Below are positions 1 to 36,206 of a DNA stretch of 36,206 nt, piece by piece (the first letter of the stretch is position 1; the number at the start of each line of letters is the position of its first letter). Origin of the DNA: Candidatus Levyibacteriota bacterium. GTDB lineage: Bacteria > Patescibacteriota > Microgenomatia > Levybacterales > UBA12049. The position numbers and the translations under genes are program-made. Where the stretch lies: positions 1-36,206 of the forward strand of contig JAHFKF010000002.1 in the NCBI GenBank assembly GCA_023245475.1. The letters are read 5' to 3'. The notes below the pieces were generated by a model. The model was not told where the DNA came from. It saw only the letters and a list, made by a program, of their open reading frames with translations, and ran no database searches.

Positions 1-11
1 ATAGAAGGCTT

Positions 12-26
12 TACGATATAATCGTA
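12..26 (+). promoter_or_regulatory. Candidate -10 box (TATAAT, 17-22) inside a perfect 6-3-6 palindrome TACGAT-ATA-ATCGTA, 14 nt upstream of the first CDS
   Basis: Read directly from the sequence. Any -35 region would lie at or beyond the window edge, so the promoter cannot be fully evaluated. The palindrome could also be an operator. Confidence 0.3.
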
Positions 27-36
27 AACGTTAATT

Positions 37-687
37 ATGTTCAAAATAGAAAAATTAGATTTCCTTATTTCTTTTTATATTGTCTGCGTTACGTTATCAG
101 AAGTAATGGGTGCAAAAACCTTTCCTATCGCGACGTTCGGAACATTTACATTGAATGCAACCGTTGCTATTTTTGTGCTGCCAATTCTCTACTCTATTAA
201 CGACATCATTATTGAAGTCTATGGCAAAGAAAAAGCCAAAAGTATTGTACGATCAAGTCTTCTCATAATCTTTTTCATTTTCCTCTTTTCACTCCTTGCA
301 ACAAGCTTGCCAGCAAGTAAGCGATTTCTCTCAACTGAAGGAGCATATGACACGATCTTCGGTCTTTCAGCAAGATTTTCTGCAGCAAGTTTGATTGCAT
401 TTATTGTCAGTGAATTTGCTGATATTGCAATCTTTAGTAAGCTGCGAGAAAAGCTGGGTAAAACAAAACTCTGGCTTCGAACTAATGCTTCTAATTTCAT
501 CTCAGAGTTTCTTGATGTTGCGGTATTTATGATCCTCGCATTTTATGCATTTGACCAAAGTCTTGCAAGTAACTTAAGTTTTATTGCAAGTATTGCACTT
601 CCGTATTATCTCCTTAGATGCGTCATGTCGATTCTTGAGACACCACTTGTTTACTTAGGTGTAAAATGGTTGAAAAAAAGTAAATGA
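37..687 (+). CDS. yhhQ: VUT-family (DUF165) membrane transporter, YhhQ-like queuosine-precursor transporter
   Basis: 216 aa, about 6 hydrophobic helices. YSINDIIIEVYGKEKAK and FISEFLDVAVF motifs are typical of YhhQ/VUT proteins. The ATG overlaps nothing; the stop overlaps the next start (ATGA at 684-687). Confidence 0.75.
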   Translation: MFKIEKLDFLISFYIVCVTLSEVMGAKTFPIATFGTFTLNATVAIFVLPILYSINDIIIEVYGKEKAKSIVRSSLLIIFFIFLFSLLATSLPASKRFLSTEGAYDTIFGLSARFSAASLIAFIVSEFADIAIFSKLREKLGKTKLWLRTNASNFISEFLDVAVFMILAFYAFDQSLASNLSFIASIALPYYLLRCVMSILETPLVYLGVKWLKKSK

Positions 688-1223
688 AAATTATTCTCCT
701 CGATGTCTCATCGCTTGATGGCAAACTAACAAAATGGAAAGGCAGCAATATTTACGAATGGTCCTCAGCTGAAGATTTCGCCCATTTTCAAAAAGTCAAA
801 AAAGAAAATAACCTTCTTGTTATGGGTAGTGGTACGTTTGAAAAGGTAAAAGATCTTGAAAAAGCAGGACTCAAAGCAGAGAAGGAACGACTAAGAATCG
901 TCCTGACGAAAAATCCAAAGGAATATCAACAATATGTTGTCCCCGGACAATTAGAATTTTCTGATGAACAACCAAAGGAACTGGTAATACGTCTCAAAAA
1001 GCAAGGCTTTAGACAAATGCTTCTTGTTTCAGGTGGTAAAGTCGCAACATCATTCTTTAAAGCAAGTCTTATTAACGAGCTATGGTTAACGCTGGAACCA
1101 AGAATTTTTGGCATTGGGGAACCATTAGTCCAAGAAGAAGAATTTGATACACAGTTACAATTACTCAGTAGCGAAATACTGAACAAACAAGGAACGATTT
1201 TGCTAAAATATAAAGTACTATGA
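684..1223 (+). CDS. RibD C-terminal domain / dihydrofolate-reductase-like NADPH-dependent reductase
   Basis: 179 aa. MKIILLDVSSLDGKLT, LLVMGSGTFEKV and LLVSGGKVATSFFKASLINELWLTLEPRIFG match the RibD_C/DHFR-like fold signature. 4-nt overlaps with both neighbours. Confidence 0.7.
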   Translation: MKIILLDVSSLDGKLTKWKGSNIYEWSSAEDFAHFQKVKKENNLLVMGSGTFEKVKDLEKAGLKAEKERLRIVLTKNPKEYQQYVVPGQLEFSDEQPKELVIRLKKQGFRQMLLVSGGKVATSFFKASLINELWLTLEPRIFGIGEPLVQEEEFDTQLQLLSSEILNKQGTILLKYKVL

Positions 1224-1975
1224 TCGTCACACCTTACAAAACACATAAGATCTCTCCCAATGAAGATCTCTTTGCAATCCTTGATCGGTATCTCCCTCCA
1301 CTACAAGAAAAAAGTATTGTCGCGATTGCATCAAAAGTGGTTGGTATTTGTGAAGGTCGAGTTGTTAAAATTGATGACAACTTGATTAATCAAAAAGAAG
1401 ATTTAGTTAAGCAAGAAGCAGATTACTATCTGCCACGTGAATCAAATCAGTATAACTTTATGCTCACGATTAATCAGCAACTTCTTGTCGCATCAGCCGG
1501 CATTGATGAGTCAAACAGTAATGGCTATTACAGCATGTGGCCCAAAGATCCGCAAAAAAGTGTCAATGCAATAAGAGAACATCTTAGTAAAAAGCATGGT
1601 ATCAAAGAAGTGGGAATTATTATGACAGATAGTAAACTATCTCCATTGCGTTACGGCGTAACTGGCTATGCAATTGCACACAGCGGATTTGAAGGAACAT
1701 ATAGTTATGTAGGCAAGCCTGATATCTTTGGTAAAATCATGCGAGTTGAAAAAACAAATTTGCCTGATTCTCTTGCAACCACGGCAACACTTGTCATGGG
1801 GGAGGGAGATGAACAACAACCCCTAGCTATCATTACTGATGCTCCTTTTATTACATTTCAACAAAGGAATCCTACTAATGAAGAGTTGGAAGCAGTAAGA
1901 TTTCCACTAGAGGATGATGTCTATGGTGATTTATTAACATCTGTCACCTGGCAGAAAGGAAAAAAGAATGAATAA
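1220..1975 (+). CDS. CofE-like (F420-0:gamma-glutamyl ligase family) gamma-glutamyl ligase, possibly folate/pterin-related
   Basis: 251 aa. IVAIASKVVGICEGRVV, GIDESNSNG, IIMTDSKLSPLRYGVTGYAIAHSGF and ATTATLVMGEGDEQQPLAII resemble the CofE/FbiB N-terminal ligase domain. Confidence 0.7.
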   Translation: MIVTPYKTHKISPNEDLFAILDRYLPPLQEKSIVAIASKVVGICEGRVVKIDDNLINQKEDLVKQEADYYLPRESNQYNFMLTINQQLLVASAGIDESNSNGYYSMWPKDPQKSVNAIREHLSKKHGIKEVGIIMTDSKLSPLRYGVTGYAIAHSGFEGTYSYVGKPDIFGKIMRVEKTNLPDSLATTATLVMGEGDEQQPLAIITDAPFITFQQRNPTNEELEAVRFPLEDDVYGDLLTSVTWQKGKKNE

Positions 1976-2963
1976 ACCATTTCTTATCCGCGATTTAGAA
2001 GCAAATACATACAGAGAAAATTTCTTCGTTGCAGCTATCGTCACCATTTTTATTATTAGAATATTTTTACAATTAACTGACTATCCGCAACTTGGTCTAG
2101 GAGATTTACATATTGCTCATATTCTCTGGGGAGGACTGTTTATGCTGACAGCAATTATTATCCTGTTGTCATTCTTGAATAAATCCGCGGCCAGTATTGC
2201 AGCCGTCCTTGGGGGTATTGGCTTTGGAACGTTTATTGATGAACTGGGCAAAGTAATTACGAAAGAGAATGACTATTTCTTCCAACCAACGATTGCCTAT
2301 ATTTATATTACTTTTGTCCTACTATATTTGATTTCTCGTCTTATTCCACGATATCGGCCAATCTCTCAAAAAGAATATCTCGTCAACGCAATTGAGTTAG
2401 TAAAAGAATCAGCAATTAATGATTTCGATCAGGAGGAAGAAAAACGTGCACGAGACTATCTCAAAAATTGTCCACCAAATGATCCTCATGTCAAAGCAGT
2501 TAAAACACTCCTTGCAAACATTGATGCTCTTCCTGTTGCAAAACCAAATGCTCTTGTCCTAATGAGAATGCTACTTAGCAAATGGTATCATGACGTTGCC
2601 TATTCTGACCTCATCTTCAAAGTAGTTATTATCGTTCTAGGGTTTCAAATCATAAGAACAATCGCACAAACCATTTCAATACTTCGAATCAGACCTGAAT
2701 TGTCATTTGGAGAGTGGGGACAATTTAGTGCATCACTTCTTGCTGCATGTTTTCTGTTAATGGGATTTTTAACATTCAGACTCTCCAGAGTTGGTGCATA
2801 CCGATTCTTCCGCGTGGCAGTACTTATTTCTCTTTTCCTCACTGATTTTTTTGCTTTTATGGATCCTTCCTGGTTTGATATTGTCAGTATTATTGGCAAT
2901 GTCTTTATTCTACAAGTTATTAACTATGCTCAAACTGAAGAGAAACGAAAGAAAAAGAGATAA
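1968..2963 (+). CDS. Multi-pass membrane protein of unknown function (last gene of the overlapping 4-gene operon)
   Basis: 331 aa. N-terminal and C-terminal hydrophobic helix bundles are separated by a soluble ~90-aa charged segment. 8-nt overlap with the upstream CDS. No family recognised. Confidence 0.6.
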   Translation: MNKPFLIRDLEANTYRENFFVAAIVTIFIIRIFLQLTDYPQLGLGDLHIAHILWGGLFMLTAIIILLSFLNKSAASIAAVLGGIGFGTFIDELGKVITKENDYFFQPTIAYIYITFVLLYLISRLIPRYRPISQKEYLVNAIELVKESAINDFDQEEEKRARDYLKNCPPNDPHVKAVKTLLANIDALPVAKPNALVLMRMLLSKWYHDVAYSDLIFKVVIIVLGFQIIRTIAQTISILRIRPELSFGEWGQFSASLLAACFLLMGFLTFRLSRVGAYRFFRVAVLISLFLTDFFAFMDPSWFDIVSIIGNVFILQVINYAQTEEKRKKKR

Positions 2964-3005
2964 TGATTGAAAAACTCTAGTATTTATGTTTTAATTGCTA
3001 TATAA

Positions 3006-3084
3006 GCATCAAGAGTATCCTCCGATTATCGGAGGGTCAGCAACCCTAGAAGTGTGGGTGCTATCTCTGAAATATGAGAGATGC
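3006..3084 (+). promoter_or_regulatory. SAM riboswitch of the SAM-I clan (compact SAM-I/IV-like aptamer) upstream of metK
   Basis: The signature strings occur in canonical order: AUCAAGAG (3008-3015), hairpin CCUCCG-AUUAU-CGGAGG ending in GGAGGG (3019-3036), GCAACC (3040-3045), CCC/GGG helix, GGUGCUA (3057-3063). GCAUC (3006-3010) can pair with GAUGC (3080-3084), which contains the ATG at 3081. An alternative hairpin is AUCUCU/AGAGAU (3063-3068 / 3077-3082). Confidence 0.7.
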
Positions 3085-3095
3085 GTTTCATAAGT

Positions 3096-4217
3096 ATGAA
3101 AAAATTTCTTTTTACCTCTGAATCTGTTTGTGCTGGACACCCAGACAAAATCTGCGACCAAATTAGTGATGCAATTGTTGATGCTGCGCTTGCACAAGAT
3201 CCCACATCTCATACAGGAATTGAAACAGTCGCTGGTGCTGACAAGATTTGTTTGTTTGGAGAAGTGAAAACAAAAGCCAAAATAAACTATGAGAAAATCG
3301 TCCGAGACACAGTAAAGAGATTGGGATATACCGTACCAGCATGGGGCTTTAGCCAAAAATCTCTCTTCCAAAACTATGTCCATGAACAATCCCCTGAAAT
3401 TAATATGGGAGTTGCTCAAGATGGTGAAGTGGGTGCAGGCGATCAAGGGATGATGTTCGGCTATGCATGCGATGAAACCCCAGAACTTATGCCATTACCT
3501 ATTCAACTTGCTCACGCCCTCACAAGACGCATTGATGATACTCGAGAAAAAGGTAAACTTACATGGCTTCGTCCTGATGGCAAAACACAAGTAACCGTTA
3601 GGTATGAAAAGGGGAAACCTGTTTCAATAGCAAAACTGGTTGCAGCAGTTGCTCATGATGAGCAAACCAACGCTGAACAAGTACGAAGCGACATCATTAA
3701 ATATATTTTCAAACCAATTCTTAAACAATATAACTTTGCTATGCCAAGTGATGCAGATATTATTGTGAATGGAACCGGTCTCTGGCATATCCCAGGTCCT
3801 CAATCTGACGCTGGACTTACAGGCAGGAAAATTATCGTTGATACTTATGGCGGTTATGCCCGTGTTGGCGGTGGTGCCTTTAGTGGCAAAGACCCAAGTA
3901 AAGTTGATCGAAGTGGTGCTTATGCCGCCCGTTACATTGCCAAAAATATCGTCGCAGCCGGACTTGCGACCAAATGCGAAGTAGGGCTTGCGTATGTCAT
4001 AGGACAACCTCAGCCACTTATGCAGACAATTGATACCTTTGGCACAGCAACTGTTTCTGAGAAAGCACTCTACAACTTTAAAGATAAGCTGATTGATACC
4101 TCTGTAAAATCAATTATTGAAACGCTTGATCTTGCTCGACCAATTTATAGCCCAACAGGTGCCTATGGTCACTTTGGCCGAAAAGGTTTCCCTTGGGAAA
4201 AAGTCGTTTCTATCTGA
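3096..4217 (+). CDS. metK: S-adenosylmethionine synthetase (methionine adenosyltransferase)
   Basis: MKKFLFTSESVCAGHPDKICDQISDAIVDA, GAGDQGMMFGYA and GGGAFSGKDPSKVDRSGAY are classical MetK motifs. The ORF opens at ATG 3081, but alignment to canonical MetK N-termini favours ATG 3096. The start is uncertain between these two. Confidence 0.95.
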   Translation: MKKFLFTSESVCAGHPDKICDQISDAIVDAALAQDPTSHTGIETVAGADKICLFGEVKTKAKINYEKIVRDTVKRLGYTVPAWGFSQKSLFQNYVHEQSPEINMGVAQDGEVGAGDQGMMFGYACDETPELMPLPIQLAHALTRRIDDTREKGKLTWLRPDGKTQVTVRYEKGKPVSIAKLVAAVAHDEQTNAEQVRSDIIKYIFKPILKQYNFAMPSDADIIVNGTGLWHIPGPQSDAGLTGRKIIVDTYGGYARVGGGAFSGKDPSKVDRSGAYAARYIAKNIVAAGLATKCEVGLAYVIGQPQPLMQTIDTFGTATVSEKALYNFKDKLIDTSVKSIIETLDLARPIYSPTGAYGHFGRKGFPWEKVVSI

Positions 4218-4255
4218 GCTGCCACCTCTTGCCAAGTTAGAAAAATTGTGCAATA

Positions 4256-4798
4256 ATGACCCTACTTCAGGCTATGTATCTATTTTTTTCATCAATACTG
4301 TTACTTCTTCTTTTCTCGCTTGCCGCAGTTCCGTTTACCTTTGCTAAAACAGAAACGCATATTGAGGTATCAAATAATGGTGAGGGGGCAAACTCTGAAG
4401 TAAATGTTGAAAACAGTACTGGAGAAAGCACCGTATGTGTCAACGGCAAATGTACTACATCATCAGGAAACTCTGAAAATAACTCAACCGTCTGTATCAA
4501 TGGGGAATGCACTACTTCAAATGGAGATGTAAATATACACTCTGAAGATGAAAATGCCAAAGTAACTATTAATAACAATACTACCAGTGAAACAACAGTC
4601 ACTAATGAACTAAAAGAAAAAAACATTATCGATAAAGAGAAAAAGTGGAGTGATAAAAAGGCAAGTATTGAAGCGAAAAGAAAAGAAGTAAGACAAAAGA
4701 AAAAAGAAAAAGAAGAAACGTTTCTTGAACGATTAAAGCAATTTTTTACCTTTCAATTCTTCTTCAAAAAAGATAAAGAAACCCCAGGAAGCGAATAA
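4256..4798 (+). CDS. Secreted or anchored hypothetical protein with two CxNGxC repeats and a Lys/Glu-rich C-terminus
   Basis: 180 aa. Signal-peptide-like N-terminus (LFFSSILLLLLFSLAAVPFTFA/KTE), an Asn/Ser/Thr-rich middle, a KKEKEE-rich tail, then FFTFQFFF. No family recognised. Confidence 0.6.
   Translation: MTLLQAMYLFFSSILLLLLFSLAAVPFTFAKTETHIEVSNNGEGANSEVNVENSTGESTVCVNGKCTTSSGNSENNSTVCINGECTTSNGDVNIHSEDENAKVTINNNTTSETTVTNELKEKNIIDKEKKWSDKKASIEAKRKEVRQKKKEKEETFLERLKQFFTFQFFFKKDKETPGSE
4430..4543 (+). repeat. Tandem duplication of a 57-nt (19-aa) unit encoding TVC[VI]NG[KE]CTTS.G
   Basis: Units at 4430-4486 and 4487-4543 (TVCVNGKCTTSSGNSENNS / TVCINGECTTSNGDVNIHS), read directly from the sequence. 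Confidence 0.6.
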
Positions 4799-5156
4799 GC
4801 CAGATTCTGTTTCCCGCTTCGACTCGATCGAATCGAGGCGAGACGATCGCAATTTCTCTATGCCTGCAAACTTCGATGCTTCGGTAGCACGTATAGCCCG
4901 CCTAGACTTGCGTCTACGCGAGACTGGCGCATCATTCGGCAGTTGCAACAGGTAGGATTGCCCGTTTCATATTCACTCGTCTCTGTTGCTCTCAAATACC
5001 GTCAATTCAGTATCTGCTCCAACTCTCGTTTAGTGAAATAAAGAGTTGAATACTAGCGATTACTCGTCAGAGCTTACACTCCGTCCCCTGCTACTGTTGT
5101 CTGGACTTTCCTCAGGATACCAGAAGGCACCCTGTAGCGATCCTGCTTCCTGGGCT
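4781..5156 (-). ncRNA. rnpB: RNase P RNA, bacterial type A
   Basis: The reverse complement carries GAGGAAAGUCCAGAC (plus coordinates 5099-5113) and ACAGAAUCUGGCUUA (4796-4810), the two P4 strands. It also has a perfect 10-bp P1 (CCCAGGAAGC 5145-5154 with GCUUCCUGGG 4783-4792), a P2 GAUCGC/GCGAUC and an AGCAACAGAGA motif. Length is ~375 nt; ends are +/- a few nt. Confidence 0.9.
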
Positions 5157-5198
5157 GATAGTATAGCGAATTTTGTCCAAAGAAGCAAAAAAGAGGAA

Positions 5199-5807
5199 TT
5201 AGAGAAGCTCTTTTTGAAGGATTTTTTTCAATTCAGTAACTGCTTTTACCCGGTGGTTATACTGTTTCTGTTCTTCAGCAGTTAGTTCTGTCTCAAAATA
5301 ATATTTGTTGAGTTCCGGCAAAAAGAAAAACGATCGATACGGAAAGCCTTTTACTTCATTGAGACTTGGCTCTTTAGCAATAATGCCATTTACTTTACCA
5401 CCAACACTCCATACGCTACCATCTGGAAGAGCCAAAGAAAGTACTGCTTTAAATGAAGCATGACGATTATCCTCAGGAAGTTCCTTAGCAACTTTCTTCA
5501 TGTGCTGGATCAAATCGTTTTCTGTTGTTCCTTCTCCCAACCAACGCTTTGAATGAATTCCTGGTTTATTCCCCAATGCTGCAATTTCTAAACCTCCATC
5601 ATCTGAAACCGCTGGCAAGTTACTTTTTTTCGCGTAAAAAAGTGCCTTCTTCTGAGAATTCTCTTCGTAGGTCGTCCCGTCTTCTTCGACATCTTCGTCG
5701 ATACCAATATCGGTAAGCGAAACAAGTTCTACAGGAAGATCAGAAAGAAGATTACTCAATTCATGAAGTTTGGCAGGATTATGCGTGGCAATCAATAATT
5801 TTTGCAT
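5199..5807 (-). CDS. rdgB: Non-canonical purine NTP pyrophosphatase (XTP/dITP diphosphatase, RdgB/HAM1 family)
   Basis: 202 aa. MQKLLIATHNPAKLHEL, SDDGGLEI and GFPYRSFFFLPE are typical of RdgB/HAM1. Confidence 0.9.
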   Translation of the reverse strand: MQKLLIATHNPAKLHELSNLLSDLPVELVSLTDIGIDEDVEEDGTTYEENSQKKALFYAKKSNLPAVSDDGGLEIAALGNKPGIHSKRWLGEGTTENDLIQHMKKVAKELPEDNRHASFKAVLSLALPDGSVWSVGGKVNGIIAKEPSLNEVKGFPYRSFFFLPELNKYYFETELTAEEQKQYNHRVKAVTELKKILQKELL

Positions 5808-5811
5808 ATGT

Positions 5812-6255
5812 TTATTTTCTTGTAATTAATTTTTTATATCTCTTTTGAAAAATGGATGCCTCAGGATTCTCAGTCATATAGAGATTCTTTTCTAACCATC
5901 GCATTGTATCAGGATTTCCTAATACTGAAAAGACTACCAATATATCTCGATCCATCTCCCTTGCTACTTTCTCCAAGACCTGTTCAAACGCCTGAACTGA
6001 GGGAGTACCATGACCTGGCTGTGCACGCTTATGAATATTATTTAAGATGATAAGATTCCTATCATCAATTATGTCAAACGCATAATGTGCTAGCTTATCT
6101 CCAAGAGGAACATAGTCAAGAGTTACAGCAGGTAACGGATGCATACTATAAATCTCCCATTCACCACTGTGTTCACGAACTTTTTCTCCGCTGAAAACAC
6201 GTTGTAATAAAGCTGTAGTCATATTATAGTCAGGTTTTTCTCTTTCAGCACTCAT
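5812..6255 (-). CDS. Hypothetical protein (weak GNAT-like Q-x-x-G-x-G segment)
   Basis: 147 aa, packed between lysK (2-nt gap) and rdgB (4-nt gap). RAQPGHGTPSVQAFEQVLEKVA faintly resembles GNAT motif A. No confident family. Confidence 0.5.
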   Translation of the reverse strand: MSAEREKPDYNMTTALLQRVFSGEKVREHSGEWEIYSMHPLPAVTLDYVPLGDKLAHYAFDIIDDRNLIILNNIHKRAQPGHGTPSVQAFEQVLEKVAREMDRDILVVFSVLGNPDTMRWLEKNLYMTENPEASIFQKRYKKLITRK

Positions 6256-6257
6256 GA

Positions 6258-7748
6258 CTAAATATTCTTAAATCTATCTTTAATAAATTGCTTTTCCAAA
6301 GAAAGAATTAGCCATGCAGCTTTGGGGCCATGATCTTTGCCTATGAGAACTGTATAAATTGCCCCAAAGGTTTGCTTTCCTGTCAGTCCCATTTCTTTCC
6401 CTAATTCATAAATTTGTGTTTGAAACTCTTCAGCATCCCACTTCTTATCAAGTTCTGTAGCAATTTTTTGCAAGAGCTTTTTTTGTTCATTGGTTAATGC
6501 CTTTGCAGCTTCAGGAAGTTCTTTTTGAATTAAAAACTTTTCTGAATCAGATGCATATTTCTCGATGTATACTCTCGCATACGTTGCCCACTGCTCAAGT
6601 CCCTCTTCTGCAATTTTCTCCTGCATATTTGGCATTTGCACCCATTGGGCAAGAACAGAAAAGCGAACTGGAGGAACGTTCTTTATTTCTAGAATCTGTG
6701 ATAACTCAAAGGCACGAGCTAAATCTGCATCACCTTTTTCAAAGTACGCTTCTGCGGCTTTTTGATATTCATCATACAACTTAGGAATAATATCAGTTCC
6801 TTTTGGATTAAATTCAACAGCTCGATTTGGATCTGTCTTAATCATCAGAAAGCGAGCAACTTCTGGAGGTAATACTTCTAAAAGTTCTGCCCCTGTTAAA
6901 CCAAGCCCTTTTGAAGAAGACATCTTTTTACCATTCCATAAGAAAAATTCATATGCACGTGCCGCTGGTGGTTTTTGATCAAAGACAGCTTGGAGAATAT
7001 TGGCAGCAACTTCAAAAGAACTTCCTTTGGACATATGGTCTTTGCCTGACCATTCAATAGTCACTTTAAATGTATACCACTTTACTGACCATTCAGGTTT
7101 CCACGGCATTTTTGCATTCCCATCAAACGGAGAAATCTTTCCGGTTGTGCCACAACCCTGTGCCCATTTGACAAGATCTGGCAAACAGGTAAATGTTACT
7201 TCTTGTCCATCCCAATCAGTTACTTTAGTCGTTCCTAATTTACCACACGTTGGACAAATTACTTGCAGAGGAAACCAATCATCTTTCAAGGAGTTTTTAT
7301 ACATGTCTTCATAGACCTTGCGGACTTTTGTAACATTATCAAGCATCATTTTGATGCCTGTATTATAGATACCATTTTTGTAATTCTCTGATGCAAGATA
7401 AATCTTGGCGTTAATACCGAGAACCGCAAACATATCTCGCATTTTGGCACCGTAAAAGTCAGCAAACGTTCCATTGCCATCAGGAGATGGTGCCATAAAC
7501 GTTGGCACACCCATATATTGTTTATGCGAGACTTCAATAGAGGCAGGCAGGCCATCGATTGGATCAAAGTCATCAAAACCAAACGTATAGGTGACGTCTT
7601 TTTGTTGCTCTTTAAGAACACGAAAAAGCACATCATGAATAACAGGACCTTTAAGACCACCCATATGAGTAATGCCAGACGGAGTCCACGCATCGTTGAT
7701 CCACTCTTTTCCTCTTCTGTTTTTTAAAAATTCATCTGCCCAGAACAT
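6258..7748 (-). CDS. lysK: Lysine--tRNA ligase, class I (archaeal type)
   Basis: 496 aa. N-terminal FWADE..., TPSGITHMGGLKG (degenerate HIGH), CPTCGK zinc knuckle, GKDH, GKKMSSSKG (KMSKS-type loop), PPEVARFL and YDEY all match class I LysRS. Confidence 0.85.
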   Translation of the reverse strand: MFWADEFLKNRRGKEWINDAWTPSGITHMGGLKGPVIHDVLFRVLKEQQKDVTYTFGFDDFDPIDGLPASIEVSHKQYMGVPTFMAPSPDGNGTFADFYGAKMRDMFAVLGINAKIYLASENYKNGIYNTGIKMMLDNVTKVRKVYEDMYKNSLKDDWFPLQVICPTCGKLGTTKVTDWDGQEVTFTCLPDLVKWAQGCGTTGKISPFDGNAKMPWKPEWSVKWYTFKVTIEWSGKDHMSKGSSFEVAANILQAVFDQKPPAARAYEFFLWNGKKMSSSKGLGLTGAELLEVLPPEVARFLMIKTDPNRAVEFNPKGTDIIPKLYDEYQKAAEAYFEKGDADLARAFELSQILEIKNVPPVRFSVLAQWVQMPNMQEKIAEEGLEQWATYARVYIEKYASDSEKFLIQKELPEAAKALTNEQKKLLQKIATELDKKWDAEEFQTQIYELGKEMGLTGKQTFGAIYTVLIGKDHGPKAAWLILSLEKQFIKDRFKNI

Positions 7749-7763
7749 AGTTGTATTATAACA

Positions 7764-8729
7764 CTAACGAACAACCTCAACCTCTAACTCTAACTGAAAC
7801 CCAAATTCTTCTTGACACTTCTCTTGCACCTTATCAATAAGCTGTAACACATCGTTTGATGTGGCATGTCCGAGATTCACAATAAATAACGCATGCTTTT
7901 CTGAAATTTGAGCATCTCCGATTCTATGCCCCTTAAGCCCCCACCGATCAATCAAGGCAGCAACAGCAACTTTGCCATACCATTTTTTTTCTACATCTTC
8001 TTTAAAATCAGGATACACTGAAAGTACTTTTGCAATTTGCAAAGGCTCTCGCAAATTTTTAAAGACTGAACCACAATTAGGATACTCAAGCGGATGATTT
8101 CTTTGTCTGGACAAAATATGTTGTTCGTAGGTATTCTTTGCCTCTTGCAACTCTTGATCTGTCGCTTTTTTCAAAGCAAAACGTGCCGAAACAACAAGCA
8201 TCTGCTTATGTGTTTTAATTATGCTTCCTCTATAGACAAACTGTAGATCTTGATTAGAAAATTTCTGTACTGTAGGAATGTCTGTTGAATAATCTAAAAT
8301 TAGAGCATCCAGTAAATTATCCTTTAATTCACCACCATATGCGCCAACGTTCCCCCGAACGCCTGCCCCAACAGTCCCAGGAAGACCACCTGCCCATTCC
8401 AATCCAATAAGTCCCTGCTCAAGACTTTCCTTAACCAGATCCCCCAAGACTTCTCCGCCGAATGCTTCAATTATTCCTTCCCCATCAAGTGTTATTGTAC
8501 TTGTATCAGGTTTTACCAATTGAATCACCGCACCATCGAAATAGAGGTCAGTGAAAATAAGATTTGTACCTTGTCCACATACGAATAACTTTTTGATATG
8601 CTTTTCCTTGATAAACGCAATCGCTTGGACAATATCTTGTTTACTTTGGCACACAAGAAGATATTTTGTTTTGCCTCCAATATGGTACCAAAGTATGTTT
8701 GACAGAAGAGCATCTGCTTTGATTTGCAT
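7764..8729 (-). CDS. murB: UDP-N-acetylenolpyruvoylglucosamine reductase
   Basis: 321 aa. GQGTNLIF, LEWAGGLPGTVGAGVRGNVGAYGGE and PNCGSVFKN are MurB signatures. Confidence 0.9.
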   Translation of the reverse strand: MQIKADALLSNILWYHIGGKTKYLLVCQSKQDIVQAIAFIKEKHIKKLFVCGQGTNLIFTDLYFDGAVIQLVKPDTSTITLDGEGIIEAFGGEVLGDLVKESLEQGLIGLEWAGGLPGTVGAGVRGNVGAYGGELKDNLLDALILDYSTDIPTVQKFSNQDLQFVYRGSIIKTHKQMLVVSARFALKKATDQELQEAKNTYEQHILSRQRNHPLEYPNCGSVFKNLREPLQIAKVLSVYPDFKEDVEKKWYGKVAVAALIDRWGLKGHRIGDAQISEKHALFIVNLGHATSNDVLQLIDKVQEKCQEEFGFQLELEVEVVR

Positions 8730-8779
8730 AGACGGGTTAATTGTATCATGTTTCTATGCTAGAATAAAAAGTACTGCCT

Positions 8780-9598
8780 ATGAAAAAAGCATTTATTATT
8801 ATAATCTCTTCGTTATTACTCTCAATTGCTTTCTTTATCGTTTTTCGACTCCTGATTGAGGCTCGTACTCAAAAAGGAGCACTGCAAGTAACAGCCTCCC
8901 CTGAGAGTAAAGTTTATCTTAATGGAGACTTTATCGGCAAAACTCCGTTATGCAAATGTGATGAAACCAATATGATGCAAAGTGGTGAGTATACCATTCG
9001 ACTTGTTCCAACAGATCATACGTTAATGGAATTTCAAGAAAAGATTACTATCTCAGAAGGCGTGCTTACGGTTGTTGACCGAAAATTTGCCAAAGATTCA
9101 CTATCTGAAGGCTATGTCATCTCGTTAAGTAAACTTCCTGATGCAGAAAAGAATGAATTAGTGGTCGTTTCATTTCCTGAACATGCAAATGTACAATTAG
9201 ATTCTGCAGATATTGGAACAACCCCACGTTCTTTAAAAGATCCAACAGAATCCGACCACATTCTAAAAGTTGCAAAAAATGGTTATAAAGATAAAACAAT
9301 CCGTATTAGAACACCATTAGGATATAAATTAACCGTGGCAGTATATTTAAGTACCGTAAGTAACCTTGCTGCACCCATACAAGAAACCTCTGAGGATTCT
9401 GGCCCCACGGTTATGATTCTTGATACCCCAACTGGTTTCCTCCGAGTGAGACAAACAATTGGTGGTATTGAGGTTGGTCAAGTACAACCAGGTGAAACAT
9501 ATCCTCTCATTGATGAACAAGCAGGATGGTATTCAATTAAATTAAAGGATGGAGCAACGGGATGGATAAGTAGTGATTATGCTAAAAAGGAAGAATAA
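8780..9598 (+). CDS. N-terminally anchored envelope protein with two PEGA-like domains and a C-terminal SH3b-like domain
   Basis: 272 aa. TM/signal anchor; VTASPESKVYLNGDFIGKTP and VSFPEHANVQLDSADIGTTPRSL (PEGA-type); GWYSIKLKDGATGWISSDY (bacterial SH3). Confidence 0.75.
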   Translation: MKKAFIIIISSLLLSIAFFIVFRLLIEARTQKGALQVTASPESKVYLNGDFIGKTPLCKCDETNMMQSGEYTIRLVPTDHTLMEFQEKITISEGVLTVVDRKFAKDSLSEGYVISLSKLPDAEKNELVVVSFPEHANVQLDSADIGTTPRSLKDPTESDHILKVAKNGYKDKTIRIRTPLGYKLTVAVYLSTVSNLAAPIQETSEDSGPTVMILDTPTGFLRVRQTIGGIEVGQVQPGETYPLIDEQAGWYSIKLKDGATGWISSDYAKKEE

Positions 9599-9602
9599 AA
9601 AA

Positions 9603-10559
9603 TTACTGAATAAAGTAAATAATCGTAACAACAAGCACAGTATAAATAACAACTGTTAACAATAATGGACGATCAGATAAGAGTACTCGTTCAGGACTTT
9701 CTCCTTCATGGTTCTCATAAATTCGCTGCAAGTATCGCATTAAACCATAAACGACAGGTAAAATAGTTAACATAAGCCATTTTCTGTCTCCTAAGAAATC
9801 ATTAAAAATCATCATATCAAAACCCGTTGGCATACCTTTGGGATTGGCAACAAAGGTAAAAAGAGAATATGAAATAAATGTCGAGGTAGCAAAAAGGGAT
9901 AAATAGACATCAAGTAATTTTTCACTATAATGAGACAATGTTTTTCTGGTCGAAATAACTTGTCCTTTTGCAAGATGACCAAAAAGGGTTAATTCAGAAC
10001 GTCTTTTACCAATAGCTAAAAACAACGATAACGAAATAACTGTTAAAAAGAGCCAAGCTGATAAATGAAATCCAGTAACGACTTCTCCTGCAAAAACTCG
10101 TAACATATATCCACCAGCTAGTGTAAGAATATCGACAATTTCGATATGTTTCAAATAGGCTGAATAGGCAACATGCAAAATAAAATAAATAATCGTAATT
10201 GCAAAAAAGCTAGGGTTAATAAAATAACTTCCAATGAAAGAAGTCGCTGTTAAGATAATCACAATTGCTACAGCAACACCTCTCGATACATCACCACTTG
10301 CAAGTGGACGAAAGCGTTTGAAAGGATGCAGACGATCTTTCTTCGTATCAAATAAATCATTGATTACGTAGATTGCACTTGAAACTGCACAAAAAATTAA
10401 GAATCCATAGGAAGCATCAAGGAAGGACCAAAGATTAAAGAGTTCTCCACTAAAAAGAAGGGAAGCATAAATAGCAAAGTTTTTTATCCACTGACGTGGA
10501 CGAAGCAGACGAAAAATATCACGAAATACTTTTTTCATTCGTTTTCTTTGTAACCGCAT
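9603..10559 (-). CDS. UbiA-family prenyltransferase, decaprenyl-phosphate phosphoribosyltransferase-like
   Basis: 318 aa, about 8-9 TM. RPRQWIKNFAIYA and YVINDLFDTKKDRLHPFKRFRPLASG match the DPPR-synthase subgroup of UbiA enzymes. The start may be the MKK at 10541. It overlaps the upstream gene end. Confidence 0.8.
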   Translation of the reverse strand: MRLQRKRMKKVFRDIFRLLRPRQWIKNFAIYASLLFSGELFNLWSFLDASYGFLIFCAVSSAIYVINDLFDTKKDRLHPFKRFRPLASGDVSRGVAVAIVIILTATSFIGSYFINPSFFAITIIYFILHVAYSAYLKHIEIVDILTLAGGYMLRVFAGEVVTGFHLSAWLFLTVISLSLFLAIGKRRSELTLFGHLAKGQVISTRKTLSHYSEKLLDVYLSLFATSTFISYSLFTFVANPKGMPTGFDMMIFNDFLGDRKWLMLTILPVVYGLMRYLQRIYENHEGESPERVLLSDRPLLLTVVIYTVLVVTIIYFIQ

Positions 10560-11571
10560 GGAGGAAAAATAATCCTCCCCCCGTAATCACTCCAACCATA
10601 ATAATTGCGAATACTTTACTTTTACTCTCAAGGGAGAGAGCCAGTACCCCTAATATAGCAGAGATGCCCCAATAAAACAATGCAATTTGTCTTTGACTCC
10701 AACCCAATTGTAACAATAAATGATGTAAATGTTTTTTATCACCTTTAAATGGTGATTTTTTCTGAATAACTCTTCTCAAAATCGTAAAAACAAAATCTAC
10801 TAATGGAACTCCCATGACAAGAAGTGCAGTTGCTAACTTGGCACTGGAAAGCATTGATGTCACTCCAAGGAGTAAATAGAGAGCTGTGGCACCATACCCA
10901 GGAAATAGTTTTGCAGGATGAAAGTTGAAGAGTAAAAATCCTAAAGCACTTCCTGCAATGATAAATGCTAACTTTGCATCAATAAATTCTCCTGTCCCAC
11001 GAAGGCTAAGAATGCCAATAACAATTGCTGAGATAGCAACAATTCCAGGCATTTGCCCGTCTACTCCTTTACTCCAATTGAGCATATTCATAATCCAGAT
11101 GAGCCAAACTACAGAAATAATAAAGGAAATAATCACCGGAATATGCAAAATTCCTCCAAATGGGTTGGTAATAAATTGAATACTTACACCATTTGCAACC
11201 ACAATAATTGCAACAACAATGTTAAGAAAAAAACGAAGATAAGGAGAAACGTCTTTTGACTTTGCATTTAACCGATCATCAACTAAACCGACAATAAGCG
11301 CTAGCAGTGCTGCGGCAAAAACAGCAATTGTGGTTTGATTGATAGGAAGGAAAAAGATACCGACAAGAAAAACACTTAACAGCAATGGCAATCCTCCCCC
11401 ACGAGGAATTGGACGAGTATGCAATAAAGCAGGATGTTTATGTCGTTTAGGATCATCTATCAATCCTATTTTTTTACTAAGGACAATACATCCCGGCGTT
11501 ATAAGAGCAGTCACCAAAAATGTTAAAATAAATGGTATGATAACGAAATCGTTTGGAAATTGTATCATCAA
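10519..11571 (-). CDS. Glycosyltransferase family 4 polyprenyl-phosphate HexNAc-1-phosphate transferase (WecA/TagO/MraY superfamily)
   Basis: 350 aa polytopic protein. LIDDPKRHKHPALLHTRPIPRGGGL, VDDRL and NMLNWSKGVDG correspond to conserved MraY/WecA motifs. The N-terminal motif favours WecA-like over MraY. Confidence 0.8.
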   Translation of the reverse strand: MMIQFPNDFVIIPFILTFLVTALITPGCIVLSKKIGLIDDPKRHKHPALLHTRPIPRGGGLPLLLSVFLVGIFFLPINQTTIAVFAAALLALIVGLVDDRLNAKSKDVSPYLRFFLNIVVAIIVVANGVSIQFITNPFGGILHIPVIISFIISVVWLIWIMNMLNWSKGVDGQMPGIVAISAIVIGILSLRGTGEFIDAKLAFIIAGSALGFLLFNFHPAKLFPGYGATALYLLLGVTSMLSSAKLATALLVMGVPLVDFVFTILRRVIQKKSPFKGDKKHLHHLLLQLGWSQRQIALFYWGISAILGVLALSLESKSKVFAIIMVGVITGGGLFFLHAVTKKTNEKSIS

Positions 11572-11921
11572 AGTATGATATGCACCGTTTGCACTACAAA
11601 AATAAAAGAGAGTGCTACAATAAGCACCGTTGTCACACTCAGCAAGCGAGAAACTAATGGCGCTCTATCATAGACTTTATTCAAGAAAAAAAGATTTGCC
11701 AAAGAAAATATGCACGCAATCATCACTGGCAAAAAGATTTCTAGACGCGTTCCAAGCCGGGCATCTCCCCAGGGTAGTTGGTTAAATAATGGTAAAAACG
11801 GGGGCAATGAAAGATACACAATGCCCAAGTAAACAAGCTGTGTTACAAAAAGTATAACAGCACTTGTCATCCCCAATTTTATGATTTTATCTGATTTTAC
11901 GTACTTAAAAAGTTCTCTCAT
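11568..11921 (-). CDS. Small membrane protein (3-4 TM), unknown function
   Basis: 117 aa. Overlaps both neighbours (4 nt and 17 nt), so it is embedded in the glycosylation operon. No family recognised. Confidence 0.55.
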   Translation of the reverse strand: MRELFKYVKSDKIIKLGMTSAVILFVTQLVYLGIVYLSLPPFLPLFNQLPWGDARLGTRLEIFLPVMIACIFSLANLFFLNKVYDRAPLVSRLLSVTTVLIVALSFIFVVQTVHIIL

Positions 11922-13416
11922 AAATTGTTGCTCTTTCTAACGAAAATGTTTTCAAATATGAATCAAGTGAAAATGGAAAGCTCGGTGCTTCAGCAAGGAT
12001 GATAACATATTTGGGTCGTAATGTGTTAAGGGATTGTTGTGTTTCCCTAATTGCTTGATTACTTCCACGGATATGATAGGCAACTGTATATTTATTTGGC
12101 GGTAAGGTACCAGACAACGAGTAAATCTGCGCATTATCTCCCCACACAAAGACAACATCATTTTTATTGGTATGGAGTTTTATAAACGAAGCAACTTCGT
12201 AGTCACGAGGTGTTTTACCATCAAAAAAAGCTTGATATGAGGTAATATCTTTCTTCTCCGTTACAAAAAGAATAGCATTTTGATAATATAACACTTTTTT
12301 CATATAACCAGACAAGTGGAAACCTGCTACTAAGGTCGCAGTACTGATAAGAAAAAGGACTATTAGTAATAACTTTTCTCGTACTTGTTTCGTTATCAAA
12401 ATTAAACCAACTAATAAACACCAACTAGGCACCATTACCAACAAATAGTGTGTATAAGGGCGTTGCGAAAAGAAAGCATTAAAGACTGAAAATCCGAACC
12501 ATACTAAAATAAATAACGCAGGACGCGAAAGCGAATTACGTTTTAAGAAGAGTATAATCATAGAGATAAGAAGCAAAAGTATTTTGAGTATCAAAAAACC
12601 TTGAGGAATAATCAATTTATTGCCATACCCAACATAGCCAATATTGCCAAATAGTACTGCTTGTATAAACGAGTCAAATGTATTGGTTGCGAAAAAATAA
12701 AGACAGGTAACAATAACCGGAAGAAGAAATCCAGCAGTGAGAAAAAGAAACTGATGCAGCAATGGCCTTATCCAAACAAGTTGGGTATGAATACCTTTTG
12801 AGAAATGTTTTGGTAAACCAACTAATACCAAAAAGAAAAGCATAGTCGCAAAATCAAAAATCGCGACAATCTTAAATAAGAAGGCAACCCCGAGCAAGAC
12901 ACCTGCTATAAGAAGCGCCCAACGAGGAGTGAGTACTGTAAATTGTTTTTGTTTATCAACCAATCGATAAATCAGAAATCCAGCGGCAATAACAGGAAGT
13001 AAAATAAAATTTTCGGCATTGGCAATATTGCCCTCAATAAGTGGTGTAGCAAAGAGTAACGTAAATAACAAAGAAGTAAGGACAGCAACGGGTGCGTTTT
13101 TCAACAATCGCTTGGACAAAAAAAAGAAGATAATCAAGGATAAAAGTCCTACAATTAAAGAGGCACTTCGTACCCAAAACTGATCACCATCAAAAAGAGC
13201 ATACGTTATGTAAAGAAATGGTGGCTTATTATCCCAAGCCTCACTATATAACATTCGGCCACTGTGCATTGCTTGTCCCAGTACTTGATATATACCTTCA
13301 TCACCATACCAATTCGGCTCAATAAGGGAAGGCAAACGGAGAAAAAAGAACAGTACAATAATTCCTAAAAGAAACCAACATGTTTTACTTTTTTCAAGTT
13401 TGGTTAAGAGATTCAT
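11905..13416 (-). CDS. GT-C fold membrane glycosyltransferase (GT39/GT83, ArnT/PMT_2-like)
   Basis: 503 aa with more than 10 TM. The N-terminal LRLPSLIEPNWYGDEGIY...AWDNKPPFLY is the typical first-loop DE/KPP signature of polyprenyl-phosphate-sugar-dependent GT-C enzymes. Confidence 0.75.
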   Translation of the reverse strand: MNLLTKLEKSKTCWFLLGIIVLFFFLRLPSLIEPNWYGDEGIYQVLGQAMHSGRMLYSEAWDNKPPFLYITYALFDGDQFWVRSASLIVGLLSLIIFFFLSKRLLKNAPVAVLTSLLFTLLFATPLIEGNIANAENFILLPVIAAGFLIYRLVDKQKQFTVLTPRWALLIAGVLLGVAFLFKIVAIFDFATMLFFLVLVGLPKHFSKGIHTQLVWIRPLLHQFLFLTAGFLLPVIVTCLYFFATNTFDSFIQAVLFGNIGYVGYGNKLIIPQGFLILKILLLLISMIILFLKRNSLSRPALFILVWFGFSVFNAFFSQRPYTHYLLVMVPSWCLLVGLILITKQVREKLLLIVLFLISTATLVAGFHLSGYMKKVLYYQNAILFVTEKKDITSYQAFFDGKTPRDYEVASFIKLHTNKNDVVFVWGDNAQIYSLSGTLPPNKYTVAYHIRGSNQAIRETQQSLNTLRPKYVIILAEAPSFPFSLDSYLKTFSLERATIYERTF

Positions 13417-13422
13417 ACTGAG

Positions 13423-14916
13423 CTAAACCTTTTCTGTCACTTTATATTCTAACCGTTTCCCAAACATTAATTGTGTATGAGAAATGAGAGCAGGCAAAGC
13501 AGATAAGAAAAAGCCAATAATTGGCATCAGAAGAAATTCAAAAGGGAAAAGTAATTTTCTATAGAAAGGGAGATGTTGATTTGCTGGGCGATTTTTGTAA
13601 TCAAGATAGAGCATTGCAAGGAGTGCCAATAAACAAAGGTTAAGAATAAATCCAGCAAGCTGTGGCAAGCTATACCCAAGAGCAGTACGTGAATAAACAG
13701 GATTAATCACCGCCATGATGTTTGCTGCAACAGTAATCACAAACCAACTGACAGGCCACAAAATGTGACTTAATAAAACATGAAAAACTAAATTTGTCTT
13801 ACGCCAGAATGGCACGCAAGGAACAGTAAGCCACCACTTAATAAATAACGGATTATCAGAAACACCCCAGGACCAGCGTCTTTCCTGCGTATATTTATTT
13901 TTCAAACTACTTACATACCCTGGGGATTGAGCAGCATCCATTGAGGTTTTGAGAAAAATTGGCTCGACCCATAATTGCCCCTTCTTTTTAAAGAATGTCT
14001 TAAAAAAGATTCGATAATCCTCAGGAATAACATCAACATCCCAGAAATCTACCTCTTTTAACAGTCTCATTGAAAGTGTGTAGGTAGATTGCGTGATTAA
14101 TCGATCACGCTGTACGAGAAGTGAAATCTGATACAAACTACCAAAGAATGAAACCACGCGGGTTGCAGCAGGGACTTGCCAATTATTATTGTGGAAGACA
14201 ATTGCTGATTGCCAGAATTTATTGTAACGTTTTGGATCTTTCAGAAAGAGATATGTAAGATATGCAAAGTATTCTGTATGAAAAATCGAATCAGCATCAA
14301 CTGAGGAAATTGTCGCAAAATTTGCATCATACTTACCACTCTCAAAAAGAAGTCTATATGCTTGACGGCCACCATACGCTTCATTTGATGACTTACCTTT
14401 TACTTCTCCTTCAACATCAGGATGATATGTCGCAAAAATGCTCCCGAAGGTATCTTTGAATTCATTAATCAAAATTTTTGCCCGATCTTTGGCTTCTTCT
14501 TCACGCTCTTCCATAGCAAGAACTATGTGAAGATTTTTACGAGGGAATGACTGTTTACTCAAAGCATCAAGGGTAACTCGAATCTTCTCCGCTTTCTCTT
14601 TATAATTGGGGATAATTAATACATGTTGCACTTTATCGCAATCAACAAACGCTTGCGCTTTATCATACCAATCGATCTTCTCTGCTTTTTCAATGAGCTT
14701 ACTGGATTTAAAAGCATTGACAACAAGATTTGATGACTTATAAAACCAATACAAATCAAAAAAGAGGATAAAATAGGCAAGCACTGTAGGAATAAAAAAA
14801 GAGCCCCACAATGGGAACAGAATGACAGTCCAAGCAATAAATCCTGGTAAGATCTCCAAGGCACGCCGTGTCTTATTTGGATACCTCGTAAATAATCTGT
14901 CGAAGAAACTTGTCAT
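13423..14916 (-). CDS. Membrane-integrated processive family 2 glycosyltransferase (cellulose/chitin-synthase-like)
   Basis: 497 aa. VLIIPNYKE, SSVDADS (DxD) and QERRWSWG (QxxRW) motifs, flanked by N- and C-terminal TM helices. Confidence 0.8.
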   Translation of the reverse strand: MTSFFDRLFTRYPNKTRRALEILPGFIAWTVILFPLWGSFFIPTVLAYFILFFDLYWFYKSSNLVVNAFKSSKLIEKAEKIDWYDKAQAFVDCDKVQHVLIIPNYKEKAEKIRVTLDALSKQSFPRKNLHIVLAMEEREEEAKDRAKILINEFKDTFGSIFATYHPDVEGEVKGKSSNEAYGGRQAYRLLFESGKYDANFATISSVDADSIFHTEYFAYLTYLFLKDPKRYNKFWQSAIVFHNNNWQVPAATRVVSFFGSLYQISLLVQRDRLITQSTYTLSMRLLKEVDFWDVDVIPEDYRIFFKTFFKKKGQLWVEPIFLKTSMDAAQSPGYVSSLKNKYTQERRWSWGVSDNPLFIKWWLTVPCVPFWRKTNLVFHVLLSHILWPVSWFVITVAANIMAVINPVYSRTALGYSLPQLAGFILNLCLLALLAMLYLDYKNRPANQHLPFYRKLLFPFEFLLMPIIGFFLSALPALISHTQLMFGKRLEYKVTEKV

Positions 14917-15731
14917 AGGTTAAATATAGTATAGACATTTTTGTCAGTCTGTTCCACTATCTCTTCAAAGGAGACGTTTTTTATGCGGGCAATAAAACGT
15001 GCCGTAAGTATAGCAGATGCAGGCGTATTTCGCTTACCGCGATCAGGCATAGGCGTTAAATAAGGACTGTCTGTTTCAATAACCAAACGTTCAAGCGGTG
15101 TTTTCTCAATCAAATCAGTCAGAGGCAATGGCTCTCCAGGAGGCGTGCCTGCATAGGTTGTATTGCCATCAAAGCCTACTGAAAATCCAAGATCAAGTGC
15201 TTGGTAAAGACTTTCAAGACTCCCAGCCATACAATGAAACATACCCGGTACATCAAGGAGCAAATGTTTGTGTGCTTTCAGAATTGCTAAGGTAACTTTT
15301 CGAGCTTCATCGGTACGTGTATGAATCTGTAACGGCAATTTCTGCGAGTGAGCAAGCTCAAGTTGCTGGATAAAAATCGCTTCTTGTATAGCAGGGTTAA
15401 CAATACCGTTTGATTGATACGAATAGTAATCAATGCCGCATTCGCCAATACCAATCACTTTGGGATGCTTTGCTAATTTTTCTAGTTCAGCAATCCAGCC
15501 TTGCTCCTCAGGATGCATTGTGGTCACTTTGTCTGCGTGATGTGGATGGACGCCAATAACCGCATAAAGTCGTTCATACTTTTCAGCCAAATCAACAGCC
15601 CACTTGCTTGAAGATACTTGGGTACCCGTATTGATGATCGTATGCACACCAGCTTTTTTTGCTTCTGCAATTACTGCGTCGTAATCTTCTTCAAATGAAT
15701 GGAAATTGAGATGACAATGTGCGTCTATCAT
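14913..15731 (-). CDS. TatD-family metal-dependent hydrolase/DNase
   Basis: 272 aa. MIDAHCHLNF, GVHPHH, IGECGIDY, ETDSPYL. Confidence 0.9.
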   Translation of the reverse strand: MIDAHCHLNFHSFEEDYDAVIAEAKKAGVHTIINTGTQVSSSKWAVDLAEKYERLYAVIGVHPHHADKVTTMHPEEQGWIAELEKLAKHPKVIGIGECGIDYYSYQSNGIVNPAIQEAIFIQQLELAHSQKLPLQIHTRTDEARKVTLAILKAHKHLLLDVPGMFHCMAGSLESLYQALDLGFSVGFDGNTTYAGTPPGEPLPLTDLIEKTPLERLVIETDSPYLTPMPDRGKRNTPASAILTARFIARIKNVSFEEIVEQTDKNVYTIFNL

Positions 15732-15734
15732 AGA

Positions 15735-17186
15735 CTATGATAATCTGGGAAATAATGAAGAGCTACTAACAATGGTAGGACCTGCAAATTGCTTGGCAAT
15801 CTTTTCAGCAGTGTCAGGAAGAAATGGCCTGAGAAGAATTGCAACTTCCTGAATTTCATCAACACAGTGTGCTAGTACACTTTTGAGACGATCAGTATCT
15901 GTTTTTGCTAATTTCCAAGGCTCTTCTTCATTAATATATTTATCCAACTGTGCAATTTTTTGCCATACAAAACTTAATGCATCAGGAAATTTAAATGCTT
16001 CTAATGCTGCTACATAATCAGCATCATCCATAATGTGCCCGGCTTCCCCTCCTTCAGAACTCATATGTGTGTAGTTACTATTTTCACAAAGCTTTGCGAC
16101 ACGAGCAACGACGTTTCCTAATCCATTGGCAAGGTCGGCATTGTACGAAAGCTTTAATTTGTCTTCTGAGAAGTCTCCATCAGCAAATGGGGAAATATAA
16201 CGAAGACAATAATATCGTAGAGGATCAATACCATACGCCTTAATCATCTCAATTGGATCAATCACATTTCCCAAGGTCTTTGACATTTTTTGTCCGTTAA
16301 CCGTAATATACTCATGCACAAACAATTGTTTGGGCAGGGCTAACCCCGCAGAAAGAAGAAATGCTGGCCAGTAAACTGCGTGAAAGCGAATAATACCCTT
16401 ACCAATTACCTGAATATCTGCAGGCCACCATTTCTTATAATTCTTTTCATCCCATCCAAAACCGATACCACTCTGATAGATGTTAAGGGCATCAAACCAT
16501 ACGTACATTCGTTGCGTTGGGTCACCTGGGACAGGAATTCCCCAATTCTTGGCGCGAGTATTGCTTCGAGAGATACTAATGTCTTGTAAGCCACGTTTTA
16601 CGAAAGCAACCACCTCATTTTTACGAAACTCAGGTGTAATACGAAGCGTATTTTTCTCAAGAATATCTAAAATTTGCTCTTGGTATTTTGATAATTTAAA
16701 AAAGTAATTTTCTTCTTCTACTTCATCAAGTTTTTTCCCTGGATGTTCAAAGCATTCACCATTTGCATCAAGCTCTTCTTTGTCATAAAACATCTCACAA
16801 CCAACACAATATAGACCGGTATATTTCTTTTTATAAATATCACCATTCTTTGAGCATAGTTCCCACAATTTCTGTGAAGCCGGATAGTGATGGAGTTTAT
16901 CACTTCCTTTTTGCCAGATGTCATAGGTTGTCTGTAGTTGATTAACCAAATCCACAAACAAATTATTATTGGTATCAATAAACTCTTGAATTGGCTTGCC
17001 TGCTTTTTCCGCTGCTTGCACATTTTTAAGAGCATTTTCATCTCCACCACAAAGCTTGGTTACGTCTTCTCCCTTTAACCGGTGATATCTGGCAATAACA
17101 TCGGTTTGAATGAATTCCAGTGCGTGACCAATATGCGGTTTTGCATTAACATAAGGAATTGCAGTGGTGATATAAAACTTGGTCAT
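15735..17186 (-). CDS. metG: Methionine--tRNA ligase
   Basis: ITTAIPYVNAKPHIGHALEFIQTDV (HIGH), CxxC knuckle (YCVGCEMFY), KMSKTLGNVIDP. The ORF opens at 17231, but MTKFYITT (ATG 17186) fits homologues and removes the overlap with the upstream gene. Confidence 0.9.
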   Translation of the reverse strand: MTKFYITTAIPYVNAKPHIGHALEFIQTDVIARYHRLKGEDVTKLCGGDENALKNVQAAEKAGKPIQEFIDTNNNLFVDLVNQLQTTYDIWQKGSDKLHHYPASQKLWELCSKNGDIYKKKYTGLYCVGCEMFYDKEELDANGECFEHPGKKLDEVEEENYFFKLSKYQEQILDILEKNTLRITPEFRKNEVVAFVKRGLQDISISRSNTRAKNWGIPVPGDPTQRMYVWFDALNIYQSGIGFGWDEKNYKKWWPADIQVIGKGIIRFHAVYWPAFLLSAGLALPKQLFVHEYITVNGQKMSKTLGNVIDPIEMIKAYGIDPLRYYCLRYISPFADGDFSEDKLKLSYNADLANGLGNVVARVAKLCENSNYTHMSSEGGEAGHIMDDADYVAALEAFKFPDALSFVWQKIAQLDKYINEEEPWKLAKTDTDRLKSVLAHCVDEIQEVAILLRPFLPDTAEKIAKQFAGPTIVSSSSLFPRLS

Positions 17187-17202
17187 AATAGCTTCGATTG
17201 TA

Positions 17203-17511
17203 TCATCTCTTTCGATAAAAAAGCAATCCAAGCATGAGGAAAAGTGCCAAAAGAAGAATCAGAAAAAATGGATGCGTAAGATTATTTAAACGAAAAATAA
17301 GAATGGTGACAATGCAACTTCCCAAAAGGGCGCCATATTTTTTCTCTCGAAAAAAAACTGTTCCCAAAAAGAAACAGAAGAAAAAAAGAAGAAAGAAAAA
17401 AATTGGGATAAAATATGAAGATGGTGGAACAATAACAATAAGCGCCGCACTTGCGACAACGCATAAGATACTCGCAACAATAAAAATAAGTGGAGATTTT
17501 CTTCTACGCAT
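17203..17511 (-). CDS. Small Phe-rich polytopic membrane protein, unknown function
   Basis: About 102 aa from MRRRKSPLIF (ATG 17511), 4 nt downstream of the stop of the Cys-rich gene. Hydrophobic stretches include IPIFFFLLFFFCFFLGTVFF. The longer ORF start (17547) would overlap the upstream CDS. Confidence 0.5.
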   Translation of the reverse strand: MRRRKSPLIFIVASILCVVASAALIVIVPPSSYFIPIFFFLLFFFCFFLGTVFFREKKYGALLGSCIVTILIFRLNNLTHPFFLILLLALFLMLGLLFYRKR

Positions 17512-17515
17512 ATTA

Positions 17516-17986
17516 CTAGCGCACACAACAGAGTGTGCCTGCTGCACAGTCCTTTTGCCCCTGAGCTACTCCTCCCGTACCTCTACACGCCTGTCCGTTA
17601 CTACAGGCACCTCCGAGATCAGCACATGTCGCAGCCGTAGCTGGATTGGTCTTGCCTGCCGGAGTTGCCCCCGGAATTCGCAAGATATCTACACCAATTA
17701 ATTCGAGAAGAACAAACGAGAAGACAATAAACAACAGTCCGATGACAACTGCAACGAATTCTTCTCTCCCCTGCTGCAGAGCTTCAGGTTTTCCTTGTGA
17801 GGTCATCATTCGATATCCTGCTCGCATGAAGAGTAATAAGCCTATCCCTCCAACCATTGCAAACAAAACCCCAAACGTTGTTGTAATAAATCCTGCGGGA
17901 TCTGTCTTTATATCCCCAAATGCAGTAGCCACAGATGAGCATCCTCCACTAGCATACGCTACACATGGTGGAGAGGGGGGAAGAGG
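17516..17986 (-). repeat. Paralogous 3' gene segment (copy A) shared with 18776-19249
   Basis: The encoded ~155 aa (from PLPPSPPCV to the end) are roughly 85-90% identical by eye to copy B. The segment contains a 65-nt identical tract (17634-17698 = 18897-18961). Confidence 0.85.
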
Positions 17987-18727
17987 AAGAGGTTTAGGTG
18001 TCACGGCTCCCTTTTTTCGAGCAGTATCTAACGCATCTTTTGCAACACAGCTTGGAGCGGCTGCTGGATTGGTAAATCGATTGATATCACAAACAAGCCC
18101 CTGAGCACTACAACAACTTCCAGCCTGTCCAGGATTCTCAGAACTACAGGTTTCTCCTTTGCCAAGACATGTTGACGTGCATTTTTTGGTTTTACTATCA
18201 CAGGTAAGATTTTGTCCTTGGCAACAGTCAGTATTACTACTGCATGTTTCATTCGATTTTTTACAAGCAACTGAAGTACATGTCCCGGCTGCACCTCCTG
18301 GCGCGGTACTACATTTTAAGTTCTCATTACTACAACAACTAGTATTGCCACCACATACTCCATCAACGTGACTACAAGGAACTTCAGCACATTTGTTATT
18401 GATACATTTAAGATTCTTATTTTGATCACAATTACTATCTTGCGTACATACCGAACCTTTTTGACCTGTGTTAGAGGCAAGGATACAGGTATTTTGTGTC
18501 TGACTTCCTGGTGTGGAATCACAAATAAGGGTTTGAGTTGCATCTCCATCAGGCCTTCTACAACACTCATCGCCAGGACCTGCAATACACCTATCACCAA
18601 CTGCCCCACCTCTTCCGGGCTGCGGCTGTCCTCCGTCATTGCAAACACTCGCCGCATACGCTGATTGTGATGAGAAAAAAATAAACAGGAAAAAGATAGC
18701 TATAGCAGGAAAGAAAAACCGTCTCAT
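17516..18727 (-). CDS. Cysteine-rich secreted protein A: knottin-like repeat head + VirB2/TrbC-like (T4SS-pilin-type) two-helix membrane module + 6-Cys tail
   Basis: 403 aa from ATG 18727. The ORF-track start at 18769 is TTG; ATG 18727 sits in the same context as the paralog start. Signal peptide MRRFFFPAIAIFFLFIFFSSQSAYA. 36 Cys by my count. Helix-loop-helix GFITTTFGVLFAMVGGIGLLLFM-RAGYRMMTSQGKPEALQQGREE-FVAVVIGLLFIVFSFVLLELIGV. Confidence 0.8.
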   Translation of the reverse strand: MRRFFFPAIAIFFLFIFFSSQSAYAASVCNDGGQPQPGRGGAVGDRCIAGPGDECCRRPDGDATQTLICDSTPGSQTQNTCILASNTGQKGSVCTQDSNCDQNKNLKCINNKCAEVPCSHVDGVCGGNTSCCSNENLKCSTAPGGAAGTCTSVACKKSNETCSSNTDCCQGQNLTCDSKTKKCTSTCLGKGETCSSENPGQAGSCCSAQGLVCDINRFTNPAAAPSCVAKDALDTARKKGAVTPKPLPLPPSPPCVAYASGGCSSVATAFGDIKTDPAGFITTTFGVLFAMVGGIGLLLFMRAGYRMMTSQGKPEALQQGREEFVAVVIGLLFIVFSFVLLELIGVDILRIPGATPAGKTNPATAATCADLGGACSNGQACRGTGGVAQGQKDCAAGTLCCVR

Positions 18728-18762
18728 TGTTTCAGAATGACATGTTAAGAAAAAAAATGCAA
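18728..18762 (-). promoter_or_regulatory. 35-nt upstream element, copy 1 (identical to 20102-20136), abutting the start codon
   Basis: The minus-strand sequence TTGCATTTTTTTTCTTAACATGTCATTCTGAAACA precedes ATG in both paralogs. No Shine-Dalgarno. It can be read as TTGCAT-17 nt-CATTCT-6 nt-ATG (weak -10). Confidence 0.5.
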
Positions 18763-18775
18763 TCAACAAGAATTA

Positions 18776-19249
18776 TTACTGGGGCACACAACAAAGAGTA
18801 CCTGCCGCACAATCCTTCTGCCCCTGTGCTACTCCTCCAGTACCTCTACATGCCTGCCCGTTACTACAAGCACCTCCTGCATCTGCACATGTTGCTGCCG
18901 TAGCTGGATTGGTCTTGCCTGCCGGAGTTGCCCCCGGAATTCGCAAGATATCTACACCAATCACTTCGAGAAGCACAGAGGAAAAGATTATAAACAGTAA
19001 ACCTACTATTACTGCAATGACTTCTTCTCTCCCTTGTTGCAAGGCCTCTGGTTTCCCTTGTGAGGTCATAATTCGATAACTTGCCCGCATGAAGAGTAAT
19101 AAGCCAATCCCTCCAACCAGTGCAAATAAAACTCCGAACGTTGTGGTAATAAAACCAACGGAATCTGTCTTTAGATCTCCAAATGCAGTAGCAACAGAAG
19201 TGCATCCTCCATTAACAAAAGAGACACACGGTGGAGACGGGGGAAGAGG
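18776..19249 (-). repeat. Paralogous 3' gene segment (copy B) shared with 17516-17986
   Basis: See copy A. Identical 65-nt tract at 18897-18961. Confidence 0.85.
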
Positions 19250-20101
19250 AATAGCTTTCTTATCATCTACTGCTCTACAGGAAACTCCCTGAGCAAGTTT
19301 ACCATCAAAAACGTCATCACGACTAAAGGTAGCAGCCGCATCGTTGTAACAGGATTGATTATCTTCTTTACATGCAGCATTTACTGGATTTTCCCCAGGG
19401 ATAGTACAATGATAGCCATTCTTCCCTTTGCCTTTTACACCAGGAGTCGTACAGGTACAACTAATTGTAGGTTCACACGTACAGGGAAGTTTGCTCATTC
19501 CACAAACTTGCTTACCAGCAAGACAATTAAATCCACCTGGACAGACAGCGCCATTTGTTTTGCAAGTAGTAGGAACGCAAACATTATTTTTGCAGGTCAG
19601 ATCTGTCCCACAGTTGCCACTAGCAGGACAGGCATCACCACTTTTGGCAACACCATTGTCTTGTCTGCTACAAACACCACCATCTGAACATGTTCCTCTT
19701 CCTCCAGAACAAGGAGATGTTGTCACTTTACAAACAAACCCACCTGGACAATCTCTATGCCCTGTAAGATTTTTATCACATGTCTTTGGCACACAGACTG
19801 AATCAGCACCACACTTTAGCCCAGAATCACAACCCCCAGGATCAGCATTCGGTGAGGGACACGCTTGACCTGCAGCAATACCGGCCTTTACACACGTGCC
19901 AGGACAGAGACCTCTGGCACATCTAGCAGTCTCAATACTACACGTAAGGCCACTGTCGCAGTTGCCTTGGCCGCCTGTCGTCGGGGCGGTACAGTTTGCA
20001 CCATCGCCAACGGCAAAAGACGGATTAAGAGGAGCAGAAACAACAAGAAGAAGAACTCCAAAAAGAAAGCCAAACAATAAAAAGAACTGGAGTTTTTTCA
20101 T
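18776..20101 (-). CDS. Cysteine-rich secreted protein B: divergent 4-Cys-repeat head + the same VirB2/TrbC-like two-helix module + 6-Cys tail
   Basis: 441 aa. Signal peptide MKKLQFFLLFGFLFGVLLLVVSAPLNPSFA. 40 Cys by my count. Repeated C..C.(S/G)G(L/F).C...C units. The C-terminal ~155 aa are near-identical to protein A. Confidence 0.8.
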   Translation of the reverse strand: MKKLQFFLLFGFLFGVLLLVVSAPLNPSFAVGDGANCTAPTTGGQGNCDSGLTCSIETARCARGLCPGTCVKAGIAAGQACPSPNADPGGCDSGLKCGADSVCVPKTCDKNLTGHRDCPGGFVCKVTTSPCSGGRGTCSDGGVCSRQDNGVAKSGDACPASGNCGTDLTCKNNVCVPTTCKTNGAVCPGGFNCLAGKQVCGMSKLPCTCEPTISCTCTTPGVKGKGKNGYHCTIPGENPVNAACKEDNQSCYNDAAATFSRDDVFDGKLAQGVSCRAVDDKKAIPLPPSPPCVSFVNGGCTSVATAFGDLKTDSVGFITTTFGVLFALVGGIGLLLFMRASYRIMTSQGKPEALQQGREEVIAVIVGLLFIIFSSVLLEVIGVDILRIPGATPAGKTNPATAATCADAGGACSNGQACRGTGGVAQGQKDCAAGTLCCVPQ

Positions 20102-20136
20102 TGTTTCAGAATGACATGTTAAGAAAAAAAATGCAA
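20102..20136 (-). promoter_or_regulatory. 35-nt upstream element, copy 2 (identical to 18728-18762)
   Basis: Same 35 nt directly 5' of the ATG of protein B. Only about 3 nt separate it from the rmuC stop codon. Confidence 0.5.
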
Positions 20137-20139
20137 GTT

Positions 20140-21105
20140 TTAGTCGGGCAGTTGTTTCATCGAAGAGAGCTTATTACCTAAGGTTGTTATACCTTTGGTA
20201 ACATTGTTAAATTGACCTGATGCATTCCCGAGATGCTTACCTAACACATCAAGGGATTCTGTCACCTTACCGTAATCAACCTGCAATGCTCGCAGCAAAC
20301 GAAATACCTCTTTTGATTGCGCTTCGATTTTCTTACCTTCAAATGATAACAAAATTGTTTGCAGATGTGCATAGAGAGTACTTGGTGAAACAATATACAC
20401 CCGTCGTGTTTTTGCATATTCAATAAGGTCATCCATCGTTACCAATTCATAAAAAACAGACTCACTGGGGACATACATCAATGCAAAATCCATTGTCCCT
20501 TCATCTGGTAAAATATACTTTTTAGCAATTGCATCAATGTGTCTTTTAATGTCTCTTGAGAAATCACGACGTGCAGCCGCTATCTCAGTCTCATTAGCAG
20601 CTTTCGCGAGACGTTGAAAATTCTCCATGGGAAACTTTGCATCAATTGGTAGTATTCCTCCATCTGTTTGAATTGCCGCATCGACCTTTTCACCTGAACG
20701 AAATTGATATTGTAAATGAAAGCTATTTTTGGGAAACGTTTGAGAGATTAAGTCTTTGAGCACCTGTTCTCCAATATTACCCCGCAACTTAGGGCTTTTA
20801 AGAAAATCCTGCAGCTCTCGCATGCTTCGTCCAATTTCACTCATTTCCCCAACTTCTTTTCCCACATCCCGCATTACCATAGAAGCTCGATCTAAACGGT
20901 CATTGAGTTGTTTAGAATTTTCTTGCAGCGTCTGCATCATATGAGAAGAATTGGCATCAACTGTCCGTTGCATCGTCTTAAGCCATTCAAGAAGCGCTTG
21001 ATCTGTAGAGGGTTTGTTCAGAGTTGAAATTTTTTTATTGAAATACCAAAAGCAGACAATAACAATGATCGTGAGGAGAATCAAAATGATACTTGTGATG
21101 TCCAT
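20140..21105 (-). CDS. rmuC: DNA recombination protein RmuC
   Basis: N-terminal TM (MDITSIILILLTIIVIVCFWYF), a coiled-coil region, then LPDEGTMDFALMYVPSESVFYE and YIVSPSTLYAHLQTI, typical of RmuC. The ORF opens at 21138. ATG 21105 is preferred because it leaves room for the divergent promoter. Confidence 0.85.
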   Translation of the reverse strand: MDITSIILILLTIIVIVCFWYFNKKISTLNKPSTDQALLEWLKTMQRTVDANSSHMMQTLQENSKQLNDRLDRASMVMRDVGKEVGEMSEIGRSMRELQDFLKSPKLRGNIGEQVLKDLISQTFPKNSFHLQYQFRSGEKVDAAIQTDGGILPIDAKFPMENFQRLAKAANETEIAAARRDFSRDIKRHIDAIAKKYILPDEGTMDFALMYVPSESVFYELVTMDDLIEYAKTRRVYIVSPSTLYAHLQTILLSFEGKKIEAQSKEVFRLLRALQVDYGKVTESLDVLGKHLGNASGQFNNVTKGITTLGNKLSSMKQLPD

Positions 21106-21112
21106 AACATTA

Positions 21113-21141
21113 TTGTACCATGAATGAGAAACTGACATAAT
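21113..21141 (+). promoter_or_regulatory. Candidate sigma70-type promoter TTGTAC-17 nt-CATAAT, ending 6 nt before ATG 21148
   Basis: Hexamers and spacing read directly from the sequence. No Shine-Dalgarno lies between the -10 and the ATG, implying a leaderless or near-leaderless mRNA. AT-rich DNA makes chance matches likely. Confidence 0.3.
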
Positions 21142-21147
21142 AAACTG

Positions 21148-21537
21148 ATGAGTAAAGTACTACTGATTGAAGATGATTTGTTCCTAAGAGATATTTATAT
21201 GCAGGTCTTGCAGGCGGAAGGCTTCACTGTCCTTACCGCAGATGATGGGGTTTCAGGCCTAGCACTCTGTAAGCAAAATGTTGACGCCTCCCTTGTGCTT
21301 CTTGATATTATGCTTCCTCGCATGCACGGCATTGATGTCCTCAAGCAAGTAAAAGCTGCCCCAGAGACAGCCAAGCTGATGGTTGTGATGCTCACAAACA
21401 TGAGTGAGGAAACAGTTGTCAAAGAAGCAATGCGGCTTGGGGCATATGCGTATTTACTTAAGGTCAAATTTACCCCACCAGAGCTGGTTGAAAAAGTAAA
21501 AGAATTTATCTCATTCCACAATACTCAGATTCAATAA
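21148..21537 (+). CDS. Stand-alone response regulator receiver domain (CheY-like)
   Basis: 129 aa. KVLLIEDD, LVLLDIMLPRMHGIDVLKQVK, MLTN, AYAYLLK. No output domain and no adjacent histidine kinase. Confidence 0.85.
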   Translation: MSKVLLIEDDLFLRDIYMQVLQAEGFTVLTADDGVSGLALCKQNVDASLVLLDIMLPRMHGIDVLKQVKAAPETAKLMVVMLTNMSEETVVKEAMRLGAYAYLLKVKFTPPELVEKVKEFISFHNTQIQ

Positions 21538-22140
21538 TTACAGACTGCTTGGCGTAAAAATGCTTGTGCATCTTAGTTGCTTTCCTTCAATATTCTCAAC
21601 TCTGTATACTTCTCCATGTTTCATATAAGCATCCGCTCCTGGCCGAAGAGATATATTCTTAATTGGCAGCTGTTTACTAATTGCCGAAACCAACATAATC
21701 GGATCTCCATGACTTACAGCAACAATTCTTTTCTCTGGATACAGACGAAACATCTTGTTAATAAAATTCCTCTGACGAGAAGCTACTTCTTCAATTGTTT
21801 CTCCTACAATAGCTTTGCCAAGCGCAGCAAAGATATCATAATCAAAGGTCTTAACGGTTGCAAATGGAGTACCCTGCAAGGAAGACTGTACTTCAAGCAA
21901 CTCTTTTGAGGTATGCGCGGGAAGATGCAATTTTTCACTTATAATCTTTGCTGTTTGACGAGCTCGAAGTAAAGGACTCGTATAGACAACGTCAATATGT
22001 TGACCTGCCAAAAAGGCAGCAGTTTGAGCAATTTGAGCTTTTCCTTTTTCAGAAAGTCCATAACCAGGAAGACGCCCATACCAAACTTCTTTGGGGTTAG
22101 AGACTTCCCCATGTCTGACAAAATAGATTGTTGTATTCAT
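21538..22140 (-). CDS. Histidine phosphatase family protein (phosphoglycerate-mutase-like)
   Basis: 200 aa. IYFVRHGE, SPLLRARQTA, VAVSHGD. Its stop codon abuts the convergent response regulator stop with 0 nt between them. Confidence 0.85.
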   Translation of the reverse strand: MNTTIYFVRHGEVSNPKEVWYGRLPGYGLSEKGKAQIAQTAAFLAGQHIDVVYTSPLLRARQTAKIISEKLHLPAHTSKELLEVQSSLQGTPFATVKTFDYDIFAALGKAIVGETIEEVASRQRNFINKMFRLYPEKRIVAVSHGDPIMLVSAISKQLPIKNISLRPGADAYMKHGEVYRVENIEGKQLRCTSIFTPSSL

Positions 22141-23153
22141 ACGCTAAAATATAATTCAGGATCTGCTGTGATTTCTTTCCAAGGAACAGGATGATAGTTA
22201 AAGTACGCAGCTGCGGCAATCATCGCACCGTTATCAGTACATAAAGACTTTCGCGGAGCAAAAATCTTAACTGAAAACTGAGACCTGAGAACTGAGAATG
22301 CATCTCGTAATGTTTGATTTGCAGCAACACCACCTGAGAGAAGAATTGCTGAAACGTTATATTCACGAGCAGCTTTGAGAGTTTTTTTGACAAGTACTGA
22401 AGTAATTGCATCCTGTGTTGCCCTCGCAATATCTGCAATGGTCTTTTCATCGAGTGTTCTTTGCCTTTGCACTTCACGAAGAACCGCAGTCTTAAGCCCT
22501 GAAAAAGAAAAATCATAATCAGGAGAACCAATAAGAGGCCGCGGAAATTGGAATCGTTTCGGATTACCCTTATGTGCAAGTGCTTCAATCTTAGGCCCTG
22601 CTGGATATTCAAATCCTAATAACCTGCCGATTTTATCAAACGCTTCCCCTGCGGCATCATCCCGAGTCCCCCCAAGGAGCTGAAAATCTCCATGCTTTTT
22701 CATAAGCAGCAGATCCGTGTGTCCACCAGAGACCACGAGGGCTAACGCAGGAAAGTGTATTTCATTCAGCTCTCCGTTCGTAATAAAATTCGCATAAATA
22801 TGACCAACCATATGATTGATGGGAACAATTGGTTTGTTCAACACGTAGGACAATGTTTTTGCTGTCTCGACACCCACCAAGAGCGACCCGATCAGTCCTG
22901 GTCCATAGGTTAAGGCAATCCCATCAATATCAAAAAGAGTAATACGTGCTTCCTCAAGTGCCTTCTGAATCACAGGAAGCATGTAGGTTAACTGTTCACG
23001 AGCTGCATTCTCAGGAATGATTCCACCAGTTTTGGAGTGGGTTGCCAAAGAAGAAGCAATGACGTTAGAAAGAACAGTTACATGGGTTGTATGTCCCTCG
23101 ATAATCGCAGCAGAAGTTTCGTCGCAAGAAGTTTCTATACCAAGCAGTTTCAT
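22137..23153 (-). CDS. tsaD: tRNA N6-adenosine threonylcarbamoyltransferase
   Basis: 338 aa. LGIETSCDETSAAI, MVGHIYA, SGGHT, SGGVAAN, CTDNGAMIA. Confidence 0.95.
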   Translation of the reverse strand: MKLLGIETSCDETSAAIIEGHTTHVTVLSNVIASSLATHSKTGGIIPENAAREQLTYMLPVIQKALEEARITLFDIDGIALTYGPGLIGSLLVGVETAKTLSYVLNKPIVPINHMVGHIYANFITNGELNEIHFPALALVVSGGHTDLLLMKKHGDFQLLGGTRDDAAGEAFDKIGRLLGFEYPAGPKIEALAHKGNPKRFQFPRPLIGSPDYDFSFSGLKTAVLREVQRQRTLDEKTIADIARATQDAITSVLVKKTLKAAREYNVSAILLSGGVAANQTLRDAFSVLRSQFSVKIFAPRKSLCTDNGAMIAAAAYFNYHPVPWKEITADPELYFSV

Positions 23154-23623
23154 TATTTAATAGTTACCAAGTCGCCTTTTTTAATATTATATTTCTTAAT
23201 CATTCCAGCACTTAGTTCAACTGCTTTCTCTGAATTGATAAATCCACCATAGGTCGTGATTTTGTCCTCAGGAGTTTTGCTATCAACGGGAGGAAGATTC
23301 TCAAATGCTGCTGAGACCTTTACTCCATCAATAAAGATCAAATCAATTGGGAAGTGCATACCTCTCATCCAAAAGGGATGATATCCTTTTTGTGGAAAGA
23401 CAAATAACATGCCTTGATCTGGTTTCAATGCTGTATATTTTATCAGGCCGATCTCTTGCTCTTTTTGGTCGGTGACGACTTCGACTTTAAAGCTACCATT
23501 ATTGATCATTACTGTTTGAGTTGTTCCGGACATGGTCTTTGCTGGTGTTTTGTTAAATTGATAAAACAAAAACCCTGCAAAAGCAATTAAAATAACACCT
23601 AAAATAATAATAATCTTGTTCAT
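23153..23623 (-). CDS. DUF192 domain protein with N-terminal membrane anchor
   Basis: 156 aa. GLIKYTALKPDQGMLFVF...FWMRGMHFPIDLIFID matches the DUF192 pattern. Confidence 0.8.
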   Translation of the reverse strand: MNKIIIILGVILIAFAGFLFYQFNKTPAKTMSGTTQTVMINNGSFKVEVVTDQKEQEIGLIKYTALKPDQGMLFVFPQKGYHPFWMRGMHFPIDLIFIDGVKVSAAFENLPPVDSKTPEDKITTYGGFINSEKAVELSAGMIKKYNIKKGDLVTIK

Positions 23624-24102
23624 ACTTCGTTTAACAGTGACACAAGTCTGGTTGTTGATTGATTACGAATTTGATCAATGACATCAATCACTTGTGCTCC
23701 AATTTGTGCTGCTTGTCGCTCTTTATGATGACGACTTGCATCCCCTCGTGTTGTAGCGATTATAGCAGGTTTTAGATCAATTACTAGTTTGTCATACTGG
23801 TAATTCACAAACGAATCAGGTAAAGGAATAACATAATCAACCATACACAGACATGAAAGTACAACCGCGCGATCATGTTGATTATTGATTGGGCGATCGT
23901 TGCCTTTTGTTTTTCTAATAGCTGCATCACTTTCAAGAAGAACAACGAGGACATCACCTGCTGCTTTTGCTTTTTCTAAAAATGTAATATGCCCCACGTG
24001 TAATAAATCAAAGCACCCACCGACCAACACAACCCGCTTGTGTTGCTTGTGCAAAAGCGCTGCTTCTTGTATTGCCTGATCAATTGTCACAATCTGTTTC
24101 AT
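23620..24102 (-). CDS. Cytidylyl/adenylyltransferase family protein (RfaE domain II-like)
   Basis: 160 aa. VVLVGGCFDLLHVGHITFLEKAKAAGDVLVVLLESDAAIRKTKGNDRPIN closely resembles the HldE/RfaE C-terminal nucleotidyltransferase domain. Confidence 0.8.
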   Translation of the reverse strand: MKQIVTIDQAIQEAALLHKQHKRVVLVGGCFDLLHVGHITFLEKAKAAGDVLVVLLESDAAIRKTKGNDRPINNQHDRAVVLSCLCMVDYVIPLPDSFVNYQYDKLVIDLKPAIIATTRGDASRHHKERQAAQIGAQVIDVIDQIRNQSTTRLVSLLNEV

Positions 24103-25517
24103 TATTCCTTAGTGCCTCGAAGAAAAATTGCCTGCCACGGACGATAGTTTGATACAAAATTATCTGAAATAACCACTTTTCCATCTTTTTTGACAGTCCT
24201 TGTGAAGAATACATTTGCCCCCGCCGCTGCAAAATCCACTTGCTTTAGTTCTCCCTTTGGAAGTGTTGGATCATCTTGATAGAGAGTTTCCGGTGCGGGA
24301 GATTCTGACGTAATAACTGGTTTAGTCATTACAACTTGTCTGTTATCTTTTGTGCCATACAAATTAAATGTTATCCGTTGGGTAATTGGATCAACATAAC
24401 TTTGAATTAAAATTGAATGCCCCGTGTCGTTTTTAAACTTCAGGTCAACCGACGGATAATAAATTGCCGCGTCAATCCCAGGTCCTGAATCTTGCTCATA
24501 ATATCCTACACGATAAGCATGTGGATGACGCTCAACAATAGGAAGTCCTGCATTAAGCGCTGCACGAAAAAGTGTTGTTGAGACTTGGCAGACACCACCA
24601 CCATCACCAAGCACTGTTTTGCCGTTTTCAATAACATATGCTTGCTTGTATCCCGTCGCTGTTGAAATATCCCCAACGGCCTTAGTGGTAGAAAAAACTT
24701 CCCCTGGTTTAACGATAATGCCATTTAGTCGAGATGCAGCAAGGGTCAAATTGAAAATCCGGTTTTCAATTGAATGCTGAAACAATGAAGTACCTTGTCC
24801 AATAAGTTCTCTGATCCCCATATCTGTTCCTTTACTTGCCGACTCCTTGGGCTTTATCGTATTCACAGGAATCTGAATAGTAATAATTTGTGGAGAGTTC
24901 ATAGATGTTGCAGAAACCGCCTGATTCATGATTTCTTCTTTGATGTTGTTCACATCAACTGCCTTTCCATCCTTAGGAAGCCTGAAGTCAACAACCTTTC
25001 CATTTTGAAAGTTAAACATTGCCTCAACTGGCTTTTTATCAAGTTTTTTAGACAGAGGCGCAAGGAGTTGATTCAAGGTATCTTCCTTATATTGATAAGC
25101 AGGAGAAAGAGGAACCCCTTGCAGATACGCCTGAAGCATCAAGCTCATATTGGCAATGAGATTACTTGCACGACCAACGCTATATGCTTGCTTTGCCAGC
25201 AAACGAGAATCATACCCGAAACCAATTTGTTTGGCAGAAATAGTTGCGGTCATTCCTTCACCTTTTAAATTAAATGTAGTATAACGAAGCAGTTCATTTT
25301 TTCTGTCAAAATAATCAATGACCTCAGCTTGTGTTTTGCCACCAAAATCAATGCCATTGATAGTAACTCCTTCATAAATCAAGTTTGTATGAGTTTGCTT
25401 ATAAACAACGTAGAGAAAACTGATGAAGAAAAATAAACCTACAACTGCTCCAAAAAGAAACCAACTAGAGCTTTTCAAAACGTTTATCACATGTCTTTTT
25501 GTCAATGGGATTGTCAT
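24102..25517 (-). CDS. VanW family protein (membrane-anchored)
   Basis: 471 aa. N-terminal TM; GGGVCQVSTTLFRAALNAGLPIVERHPHAYRVGYY is the VanW core. The C-terminal ~80 aa may be a G5-like domain. Confidence 0.85.
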   Translation of the reverse strand: MTIPLTKRHVINVLKSSSWFLFGAVVGLFFFISFLYVVYKQTHTNLIYEGVTINGIDFGGKTQAEVIDYFDRKNELLRYTTFNLKGEGMTATISAKQIGFGYDSRLLAKQAYSVGRASNLIANMSLMLQAYLQGVPLSPAYQYKEDTLNQLLAPLSKKLDKKPVEAMFNFQNGKVVDFRLPKDGKAVDVNNIKEEIMNQAVSATSMNSPQIITIQIPVNTIKPKESASKGTDMGIRELIGQGTSLFQHSIENRIFNLTLAASRLNGIIVKPGEVFSTTKAVGDISTATGYKQAYVIENGKTVLGDGGGVCQVSTTLFRAALNAGLPIVERHPHAYRVGYYEQDSGPGIDAAIYYPSVDLKFKNDTGHSILIQSYVDPITQRITFNLYGTKDNRQVVMTKPVITSESPAPETLYQDDPTLPKGELKQVDFAAAGANVFFTRTVKKDGKVVISDNFVSNYRPWQAIFLRGTKE

Positions 25518-25553
25518 AGCCTCTCTCTGCGTATTATACTATATATATTCACT

Positions 25554-27017
25554 ATGAATGAAGGCATTGTTTTTGACAATAATTCGAATGAAACTCCTCC
25601 GGGAGAAGCAACACCAGTGACAGCTGATCCACAAACAGAGCCACAATCACCTATTGCTACTCCGGTGACACCACCTGTCGATCCAGGTTTTGCCATTAGC
25701 AATGGTGGCAACTCAAAAAAGTTACTTATCAAAATTATCATCGGTATTGTAGCCATAATACTTATCACTTTCATCGTGTTTCTTCTTATCCCTCGTGGCA
25801 AGTCAAACGAACAGGTAACACTGGTCTGGTGGGGATTATGGGAAGATACTCGTGTTATGACACCAATCATTGCCGATTTCGAACGGGCAAATCCTAACAT
25901 AAAAGTACAATACCTGAAACAAAATCCTGAACAATACCGAAACAGATTAACAACACGTATTACCAATGGATCAGGACCTGATATCTTTCGCTATCACAAT
26001 ACCTGGTATCCAATGCTATCAGACTATCTCCTGCCATTTTCATCAGACGTGATCAGTACTGCAGACTTTAAAAAAGATTTCTATCCTGTCATGCAAACTG
26101 ACTTAGTCCATAATGGCGCTATTTATGGTATCCCGCTTGAAGCAGATACGCTTAGTTTATTTGTTAACAAAGATATTCTTGATGCAGCAGGTGAAAAAGC
26201 ACCAACTAGGTGGGATGACTTTTGTAAAGTAGCCAGCAAAGTAACTGTCAAAGATGCTTCAGGAAAAATCCAAACAGCAGGCGCAGCTCTGGGTCTGTAT
26301 GGCAATGTTACGCATGCACAGGACATTATCTCAATGCTATTTGCTCAACAAGGTATCACGATGCAAAACATCCTGACATCACCGGATCGGACAGAAGCCG
26401 CCCTTGAATTTTACACAGCCTTTGCTGAAGGAGGAAAAGAATGCCCTGCTGAGAGCATGTGGAATAATACACTTGATGAATCACGGCTTGCCTTTGGACG
26501 TGGAACCCTTGCCATGTACTTTGGCTATTCCTGGGATATCTTTGATTTACAACGAATCAACAAAGATCTTAATTACGAAATTCACCCCGTGCCCAGCCTT
26601 GTTAATAAAAACGAAACCATTGCAAGTTACTGGGTAGAAGGAGTCTCCAGGCAATCACAGCACCAGAAAGAAGCATTACTCTTTATGCAGTATCTTGCCA
26701 AAAAAGAAACAGCACAAAAATTCTACAATGAAGCTGCAAAAGTACGATCCTTTGGAGAACCATCTGCACGAGTGGATTTAGCGGCAAGTCTTAAAGAGAA
26801 TAAGCTTATTGCCTCATTTGTATCGCAACTACCGCAAGCACAATCCTCATACTTTGTAAGTAACACACATGATGGCGAAGGCGGTCTTAACTTTCTGCTC
26901 AATAATTATCTTGGAACGGCTATTAATCAAATTGAAGCTGGTGCAGCTGCTAATTCCGCCGTGCCATCACTCAATGAAGGTATTGGGCAAGTATATACAA
27001 AATATGGAATCCAATAA
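25554..27017 (+). CDS. Extracellular solute-binding protein (ABC family 1, sugar-type) with a Pro/Thr-rich N-terminal tail and TM anchor
   Basis: Starts at MNEGIVF (ATG 25554; the ORF-track start 25491 would overlap vanW). VTLVWWGLWED, GSGPDIFRYHNTW and GIPLEADTLSLFVNKDIL are typical SBP_bac_1 motifs. No permease or ATPase genes are adjacent. Confidence 0.8.
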   Translation: MNEGIVFDNNSNETPPGEATPVTADPQTEPQSPIATPVTPPVDPGFAISNGGNSKKLLIKIIIGIVAIILITFIVFLLIPRGKSNEQVTLVWWGLWEDTRVMTPIIADFERANPNIKVQYLKQNPEQYRNRLTTRITNGSGPDIFRYHNTWYPMLSDYLLPFSSDVISTADFKKDFYPVMQTDLVHNGAIYGIPLEADTLSLFVNKDILDAAGEKAPTRWDDFCKVASKVTVKDASGKIQTAGAALGLYGNVTHAQDIISMLFAQQGITMQNILTSPDRTEAALEFYTAFAEGGKECPAESMWNNTLDESRLAFGRGTLAMYFGYSWDIFDLQRINKDLNYEIHPVPSLVNKNETIASYWVEGVSRQSQHQKEALLFMQYLAKKETAQKFYNEAAKVRSFGEPSARVDLAASLKENKLIASFVSQLPQAQSSYFVSNTHDGEGGLNFLLNNYLGTAINQIEAGAAANSAVPSLNEGIGQVYTKYGIQ

Positions 27018-27906
27018 TGCAATTATTAAAACCCTCCTGTATAGCGATATCTTTGATTTCCCCCTGACCAAGAACGAGATATGGCAGTATCTTCTGACCA
27101 ATACCGTAATCACCAAAGGACAATTTGAAAAAAGCCTTACAAGACTTCTTACAGCAAACAAACCACTTATTGCAAGCAAAGGCGACTTATACTGTATGAG
27201 TGGTCGAGAAAAAGTTATTGCTAAGCGGCAGAAGAATGCCAGTGAAGTTACAAAGAAATTAAAACTAGCAGATAAAGTAGTTTCCTACCTTTCATACATC
27301 CCAACCATTTCCTTTATCGGTTTAAGTGGAGGCCTCAGTGTCGGCAAAGCCACCAAGCATGATGACATAGACTTGTTTATCATCACAAAAAAGAACACAC
27401 TGTTTCTCACACGACTCTATGTGTTATTTGTTCTTGAGGTATTGGGACTGAGACGTAGGAGAGTGGAACCAAATCCTGCTGATAAGATATGCCCGAACTT
27501 CTTCCTCGATGAAACACATCTTAGCTGGCCTAAACAATCTCGTGACATCTATATCGCACATGAGATTGCACAACTAAAACCACTCTTTGAGAGAAATAAC
27601 ACCTATAAGATATTTCTCCAGAAAAACAAATGGGTGCAAGCATTTCTCCCCAATACCTTGCAAGAAATTGAGAGAGCAACTCCTAAAAACGTACGCAATT
27701 TTCTTTCATTGCAAGCAGTAAGTTTTATTCTTCGTCCCGCTGAGCCACTTGCCAGTTTGTTACAAAAAAGTGTTATGAAAAGGCACCGAACGACAGAAAT
27801 AATTACAAAAGAGCGTTTGTCCCTCCATCCCAACGACTATCGGCCTAAGACAATGAGGCTTTTACGCCTAAAATGCAGTAAATTAGGTTTATTGACAAAC
27901 ACCTGA
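27004..27906 (+). CDS. Hypothetical protein with a polymerase-beta-like nucleotidyltransferase motif
   Basis: About 300 aa from MESNNAIIKTL (ATG 27004, 14-nt overlap with the upstream stop). GLSGGLSVGKATKHDDIDLFIIT fits the G[SG]-x(9-13)-D-x-D minimal NTase signature. The upstream 45 codons of the ORF lie inside the SBP gene. Confidence 0.5.
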   Translation: MESNNAIIKTLLYSDIFDFPLTKNEIWQYLLTNTVITKGQFEKSLTRLLTANKPLIASKGDLYCMSGREKVIAKRQKNASEVTKKLKLADKVVSYLSYIPTISFIGLSGGLSVGKATKHDDIDLFIITKKNTLFLTRLYVLFVLEVLGLRRRRVEPNPADKICPNFFLDETHLSWPKQSRDIYIAHEIAQLKPLFERNNTYKIFLQKNKWVQAFLPNTLQEIERATPKNVRNFLSLQAVSFILRPAEPLASLLQKSVMKRHRTTEIITKERLSLHPNDYRPKTMRLLRLKCSKLGLLTNT

Positions 27907-27931
27907 ATATTAATTATACTGGCTCAGACTT

Positions 27932-28396
27932 ATGAATGCGAAAGCAATTTATCTGACCCAAACTGGCCTTGATGAGCTGAAACGGGAATATAATGAACTC
28001 ACCAATGTCCGACGTCCTGAAGTTGTCATACAGCTCTCTGACGCCCGCGAACAAGGTGACCTCTCTGAAAATGGTGCATATACTGCAGCACGGGAAGAAC
28101 TTGCATTTATTGATGGCCGCATTGAAGAATTAGAGATGCTCATCAAACAAGCTGTCGTTATTGAAGATCATCACGGTGATAAATTAGTCAGTCTCGGATC
28201 GGAAATCACTGTTAAAATAAAAGGCAAAGAAGAAATCTACCACCTCGTTGGCGAATGGGAAGCAAATCCCATGGAAAAGAAAATCTCTCATGAATCTCCA
28301 CTTGGCAAAGCACTCATGGGCAAATCTGTTGGCGACGAAGTTGCCGTTGAAGCACCAGCCGGCAAAATGATTTATACAATTGTGTCAATCGGCTAA
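27932..28396 (+). CDS. greA: Transcription elongation factor GreA
   Basis: 154 aa. LTQTGLDELKREYNELTNVRRPEV...AREQGDLSENGAYTAAREELAFIDGRIEELE. Confidence 0.9.
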   Translation: MNAKAIYLTQTGLDELKREYNELTNVRRPEVVIQLSDAREQGDLSENGAYTAAREELAFIDGRIEELEMLIKQAVVIEDHHGDKLVSLGSEITVKIKGKEEIYHLVGEWEANPMEKKISHESPLGKALMGKSVGDEVAVEAPAGKMIYTIVSIG

Positions 28397-28447
28397 CACA
28401 ATCATTCTTTGTCATTCTCCAAGGTCTGGACAAGAATCCAACTGATT

Positions 28448-29467
28448 ATGAAAAAAACTACCATGACTGCTGTTGTTAAAGATACCGCAGCACCCGGTAT
28501 CGTAATTAAGCAAGTCCCCATCCCAAAGCCTAAGAAAGATGAAGTCCTCGTTAAAGTTCGTTATGCATCTGTTTGCGGTACGGACATTGGCATTTATGAT
28601 TGGATTCCTTGGGCAGCGTCGCACATAAAGCCTCCCCAAATCGTGGGGCATGAAATGGTTGGAGAAATTATTGAGATTAATACCAAAGAAAAAACAAACT
28701 TACAACCCGGTGATTTAGTGTCTTCAGAAACCCACATCTTTTGCCAGAATTGCTATCAATGCAGCATCAAAAACTATCACATTTGTGAGAACATGAAACT
28801 GTTTGGCATTGGACGTGACGGCGCCTTTGCGGAGTATGCGACTATCCCAATTCGTACAACCTGGAAAAATGATCCTCGTATCTCTGTTGAAGCAATGAGT
28901 GTACAAGAGCCACTTGGCAATGCAGTCAATGTCGTCACCAAAGCTGATGTCAAAGATAAGAAAATTCTGATTATGGGACTTGGCCCGACGGGACTGTGTG
29001 CTGGCATGGTAGCCAAAGCATATGGAGCCGCAGAAGTAGTTGGAGTAAATCGTCGCGAGTATCGACGCGACTTGGCAATGAAGCTGGGCTTTGATCGTGC
29101 GGTTGCAAAGATTGATGAAAAAGAATATGGCACATTTGATGCCGTGCTTGAAATGAGTGGTAATCGGATTGGTATTGAAATCGCACTTGACGCAGCACGC
29201 ATTGCTGGCAAGATTATCGCATTTGGCATCCCCAAAGAAAACATTTCGTTTGATTGGGGAAAATACATGATTAATAAAGAACTTTCTATCGATTCAGTGT
29301 TTGGTCGCATGATCTGGGATACATGGAAAGATACGACCGAACTCTTGATCTCAGGTAACGTTGATCTGACCAAGATCATCACCCACCGATTTAAGCTCTC
29401 AGAGTTTGAAGAAGCAATGAAGGTTATGAAGAGCGGTGAATGTGGTAAGATTCTCCTAGAACCATAA
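28448..29467 (+). CDS. tdh: L-threonine 3-dehydrogenase (zinc-dependent MDR family)
   Basis: [21 protein letters not shown] and GLGPTG, with kbl immediately downstream (1-nt overlap). The ORF-track start 28409 is TTG. ATG 28448 or 28463 is more likely. Confidence 0.85.
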
Positions 29468-30666
29468 TGAGTAATATACAAAAATTTTATCAAGGACTTG
29501 AAGTATCTACCAAAGCCGGGAAAGCTCCATATACCATCGAGTCAGGGCAAGGAGCATACCTCACTATCAATGGCACCAAGAAGCTCAACTTCTGCTCAAG
29601 TCATTACCTTGGCTTTGCAGTTGATGAGCGGATCAAACAAGCCGCGATTAAAGCCATAGAGAAGTATGGTCTGGGGACAGGCTATCGAACCCTCGCCGGA
29701 ACACACGAGTTGCACCTTAAACTTGAAGAAGCTCTTGCTCACTTTAAAGGAACCGAAAAAGCAGTCGTCCTCTCAAGTGCGTACATGGCAAACTGCGCAG
29801 CAATCCAAACAATCATCGGCAAAGAAGACATCGTTATCTCCGATGAACTCAATCATGCTTCAATCATTGATGCCGTCAGACTTTCTGGAGTTAAGAACAA
29901 AATGATTTATAAACACGCTGACATGACAAGTCTTGAAGAGAAACTTAAAGAAGCAGACGAGCTTCGCCGCACCCCAAAGACAAACGGAGAGACACCGCTC
30001 ATTCTTATCGTCACTGATGGTGTGTTCTCAATGGACGGAGATCTTGCACCACTTCCAGAGATCGTGAATCTGGCCAAAGAGTATGAAGCACTCACGATGG
30101 TCGATGATGCACACGGAGAGGGAGTGCTTGGACGTGGAGGACGCGGCATTGTAAATCACTTTGGACTTGAGGGTGAAGTAGATATTGAAGTCGGCAGTCT
30201 TTCCAAAGCCTTCTCCGTCATGGGAGGATTTATCGCCGGCAAAAAATCTCTGATCGACTTTTATCTCTTAAAAGCACGTCAACGACTTTTCTCAATTGCG
30301 CTGACGATTCCCGATACAGCAGCAGCTCTTGAGGCAGTAACTATCCTACAAGAATCCGATGAGGTTGTGACAAAGCTGTGGGATAACACAAAATACCTAC
30401 GAAGTGAATTACAAAAGTACGGCTTTGATACGGGCAATTCTGAAACACCTATCACACCTGTCATGCTTGGCGATGAGGAAATTGCCAAAGAGTTTAGTAC
30501 CAAGCTTTTTGCAGAAGATGTCTTTGCCACACCAATTGTTTTCCCAATGGTTGCAAAAGGTAAAGCACGAATACGCGTCATCCCATCCGCAGCACATAGT
30601 AAAGAAGATTTAGATCGTGGCATTGCAGCGTTTGTCAAAGTGGCCAAAGAACTAAACGTGCTCTAA
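29467..30666 (+). CDS. kbl: Glycine C-acetyltransferase (2-amino-3-ketobutyrate CoA ligase)
   Basis: 399 aa. [26 protein letters not shown] and GSLSKAF (PLP lysine) are alpha-oxoamine synthase motifs. Pairing with tdh favours Kbl over BioF. Confidence 0.85.
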
Positions 30667-30674
30667 AGTAATTA

Positions 30675-30703
30675 TTTACAAACTATCAGCCTCATGGTAT
30701 CAT
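30675..30703 (+). promoter_or_regulatory. Candidate promoter TTTACA-17 nt-TATCAT, ending 5 nt before the guaA ATG
   Basis: Read directly from the sequence. No Shine-Dalgarno between the -10 and ATG 30709. Confidence 0.3.
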
Positions 30704-30708
30704 AAATC

Positions 30709-32226
30709 ATGCTCCTTATCGTAGATTTTGGCTCCCAGACAGCTCACCTTATCGGCAGACGATTTAGACAACTTGGCGTGACCGTTGAATACACAACTCC
30801 TGAAGAAGCTCTCAGTACAATCACAGAAAAAGCACCATCTGGTATTGTTTTTTCGGGGGGACCATCATCTGTCTATGAAAAAGGTGCTCCGACCATCTCA
30901 AAATCCGTCTTGACGCGCGGACTTCCAATTCTAGGTATTTGTTACGGCTGGCAACTGATGGCAAAACTCCTTGGTGGAACGGTTAAAAACACGACCAAAG
31001 AATATGGCCCGGAAAAAATACATATCAAAAAAGCAGAAGGCCCTCTTGCTAACTTACCTAAGAAAAGCTTTAGTGTCATCGTTTCACATGGAGATTCAGT
31101 CATAACCTTACCTGTTGGATTTGAGACCCTTGCTACCACAGAATCCGTTGAATACTCAGCAGTTGCTCACCATGACAAACAATTGTACGGCGTACAATTT
31201 CATCCTGAAGCAGACCATACAGAGCATGGTTTGGATATCTTAAAAAACTTTGCCCACCTCTGTCATGAAATCATGAATCCGTTAAGCCTTGATCCCAAAC
31301 CAATTATTGCCAATATCAAACAAAACGTTGGTGACAAAAAAGTTATCTGTGCTGTCTCAGGAGGCGTTGATTCAAGTGTTGCTGCGTTTCTGATCGGTAA
31401 AGCAATTGGCAAGCAGCTGATCCCCGTGTACGTCGAGTCAGGCCTTATGAGACAAAGAACCGAGGAGCGAGTCAGAACGCTTTTTAGTAAAGAACTAAAA
31501 ACAGCGCTTGTCGTTGTCAATGCACGAACGAAGTTTCTCAAAGCCCTCAAAGGGGTAACTGACCCTGAAAAGAAACGTAAAATCATTGGGAAATTGTATG
31601 TGGATATCTTTCAAGAAGAAGCAGCAAAGCATAAAGACGCACGATTTCTTGCTCAAGGAACGATCTACTCTGATGTCATTGAATCTAAAGGCAGTAAGCA
31701 TGCATCAAAGATTAAGTCTCATCACAACGTTGGAGGTCTTCCCAAAGATATGAAACTAAAATTGCTTGAACCAAACAGAAACTATTACAAAGATGAAGTG
31801 CGCGAAATTGGCCGCCTTGCTGGTCTCTCTGAAGAAACAATCATGCAACAACCATGGCCGGGCCCCGGACACGCAGTTAATATCATGGGAGAAGTAACAG
31901 AGAAGCGTCTCTCCCAAGTCATGCAAGCTGATGAAATTGTCGTTGAAGAAATGCAAAAAGCTGGGCTTTATACCAAAGTGTTTGAATGCTTTGCCATTAT
32001 GTCAGGCGCCTACTCAACGGCCGTCAAAGGAGACAGCCGTGTCTTTGCAGAGGTGGTTGCCATCAGATCCTACGATTCCAATGACATCATGACTGCTGAT
32101 TGGACCAAGATTCCTTATGATGTGCTGGCAAAGATCTCATCTCGAATAGTCAATGAAGTTCCAGACGTCTCCCGTGTCGTGTACGACATTACTACCAAAC
32201 CTCCAGCCACCATGCGGTGGGAATAA
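30709..32226 (+). CDS. guaA: GMP synthase (glutamine-hydrolysing)
   Basis: 505 aa. GATase domain (GICYGWQLM, QFHPE), ATP-PPase P-loop (CAVSGGVDSSV), C-terminal PPATMRWE. Confidence 0.95.
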   Translation: MLLIVDFGSQTAHLIGRRFRQLGVTVEYTTPEEALSTITEKAPSGIVFSGGPSSVYEKGAPTISKSVLTRGLPILGICYGWQLMAKLLGGTVKNTTKEYGPEKIHIKKAEGPLANLPKKSFSVIVSHGDSVITLPVGFETLATTESVEYSAVAHHDKQLYGVQFHPEADHTEHGLDILKNFAHLCHEIMNPLSLDPKPIIANIKQNVGDKKVICAVSGGVDSSVAAFLIGKAIGKQLIPVYVESGLMRQRTEERVRTLFSKELKTALVVVNARTKFLKALKGVTDPEKKRKIIGKLYVDIFQEEAAKHKDARFLAQGTIYSDVIESKGSKHASKIKSHHNVGGLPKDMKLKLLEPNRNYYKDEVREIGRLAGLSEETIMQQPWPGPGHAVNIMGEVTEKRLSQVMQADEIVVEEMQKAGLYTKVFECFAIMSGAYSTAVKGDSRVFAEVVAIRSYDSNDIMTADWTKIPYDVLAKISSRIVNEVPDVSRVVYDITTKPPATMRWE

Positions 32227-32280
32227 ATGACTACCTACAAGAAAGAGCAACATATCGAGGAATAAAAAAATTCGCAGGGA

Positions 32281-32931
32281 TCAATAGCGGGTACTTGCAG
32301 GCTTTGTGCTGCCAGTAGTAACGACTGGTGCTGTTTGCGTTGTTGATCCTGCTGTGCTAAAGGTAACCAAAGTTCCCATTGCTTCTTTAAGTACTGATGT
32401 AGCAACGCCTCGTGCTGTGACAAGAGATGTTGGTAAGAGTGCTAGCTGCATCTGCTGACCAACTGGTGCTGTCTTTGCTGTAAAGGTAAGTGTTGCGACA
32501 GCCCCGTTTGCTGTGATGTGCTGACTACTTGGTGAGATACCAACAGCATAAGTATATCGACCTGTTTGTGGATTATTTTTGTCAATAAGTACTACTGGGT
32601 TTGAAAAGGATGAACTTGGCGTTATTTTAAGATTGGTAATTAAGGTTGGGTCGTAACCGATTTCTAACTGGACAGCCGTTACTGGATTGTCCGATGGAGC
32701 AAGCATCACGCTGACACTACCTTGCTGTCCTGAGACAACAGTAACTGGATTGGGAGAAAGACTTAAGACAGAGTGAGCAATTGAAGCAGGCGCTGTTTGA
32801 GCAGTTTGTTCTGGCTGCTGAGTTGCACTCTTTGTACCCGTTTTAAGCGCAATAACAAAGAGGACTACGGTTACCAATACCAGACAAACTATAAGGGCAA
32901 GTGTTTTCTTCGGCATATCTGTATTTATCAT
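32281..32931 (-). CDS. N-terminally anchored surface protein with a cohesin-like beta-sandwich domain
   Basis: 216 aa. TM anchor (LALIVCLVLVTVVLFVIAL), a Gln/Thr/Ala-rich linker, then VSVMLAPSDNPVTAVQLEIGYDPTLITNLKI...GAVATLTFTAK, resembling cohesin domains. Confidence 0.5.
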   Translation of the reverse strand: MINTDMPKKTLALIVCLVLVTVVLFVIALKTGTKSATQQPEQTAQTAPASIAHSVLSLSPNPVTVVSGQQGSVSVMLAPSDNPVTAVQLEIGYDPTLITNLKITPSSSFSNPVVLIDKNNPQTGRYTYAVGISPSSQHITANGAVATLTFTAKTAPVGQQMQLALLPTSLVTARGVATSVLKEAMGTLVTFSTAGSTTQTAPVVTTGSTKPASTRY

Positions 32932-33028
32932 AGAACAACTATTTTCCCTTTTGCAAGTACCAAAATTGCCATTTATGTAATCGTAGGCTCTATATTAGCA
33001 GTAACACAGTATTGTATACTACTACTGT

Positions 33029-33700
33029 ATGCTCTTTGCTGGATTATTCTTTATCGAATTAATTCTCTTATTTTTTCTTGCCAAAATTGTGCAGAAGAAA
33101 CTCTCTCACTTTTTCTATAAGAGAACCCACAGTATCAAAGTAACTGTATATCTTTTGGCTTTACTCTTTTTCCCAGGGACGCTTATTCATGAATTGGCTC
33201 ATTTCCTCATGGCAGGTATCTTATTTGTTCCAGTCCACCATATGGAACTGTTCCCCAAAATAGAAGAAGATTATGTAAAGCTGGGAAGTGTTACTATGGC
33301 AAAAAGAGACCCTTTTCGAAGATTTTTGGTAGGAATTGCACCATTTCTGGTGGGTATAGCACTCATGCTTGGGATTATCTTTTATGCTATTCAAAACAAT
33401 CTCTATAGCAACATTGCGTTTGCCTTACTTATTGCTTATGTGGTTTTTGAAATTGGTAACACGATGTTTTCCAGCAAACAAGATATGGACGGCGCACTTG
33501 AGTTGCTTGCGGCTGTAGGGTTCTTGGGGCTTGTGCTATTTATCCTCGGACTTCGTGTCCCAATTCATCCAGAACAAATTTTTACACCTATCGTCATTGA
33601 CGTATTCATCAAAGGAAGTTTATTTTTACTAATTCCATTGGCAATTGATGGATTATTGATTGGCTTATTTACACTCTTTAAACACAAGCATCATCGGTAA
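33029..33700 (+). CDS. Polytopic membrane protein with an intramembrane HExxH motif (putative zinc metalloprotease, DUF3267/M50-like)
   Basis: 223 aa. GTLIHELAHFLMAGILFVPVHH lies within a hydrophobic segment. About 6 TM. Confidence 0.45.
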   Translation: MLFAGLFFIELILLFFLAKIVQKKLSHFFYKRTHSIKVTVYLLALLFFPGTLIHELAHFLMAGILFVPVHHMELFPKIEEDYVKLGSVTMAKRDPFRRFLVGIAPFLVGIALMLGIIFYAIQNNLYSNIAFALLIAYVVFEIGNTMFSSKQDMDGALELLAAVGFLGLVLFILGLRVPIHPEQIFTPIVIDVFIKGSLFLLIPLAIDGLLIGLFTLFKHKHHR

Positions 33701-33732
33701 CTCTTACCAAGACTAGATTACAAAAACAACAC

Positions 33733-33757
33733 AATAATGCCTTTATCAAGCATTATT
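33733..33757. terminator. Candidate bidirectional intrinsic terminator between convergent genes
   Basis: Hairpin AATAATGC-CTTTATCAA-GCATTATT. T-rich tract follows on the plus strand (ATGTTATATTTGTTTC) and on the minus strand (GTGTTGTTTTTGT). The stem is A/T-rich and therefore weak. Confidence 0.35.
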
Positions 33758-33826
33758 ATGTTATATTTGTTTCTACCCTAAAACAACCACTCTTCAGCGG
33801 TAGTTAGATAAAAGAATAACACCACG

Positions 33827-34069
33827 TTACTTTGTACCAGGGGTACCACAGACTTTGCAATCTCCCTTGTGGGTGAAAAGCAAATAAATAGATGCGATAC
33901 CGACCAATGTATAAATAGTTGCTGAGACAACAGGAGTATTGTTTACGATAACTCCACCAAAGATTGATTCAACGACATCAACCCCGAACAATCCATAGAC
34001 TCCCCAGTTGAGGCCACCAACAATCACCAAAATAAACGCAACCATGTGTAGCAATTTTTTCTTATCCAT
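33827..34069 (-). CDS. DUF378 domain membrane protein
   Basis: About 80 aa from MDKKKLLHMVAFILVIVGGLNWGVYGLFGVDVVESIFG (DUF378 signature GGLNWG). A strong Shine-Dalgarno AAGGAGG (34080-34086) lies 10 nt upstream of ATG 34069. The longer ORF start 34129 is not needed. Confidence 0.75.
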   Translation of the reverse strand: MDKKKLLHMVAFILVIVGGLNWGVYGLFGVDVVESIFGGVIVNNTPVVSATIYTLVGIASIYLLFTHKGDCKVCGTPGTK

Positions 34070-34180
34070 TATGAAATCACCTCCTTTCACCTCGCCGAAG
34101 TTCTGTAAGGCAGAACGAAGACGGGCCACTTACAAGTGTACAAGGGAAAAGAAATCATCGTCAAGAGAGAAATTACTATG

Positions 34181-34978
34181 CTACCCACTAGCACTGGTGT
34201 AGAAACGAAGAGCATACTTCCAAAAAACGCGAGTAATTGCAAAAAGCGTCACAGCGCAGACAATAAGAAACCCAACATCAAGAAGCGTTGCTTGCTGCAA
34301 TAATACTTTTGTAGGTGTCACCACAATGACTGTCAAAGGAAATAGCACAAAGAACAAATAGAGACTTGCCCCCTTGTAAATCTCCTGAGGAAACTTGGAT
34401 ATCTGGTTGGTTTGATACAGTAGATCCGTTAAGTTGGAAAGCTTGGGAAACCAAATGATAAGCGTCATAACTAGCATCCAGAAAGAATAAATTGTCATGA
34501 CTGAAAAAATGATAAGCCCGATTGTTTCTATCACAGCAACAGGTGTTATGGTAAGACCACCTGTTGTTACTGCAAAAATCAAAAAACCTACACCAAAGAA
34601 GAAACGAATCAAGTGCGTATATGTCACATACAAACAGGTTAACATAAACTGAGAATCAATCGGTTTTGTTAAGATGCCATCAAGCCTTCCAAAATTGATT
34701 GTTGTAGAAAAAGAACTAAAGCCGCGAGAAAAAAATAGATAGAAGAAACAAAAAATGATATTGTACATTGCAGCAAGTACTAAAAGCTCACTTCGAGACC
34801 ATCCAAACACATGGGACGTCTTTGTTGTCAGAAGAAGCATTTGCACAAGAGTAAATCCAGCCCAAATACTGTGCGAAAGAATGCTATTGAGAAAGTCAGC
34901 ACGATACGTGAGCAGCTTGACGACATTAAGTCTCATAAGCCTCCTGTATACTCGTACATAATGGTAAATACTTTTCAT
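34181..34978 (-). CDS. ABC-2 family transporter permease (DUF990-type)
   Basis: 265 aa, 6 TM. The N-terminal LLTYRADFLNSIL is typical of ABC2_membrane_6-type permeases. It follows the paralogous permease and the ATPase. Confidence 0.7.
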   Translation of the reverse strand: MKSIYHYVRVYRRLMRLNVVKLLTYRADFLNSILSHSIWAGFTLVQMLLLTTKTSHVFGWSRSELLVLAAMYNIIFCFFYLFFSRGFSSFSTTINFGRLDGILTKPIDSQFMLTCLYVTYTHLIRFFFGVGFLIFAVTTGGLTITPVAVIETIGLIIFSVMTIYSFWMLVMTLIIWFPKLSNLTDLLYQTNQISKFPQEIYKGASLYLFFVLFPLTVIVVTPTKVLLQQATLLDVGFLIVCAVTLFAITRVFWKYALRFYTSASG

Positions 34979-34981
34979 ACT

Positions 34982-35764
34982 TTATTGTCCTACAACTGTA
35001 TATTTTTTGAGCCCTGCTTTCCACATGTGTCGATAGATAAGATAGGCAACCCCCAGCCAAAACATCTGTCCACAAAAGACCAACAACAATTGAGAAACAG
35101 TGAGTCTTCCTTCAAAAGCAACTATAGGAAAATATAACATGTAAGCAAAGGGTAATACATAAGAAAGCTTCTCCAACCAATCAGGCAGCAAAGAGAGAGG
35201 AAGCAACACTCCTCCAAAGATCACAGTGAGCACATTCATTGCCTCAAATGCACCTCTCGCTTCAGTCATCCAAAATGCTAAAAGTCCCATACACATTTTG
35301 GCAACAAACGTGAGGGCAAATGCACCAACCAAAAGTAAACAGCTCAGAAGCAGAACGGTAAGTGAATCCGCAAAGGTAAACATGGAAGGAAAAACAAGCA
35401 CGAAGACTCCCAATAAAATGATGCCCATAAAACCTTGTAAAACTCGATAACACACTTCATTAAAAAAGATCAGTTTGAAATATGAAAATGGCTTGAGTAA
35501 ATATGCCGTGAGACCCCCCTCTTGAATATCAACCGTTGCCACATGATCTTCTTGATGACAAAGCACACTCGCATAGATGACGATTGATAGTAAATAATAG
35601 GAAGTAATTTCAGTAGTGGTCCACCCTGGAATATGTGAAGCTCCTCGCCAAAATAAAATAAGAATAAGTGGAGCAACAGCTGCGAGGAGAAAAAAGACCA
35701 CAATGCGGCTTCTGTCTTCAATAACCTCCTGAAGTTGCAGTAAAAAAATTCTGAAGTATCGCAT
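34982..35764 (-). CDS. ABC-2 family transporter permease (DUF990-type), paralog
   Basis: 260 aa, 6 TM. 2-nt gap to the ATPase gene and 3-nt gap to the next permease. Confidence 0.7.
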   Translation of the reverse strand: MRYFRIFLLQLQEVIEDRSRIVVFFLLAAVAPLILILFWRGASHIPGWTTTEITSYYLLSIVIYASVLCHQEDHVATVDIQEGGLTAYLLKPFSYFKLIFFNEVCYRVLQGFMGIILLGVFVLVFPSMFTFADSLTVLLLSCLLLVGAFALTFVAKMCMGLLAFWMTEARGAFEAMNVLTVIFGGVLLPLSLLPDWLEKLSYVLPFAYMLYFPIVAFEGRLTVSQLLLVFCGQMFWLGVAYLIYRHMWKAGLKKYTVVGQ

Positions 35765-35766
35765 GA

Positions 35767-36206
35767 TTATTTTCTGGAAAAGACATCACTAATAATATCT
35801 TCAATATTTGCCTCTTCAATAGTAAGATCTGCAACTGGGAAACTTCCCAGTAATTTCGCGGCAACCTTGCTGGATCGCTCCCTAGGAACCGTAATTACTG
35901 CTTTATTACCTTCAAGCAAGTCAATCTTACCAAGGGTGGAAAGTTTTGATTGAGTAACTGACTGCGCAAAAATCACCGTAATTGATTTATGTTTGGCATA
36001 TTTTTTGACAATATCAGAAAGACGACCATCATAGAGTACTGTCCCATGATCAATAATAATAACTCGATTACATAACTGCTCAACATCCTTCATATAATGA
36101 CTCGTTAATAAAATGGTGGAGTTGTAACGCTGGTTGTATGTTTTGACAAAATCTCGAAGCTTTTGCTGCATGACCACATCCAGTCCAATGGTTGGCTCAT
36201 CAAGAA
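35767..36206 (-). CDS. ABC transporter ATP-binding protein (5' end truncated by the window edge)
   Basis: The reading frame is open to the window end. It encodes FLDEPTIGLDV (Walker B), the H-loop region LLTSHYM and a C-terminal regulatory domain. Confidence 0.85.
   Translation of the reverse strand, partial: LDEPTIGLDVVMQQKLRDFVKTYNQRYNSTILLTSHYMKDVEQLCNRVIIIDHGTVLYDGRLSDIVKKYAKHKSITVIFAQSVTQSKLSTLGKIDLLEGNKAVITVPRERSSKVAAKLLGSFPVADLTIEEANIEDIISDVFSRK

What the first reader, a model, noticed from the sequence alone, without database searches (positions are those of the whole stretch)
37..2963. Overlapping 4-gene operon: VUT/YhhQ transporter, RibD_C/DHFR-like reductase, CofE-like gamma-glutamyl ligase and an unknown membrane protein; a putative cofactor salvage-and-trapping module
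Seen in sequence: the four ORFs are chained by start/stop overlaps (ATGA at 684-687 and 1220-1223; 8-nt overlap at 1968-1975), which argues for obligatory co-expression. Established knowledge: YhhQ/VUT proteins import 7-deazapurine (preQ0/preQ1) or vitamin-type precursors. RibD_C/DHFR-fold enzymes do NADPH-dependent reduction of pterin/pyrimidine rings. CofE-type ligases add gamma-linked glutamates to a cofactor tail, a classic intracellular retention mark. Inference: together they read as import, then reduce, then polyglutamylate a folate, pterin or deazaflavin-like cofactor, in an organism that probably cannot make it de novo. This differs from the canonical FolC/FolA route and from YhhQ's usual queuosine context (no queuosine genes adjacent). 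The 331-aa membrane protein has no recognisable family.
Basis: partly seen in the sequence, partly recalled or inferred. Interest (0 to 1): 0.6.

Follow-up and report, generated by a model that had tools for sequence, protein, structure and literature searches.

The report
Folate import-reduce-trap operon in Patescibacteria
A tiny-genome bacterium that cannot make the vitamin folate carries three tightly linked genes that most likely import, reduce and glutamylate it. The importer belongs to a family known only for queuosine precursors, so databases probably misname it; the fourth gene is a bystander.

Summary
The four overlapping ORFs and their domain calls are confirmed. Longer assemblies of the same strain show the operon starts at the transporter gene.

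- **Ligase:** it is not an F420 enzyme. It is a FolC2-type folylpolyglutamate synthase, the CofE homologue proven in Chlamydia. It is the only such enzyme in this genome.
- **Reductase:** the "RibD_C" protein is a Thermotoga-type dihydrofolate reductase by sequence and predicted fold. It is a second copy, because a canonical folA sits beside thyA elsewhere.
- **Folate status:** the genome has ThyA, SHMT, FolD, Fmt and PurN. It lacks FolE, FolB, FolK, FolP and FolC, so it must salvage folate.
- **Transporter:** Patescibacteria VUT proteins split into two clades.
  - One clade sits next to tgt.
  - The other, including this gene, sits next to FolC2, canonical FolC, FolA/ThyA or SHMT.
  - This second clade is the only VUT in genomes without tgt, one of them a closed chromosome.
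  - This makes it a candidate folate importer, which I did not find described in the literature.
- **Membrane protein:** the 331-aa protein belongs to a large unnamed family with no folate linkage. It is broken in the sister genome, so it is a passenger.

No experiment supports any of this.

The parts
17..22 (+). TATAAT, a candidate -10 promoter box 14 nt before the first ATG. It leaves no room for the leader peptide seen in some relatives.
   Evidence: Read directly from the sequence. Close relatives L093, L094 and L101 have TG-n-TATAAT 14-27 nt before their ATG. The consensus scan was not above chance. This is a weak inference.
37..687 (+). VUT/QPTR-family membrane protein of the folate-linked clade ('clade F'); candidate folate importer.
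   Evidence: Family: Pfam Vut_1 8.5e-37 and TIGR00697 114.8 bits, but the E. coli YhhQ model NF008406 scores only 61 against a cut-off of 252.

Tree and neighbourhoods:
- The tree splits clade F from the tgt-adjacent clade Q.
- Clade F members lie next to FolC2, FolC, FolA/ThyA or SHMT.

Genome content:
- The own genome has no TGT.
- It has no VUT paralogue.
684..1223 (+). Second dihydrofolate reductase, Thermotoga maritima DHFR type (scored by Pfam as RibD_C).
   Evidence: - The best PDB sequence hit is TmDHFR 1cz3/1d1g, E 2.5e-21 over the full length.
- The AF2 model has pLDDT 93. Its top fold hit is 1cz3, with TM 0.83/0.90 and E 9e-18. Pyrimidine reductases score about 1e-12.
- Invariant residues across 40 homologues: G13, S28, E30, D31, T51, T75, E91, G117, T136, E138, P139, G143, G145, N167, G170, Y176.
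- It occupies the slot that canonical FolA holds beside FolC2 in other genomes.
1220..1975 (+). FolC2-type (CofE-fold) folylpolyglutamate synthase; the only FPGS candidate in the genome.
   Evidence: - Family scores: TIGR04132 278 bits against CofE TIGR01916 115 bits.
- Homologues in 80 species sit beside FolKP, FolB, FolE, CADD, FolA, ThyA and PurN.
- The own genome has no canonical FolC and no CofD.
- JGI names homologues 'dihydrofolate synthase / folylpolyglutamate synthase'.
1968..2963 (+). 331-aa polytopic membrane protein of a large unnamed Patescibacteria family. Co-transcribed here, but probably not part of the folate module.
   Evidence: - More than 1,900 relatives, all annotated as hypothetical, none with a Pfam domain.
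- It lies next to FolC2 only here and in sister locus L102. There it carries a 60-residue deletion and a frame break.
- Elsewhere its contexts are unrelated to folate. In G008 it lies upstream of metK, away from that genome's triad.
- The AF2 model is poor: pLDDT 66, 12 helices in all.

Best explanation
Genes 1-3 form a folate salvage module for a folate auxotroph.

- **Import (inferred).** The VUT-family membrane protein brings in an exogenous folate, most simply a monoglutamyl or oxidised form.
- **Reduction (homology shown, substrate inferred).** The co-translated Thermotoga-type DHFR reduces it towards tetrahydrofolate with NADPH.
- **Trapping (family function shown in Chlamydia, inferred here).** The FolC2-type ligase adds gamma-glutamates. 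This traps the cofactor in the cell and makes it a good substrate for the genome's folate-using enzymes: SHMT, FolD, ThyA, Fmt and PurN.
- **Division of labour (inferred).** A separate canonical FolA beside thyA recycles the dihydrofolate made by ThyA. The operon's DHFR would be dedicated to incoming vitamin.
- **Fourth gene.** The 331-aa membrane protein is a lineage-specific neighbour that belongs with metK or stands alone.
For: 1. **Need for folate.**
   - The own genome encodes ThyA, FolA and SHMT (contig C25), FolD (C29), an Fmt-like protein (C39) and a PurF-PurN fusion (C52).
   - It has no FolE, FolB, FolK, FolP or CADD and no canonical FolC.
2. **The ligase is FolC2.**
   - TIGR04132 is the best family hit.
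   - In 80 species its homologues sit with FolKP, FolB, FolE, CADD, FolA, ThyA-Dcd-Tmk or PurF-PurN.
   - CT611, a member of this family, complements E. coli folC (PMC1971073).
   - FolC and FolC2 were mutually exclusive in the 21 genomes tested.
3. **The reductase is a DHFR.** The TmDHFR match holds by sequence and by fold. G011, G012 and G013 have RibD_C-type plus FolC2 and no canonical FolA.
4. **The transporter is folate-linked.**
   - The VUT tree has a folate-linked clade of 29 rows: 22 lie beside a folate gene and none beside tgt. The other clade has 18 rows: 4 beside tgt and 1 beside folate genes.
   - In a sample chosen by VUT alone from 400 evenly drawn Patescibacteria genomes, 11 of 18 clade-F genes lie next to FolC2, canonical FolC (TIGR01499, 291-293 bits) or SHMT. 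Only 1 of 11 clade-Q genes does (Fisher p = 0.008).
   - FolC2 occurs in 10 of 18 clade-F genomes against 45 of 382 others (p = 2e-5).
   - G001 and G006 carry both a tgt-adjacent VUT and the triad VUT.
   - G000, G007 (a closed 1.14-Mb chromosome), G008 and G009 have no TGT and only the clade-F VUT.
   - All 11 clade-F genomes tested lack FolP. Of the 3 genomes with FolP, one has no VUT hit and the other two have no clade-F VUT.
   - In G022 the clade-F VUT lies between thyA and folA.
Against: - There are no transport, enzyme or expression data.
- Every clade-F VUT still passes NCBIfam's 'queuosine precursor transporter' equivalog cut-off.
- 6 of the 10 genomes carrying the triad or a VUT-FolC2 pair (G000-G009) do have TGT. 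G003 has TGT with only a clade-F VUT, so dual specificity is not excluded.
- One clade-Q VUT (L131) lies between FolC2 and a RibD_C gene.
- 7 of 29 clade-F genes have no folate gene within 1.5 kb.
- A canonical FolA is present in all ten of those genomes (G000-G009). The need for a second DHFR is therefore unexplained, and its substrate (folic acid or dihydrofolate) is a guess.
- The own genome is 91.6% complete, so absences there rest partly on the closed relative G007.
- No THF riboswitch was found.
Confidence: 0.68

Rival explanations
1. The VUT protein is an ordinary queuosine-precursor (preQ0/preQ1/queuine) transporter, as annotated. It merely sits next to folate genes, or it is dual-specific. 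Folate enters by some other route.
For: - It passes TIGR00697.
- All characterised family members carry 7-deazaguanines (PMC5372724, PMC11130926).
- 6 of the 10 genomes G000-G009 have TGT, and G003 has no other VUT.
- L131 shows a clade-Q VUT among folate genes.
Against: - Neither the own genome nor the closed G007 chromosome has a TGT-family gene by HMM or tblastn.
- Genomes with TGT usually carry a separate tgt-adjacent paralogue.
- Adjacency to two unrelated FPGS types (FolC2 and FolC), to FolA/ThyA and to SHMT is hard to get by chance.
Confidence: 0.12
2. The transporter carries a folate-related compound other than intact folate, and the enzymes act on that. Candidates are pteroate or dihydropteroate (using the dihydrofolate-synthase side of FolC2), a pterin, p-aminobenzoyl-glutamate or a thymine-type nucleobase.
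For: - FolC2 of Chlamydia rescues a mutant lacking both DHFS and FPGS activities (PMC1971073).
- A second reductase would make sense for an oxidised pteroate.
- The VUT lies between thyA and folA in G022.
Against: - Without FolK/FolP, pterin or pABA-Glu cannot be used.
- The recurrent partner is a glutamate ligase, not a nucleotide enzyme.
- Pteroate is not a common environmental vitamin (my own knowledge).
Confidence: 0.1
3. The module serves a non-folate cofactor: F420 or a deazaflavin, with the ligase acting as a true CofE; or riboflavin synthesis, with the RibD_C protein as the pyrimidine reductase.
For: - Pfam names the proteins F420_ligase and RibD_C.
- The own genome has RibE and RibH on C105.
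- G008 and G012 carry a true CofD.
Against: - The CofE models are well below their cut-offs and the own genome has no CofD.
- RibH is absent from 7 of 10 triad genomes, including the closed G007.
- The RibD and archaeal reductase models are far below their cut-offs.
- The fold match favours TmDHFR by five orders of magnitude.
- Folate genes are the consistent neighbours.
Confidence: 0.05

Closest known systems
FolC2 (Chlamydia trachomatis CT611; COG1478; NCBIfam TIGR04132)
   Same: It has the CofE fold and is found in folC-less genomes with no F420 pathway. It is clustered with DHFR and other folate genes. Chlamydial and Wolbachia homologues are 43-46% identical to the window protein.
   Different: The score of 278 bits is under the model's trusted cut-off of 350. 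Here it sits in a salvage context (transporter, no FolKP/CADD) rather than a de novo synthesis cluster. Activity has not been tested.
Thermotoga maritima dihydrofolate reductase (PDB 1cz3/1d1g); more distantly, M. tuberculosis Rv2671, a RibD_C-type DHFR analogue
   Same: There is full-length homology (33% identity, E 2.5e-21) and the predicted fold matches at TM 0.83-0.90. The Asp, Gly-Gly and Thr positions are conserved. Rv2671 shows that RibD_C-like proteins can bind folate pteridines: PDB 4xt4/4xt6, and Cheng and Sacchettini 2016 as cited in PMC10812664.
   Different: It is a second DHFR alongside a canonical FolA. It is translationally coupled to a transporter and a ligase. Its substrate preference is unknown. 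It has Ser-Gly where E. coli has Arg-His in the MGxxT NADPH motif.
QPTR/YhhQ (COG1738, Pfam Vut_1): preQ0/preQ1/queuine importers
   Same: The family and length are the same, and most family-wide conserved residues are shared: K27, D56, E60, R113, S118, W146, R148, D160, Y206.
   Different: - It forms a separate clade only 27-31% identical to the tgt-linked paralogues.
- It occurs without TGT.
- It is linked to folate genes.
- Four otherwise conserved positions are switched: F108/L, F122/Y, D129/N, S156/G.
Known bacterial folate uptake systems (ECF FolT; folate-biopterin transporter family), from my own knowledge
   Same: The proposed role is the same: vitamin import in auxotrophs, often encoded next to folC.
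   Different: The protein family is unrelated. No THF riboswitch was detected here.

Membership tests
FolC2 (TIGR04132, CofE-like folylpolyglutamate synthase) | F420_ligase/CofE fold | tested here: met
   PF01996 9.1e-35. The profile hits CofE structures 2g9i, 7uld and 2phn at E 7e-26.
FolC2 (TIGR04132, CofE-like folylpolyglutamate synthase) | Score at or above the NCBIfam trusted cut-off | tested here: not met
   278 bits against a cut-off of 350. It is still by far the best model; CofE TIGR01916 scores 115.
FolC2 (TIGR04132, CofE-like folylpolyglutamate synthase) | Genome lacks canonical FolC and the F420 pathway | tested here: met
   No TIGR01499 hit in the own genome or in the other 15 FolC2-bearing genomes tested with it. 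No CofD in the own genome.
FolC2 (TIGR04132, CofE-like folylpolyglutamate synthase) | Clustering with folate genes | tested here: met
   A DHFR-superfamily gene lies nearby in 29 of 81 loci. FolKP, FolB, FolE, CADD, ThyA and PurN also occur as neighbours.
FolC2 (TIGR04132, CofE-like folylpolyglutamate synthase) | Folate glutamylation activity or folC complementation | not testable with these tools
   Shown only for CT611 (PMC1971073).
QPTR/YhhQ queuosine-precursor transporter | Vut_1 domain and TIGR00697 cut-off | tested here: met
   127 bits for Vut_1; 114.8 bits against a cut-off of 50.95 for TIGR00697.
QPTR/YhhQ queuosine-precursor transporter | Genome has a user of 7-deazaguanines (TGT or a TGT-like DpdA) | tested here: not met
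   No PF01702 match in G000, G007 (closed), G008 or G009. tblastn with a CPR TGT was also negative in G000.
QPTR/YhhQ queuosine-precursor transporter | Clustering with queuosine genes | tested here: not met
   No clade-F gene lies next to tgt (0 of 29). Four clade-Q genes do.
QPTR/YhhQ queuosine-precursor transporter | preQ0/preQ1/queuine transport | not testable with these tools
   Needs the E. coli queD yhhQ assay of PMC5372724 / PMC11130926.
Dihydrofolate reductase (TmDHFR type) | Full-length homology and fold match to a characterised DHFR | tested here: met
   1cz3: E 2.5e-21 by sequence; TM 0.83/0.90 and E 9e-18 by fold.
Dihydrofolate reductase (TmDHFR type) | Pfam DHFR_1 gathering score | tested here: not met
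   21.2 bits against 25. Many close homologues do carry both PF00186 and PF01872.
Dihydrofolate reductase (TmDHFR type) | Conserved acidic residue and NADPH motifs | tested here: inconclusive
   E30-D31, G48/T51, G117 and T136 are invariant or nearly so. Their equivalence to E. coli D27, G43/T46, G96 and T113 is by alignment and from memory. It was not verified on a ligand complex.
RibD reductase domain (riboflavin synthesis) | Passes the RibD / archaeal reductase models and co-occurs with riboflavin genes | tested here: not met
   TIGR01508 scores 39 against 186, and TIGR00227 scores 37 against 150. RibH is absent from 7 of 10 triad genomes.
CofE (F420-0:glutamate ligase) | Passes the CofE equivalog and the genome has an F420 pathway | tested here: not met
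   TIGR01916 scores 115 against 180.65. No CofD in the own genome.

The most novel reading that the evidence does not exclude
A whole clade of the VUT/QPTR (COG1738, Pfam Vut_1) family has switched from 7-deazaguanines to folates. This family is currently annotated across genomes as queuosine-precursor transporters. The clade would be a previously unrecognised class of prokaryotic folate importer. It would be the main folate entry route of many Patescibacteria, coupled in operons to a dedicated second DHFR and a FolC2 or FolC ligase. Four switched residues (F108, F122, D129, S156) are candidate specificity determinants.
Probability: 0.6. Interest if true: 0.7.

Novelty: new variant of a known kind. 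Interest (0 to 1): 0.55.

Why it matters
Patescibacteria are vitamin-dependent episymbionts. How they obtain folate is not established.

- If the clade-F VUT proteins import folate, that fills a missing step in their metabolism.
- It would add a third unrelated family to the known bacterial folate transporters.
- It would correct a systematic database error. These proteins pass the 'queuosine precursor transporter' equivalog rule, and the ligase is widely named an F420 enzyme.
- It gives a clean pair of paralogous clades for working out how a small transporter tells a pterin from a 7-deazaguanine.

All steps can be tested directly in E. coli laboratory strains.

Tried and rejected
- **F420 reading rejected.** The CofE models are below their cut-offs and the own genome has no CofD.
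- **Riboflavin reading rejected.**
  - The own genome has only a RibE-RibH pair, on another contig.
  - RibH is missing from most triad genomes.
  - The fold match favours TmDHFR.
- **Riboswitch search found nothing.** I looked for THF or preQ1 riboswitches in front of 39 VUT loci and in the window. Only tRNAs reached gathering score.
- **Leader-peptide lead from earlier scan notes.** A 15-codon uORF ending ...TWSSFIK* does precede VUT in L105 and L109. This locus and its close relatives have a -10 box 14-27 nt from the ATG and no uORF.
- **Promoter and terminator scans** were not above chance.
- **Membrane protein.**
  - No Pfam or NCBIfam hit.
  - The AF2 model was too poor (pLDDT 66) to justify a fold search.
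  - Neighbourhoods are inconsistent.
- **Missing upstream genes considered and dismissed.** The contig edge does not hide upstream operon genes, as longer assemblies show.
- **No solved structure** exists for any Vut_1 protein.
Full report
**Observation**

The overlaps are two ATGA motifs and one 8-nt overlap.

Pfam confirms Vut_1 (8.5e-37), RibD_C (2.3e-18) and F420_ligase (9.1e-35). The 331-aa protein has no hit.

Overlaps are common in this genome: 14 of 29 same-strand neighbour pairs in the window overlap. They show co-transcription but are not unusual.

The window is the whole of contig C102 in a 1.24-Mb, 122-contig, 91.6%-complete genome. The nearest relatives are labelled Levybacteria or Microgenomates.

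The operon begins 36 nt from the contig end. Two longer assemblies of the same strain (ENA, 157 kb; Logan, 9.5 kb) show a divergent 148-aa gene 119 nt upstream, then the same four genes, then metK. Nothing is missing upstream.

A SAM-I/IV riboswitch match (3001-3113, E 5e-4, just below gathering) separates the operon from metK.

**The ligase is FolC2, not CofE**

- NCBIfam's best model is TIGR04132, 'putative folate metabolism gamma-glutamate ligase', at 278 bits. Its cut-off is 350. The CofE equivalog scores 115 against a cut-off of 181.
- More than 1,300 relatives at 60-70% identity exist. JGI names many of them FolC2 or DHFS/FPGS.
- I fetched 80 species-level loci, clustered their neighbours and scanned representatives. 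The neighbours are:
  - HPPK-DHPS, FolB, GTP cyclohydrolase I and a CADD/PqqC-like protein in Chlamydiae, Wolbachia and other Alphaproteobacteria;
  - thymidylate synthase, dCTP deaminase and thymidylate kinase in Levybacteria;
  - a PurF-PurN fusion.
- The family was predicted, and CT611 was shown to complement E. coli folC, in de Crecy-Lagard et al. 2007 (PMC1971073).
- Canonical FolC (TIGR01499) is absent from the own genome and from the other 15 FolC2-bearing genomes tested with it. It is present in three VUT genomes that lack FolC2.
- The own genome has no CofD.

**The reductase is a second DHFR of the Thermotoga type**

- Its best match among solved structures is T. maritima DHFR (1cz3/1d1g), E 2.5e-21 over the full length.
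- An AlphaFold model (pLDDT 93) matches 1cz3 at TM 0.83/0.90 and E 9e-18. Archaeal and bacterial pyrimidine reductases come next at about 1e-12. Rv2671, a RibD_C-type DHFR analogue crystallised with folate pteridine rings, is also in the list.
- Across 40 homologues, E30-D31, T51, G117, T136 and P139 are invariant, and G48 is nearly so. By alignment these positions are the DHFR acid, the NADPH loop, the Gly-Gly motif and the Thr.
- JGI and NCBI already call relatives 'dihydrofolate reductase (family protein)'.
- Beside FolC2, the adjacent DHFR slot is filled by this type in 13 loci and by canonical FolA in 16.
- G011, G012 and G013 have only this type.
- In the own genome and all nine other genomes carrying the triad or a VUT-FolC2 pair (G001-G009), a canonical FolA is also present. 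In the own genome it lies beside thyA on C25.
- The operon's enzyme is therefore an extra DHFR. Its dedication to imported, possibly oxidised, folate is my inference.
- The riboflavin alternative fails. RibH is absent from 7 of 10 triad genomes, including the closed G007 chromosome. The own genome has only RibE-RibH, on another contig.

**The genome is a folate auxotroph that uses folate**

- Present: ThyA, FolA and SHMT (C25), FolD (C29), an Fmt-like protein (C39) and PurF-PurN (C52).
- Absent: FolE, FolB, FolK, FolP and CADD by tblastn with CPR queries, Pterin_bind by HMM and FolC.

**The transporter**

This is the part that I could not find in the literature.

*Two VUT types.* In 25 genomes reached through the FolC2 loci, two types appear.

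- One is 27-31% identical to ours. It lies divergently next to tgt in G001, G006 and G024.
- The other is 59-77% identical. It lies next to DHFR2-FolC2, or FolC2 alone, or between thyA and folA (G022).
- Five genomes carry both types.
- G000, G007 (closed chromosome OY970292.1), G008 and G009 have no TGT-family gene and only the second type.
- All genomes with the second type lack FolP. Of the three genomes with FolP, G012 and G023 have no VUT hit at all, and G024 has only the tgt-adjacent type.

*An unbiased sample.* To remove ascertainment bias I searched 400 evenly drawn Patescibacteria genomes with the VUT protein itself and examined the 29 best loci.

- In the resulting tree the family splits into two clades. 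Support is SH-aLRT 94 on the two sides of the midpoint-drawn split, and 100 for the main tgt-linked group.
- The folate-linked clade has 29 rows: 22 are next to a folate gene and none is next to tgt.
- The other clade has 18 rows: 4 are next to tgt and 1 is next to folate genes.
- Within the VUT-ascertained sample, 11 of 18 clade-F genes abut FolC2, DHFR2-FolC2, SHMT or a canonical FolC. The canonical FolC cases are two genomes, with TIGR01499 scoring 291-293 bits. Only 1 of 11 clade-Q genes abuts a folate gene (p = 0.008).

Pairing with two non-homologous folylpolyglutamate synthases is the strongest single argument that the transported molecule is their substrate.

*Phylogenetic profile.* FolC2 occurs in 10 of 18 clade-F genomes against 45 of 382 others (p = 2e-5).

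*Residue differences.* Four positions that are otherwise conserved across the family differ consistently between the clades: F108/L, F122/Y, D129/N and S156/G.

*Literature.* The COG1738/QPTR papers discuss only preQ0, preQ1 and queuine. They explain TGT-less carriers by DNA deazapurine modification (PMC5372724, PMC11130926). Searches combining the family names with folate or CPR found nothing.

**The fourth gene**

- The 331-aa protein belongs to a family of more than 1,900 'hypothetical' proteins at 50-65% identity, with no Pfam domain.
- It is next to FolC2 only here and in the sister genome (L102). There the N-terminal 140 residues are 98.6% identical, residues 141-200 are deleted and the frame is broken.
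- Among the 80 FolC2 loci, only L027 has a homologue, 5 kb away on the other strand.
- In other genomes it sits among unrelated genes.
- In G008, which has its own triad elsewhere, it lies directly upstream of metK.
- I conclude the triad was placed in front of a pre-existing membrane-protein/metK pair.
- Its function remains unknown. The structure model was too weak to search with.

**Regulation**

- No riboswitch was found upstream of any VUT locus.
- Earlier scan notes pointed to a conserved leader peptide. I found it in L105 and L109 (...TWSSFIK*).
- This locus has TATAAT at 17-22, 14 nt before the ATG. Its close relatives have the same simple layout.

**Comparison and verdict**

- The ligase is a member of the known FolC2 family.
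- The reductase is a member of the known DHFR superfamily, on the TmDHFR branch.
- The transporter is a sequence member of the QPTR family but fails that family's contextual criteria. It most likely works as a folate importer.
- As a system this is an ordinary kind of thing, vitamin salvage, built with an unexpected transporter.
- Other agents of this scan reached the same reading in at least eight other genomes. I treat that as a lead, not as evidence.

Noticed in passing
window 1968-2963; homologues P0122-P0240: The 331-aa membrane protein defines a large family (more than 1,900 relatives) with no Pfam model. It is strongly conserved. Invariant residues include H48, H51, G82-G83-x-G85-F86-G87, D91-E92, K95, and D152-F153-D154 in a central soluble segment. 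It lies directly upstream of metK in two lineages.
   Followed up: partly
L105 and L109, about 60-110 nt upstream of the VUT start: A 15-codon upstream ORF ends ...T-W-S-S-F-I-K-stop: MIISNKIVTWSSFIK in L105 and MLLNKRTTTWSSFIK in L109. It precedes VUT-FolC2 operons and matches the leader peptide reported by earlier scan notes. It is absent from this window's sub-clade.
   Followed up: partly
L010, L011, L013, L049, L054, L056, L063 (about 5540-6004 in each; 1488-1853 in L049): A 121-155-aa protein with no Pfam hit lies immediately upstream of FolC2, overlapping it by 4 nt in five of the seven loci. The surrounding block is folA / FolC2 / thyA, in Levybacteria-type genomes that lack the VUT. 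It shares a motif, HNA.H.G ... IAGIKR. It is an unassigned gene linked to folate genes.
   Followed up: no
L011:4054-4947, L014, L049, L056, L063: A protein of about 300 aa with no Pfam hit is conserved between IMPDH and folA in the same Levybacteria-type loci.
   Followed up: no
window 4780-5153 (-) and 3001-3113 (+): RNase P class A RNA scores 60.6 bits (E 1.9e-17) against a gathering score of 100. A SAM-I/IV riboswitch scores 38.2 bits (E 5e-4) against 41.1. Both fall below Rfam gathering scores, so default annotation would miss them.
   Followed up: partly
genome contig C105:1717-2774: Only riboflavin synthase (RibE) and lumazine synthase (RibH) were seen, as an overlapping pair next to trpS. 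No RibD, RibA or RibB lies on that contig. This suggests a partial riboflavin pathway that would need an imported precursor.
   Followed up: no
genome contig C52:12350-14446; L003:8733-10829 and 8 other loci: A PurF-PurN fusion of about 700 aa (glutamine amidotransferase, PRTase and formyltransferase) recurs near FolC2 in several Patescibacteria.
   Followed up: no
G001, G002, G003, G005, G006, G010, G014, G017, G018, G021, G024: Many Patescibacteria TGT genes match the Pfam model in two pieces, with an insert after about model position 100. Their reading frames are 424-497 aa, against about 400 aa for the TGT genes that match the model in one piece.
   Followed up: no
G008:C5:9008-9910 and G012:C2:77140-78045: True CofD hits (347 and 316 bits) occur in two genomes that also carry RibD_C-FolC2. 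This is either a real F420 pathway or bin contamination.
   Followed up: no
L131 (G421:C12): This is the exception to the clade rule. A tgt-type (clade-Q) VUT lies on the opposite strand between FolC2 and a RibD_C-type gene.
   Followed up: partly

Follow-up and report, generated by a model that had tools for sequence, protein, structure and literature searches.

Candidate headed pilins in a Levybacteria-type genome: a tandem gene pair joining large cysteine-rich ectodomains to a T4SS_pilin-type hairpin

The window analysed here is the whole 36,206-nucleotide stretch from a contig of Candidatus Levyibacteriota, an ultra-small, uncultivated CPR bacterium. On its minus strand, two adjacent genes (A and B) encode proteins that join a large Cys-rich N-terminal region, the head, to a two-helix membrane hairpin resembling that of type IV secretion system (T4SS) pilins. 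We call such proteins headed pilins. A previous sequence-only reading had proposed a candidate surface system, built on a fusion for which it knew of no described family.

Architecture of the tandem pair

The two genes and their parts, all on the minus strand, are as follows.

18776 to 20101, minus strand: gene B (ORF list), candidate headed pilin of 441 aa, PF18895 being its top Pfam match (20.5 bits); signal peptide at aa 1-30
19250 to 20011, minus strand: Cys-rich head of B, aa 31-284 (254 aa), 32 Cys, 12.5% Cys (Cys map)
18932 to 19249, minus strand: pilin module of B, aa 285-390, with PLPPSPP linker, C..C loop, helix 1, loop SYRIMTSQGKPEALQQGREE and helix 2
18779 to 18931, minus strand: Cys tail of B, aa 391-441, 51 aa, 6 Cys (Cys map)
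17516 to 18727, minus strand: gene A (ORF list), candidate headed pilin of 403 aa from the ATG; signal peptide at aa 1-25
17987 to 18652, minus strand: head of A, aa 26-247 (222 aa), 28 Cys, 12.7% Cys (Cys map)
17669 to 17986, minus strand: pilin module of A, aa 248-353, matching PF18895 as an isolated module (24.6 bits, E 2.6e-5)
17519 to 17668, minus strand: tail of A, aa 354-403, 50 aa, 6 Cys (Cys map)

The ATG was taken as the start of A because the alternative TTG in the ORF list, at 18769, sits inside a conserved promoter element. Both proteins were identical in two independent assemblies. The architecture that the sequence-only reading had described for the pair was borne out, with every listed motif present: predicted signal peptides with -3/-1 sites AYA/A (A) and SFA/V (B), the PLPPSPP linker, the motif CV..GGC..VATAFGD.KTD, and two long hydrophobic helices connected by RA.YR.MTSQGKPEALQQGREE. 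Cysteines are even in number in every part, the head, module and tail holding 28, 2 and 6 in A and 32, 2 and 6 in B. Several long opposite-strand ORFs overlap the two genes, and the sequence is compositionally biased.

Over their C-terminal 148 aa, A and B are 87% identical; between the two heads we found no significant similarity. Judging from the 41 synonymous versus 21 non-synonymous codon differences, the module is under purifying selection. Since 15% of the module bases differ, mostly by synonymous changes, a recent duplication or gene conversion was rejected as the sole cause of the similarity in this pair.

The head of A consists of approximately five units of C-x6-C-x5/6-CC-x6-C-x6..13-C, a spacing that fits the knottin pattern of six Cys (C-x(3-7)-C-x(3-6)-CC or C-x-C ... 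C-x(4-13)-C), and its AF2 model displays repeated small beta-hairpin units at pLDDT 70-87 over residues 70-240. Top Foldseek matches were knottin toxins, colipase and Dickkopf, none of them significant (best E = 0.097). Spacing, AF2 repeats and the set of Foldseek matches agree with one another, and the head models as tandem knottin-like units. Relatives of this head are few (only four among 1.84 billion representatives in an exhaustive HMMER search), and it is closest to that of P0089, whereas the module of A is closest to the module of B. The head of B carries Cys repeats of the type C-x5..10-C-x5-C-x5/6-C-x4-C and no Pfam domain was found in it by Pfam scan; its partial relatives P0007, P0009 and P0014 cover 72-89% of B, with 29-37% identity in the heads and 54-60% in the modules.

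The tails are identical at 47 of 48 aligned residues and share the Cys spacing C-x6-C-x5-C-x12-C-x5-CC, which is similar, although not identical, to the beta-defensin consensus (C-x6-C-x4-C-x9-C-x6-CC). A Pfam scan gave no match for either tail, and AF2 modelled the tail of A with low confidence (pLDDT ~43-67). Most homologues are without a tail and end at RIPG. At other loci heads and tails are completely different, some proteins carrying PG_binding_1, some being tailless and some Cys-poor.

Family and topology of the hairpin

PF18895 (T4SS_pilin) was the top Pfam match for A and B every time (E 2.6e-5 to 5e-4), scoring 21.5 and 20.5 bits for the full-length proteins and 24.6 and 23.8 bits for the isolated modules, respectively. 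These values (20.5-24.6 bits) lie below the Pfam gathering cutoff of 26.6 bits. The modules of all 33 aligned relatives match PF18895 (best E 6.4e-12), a precomputed match to it is on record for most of the 88 homologues, and an HMM of the module also retrieves the small pilins of T4SS arrays (E < 1e-5). Transitive homology places the hairpin of A and B in the CPR T4SS_pilin family, to which the sequence-only reading had likened the two-helix module.

Both proteins show the signal peptide, two hydrophobic helices and short polar loop typical of such hairpins, yet their 403 and 441 aa exceed the usual PF18895 size of ~100-150 aa. The expectation that T4SS_pilin proteins are of that size and headless turned out to be wrong for this clade: the other homologues retrieved (86) all measure 248-654 aa, and the RIPG-type subfamily ranges from 200 to 880 aa.

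A likeness to VirB2/TrbC, also proposed earlier, held only at the margin. With the TrbC/VirB2 profile (PF04956), five of the 33 aligned relatives gave weak matches below 0.01 (best 7.8e-4), but A itself scored E = 1.4 and B did not match. A PDB sequence-profile search with the module returned no pilin, its sole match being a chance one to NADH dehydrogenase subunit 5. Foldseek with module plus tail retrieved generic helical hairpins only (E of at least 2.8), a two-helix hairpin being too simple to discriminate, and NCBIfam yielded just a weak match to a Mycoplasma ICE pilin-like family (E = 0.008). The AF2 model of the A module shows a small beta-sheet followed by two helices (pLDDT ~80-91), at residues 277-309 (33 residues) and 314-348 (~31-35 residues). 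The module of B ends in IGVDILRIPG, and there is almost no variation in helix 2 or the RIPG motif across the family, in both of the locus classes described below. Such conservation appears to exceed the needs of a simple membrane anchor.

K+R amount to 2.64 in the inter-helix loop versus 0.85 on each outer flank, and in the small array pilins, too, Cys pairs flank the hairpin, ahead of helix 1 and past helix 2. The loop is most likely cytoplasmic, with head and tail outside, as had been suggested before; signal peptides, the K+R-rich loop and even Cys counts all fit this topology.

Two locus classes and a conserved partner gene

The fusion is neither isolated nor unique, as we found 265 relatives among GTDB species genomes. 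Headed pilins are common in Levybacteria-type genomes, yet undescribed in the group. Their loci fall into two classes. In class I, the headed pilin opens the published pilin array beside PrgI/VirB3, TraC-like and VirB4 genes: roughly 55-60 of the 79 related loci have it first in a small-pilin array, and in those with enough flanking sequence the PrgI/VirB3, TraC-like and VirB4 genes come next, close to dnaN/dnaA. This arrangement agrees with the published T4SS locus (PMC12102498, PMC10633639). A surface system separate from the T4SS is not supported; in most related loci a headed pilin is the first gene of a VirB3/VirB4-adjacent array. In class II, the type seen in the window, one or two headed pilins are followed by a gene for a protein with three transmembrane segments (3-TM) and then by metG, a layout found in 18 loci plus the window. 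Nearest-neighbour comparison of the modules agreed with locus class in 68 of 68 cases; class II forms a lineage of its own, whose proteins contain more Cys and more frequently have a tail. The remaining features of the class II locus in the window are the following.

20102 to 20136, minus strand: promoter-like element of B, with TTGCAT (20136-20131), a spacer ending in TGT, and CATTCT (20113-20108)
18728 to 18762, minus strand: promoter-like element of A, with TTGCAT (18762-18757) and CATTCT (18739-18734), ahead of the ATG at 18727
17203 to 17511, minus strand: 3-TM partner gene, 102 aa, with homologues directly 3' of the headed pilin in 18 of 18 class II loci
15735 to 17186, minus strand: metG, the conserved downstream neighbour that marks a class II locus

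The partner gene starts 4 nt past the stop of A and encodes a protein with a basic N-terminus, three hydrophobic segments and the stretch ...FRLNNLTHPFF...LFLMLGLLFYRKR. It has no Pfam match, and only 14 relatives were found, all of them unannotated. Automatic gene calls missed it, giving in its place a 155-aa plus-strand ORF (17234 to 17701) that we discarded as spurious, given the conservation in 18 loci of the 3-TM ORF that overlaps it on the minus strand. The sequence-only reading had described the flanking genes, metG among them, as housekeeping and had overlooked this conserved partner. Past metG lie genes for TatD, a 497-aa protein, PMT, a 117-aa protein, GT4 and UbiA. T4SS genes (VirB4, VirB3/PrgI, other pilins) were absent not only from the window, as stated earlier, but from ~56 kb of a 157-kb contig, comprising the window and, as gene lists, ~10 kb on each side of it. 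Nor did the window show any disulfide-forming enzyme. Across Patescibacteria, VirB4 is present in 2,417 of 3,035 assemblies (PMC12102498).

Upstream of B, 6 nt separate CATTCT from the ATG at 20101, while the element of A sits in the 48-nt gap 3' of the B stop. The two elements belong to a 39-nt repeat, positions 20098-20136 being identical to 18724-18762, and at least 15 of the 19 class II genes are preceded by the same layout. A generic sigma-70 consensus scan did not call this conserved element, and for this reason we refer to it as an inferred promoter. Class II headed pilins would then each lie behind a conserved leaderless-type promoter. Terminator-like sites reported by the sigma-70 scan fall inside coding sequence and were disregarded.

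In three independent tandem pairs the modules are 83%, 98% and 100% identical and the heads unrelated. The near-identity at loci L007 and L021 shows that module homogenisation does occur elsewhere. The overall pattern is one of two locus classes, a conserved partner gene, and a constant module combined with variable heads.

Function and relation to known systems

The explanation that we favour, with a probability of about 0.55, is that A and B are paralogues within a headed-pilin subfamily of the Patescibacteria T4SS_pilin family (PF18895, VirB2-like), in which the module has the end ...IGVDILRIPG and a large N-terminal ectodomain is always present. They represent the class II satellite form, encoded away from the T4SS gene cluster, and would provide Sec-exported, exchangeable adhesin subunits for the T4SS pilins of the genome. 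After Sec export and cleavage of the signal peptide, the hairpin would insert so that its short K/R-rich loop faces the cytoplasm, while head, Pro-rich linker and C-terminal tail lie outside, where the even-numbered Cys could form disulfides. The conserved module might then dock to, or co-assemble with, the other T4SS pilins and the machinery, perhaps helped by the 3-TM partner. A headed pilin would probably be a minor or tip subunit; bulk polymerisation is doubtful, since a VirB2-type filament would be crowded if each subunit bore a head of ~220-250 aa. The heads, which are exchangeable and consist of tandem knottin-like units in A and of another Cys repeat in B, would serve as binding modules for host-cell surfaces, making headed pilins plausible host-attachment proteins.

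A somewhat unlikely alternative would make A and B plain membrane-anchored surface proteins. The pilin-derived hairpin would in that case be just a two-pass anchor, T4SS-independent, never filamentous and possibly held by the 3-TM partner, and the Cys-rich heads would be adhesins or receptors reaching through the wall on the Pro-rich linker. This would sit well with a locus that lies apart from any T4SS genes and comes with a conserved partner gene and promoter of its own, with the distinct lineage of class II, with heads that are large for a helical pilus lattice, and with a fold search that gave no specific VirB2 match. Simple membrane anchors, however, usually drift freely, and here helix 2 and RIPG hardly vary in either class, the modules of one genome are homogenised, and the array-borne headed pilins sit inside T4SS operons. 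Taken together, the invariance and the within-genome homogenisation suggest that A and B have a specific protein-protein interface in common with the headed pilins of the arrays.

We find it improbable that the locus displays and releases toxins or antimicrobials, with the knottin-like heads and defensin-like tail as bioactive disulfide-rich peptides against host or competitors, presented on the hairpin or cut from it, and the 3-TM protein as an immunity or export helper, as in bacteriocin loci. The head of A does resemble inhibitor-cystine-knot toxins in Cys spacing and predicted fold, the tail spacing is close to the beta-defensin pattern, and a gene for a small multi-pass membrane protein lies directly 3' of the structural genes. 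An immunity protein is, however, expected to co-vary with its toxin, and the 3-TM gene, highly conserved among loci whose heads and tails differ entirely, is unlikely to have an immunity role. Moreover, no processing site or protease gene was evident, the knottin matches were not significant, and the tail model was of low confidence. As for readings of the pair as chance ORFs, misassembly or pseudogenes in decay, which the biased composition and the long overlapping opposite-strand ORFs could bring to mind, these are effectively refuted by the identity of A and B in two assemblies, the purifying selection on the module (41 versus 21) and the dozens of homologues with the same architecture and synteny.

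Going beyond the T4SS-linked reading, class II might constitute a pilin-scaffolded exchange of host recognition, in which a hairpin kept uniform within each genome by gene conversion, with a 3-TM partner dedicated to it, carries swappable disulfide-rich heads and tails, knottin-like or of other kinds, which are mounted on the essential T4SS pilus or at its tip and set the host range of uncultivated Microgenomatia; we regard this as a speculative and rather unlikely extension. Bolder still would be to see in the hairpin and the 3-TM partner a filament or display device that works without a T4SS.

How CPR/Patescibacteria recognise and hold their hosts is largely obscure outside a few cultivated Saccharibacteria, and in these the T4SS and its pilin array are essential, with their function unexplained. 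Fusions of large variable ectodomains to the T4SS pilin hairpin are routine in Levybacteria-type genomes, where they open an array and also occur at a separate conserved locus that has a partner gene of its own, and headed pilins are concrete, testable candidates for the host-binding end of the T4SS machine. A constant module with exchangeable heads suggests a path to host-range diversification. In addition, surveys that score each PF18895 match as a "small VirB2 pilin" pool at least two kinds of protein.

The closest known systems are the T4SS pilin arrays of Patescibacteria (PF18895; Wang et al., 2023, PMC10633639; Quinonero-Coronel et al., 2025, PMC12102498), which have the same hairpin family: array pilins and A/B alike show a signal peptide, helix 1, a short loop of the type GY..MTSQG(N/K)PE and helix 2, the arrays also hold tandem paralogues with divergent sequences, and class I relatives of A and B are their first genes. 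In published descriptions the array proteins have been treated as small pilins, and no lengths appear in Table S3. A and B differ from the small array pilins by their ~220-250-aa heads and 50-aa tails and by the RIPG module end, and from the arrays as a whole by their distance from any T4SS gene (~56 kb covered) and their pairing with a previously unreported 3-TM protein.

VirB2/TrbC (PF04956) and F-type TraA resemble A and B as Sec-dependent precursors with two long hydrophobic helices and a short basic loop, and with both termini outward, as predicted for A and B. TrbC has a C-terminal extension past helix 2 that is removed during maturation. Sequence similarity of A and B to VirB2/TrbC is nevertheless marginal and no structural match was retrieved; the host of A and B is a monoderm, unlike the setting of these pilins, and we know of no large head in the VirB2/TrbC or TraA families.

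Through the Cys spacing of its ~5 units, the head of A recalls tandem inhibitor cystine knots, such as the double-knot toxin DkTx, and the colipase/Dickkopf fold. When its AF2 units are superposed on spider knottins, they fit at 1.0-2.2 A over 25-36 columns, and DkTx was the top Foldseek match, at the non-significant best E of 0.097. The likeness comes from spacing and model, in a head that, unlike knottin toxins, is bacterial and fused to a pilin hairpin.

A functional analogy, finally, may be drawn with VirB5-type T4SS tip proteins and large-headed type IV minor pilins, in which one large variable subunit accompanies small conserved pilins; the proposed likeness lies in tip position and target binding. 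There is no sequence or fold relationship to either, and in contrast to both, the adhesin candidate described here would itself be built on a major-pilin-type hairpin.

A tandem pair of headed pilins

Two adjacent minus-strand genes encode proteins A and B, each built of an N-terminal Cys-rich head, a two-helix hairpin (the pilin module) and a C-terminal Cys-rich tail. Both proteins are also called in two independent ENA assemblies.

18776..20101, minus: gene B, headed pilin, 441 aa (ORF)
17516..18727, minus: gene A, headed pilin, 403 aa (ORF)
17203..17511, minus: partner gene, 102 aa, three transmembrane segments (3-TM), beginning 4 nt past the stop of A
A aa 344-353, B aa 381-390: IGVDILRIPG motif, followed by the tail in both proteins

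Every motif listed for A and B in the sequence-only reading was found. Signal peptides carrying small residues at positions -3 and -1 precede heads of 222 aa (A) and 254 aa (B), with ~12.5% Cys. A PLPPSPP linker and a C..GGC..VATAFGD.KTD segment come with two long hydrophobic helices connected by the loop RA.YR.MTSQGKPEALQQGREE, and the proteins end in tails of 50 and 51 aa (C-x6-C-x5-C-x12-C-x5-CC), modelled by AF2 at low confidence, whose Cys spacing we take to be close to the beta-defensin pattern. A (28+2+6) and B (32+2+6) both have an even Cys count in every part. The final 148 residues of A and B are 87% identical, with no significant similarity between heads. At the DNA level the common part shows 85% identity; 41 codon differences are synonymous and 21 non-synonymous, indicating an older duplication under purifying selection and not a recent copy.

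PF18895 (T4SS_pilin) was the top Pfam match for A, B and their isolated modules, but at 20.5-24.6 bits, below the curated cutoff of 26.6; the TrbC/VirB2 (PF04956) match was not significant (E = 1.4). A homology search with B yielded 88 proteins, the majority with a precomputed PF18895 match. All 33 modules in our alignment (A1) match PF18895 (best E 6.4e-12), supporting, by transitive homology, A and B as divergent members of this family; five of the 33 weakly match TrbC (best E 7.8e-4). The AF2 module model (pLDDT 85-91) consists of a small beta-sheet, from the C..C segment, and two ~33-residue helices, but Foldseek returned only generic hairpins, and a PDB profile search with the module had no pilin among its matches. 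Structure aside, the weak profile matches and the genomic association of the family hint at a direct VirB2/TrbC relation.

The fusion of head and hairpin is common and not unique. In all 86 other homologues (248-654 aa) a signal peptide precedes a variable head, and the module lies at the C-terminal end or close to it. Most family members stop precisely at the nearly invariant IGVDILRIPG, and only a minority bear an extra tail.

Two classes of locus

A one-genome-per-GTDB-species scan gave 265 relatives; 79 loci were kept, and these we mined with a module HMM and probe proteins. Informative titles among these are chiefly Levyibacteriota or generic Patescibacteria, and many others are evidently wrong. 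Many GTDB records with this CPR-type locus bear odd titles ("uncultured Gammaproteobacteria", Lysobacterales, Acidiferrales, Actinomycetota, Methylomirabilota; L003, L004, L007, L012, L022, L044 and others), which suggest a placeholder, a mistaken taxonomy or contamination of the bins.

Approximately 55-60 of the 79 loci (class I) contain, in order, a Trans_reg_C-like gene, a headed pilin, usually three small pilins of ~105 aa (no Cys), 135 aa (2 Cys) and 105 aa (4 Cys), and PrgI/VirB3-like, TraC-like and VirB4 genes. This is the T4SS locus with a "VirB2 array" reported in Patescibacteria (PMC12102498) and found essential in Southlakia epibionticum (PMC10633639). The order is constant in L081 (8674-16662), where the cluster adjoins dnaN/dnaA, and in ~55 other loci (e.g. 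L018, L025, L074). The Trans_reg_C-like gene encodes 429 aa, the PrgI-like gene has a CarboxypepD_reg-like C-terminal part, and the second small pilin lacks a classical signal peptide. Small array pilins are devoid of the RIPG ending, so the RIPG-ended module is a specific marker of headed pilins. Some also carry Cys-rich C-terminal extensions, so in this family both of the ends that face outward are repeatedly decorated.

Class II comprises 18 loci and the window; a single headed pilin or a pair of them is followed by a small 3-TM gene and then metG. Its modules form a separate lineage: for 68 of 68 modules the closest other module belongs to the same class, and modules share 61% identity inside class II vs 50% between classes. 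Class II proteins are richer in Cys (median 24 vs 11.5 in class I) and more often tailed (9/18 vs 5/50). As noted earlier for the window, no T4SS genes surround A and B, here within ~56 kb, and no disulfide-forming enzyme was seen.

In the 102-aa partner the N-terminus is basic, three segments are hydrophobic and the end is conserved (...FRLNNLTHPFF...LELL.SYRK). Each of the 18 class II loci has a homologue directly after the headed pilin. The partner matches no Pfam family and only 14 relatives were found, none annotated; gene callers overlooked it, annotating an opposite-strand 155-aa ORF (17234-17701, plus) instead. Upstream of A (18724-18762, minus) and B (20098-20136, minus) lies an identical 39-nt stretch extending into the start codon: TTGCAT, a spacer ending in TGT, CATTCT, 6 nt, ATG. 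Of 19 class II genes, at least 15 are preceded by the arrangement TTGCAt, a spacer ending in TGn, (C/A)AT(G/T)CT and ~6 nt, then ATG or GTG; in the other genomes GTG is the usual start. A generic consensus promoter scan did not call the element, so it is from its conservation that we infer a promoter for leaderless or near-leaderless mRNAs.

Other genes deserve mention. The window encodes a UbiA-family prenyltransferase, a Glycos_transf_4 protein, a 117-aa protein, a PMT-family glycosyltransferase and a 497-aa protein (weak GT2) at 9603-14916 (minus), with a PEGA/SH3_3 protein beyond (8780-9598, plus). This block, downstream of metG-TatD, is conserved and envelope-glycosylation-like: L082 is syntenic for metG, TatD, the 497-aa protein, PMT, the 117-aa protein, GT4, UbiA and the PEGA/SH3 protein. 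In many class II loci a lone pilin-module gene of ~100 aa lies a few kb off on the other strand (L082 1-4032, minus; in L005-L009, L023 and L030, ~6 kb upstream of the headed-pilin gene), with no counterpart in the window; in L082 it adjoins a 1674-aa protein without Pfam domain. The window also encodes a 216-aa Cohesin-domain protein (32281-32931, minus; E 1.2e-8), a further candidate surface-interaction protein, and a lysyl-tRNA synthetase of class I type (6258-7748, minus; PF01921), a type often found in archaea and in some CPR bacteria.

Variable heads on a constant module

Head A contains about five units spaced C-x6-C-x5/6-CC-x6-C-x6..13-C. Searched exhaustively, 1.84 billion representative proteins yielded only three true relatives (P0089-P0091), all headed pilins and none tailed, and a fourth, weak match, an unrelated secreted protein with tandem repeats of knottin spacing. 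A word-indexed search with the 220-aa head (17990-18649, minus) matched nothing, missing even its parent P0002, which is in the database; its negatives are untrustworthy for such low-complexity Cys-rich queries. The full-length AF2 model of A shows four repeated small beta-hairpin units (pLDDT 70-87 at residues 70-240). No Foldseek match is individually significant (best E = 0.097), yet the set is coherent, taking in colipase, Dickkopf and Draxin along with double-knot toxin, huwentoxin, hainantoxin, hanatoxin and Hm1a (these last five at 1.0-2.2 A over 25-36 columns). Head A is thus likely, though not proven, to be a tandem of knottin-like modules. Head B has another repeat (C-x5..10-C-x5-C-x5/6-C-x4-C) and a few partial relatives. 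Tails vary too, with 4-Cys modules in some relatives and added PG_binding_1 domains in others; the window's six-Cys pattern recurs in one, P0003.

The result is a mosaic. Head A is nearest to that of P0089 (50% identity) while the module of A is nearest to that of B (83% vs 54%), indicating separate histories for head and module, and two other tandem pairs have modules 98% (L007) and 100% (L021) identical under unrelated heads. Either heads have been exchanged, or modules (in the window, promoters too) have been homogenised within genomes.

Proposed role and relation to known systems

We propose that A and B are exported by Sec and adopt a loop-in topology (K+R is 2.64 in the loop vs 0.85 in each outer flank), which would place head and tail outside, disulfide-bonded, with the Pro-rich linker spanning the wall. 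They would dock to or co-assemble with the T4SS pilins. A minor or tip subunit is their probable role in this, since a 25-kDa head per subunit would crowd a VirB2-type lattice, and the heads would serve as host-binding modules. The main rival is that they are anchored, non-polymerising surface proteins independent of any T4SS. Helix 2 and RIPG are near-invariant among the 33 aligned modules and this, together with the mosaic, speaks for contact between the module and a conserved, genome-specific partner, disfavouring a passive anchor. A toxin and immunity locus formed with the 3-TM protein is less likely, because that protein is conserved and heads and tails vary.

Headed pilins offer a tangible starting point for studying how uncultivated CPR lineages recognise their hosts. 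In our literature searches the pilin arrays were described, but large-headed PF18895 proteins, the class II locus and its partner gene were not; a 2025 survey enters such PF18895 matches plainly as VirB2, without lengths. T4SS-type pilins and their arrays are already known, and what appears new is their headed and tailed forms in a satellite locus.

Follow-up and report, generated by a model that had tools for sequence, protein, structure and literature searches.

Knottins are valued as ultra-stable binding scaffolds and, to our knowledge, nearly all those known come from eukaryotes or the viruses of eukaryotes. Their cysteine spacing is summarized by the consensus CX3-7CX3-8CX0-7CX1-4CX4-13C, in which the C4-C5 loop is "generally no more than 6" (PMC4942781). 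The KNOTTIN database also lists "bacterial knottins"; these are sequence-predicted frameworks with no experimental structure (PMC5753296). Our literature search returned no solved bacterial example of the fold and nothing tying knottins to Patescibacteria or to pilin anchors. The disulfide-directed β-hairpin (DDH) has a consensus of four cysteines with a C-x2-[G/P]-x2-C core. Its I-III/II-IV pairing corresponds to a knot without its first bridge (PMC11891777), and the colipase fold has been described as two DDH units (bioRxiv 10.1101/485722). As regards the second system relevant here, Patescibacteria possess arrays of 2-11 genes for VirB2-like pilins, which are essential in Southlakia, the one species tested (PMC12102498; PMC10633639).

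In the stretch of Candidatus Levyibacteriota DNA analyzed here (36,206 nucleotides, henceforth the window), two genes, A and B (Table 1), each code for a signal peptide, a Cys-rich head, a PPSPPC hinge, a two-helix membrane hairpin and a 6-Cys tail. In A, the head consists of five Cys-rich modules and is followed by the hinge, the pilin-like two-helix anchor and the Cys-rich tail; B is a tandem paralogue that has the hinge, anchor and tail in common with A and differs in its head. The first 25 residues of A can be read as a signal peptide from their sequence features. Gene A is present as a called gene in two public assemblies, and its orthologues (P0002, P0003, P0005, P0048) are syntenic, the gene adjoining that for MetRS. 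Eukaryotic contamination is ruled out, because every neighboring gene is bacterial. An Rfam scan found no RNA genes.

Table 1. Features of genes A and B, in positions of the window, with the evidence for each.
Feature	Position	Strand	Evidence or remarks
Gene A, 403 aa	17516..18727	minus	ORF and translation; public protein P0001 identical
Putative signal peptide of A, residues 1-25, ...SQSAYA/A	18653..18727	minus	Basic N-terminus, hydrophobic core, A-x-A site
A module 1, C29-C81, six Cys, long loops 17-7-0-12-11	18485..18643	minus	Membrane-distal; AlphaFold2 confidence 42-66
A module 2, C94-C113, 4-Cys unit C-x5-C-x7-C-x4-C	18389..18448	minus	pLDDT about 70-78
A module 3, C118-C150, C-x6-C-x5-CC-x6-C-x10-C, knottin-like	18278..18376	minus	Module HMM 30.9 bits
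A module 4, C155-C183, C-x6-C-x5-CC-x6-C-x6-C, knottin-like	18179..18265	minus	AlphaFold2 pLDDT 90; Foldseek
A module 5, C187-C227, C-x6-C-x10-CC-x6-C-x13-C, knottin-like, longer loops	18047..18169	minus	Module HMM 37 bits; pLDDT about 78-86
Hinge of A, PLPPSPPC-x7-C	17939..17986	minus	PxPPC motif
VirB2-like pilin domain of A: TM1, basic cytoplasmic loop (predicted), TM2	17669..17938	minus	PF18895 E=2.6e-4, 21.5 bits
C-terminal 6-Cys tail of A, C-x6-C-x5-C-x12-C-x5-CC, predicted extracellular	17525..17626	minus	Sequence
Gene B, 441 aa	18776..20101	minus	ORF and translation; public protein P0004 identical
B head, C37-C209, five units C-x(5-10)-C-x2-[G/D]-[LF]-x-C-x(4-6)-C	19475..19993	minus	Sequence
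B head, C215-C275, separate module type CxC...PG...NG[YFW]xC...C...C...GVxC	19277..19459	minus	Recurs in family
Hinge and VirB2-like pilin domain of B	18932..19249	minus	PF18895 E=5.1e-4; NCBIfam Mbov_0395 pilin-like E=0.008
C-terminal 6-Cys tail of B	18788..18889	minus	Differs from A tail at one position (A for L)

The initial annotation had placed both heads on a shared anchor, which is borne out, but had missed its identity as a VirB2-like pilin domain. Behind the Sec signal lie two hydrophobic helices around a short basic loop (FITTTFGVLFAMVGGIGLLLF - MRAGYRMMTSQGKPEALQQGREE - FVAVVIGLLFIVFSFVLLELIGV). Against the Pfam family T4SS_pilin (PF18895), A scores 21.5 and B 20.5 bits, which is below the gathering threshold of 26.6. 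Since phmmer connects both A and B with dozens of PF18895-annotated proteins (E=1e-30 to 1e-40), their membership of this VirB2-like family by transitive homology is secure. The 47 and 88 homologues recovered, counted apart from the window's gene pair and the A orthologues, have E-values down to about 1e-35 to 1e-40 and are mostly annotated as PF18895, and proteins named after Levybacteria occur among the homologues. The PxPPC motif, which we also used as a search pattern, stands at the hinge position in 69 of 132 family members. A scan of a genome collection recovered only relatives of the anchor, in MAGs of Patescibacteria and Saccharimonadales; a few MAGs with such relatives are labeled Gammaproteobacteria or Actinomycetota and are taken to be mis-binned. 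The C-terminal tail is a third Cys-rich module, absent from the initial annotation, and the A-type version of it is also found in B, P0008 and P0014.

Positions 18047-18643 of the minus strand translate exactly to residues C29-C227 of protein A, and the five-module cysteine parse made of them earlier is exact on the translation. The 28 cysteines are spaced 17-7-0-12-11; 5-7-4; 6-5-0-6-10; 6-5-0-6-6; and 6-10-0-6-13. When the head is shuffled, none of 100,000 sequences gives at least three modules of the form C-x6-C-x(5-10)-CC-x6-C-x(4-13)-C. Five orthologues with 39-48% identity to protein A keep all five modules and all 28 head cysteines, and the best conserved module across the orthologues is module 1, with a non-Cys identity of 44% as against 27-34% elsewhere. 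When module 2 is aligned to a six-Cys module, C1 and one of the two doublet cysteines are absent from it, and A and its orthologues show the patterns -CCxC-/-CCxCC. The head is polar and rich in Ser, Thr, Asn and Gly, with a single aromatic residue among the 199 from C29 to C227. The earlier hint at channel or protease ligands finds no support in this composition, which is unlike that of spider toxins with their hydrophobic patch. A chitin- or cellulose-binding role of the hevein, CBM1 or tachystatin type was likewise rejected, because aromatic residues are almost absent. An exhaustive search with the head profile matched only 4 proteins among 1.84 billion representatives, and therefore no deep alignment of the whole A head is available; it is a tiny, syntenic, lineage-restricted family, although other proteins with this anchor have modules similar to those of A. 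A homology search with the head only returned nothing even though the identical protein is in the database, and a head-only scan of metagenome contigs was likewise without matches; we attribute both outcomes to composition or low-complexity filtering rather than absence. As composition-filtered searches miss them, Cys-rich heads are probably under-reported.

The head of A carries a knottin-like sequence signature, and several lines of evidence support a resemblance of modules 3-5 to inhibitor-cystine-knot peptides that goes beyond the spacing of the cysteines. A single-module profile built from 24 A-type modules matches 26 PDB sequences at E<=10, all of them knottins except hydrophobin-1 (E=0.48). 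The best of these are DkTx (3.5e-4) and hainantoxin-IV (6e-4), and the reversed-sequence control yields one match, at E=1.5. The profile of the A head places modules 3 and 4 on the two knots of DkTx. In the AlphaFold2 model of module 4, strands 23-26 and 31-34 bear C25 and C32, which gives a predicted small antiparallel β-hairpin carrying Cys V and VI, as in knottins, and the whole-head model repeats the secondary-structure motif of this module in modules 2-5. Single-module prediction followed by Foldseek, as proposed in the initial annotation, finds 65 PDB matches for module 4, and the 50 listed among these are all knottins. The best of them (Pn3a, SGTx1, hanatoxin and VSTx1) superpose at an RMSD of 1.0-1.2 Å, with TM-scores up to 0.73-0.78, over 30-33 columns and with the cysteines aligned; given so tiny a domain, the E-values are all weak, none being below 0.13. 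Further, 18 four-Cys variants have lost both C1 and one of the doublet cysteines, a joint loss that fits a C1-C4 bridge. The earlier assignment of ICK-type modules is hence supported for modules 3-5, whereas module 1 has a low-confidence model. Both the knot fold of the modules and their disulfide connectivity are model-based predictions.

Module 4 reaches only 14.7 bits (E=0.049) against Pfam Toxin_12 (PF07740), below its gathering threshold of 21, and neither the other A modules nor the whole protein A match it. With whole proteins and single modules alike, no family of Pfam or NCBIfam is found at threshold; this holds for the Pfam toxin families with which a comparison had been suggested, and for the known bacterial Cys-rich repeat families that had been named as a possible contrary finding. 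The weak matches to Nodulin_late, EB, Dickkopf_N and HNH_3 reflect, in our view, nothing more than Cys content and are dismissed as noise.

The modules of A might instead be disulfide-rich but unknotted, i.e., laddered β-hairpins or colipase/Dickkopf-, EGF- or granulin-like units, with the knottin model being a recall of spider toxins by AlphaFold2. The training set of AlphaFold2 included many spider knottins, and the program may be able to reproduce the fold from the Cys framework alone. For the whole-head model, Foldseek ranks draxin, colipase, Dkk and MIT1 highest, all of them folds composed of hairpin pairs, and Dickkopf_N is among the single-module Pfam matches (E=0.062); the structural E-values are weak throughout, including those of the whole head. 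Compared with the published consensus (PMC4942781), modules 3 and 4 fit in four loops, and their 6-residue C4-C5 loop exceeds X1-4; module 5 has a second loop of 10 residues, and the loops of 17 and 12 residues in module 1 are outside the range. Against the unknotted reading stand the cysteine-aligned superpositions of module 4 on knottins at about 1 Å, the near-restriction of the PDB profile matches to knottins, with the single match left by the reversed control, and the joint loss of C1 and a doublet Cys, which fits a C1-C4 bridge. The solved knottin huwentoxin-IV has a very similar spacing of 6-6-0-6-6, in which the C4-C5 loop is also of 6 residues, and it is matched by both the module profile and the module 4 Foldseek searches. 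We consider it unlikely that these modules are unknotted.

Positions 19277-19993 of the minus strand translate to C37-C275 of protein B, all of which had been described as a 4-Cys repeat. The motifs reported for it (CDSGLTC, CDSGLKC, CPGGFVC, CGTDLTC and CPGGFNC) and two CTC doublets are present, and three of the five units contain an extra Cys pair, but the last 61 residues (C215-C275) constitute a separate module type, which is seen in 18 of 132 family members (e.g., P0007, P0012, P0015 and P0035). The part from C37 to C209 has no Pfam match at E<=10, and a profile of its unit gives only weak PDB matches, to Dkk1 and PcFK1 (E=0.23-2, none significant). As stated earlier, this unit differs from that of A: it does not fit the knot consensus, hhalign of an A module against a B unit detects no homology (probability 2.4%), and their cross-HMM scores are 0-6 bits. 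To call the two heads unrelated nevertheless goes too far, given that module 2 of A, with its four cysteines, belongs to the same broad type as the B units and that weak alignments place the B unit in register with C2-C3/4-C5 of the A module. Four of the five B units have the C-x2-[G/P]-x2-C core.

The hinge, anchor and tail of A and B are 85% identical at the nucleotide level, and the 108-residue hinge plus anchor shows 83% amino-acid identity; between the anchor of A and those of its head-orthologues, identity is only 51-57%. In L011, the neighboring gene combines a non-Cys head with the same anchor, some family members bear PG_binding or FN3 heads on it, and long-headed and short pilins occur side by side in arrays. 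Because B carries other Cys-rich modules on the same anchor, we propose that the heads behave as exchangeable cassettes.

With moderate confidence, we interpret A and B as two tandemly arrayed members of the Patescibacteria VirB2-like T4SS_pilin family that display exchangeable Cys-rich heads, the head of A being a binding stalk of knot-like modules. Both proteins would be exported via Sec, with cleavage of the signal peptide, and the two-helix hairpin would then be embedded in the membrane, its basic loop facing the cytoplasm; the N-terminal head and C-terminal tail would therefore both face outward, where their cysteines would form disulfides. The head of A would resemble beads on a string, a rod of five mini-domains with linkers of 3-4 residues (Thr, Ser, Val or Ala) between them. 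An inhibitor-cystine-knot-like fold with C1-C4, C2-C5 and C3-C6 pairing would be adopted by modules 3-5 and probably by module 1 too, while module 2 would be the knot unit minus its C1-C4 bridge, i.e., a two-disulfide hairpin. Such a rod could act as a rigid, protease-resistant stalk offering the conserved, long-looped distal module 1 to another cell or surface, and B would present other Cys-rich modules on the same anchor. Its display might take place at the cell membrane itself or within a VirB2-type filament to which it contributes as a minor subunit. There is no T4SS apparatus gene among the ORFs scanned in the 36-kb window (at least 120 aa), and no short pilin gene lies in the window, which makes pilus assembly of A and B a conjecture; moreover, a VirB2-type filament may lack the steric room for a 230-residue head on every subunit.

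Another possibility, which we regard as quite improbable, is that the head of A is a precursor from which knottin-like effectors are released (for example, protease inhibitors, toxins or antimicrobials against the host bacterium), with the pilin segment being only an anchor for export or holding and cleavage occurring at a linker or the hinge. Knottins elsewhere are mostly secreted inhibitors or toxins, venom peptides are the closest sequence matches, and precursors holding several knottins occur in plants and spiders. Cleavage could also be accommodated by the flexible Lys-rich linker and the Pro-rich hinge in front of the anchor. However, no dibasic or other conserved processing sites are seen between the modules, their number and order are conserved as one unit, and the surface chemistry differs from that of channel toxins. 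The presence of unrelated domains (PG-binding, FN3 and β-rich) on the same anchor argues for display rather than release.

That the head cysteines bind metal (Zn, Fe-S or metallothionein-like clusters) instead of forming disulfides might be conceived from the Cys density of 14% in the head and the anoxic habitats of many Patescibacteria, but is very improbable, in that a signal peptide precedes the Cys-rich parts, which are predicted to be located outside the membrane, the Cys number is even in 51 of 56 heads (p=1e-10) and 25 of 25 tails, a single His occurs in the 199 residues of C29-C227, and the framework and non-Cys signature match disulfide knots. Disulfide formation also accords with the enrichment of MdbA/VKOR-type oxidoreductases in CPR bacteria (bioRxiv 10.1101/335083), which likewise speaks against metal binding.

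A display stalk with exchangeable heads suggests a wider scenario that we put forward only tentatively and with considerable doubt: across Patescibacteria, the VirB2-like hairpin might serve universally as the anchor on which a large, shuffled library of disulfide-rich mini-binders is displayed, including bacterial multi-knot rods, whose heads would set the host cell of the episymbiont; the knot would then have arisen independently in bacteria or long predate the eukaryotic venom and defense radiations. Host recognition is a central open problem for Patescibacteria, and the large, variable, Cys-rich and probably extracellular heads that many family members bear on a conserved anchor would be a testable candidate for the part that determines specificity. 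A solved bacterial knottin, especially a five-module rod, would widen the range of the fold and bear on the question of a single or repeated origin.

Of the known systems, spider ICK toxins of the huwentoxin/hainantoxin type (Toxin_12) share with the A modules the framework C-x6-C-x5/6-CC-x6-C-x6-C, the Gly before C2, the Leu two residues before C5, and the predicted C-terminal hairpin and overall fold. The double-knot toxins DkTx (Tau-theraphotoxin-Hs1a) and Hi1a additionally resemble A in having tandem knots with short linkers. However, the toxins are free venom peptides with one or two knots, whereas the A modules are five domains in a row of a 403-residue bacterial membrane protein, lack the hydrophobic or aromatic patch and score below the Pfam threshold. 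Convergence is at least as likely as common ancestry with these toxins. The "bacterial knottins" of the KNOTTIN database are like the A modules in being sequence-predicted frameworks in bacteria. The B units are reminiscent of the DDH and of colipase/Dickkopf/prokineticin folds in their four cysteines with a C-x2-G-x2-C core (CDSGLTC and CPGGFVC as compared to CGEGLSC of Dkk1), although the corresponding PDB matches are insignificant. With the VirB2-like arrays of Patescibacteria, A and B have in common the two-helix pilin-like domain, the tandem divergent paralogues and the restriction to CPR/Patescibacteria. Unlike the published arrays, theirs sits among housekeeping genes and not beside virB4; and whereas the published VirB2 is a small protein for which heads go unmentioned (PMC12102498, PMC10633639), A and B combine the same kind of anchor with Cys-rich heads of 230-280 residues and a Cys-rich tail.

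Proteins A and B share a common plan: a Sec-type signal peptide is followed by a cysteine-rich head (about 200 residues in A and 240 in B), a proline-rich hinge (PLPPSPPC-x7-C), an anchor of two hydrophobic helices separated by a basic loop, a linker and a tail. Against Pfam T4SS_pilin (PF18895), the VirB2-like pilin of Patescibacteria, the helical hairpin scores 21.5 bits (A) and 20.5 bits (B), both below the cut-off of 26.6; B additionally matches the Mbov_0395 pilin-like family weakly. Full-length searches with either protein recover dozens of PF18895-annotated proteins (E down to ~1e-35 to 1e-40), and the relatives carrying a name or title are from Levybacteria, Saccharimonadales and 'Patescibacteria group' MAGs. 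With the topology of VirB2/TrbC as the model for orienting the hairpin, the cleaved signal peptide and the basic loop would place the head and the tail alike on the extracellular side. The tail, a third and putatively extracellular type of Cys-rich module, is also present in two further homologs, P0008 and P0014.

Features of the A/B locus and other genes in the window (positions in the window unless marked L010, a contig of a related genome)
Feature	Position	Strand	Remarks
Gene A	17516-18727	minus	403 aa from the Met start used in public annotations
Six-Cys C-terminal tail of A	17525-17626	minus	C-x6-C-x5-C-x12-C-x5-CC, after a short linker
Hinge and anchor of A	17669-17986
Gene B	18776-20101	minus	441 aa; adjoins gene A
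Six-Cys C-terminal tail of B	18788-18889	minus	one residue different from the tail of A
Hinge and anchor of B	18932-19249
Membrane-proximal module of B	19277-19459	minus	61 residues (C215-C275); CxC...PG...NG[YFW]xC...C...C...GVxC
Small, very hydrophobic ORF	17203-17511	minus	immediately downstream of A
Annotated 155-aa gene	17234-17701	plus	overlaps the 3' end of A on the opposite strand
Conserved block downstream of A-type gene	9603-17511; L010 9101-17095		PMT_2 is GT-C mannosyltransferase-like
Cohesin-domain protein	32281-32931	minus
PEGA+SH3 protein	8780-9598	plus
VanW/PG_binding_4/G5 protein	24102-25517	minus
Class I lysyl-tRNA synthetase	6258-7748	minus

The initial annotation proved accurate in its coordinates, with 18047-18643 translating exactly to C29-C227 of A and the range for the B head to C37-C275, as it did in all the Cys spacings and motifs it claimed. 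The pattern in the A head is far beyond chance, since 100,000 shuffles of its sequence never yielded three modules of the C-x6-C-x(5-10)-CC-x6-C type; moreover, all 28 head cysteines are invariant across five orthologs that are 39-48% identical to A. An alignment of 24 six-Cys modules from A, its orthologs and five other family members (A2) has, besides the cysteines, a nearly invariant leucine two residues ahead of C5. Against all PDB sequences, the A2 profile returned 26 matches at E<=10, which are knottins except for hydrophobin-1 (E=0.48) and include DkTx (3.5e-4), hainantoxin-IV (6e-4), Xt3a, Hd1a, huwentoxin-IV, tachystatin B, asteropsins, PAFP-S, omega-conotoxin MVIIC and ALO3. A control profile from the same sequences reversed, identical in composition and nearly so in its mirrored spacing, gave a single match (E=1.5); hence, the match to knottins does not stem from Cys spacing alone. 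A profile of the whole head aligns modules 3 and 4 with DkTx, a double-knot toxin, across both of its knots (E=0.02). No toxin family in Pfam was matched at threshold, and module 4, at 14.7 bits against a threshold of 21, was not assigned to Toxin_12.

AlphaFold2 modeled module 4 from A2 with a mean pLDDT of 90 and a hairpin bearing C5 and C6. Foldseek retrieved 65 PDB matches to this model, the best 50 of which are all knottins, namely spider toxins, squash trypsin inhibitors and engineered cystine-knot peptides; among the best are Pn3a (probability 1.00, RMSD 1.1 Å), SGTx1, hanatoxin and VSTx1 (RMSD 1.0 Å, 32 columns), with E-values (at least 0.13) that are weak because the domain has only 35 residues. 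In the model of the whole head (five-sequence alignment; pLDDT 71 overall, 70-86 for modules 2-5 and 42-66 for module 1), one secondary-structure motif recurs module by module, and the Foldseek matches to this model comprise both knottins (single ones as well as DkTx and Hi1a) and the hairpin-pair folds of draxin, colipase, Dkk and MIT1. The training of AlphaFold2 included many spider knottins, and the reading that the modules are unknotted disulfide hairpins, for which the program recalls spider toxins, is a less likely alternative. A module HMM run over the 132 collected family members detects 34 modules with all six cysteines along with 18 units that have four; the latter, which include module 2 of A and its copies in the orthologs, align from C2 on and are without one Cys of the CC doublet. 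C1 and C3 or C4 are thus lost together, as a C1-C4 bridge predicts, leaving a two-disulfide hairpin core with I-III/II-IV pairing (PMC11891777). From profiles and models, we predict that modules 3-5 of A are knottin-like, with a connectivity whose C1-C4 bridge would fit the Cys loss. The inhibitor-cystine-knot likeness earlier proposed for A is supported in part, by the profile, its control and the module 4 model, and falls short at the Pfam thresholds and in module 1. Among viral structures in BFVD, the best matches to the module 4 model lie inside large pithovirus 'transmembrane proteins' (TM 0.73-0.76, RMSD 1.1-1.4 Å), and a baculovirus conotoxin-like protein was also matched, with weak E-values; the pithovirus matches raise the possibility that giant viruses also have membrane-anchored proteins with knot-like modules.

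In the head of B, a G-[LF]-x-C core lies within five units of the form C-x(5-10)-C-x5-C-x(4-6)-C, and three of these bear an extra Cys pair. Its membrane-proximal module is separate from these units, recurs in 18 of the 132 family members and has no match in Pfam. None of the units fits the knot consensus, a Pfam search with them returned zero matches, and their profile (A5) found nothing significant in the PDB (Dkk1 0.23, PcFK1 0.61). The B unit and A module profiles compare at 2.4% probability, and the initial annotation was right that the two heads use different units; that they are unrelated is not demonstrable, as weak cross-alignments set the B unit in register with C2-C3/4-C5 of the A module and A has a four-Cys unit of its own. 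The B head is without a close ortholog, the best being 33% identical over 89% of its length.

As to function, we infer that A is most likely a surface-displayed, disulfide-stabilized rod of five mini-domains joined by linkers of 3-4 residues. The distal module 1, with its long loops, would make the contact, with modules 2-5 as a rigid spacer resistant to proteases; module 1 is the best conserved (non-Cys identity 44% versus 27-34% for the others). The head is polar, with abundant Ser, Thr, Asn and Gly and one aromatic among 199 residues, which argues against both membrane-partitioning channel-toxin and sugar-stacking lectin modes. The rod might be anchored directly in the membrane or be incorporated into a VirB2-type filament as a minor subunit; no T4SS genes were found in the 36-kb window and, hence, filament assembly is conjecture. 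A less likely alternative to the rod is that effectors or inhibitors are released from the A head, which would then be their precursor. Across the family, Cys number is even in 51 of the 56 heads (p=1e-10) and in all 25 tails, which, together with the reported enrichment of MdbA/VKOR-type oxidoreductases in CPR bacteria (bioRxiv 10.1101/335083), is in line with extracellular disulfide formation; this parity and the extracellular location make metal binding by the head cysteines unlikely.

When 1.84 billion representatives were searched exhaustively with a profile of the A head, only P0002, P0005, P0048 and the fragment P0049 matched, which makes the array a tiny family; all five modules are retained in the A orthologs. 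Knot-like six-Cys modules are also present in other heads on this anchor, in 13 of the 132 proteins, and family heads form a mosaic of several Cys-rich module types, PG_binding_1, FN3 and Cys-poor beta-rich heads. From hinge to stop, A and B share 85% nucleotide identity, and the codons that differ do so synonymously at 41 positions and non-synonymously at 21. Their hinge and anchor are 83% identical in amino acids, versus 51-57% between the A anchor and those of its head-orthologs, and the six-Cys tail is common to A and B and absent from these orthologs, suggesting that anchor and tail were duplicated or homogenized within the lineage. The sequence comparisons point to heads behaving as exchangeable cassettes that would be swapped at the PPSPPC hinge, alongside intragenomic duplication or gene conversion. 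On L011, a contig of another related genome, the A ortholog is preceded by a gene (1-1104) that couples the same anchor to a beta-rich head with few cysteines; hence, conservation does not extend to the partner gene. Head-only queries gave no matches and missed even the identical database entry, which full-length queries recovered. Composition filters appear to hide such Cys/Gly/Ser-rich heads, which are thus likely under-detected in routine searches.

On the contigs examined, the A orthologs P0005 and P0003 lie just upstream of the MetRS gene, and the block shared by the window and L010 comprises genes for the small membrane ORF, MetRS, TatD, GT2, PMT_2, GT4 and UbiA. As these glycosyltransferase genes adjoin that of a Ser/Thr-rich surface protein, the A head might be glycosylated. 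The small ORF is conserved beside the L010 A ortholog (53% identity over 32 residues) and matched no family. The 155-aa gene antisense to A, which is Lys/Arg-rich and overlaps a conserved gene, is probably a spurious call. The cohesin-domain, PEGA+SH3 and VanW/PG_binding_4/G5 proteins are likewise related to the envelope. The class I type of lysyl-tRNA synthetase is uncommon among bacteria.

The KNOTTIN database lists sequence-predicted 'bacterial knottins' with no experimental structure for them (PMC5753296). Our literature search found no paper linking knottins and Patescibacteria, and the one paper it yielded that brings together Cys-rich proteins, Microgenomates and pilins deals with a CAP-domain family and type IV pilins and no pilin-anchored heads. 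At other loci, long-headed members share arrays with short pilins of 100-150 residues, matching the published pilin arrays of 2-11 genes (PMC12102498), in accounts of which no mention of the heads was found. Both such arrays and the knot fold are already known; new here are the fusion of predicted knot-like modules to a pilin anchor, the inferred multi-knot rod and the apparent cassette behavior of the heads.
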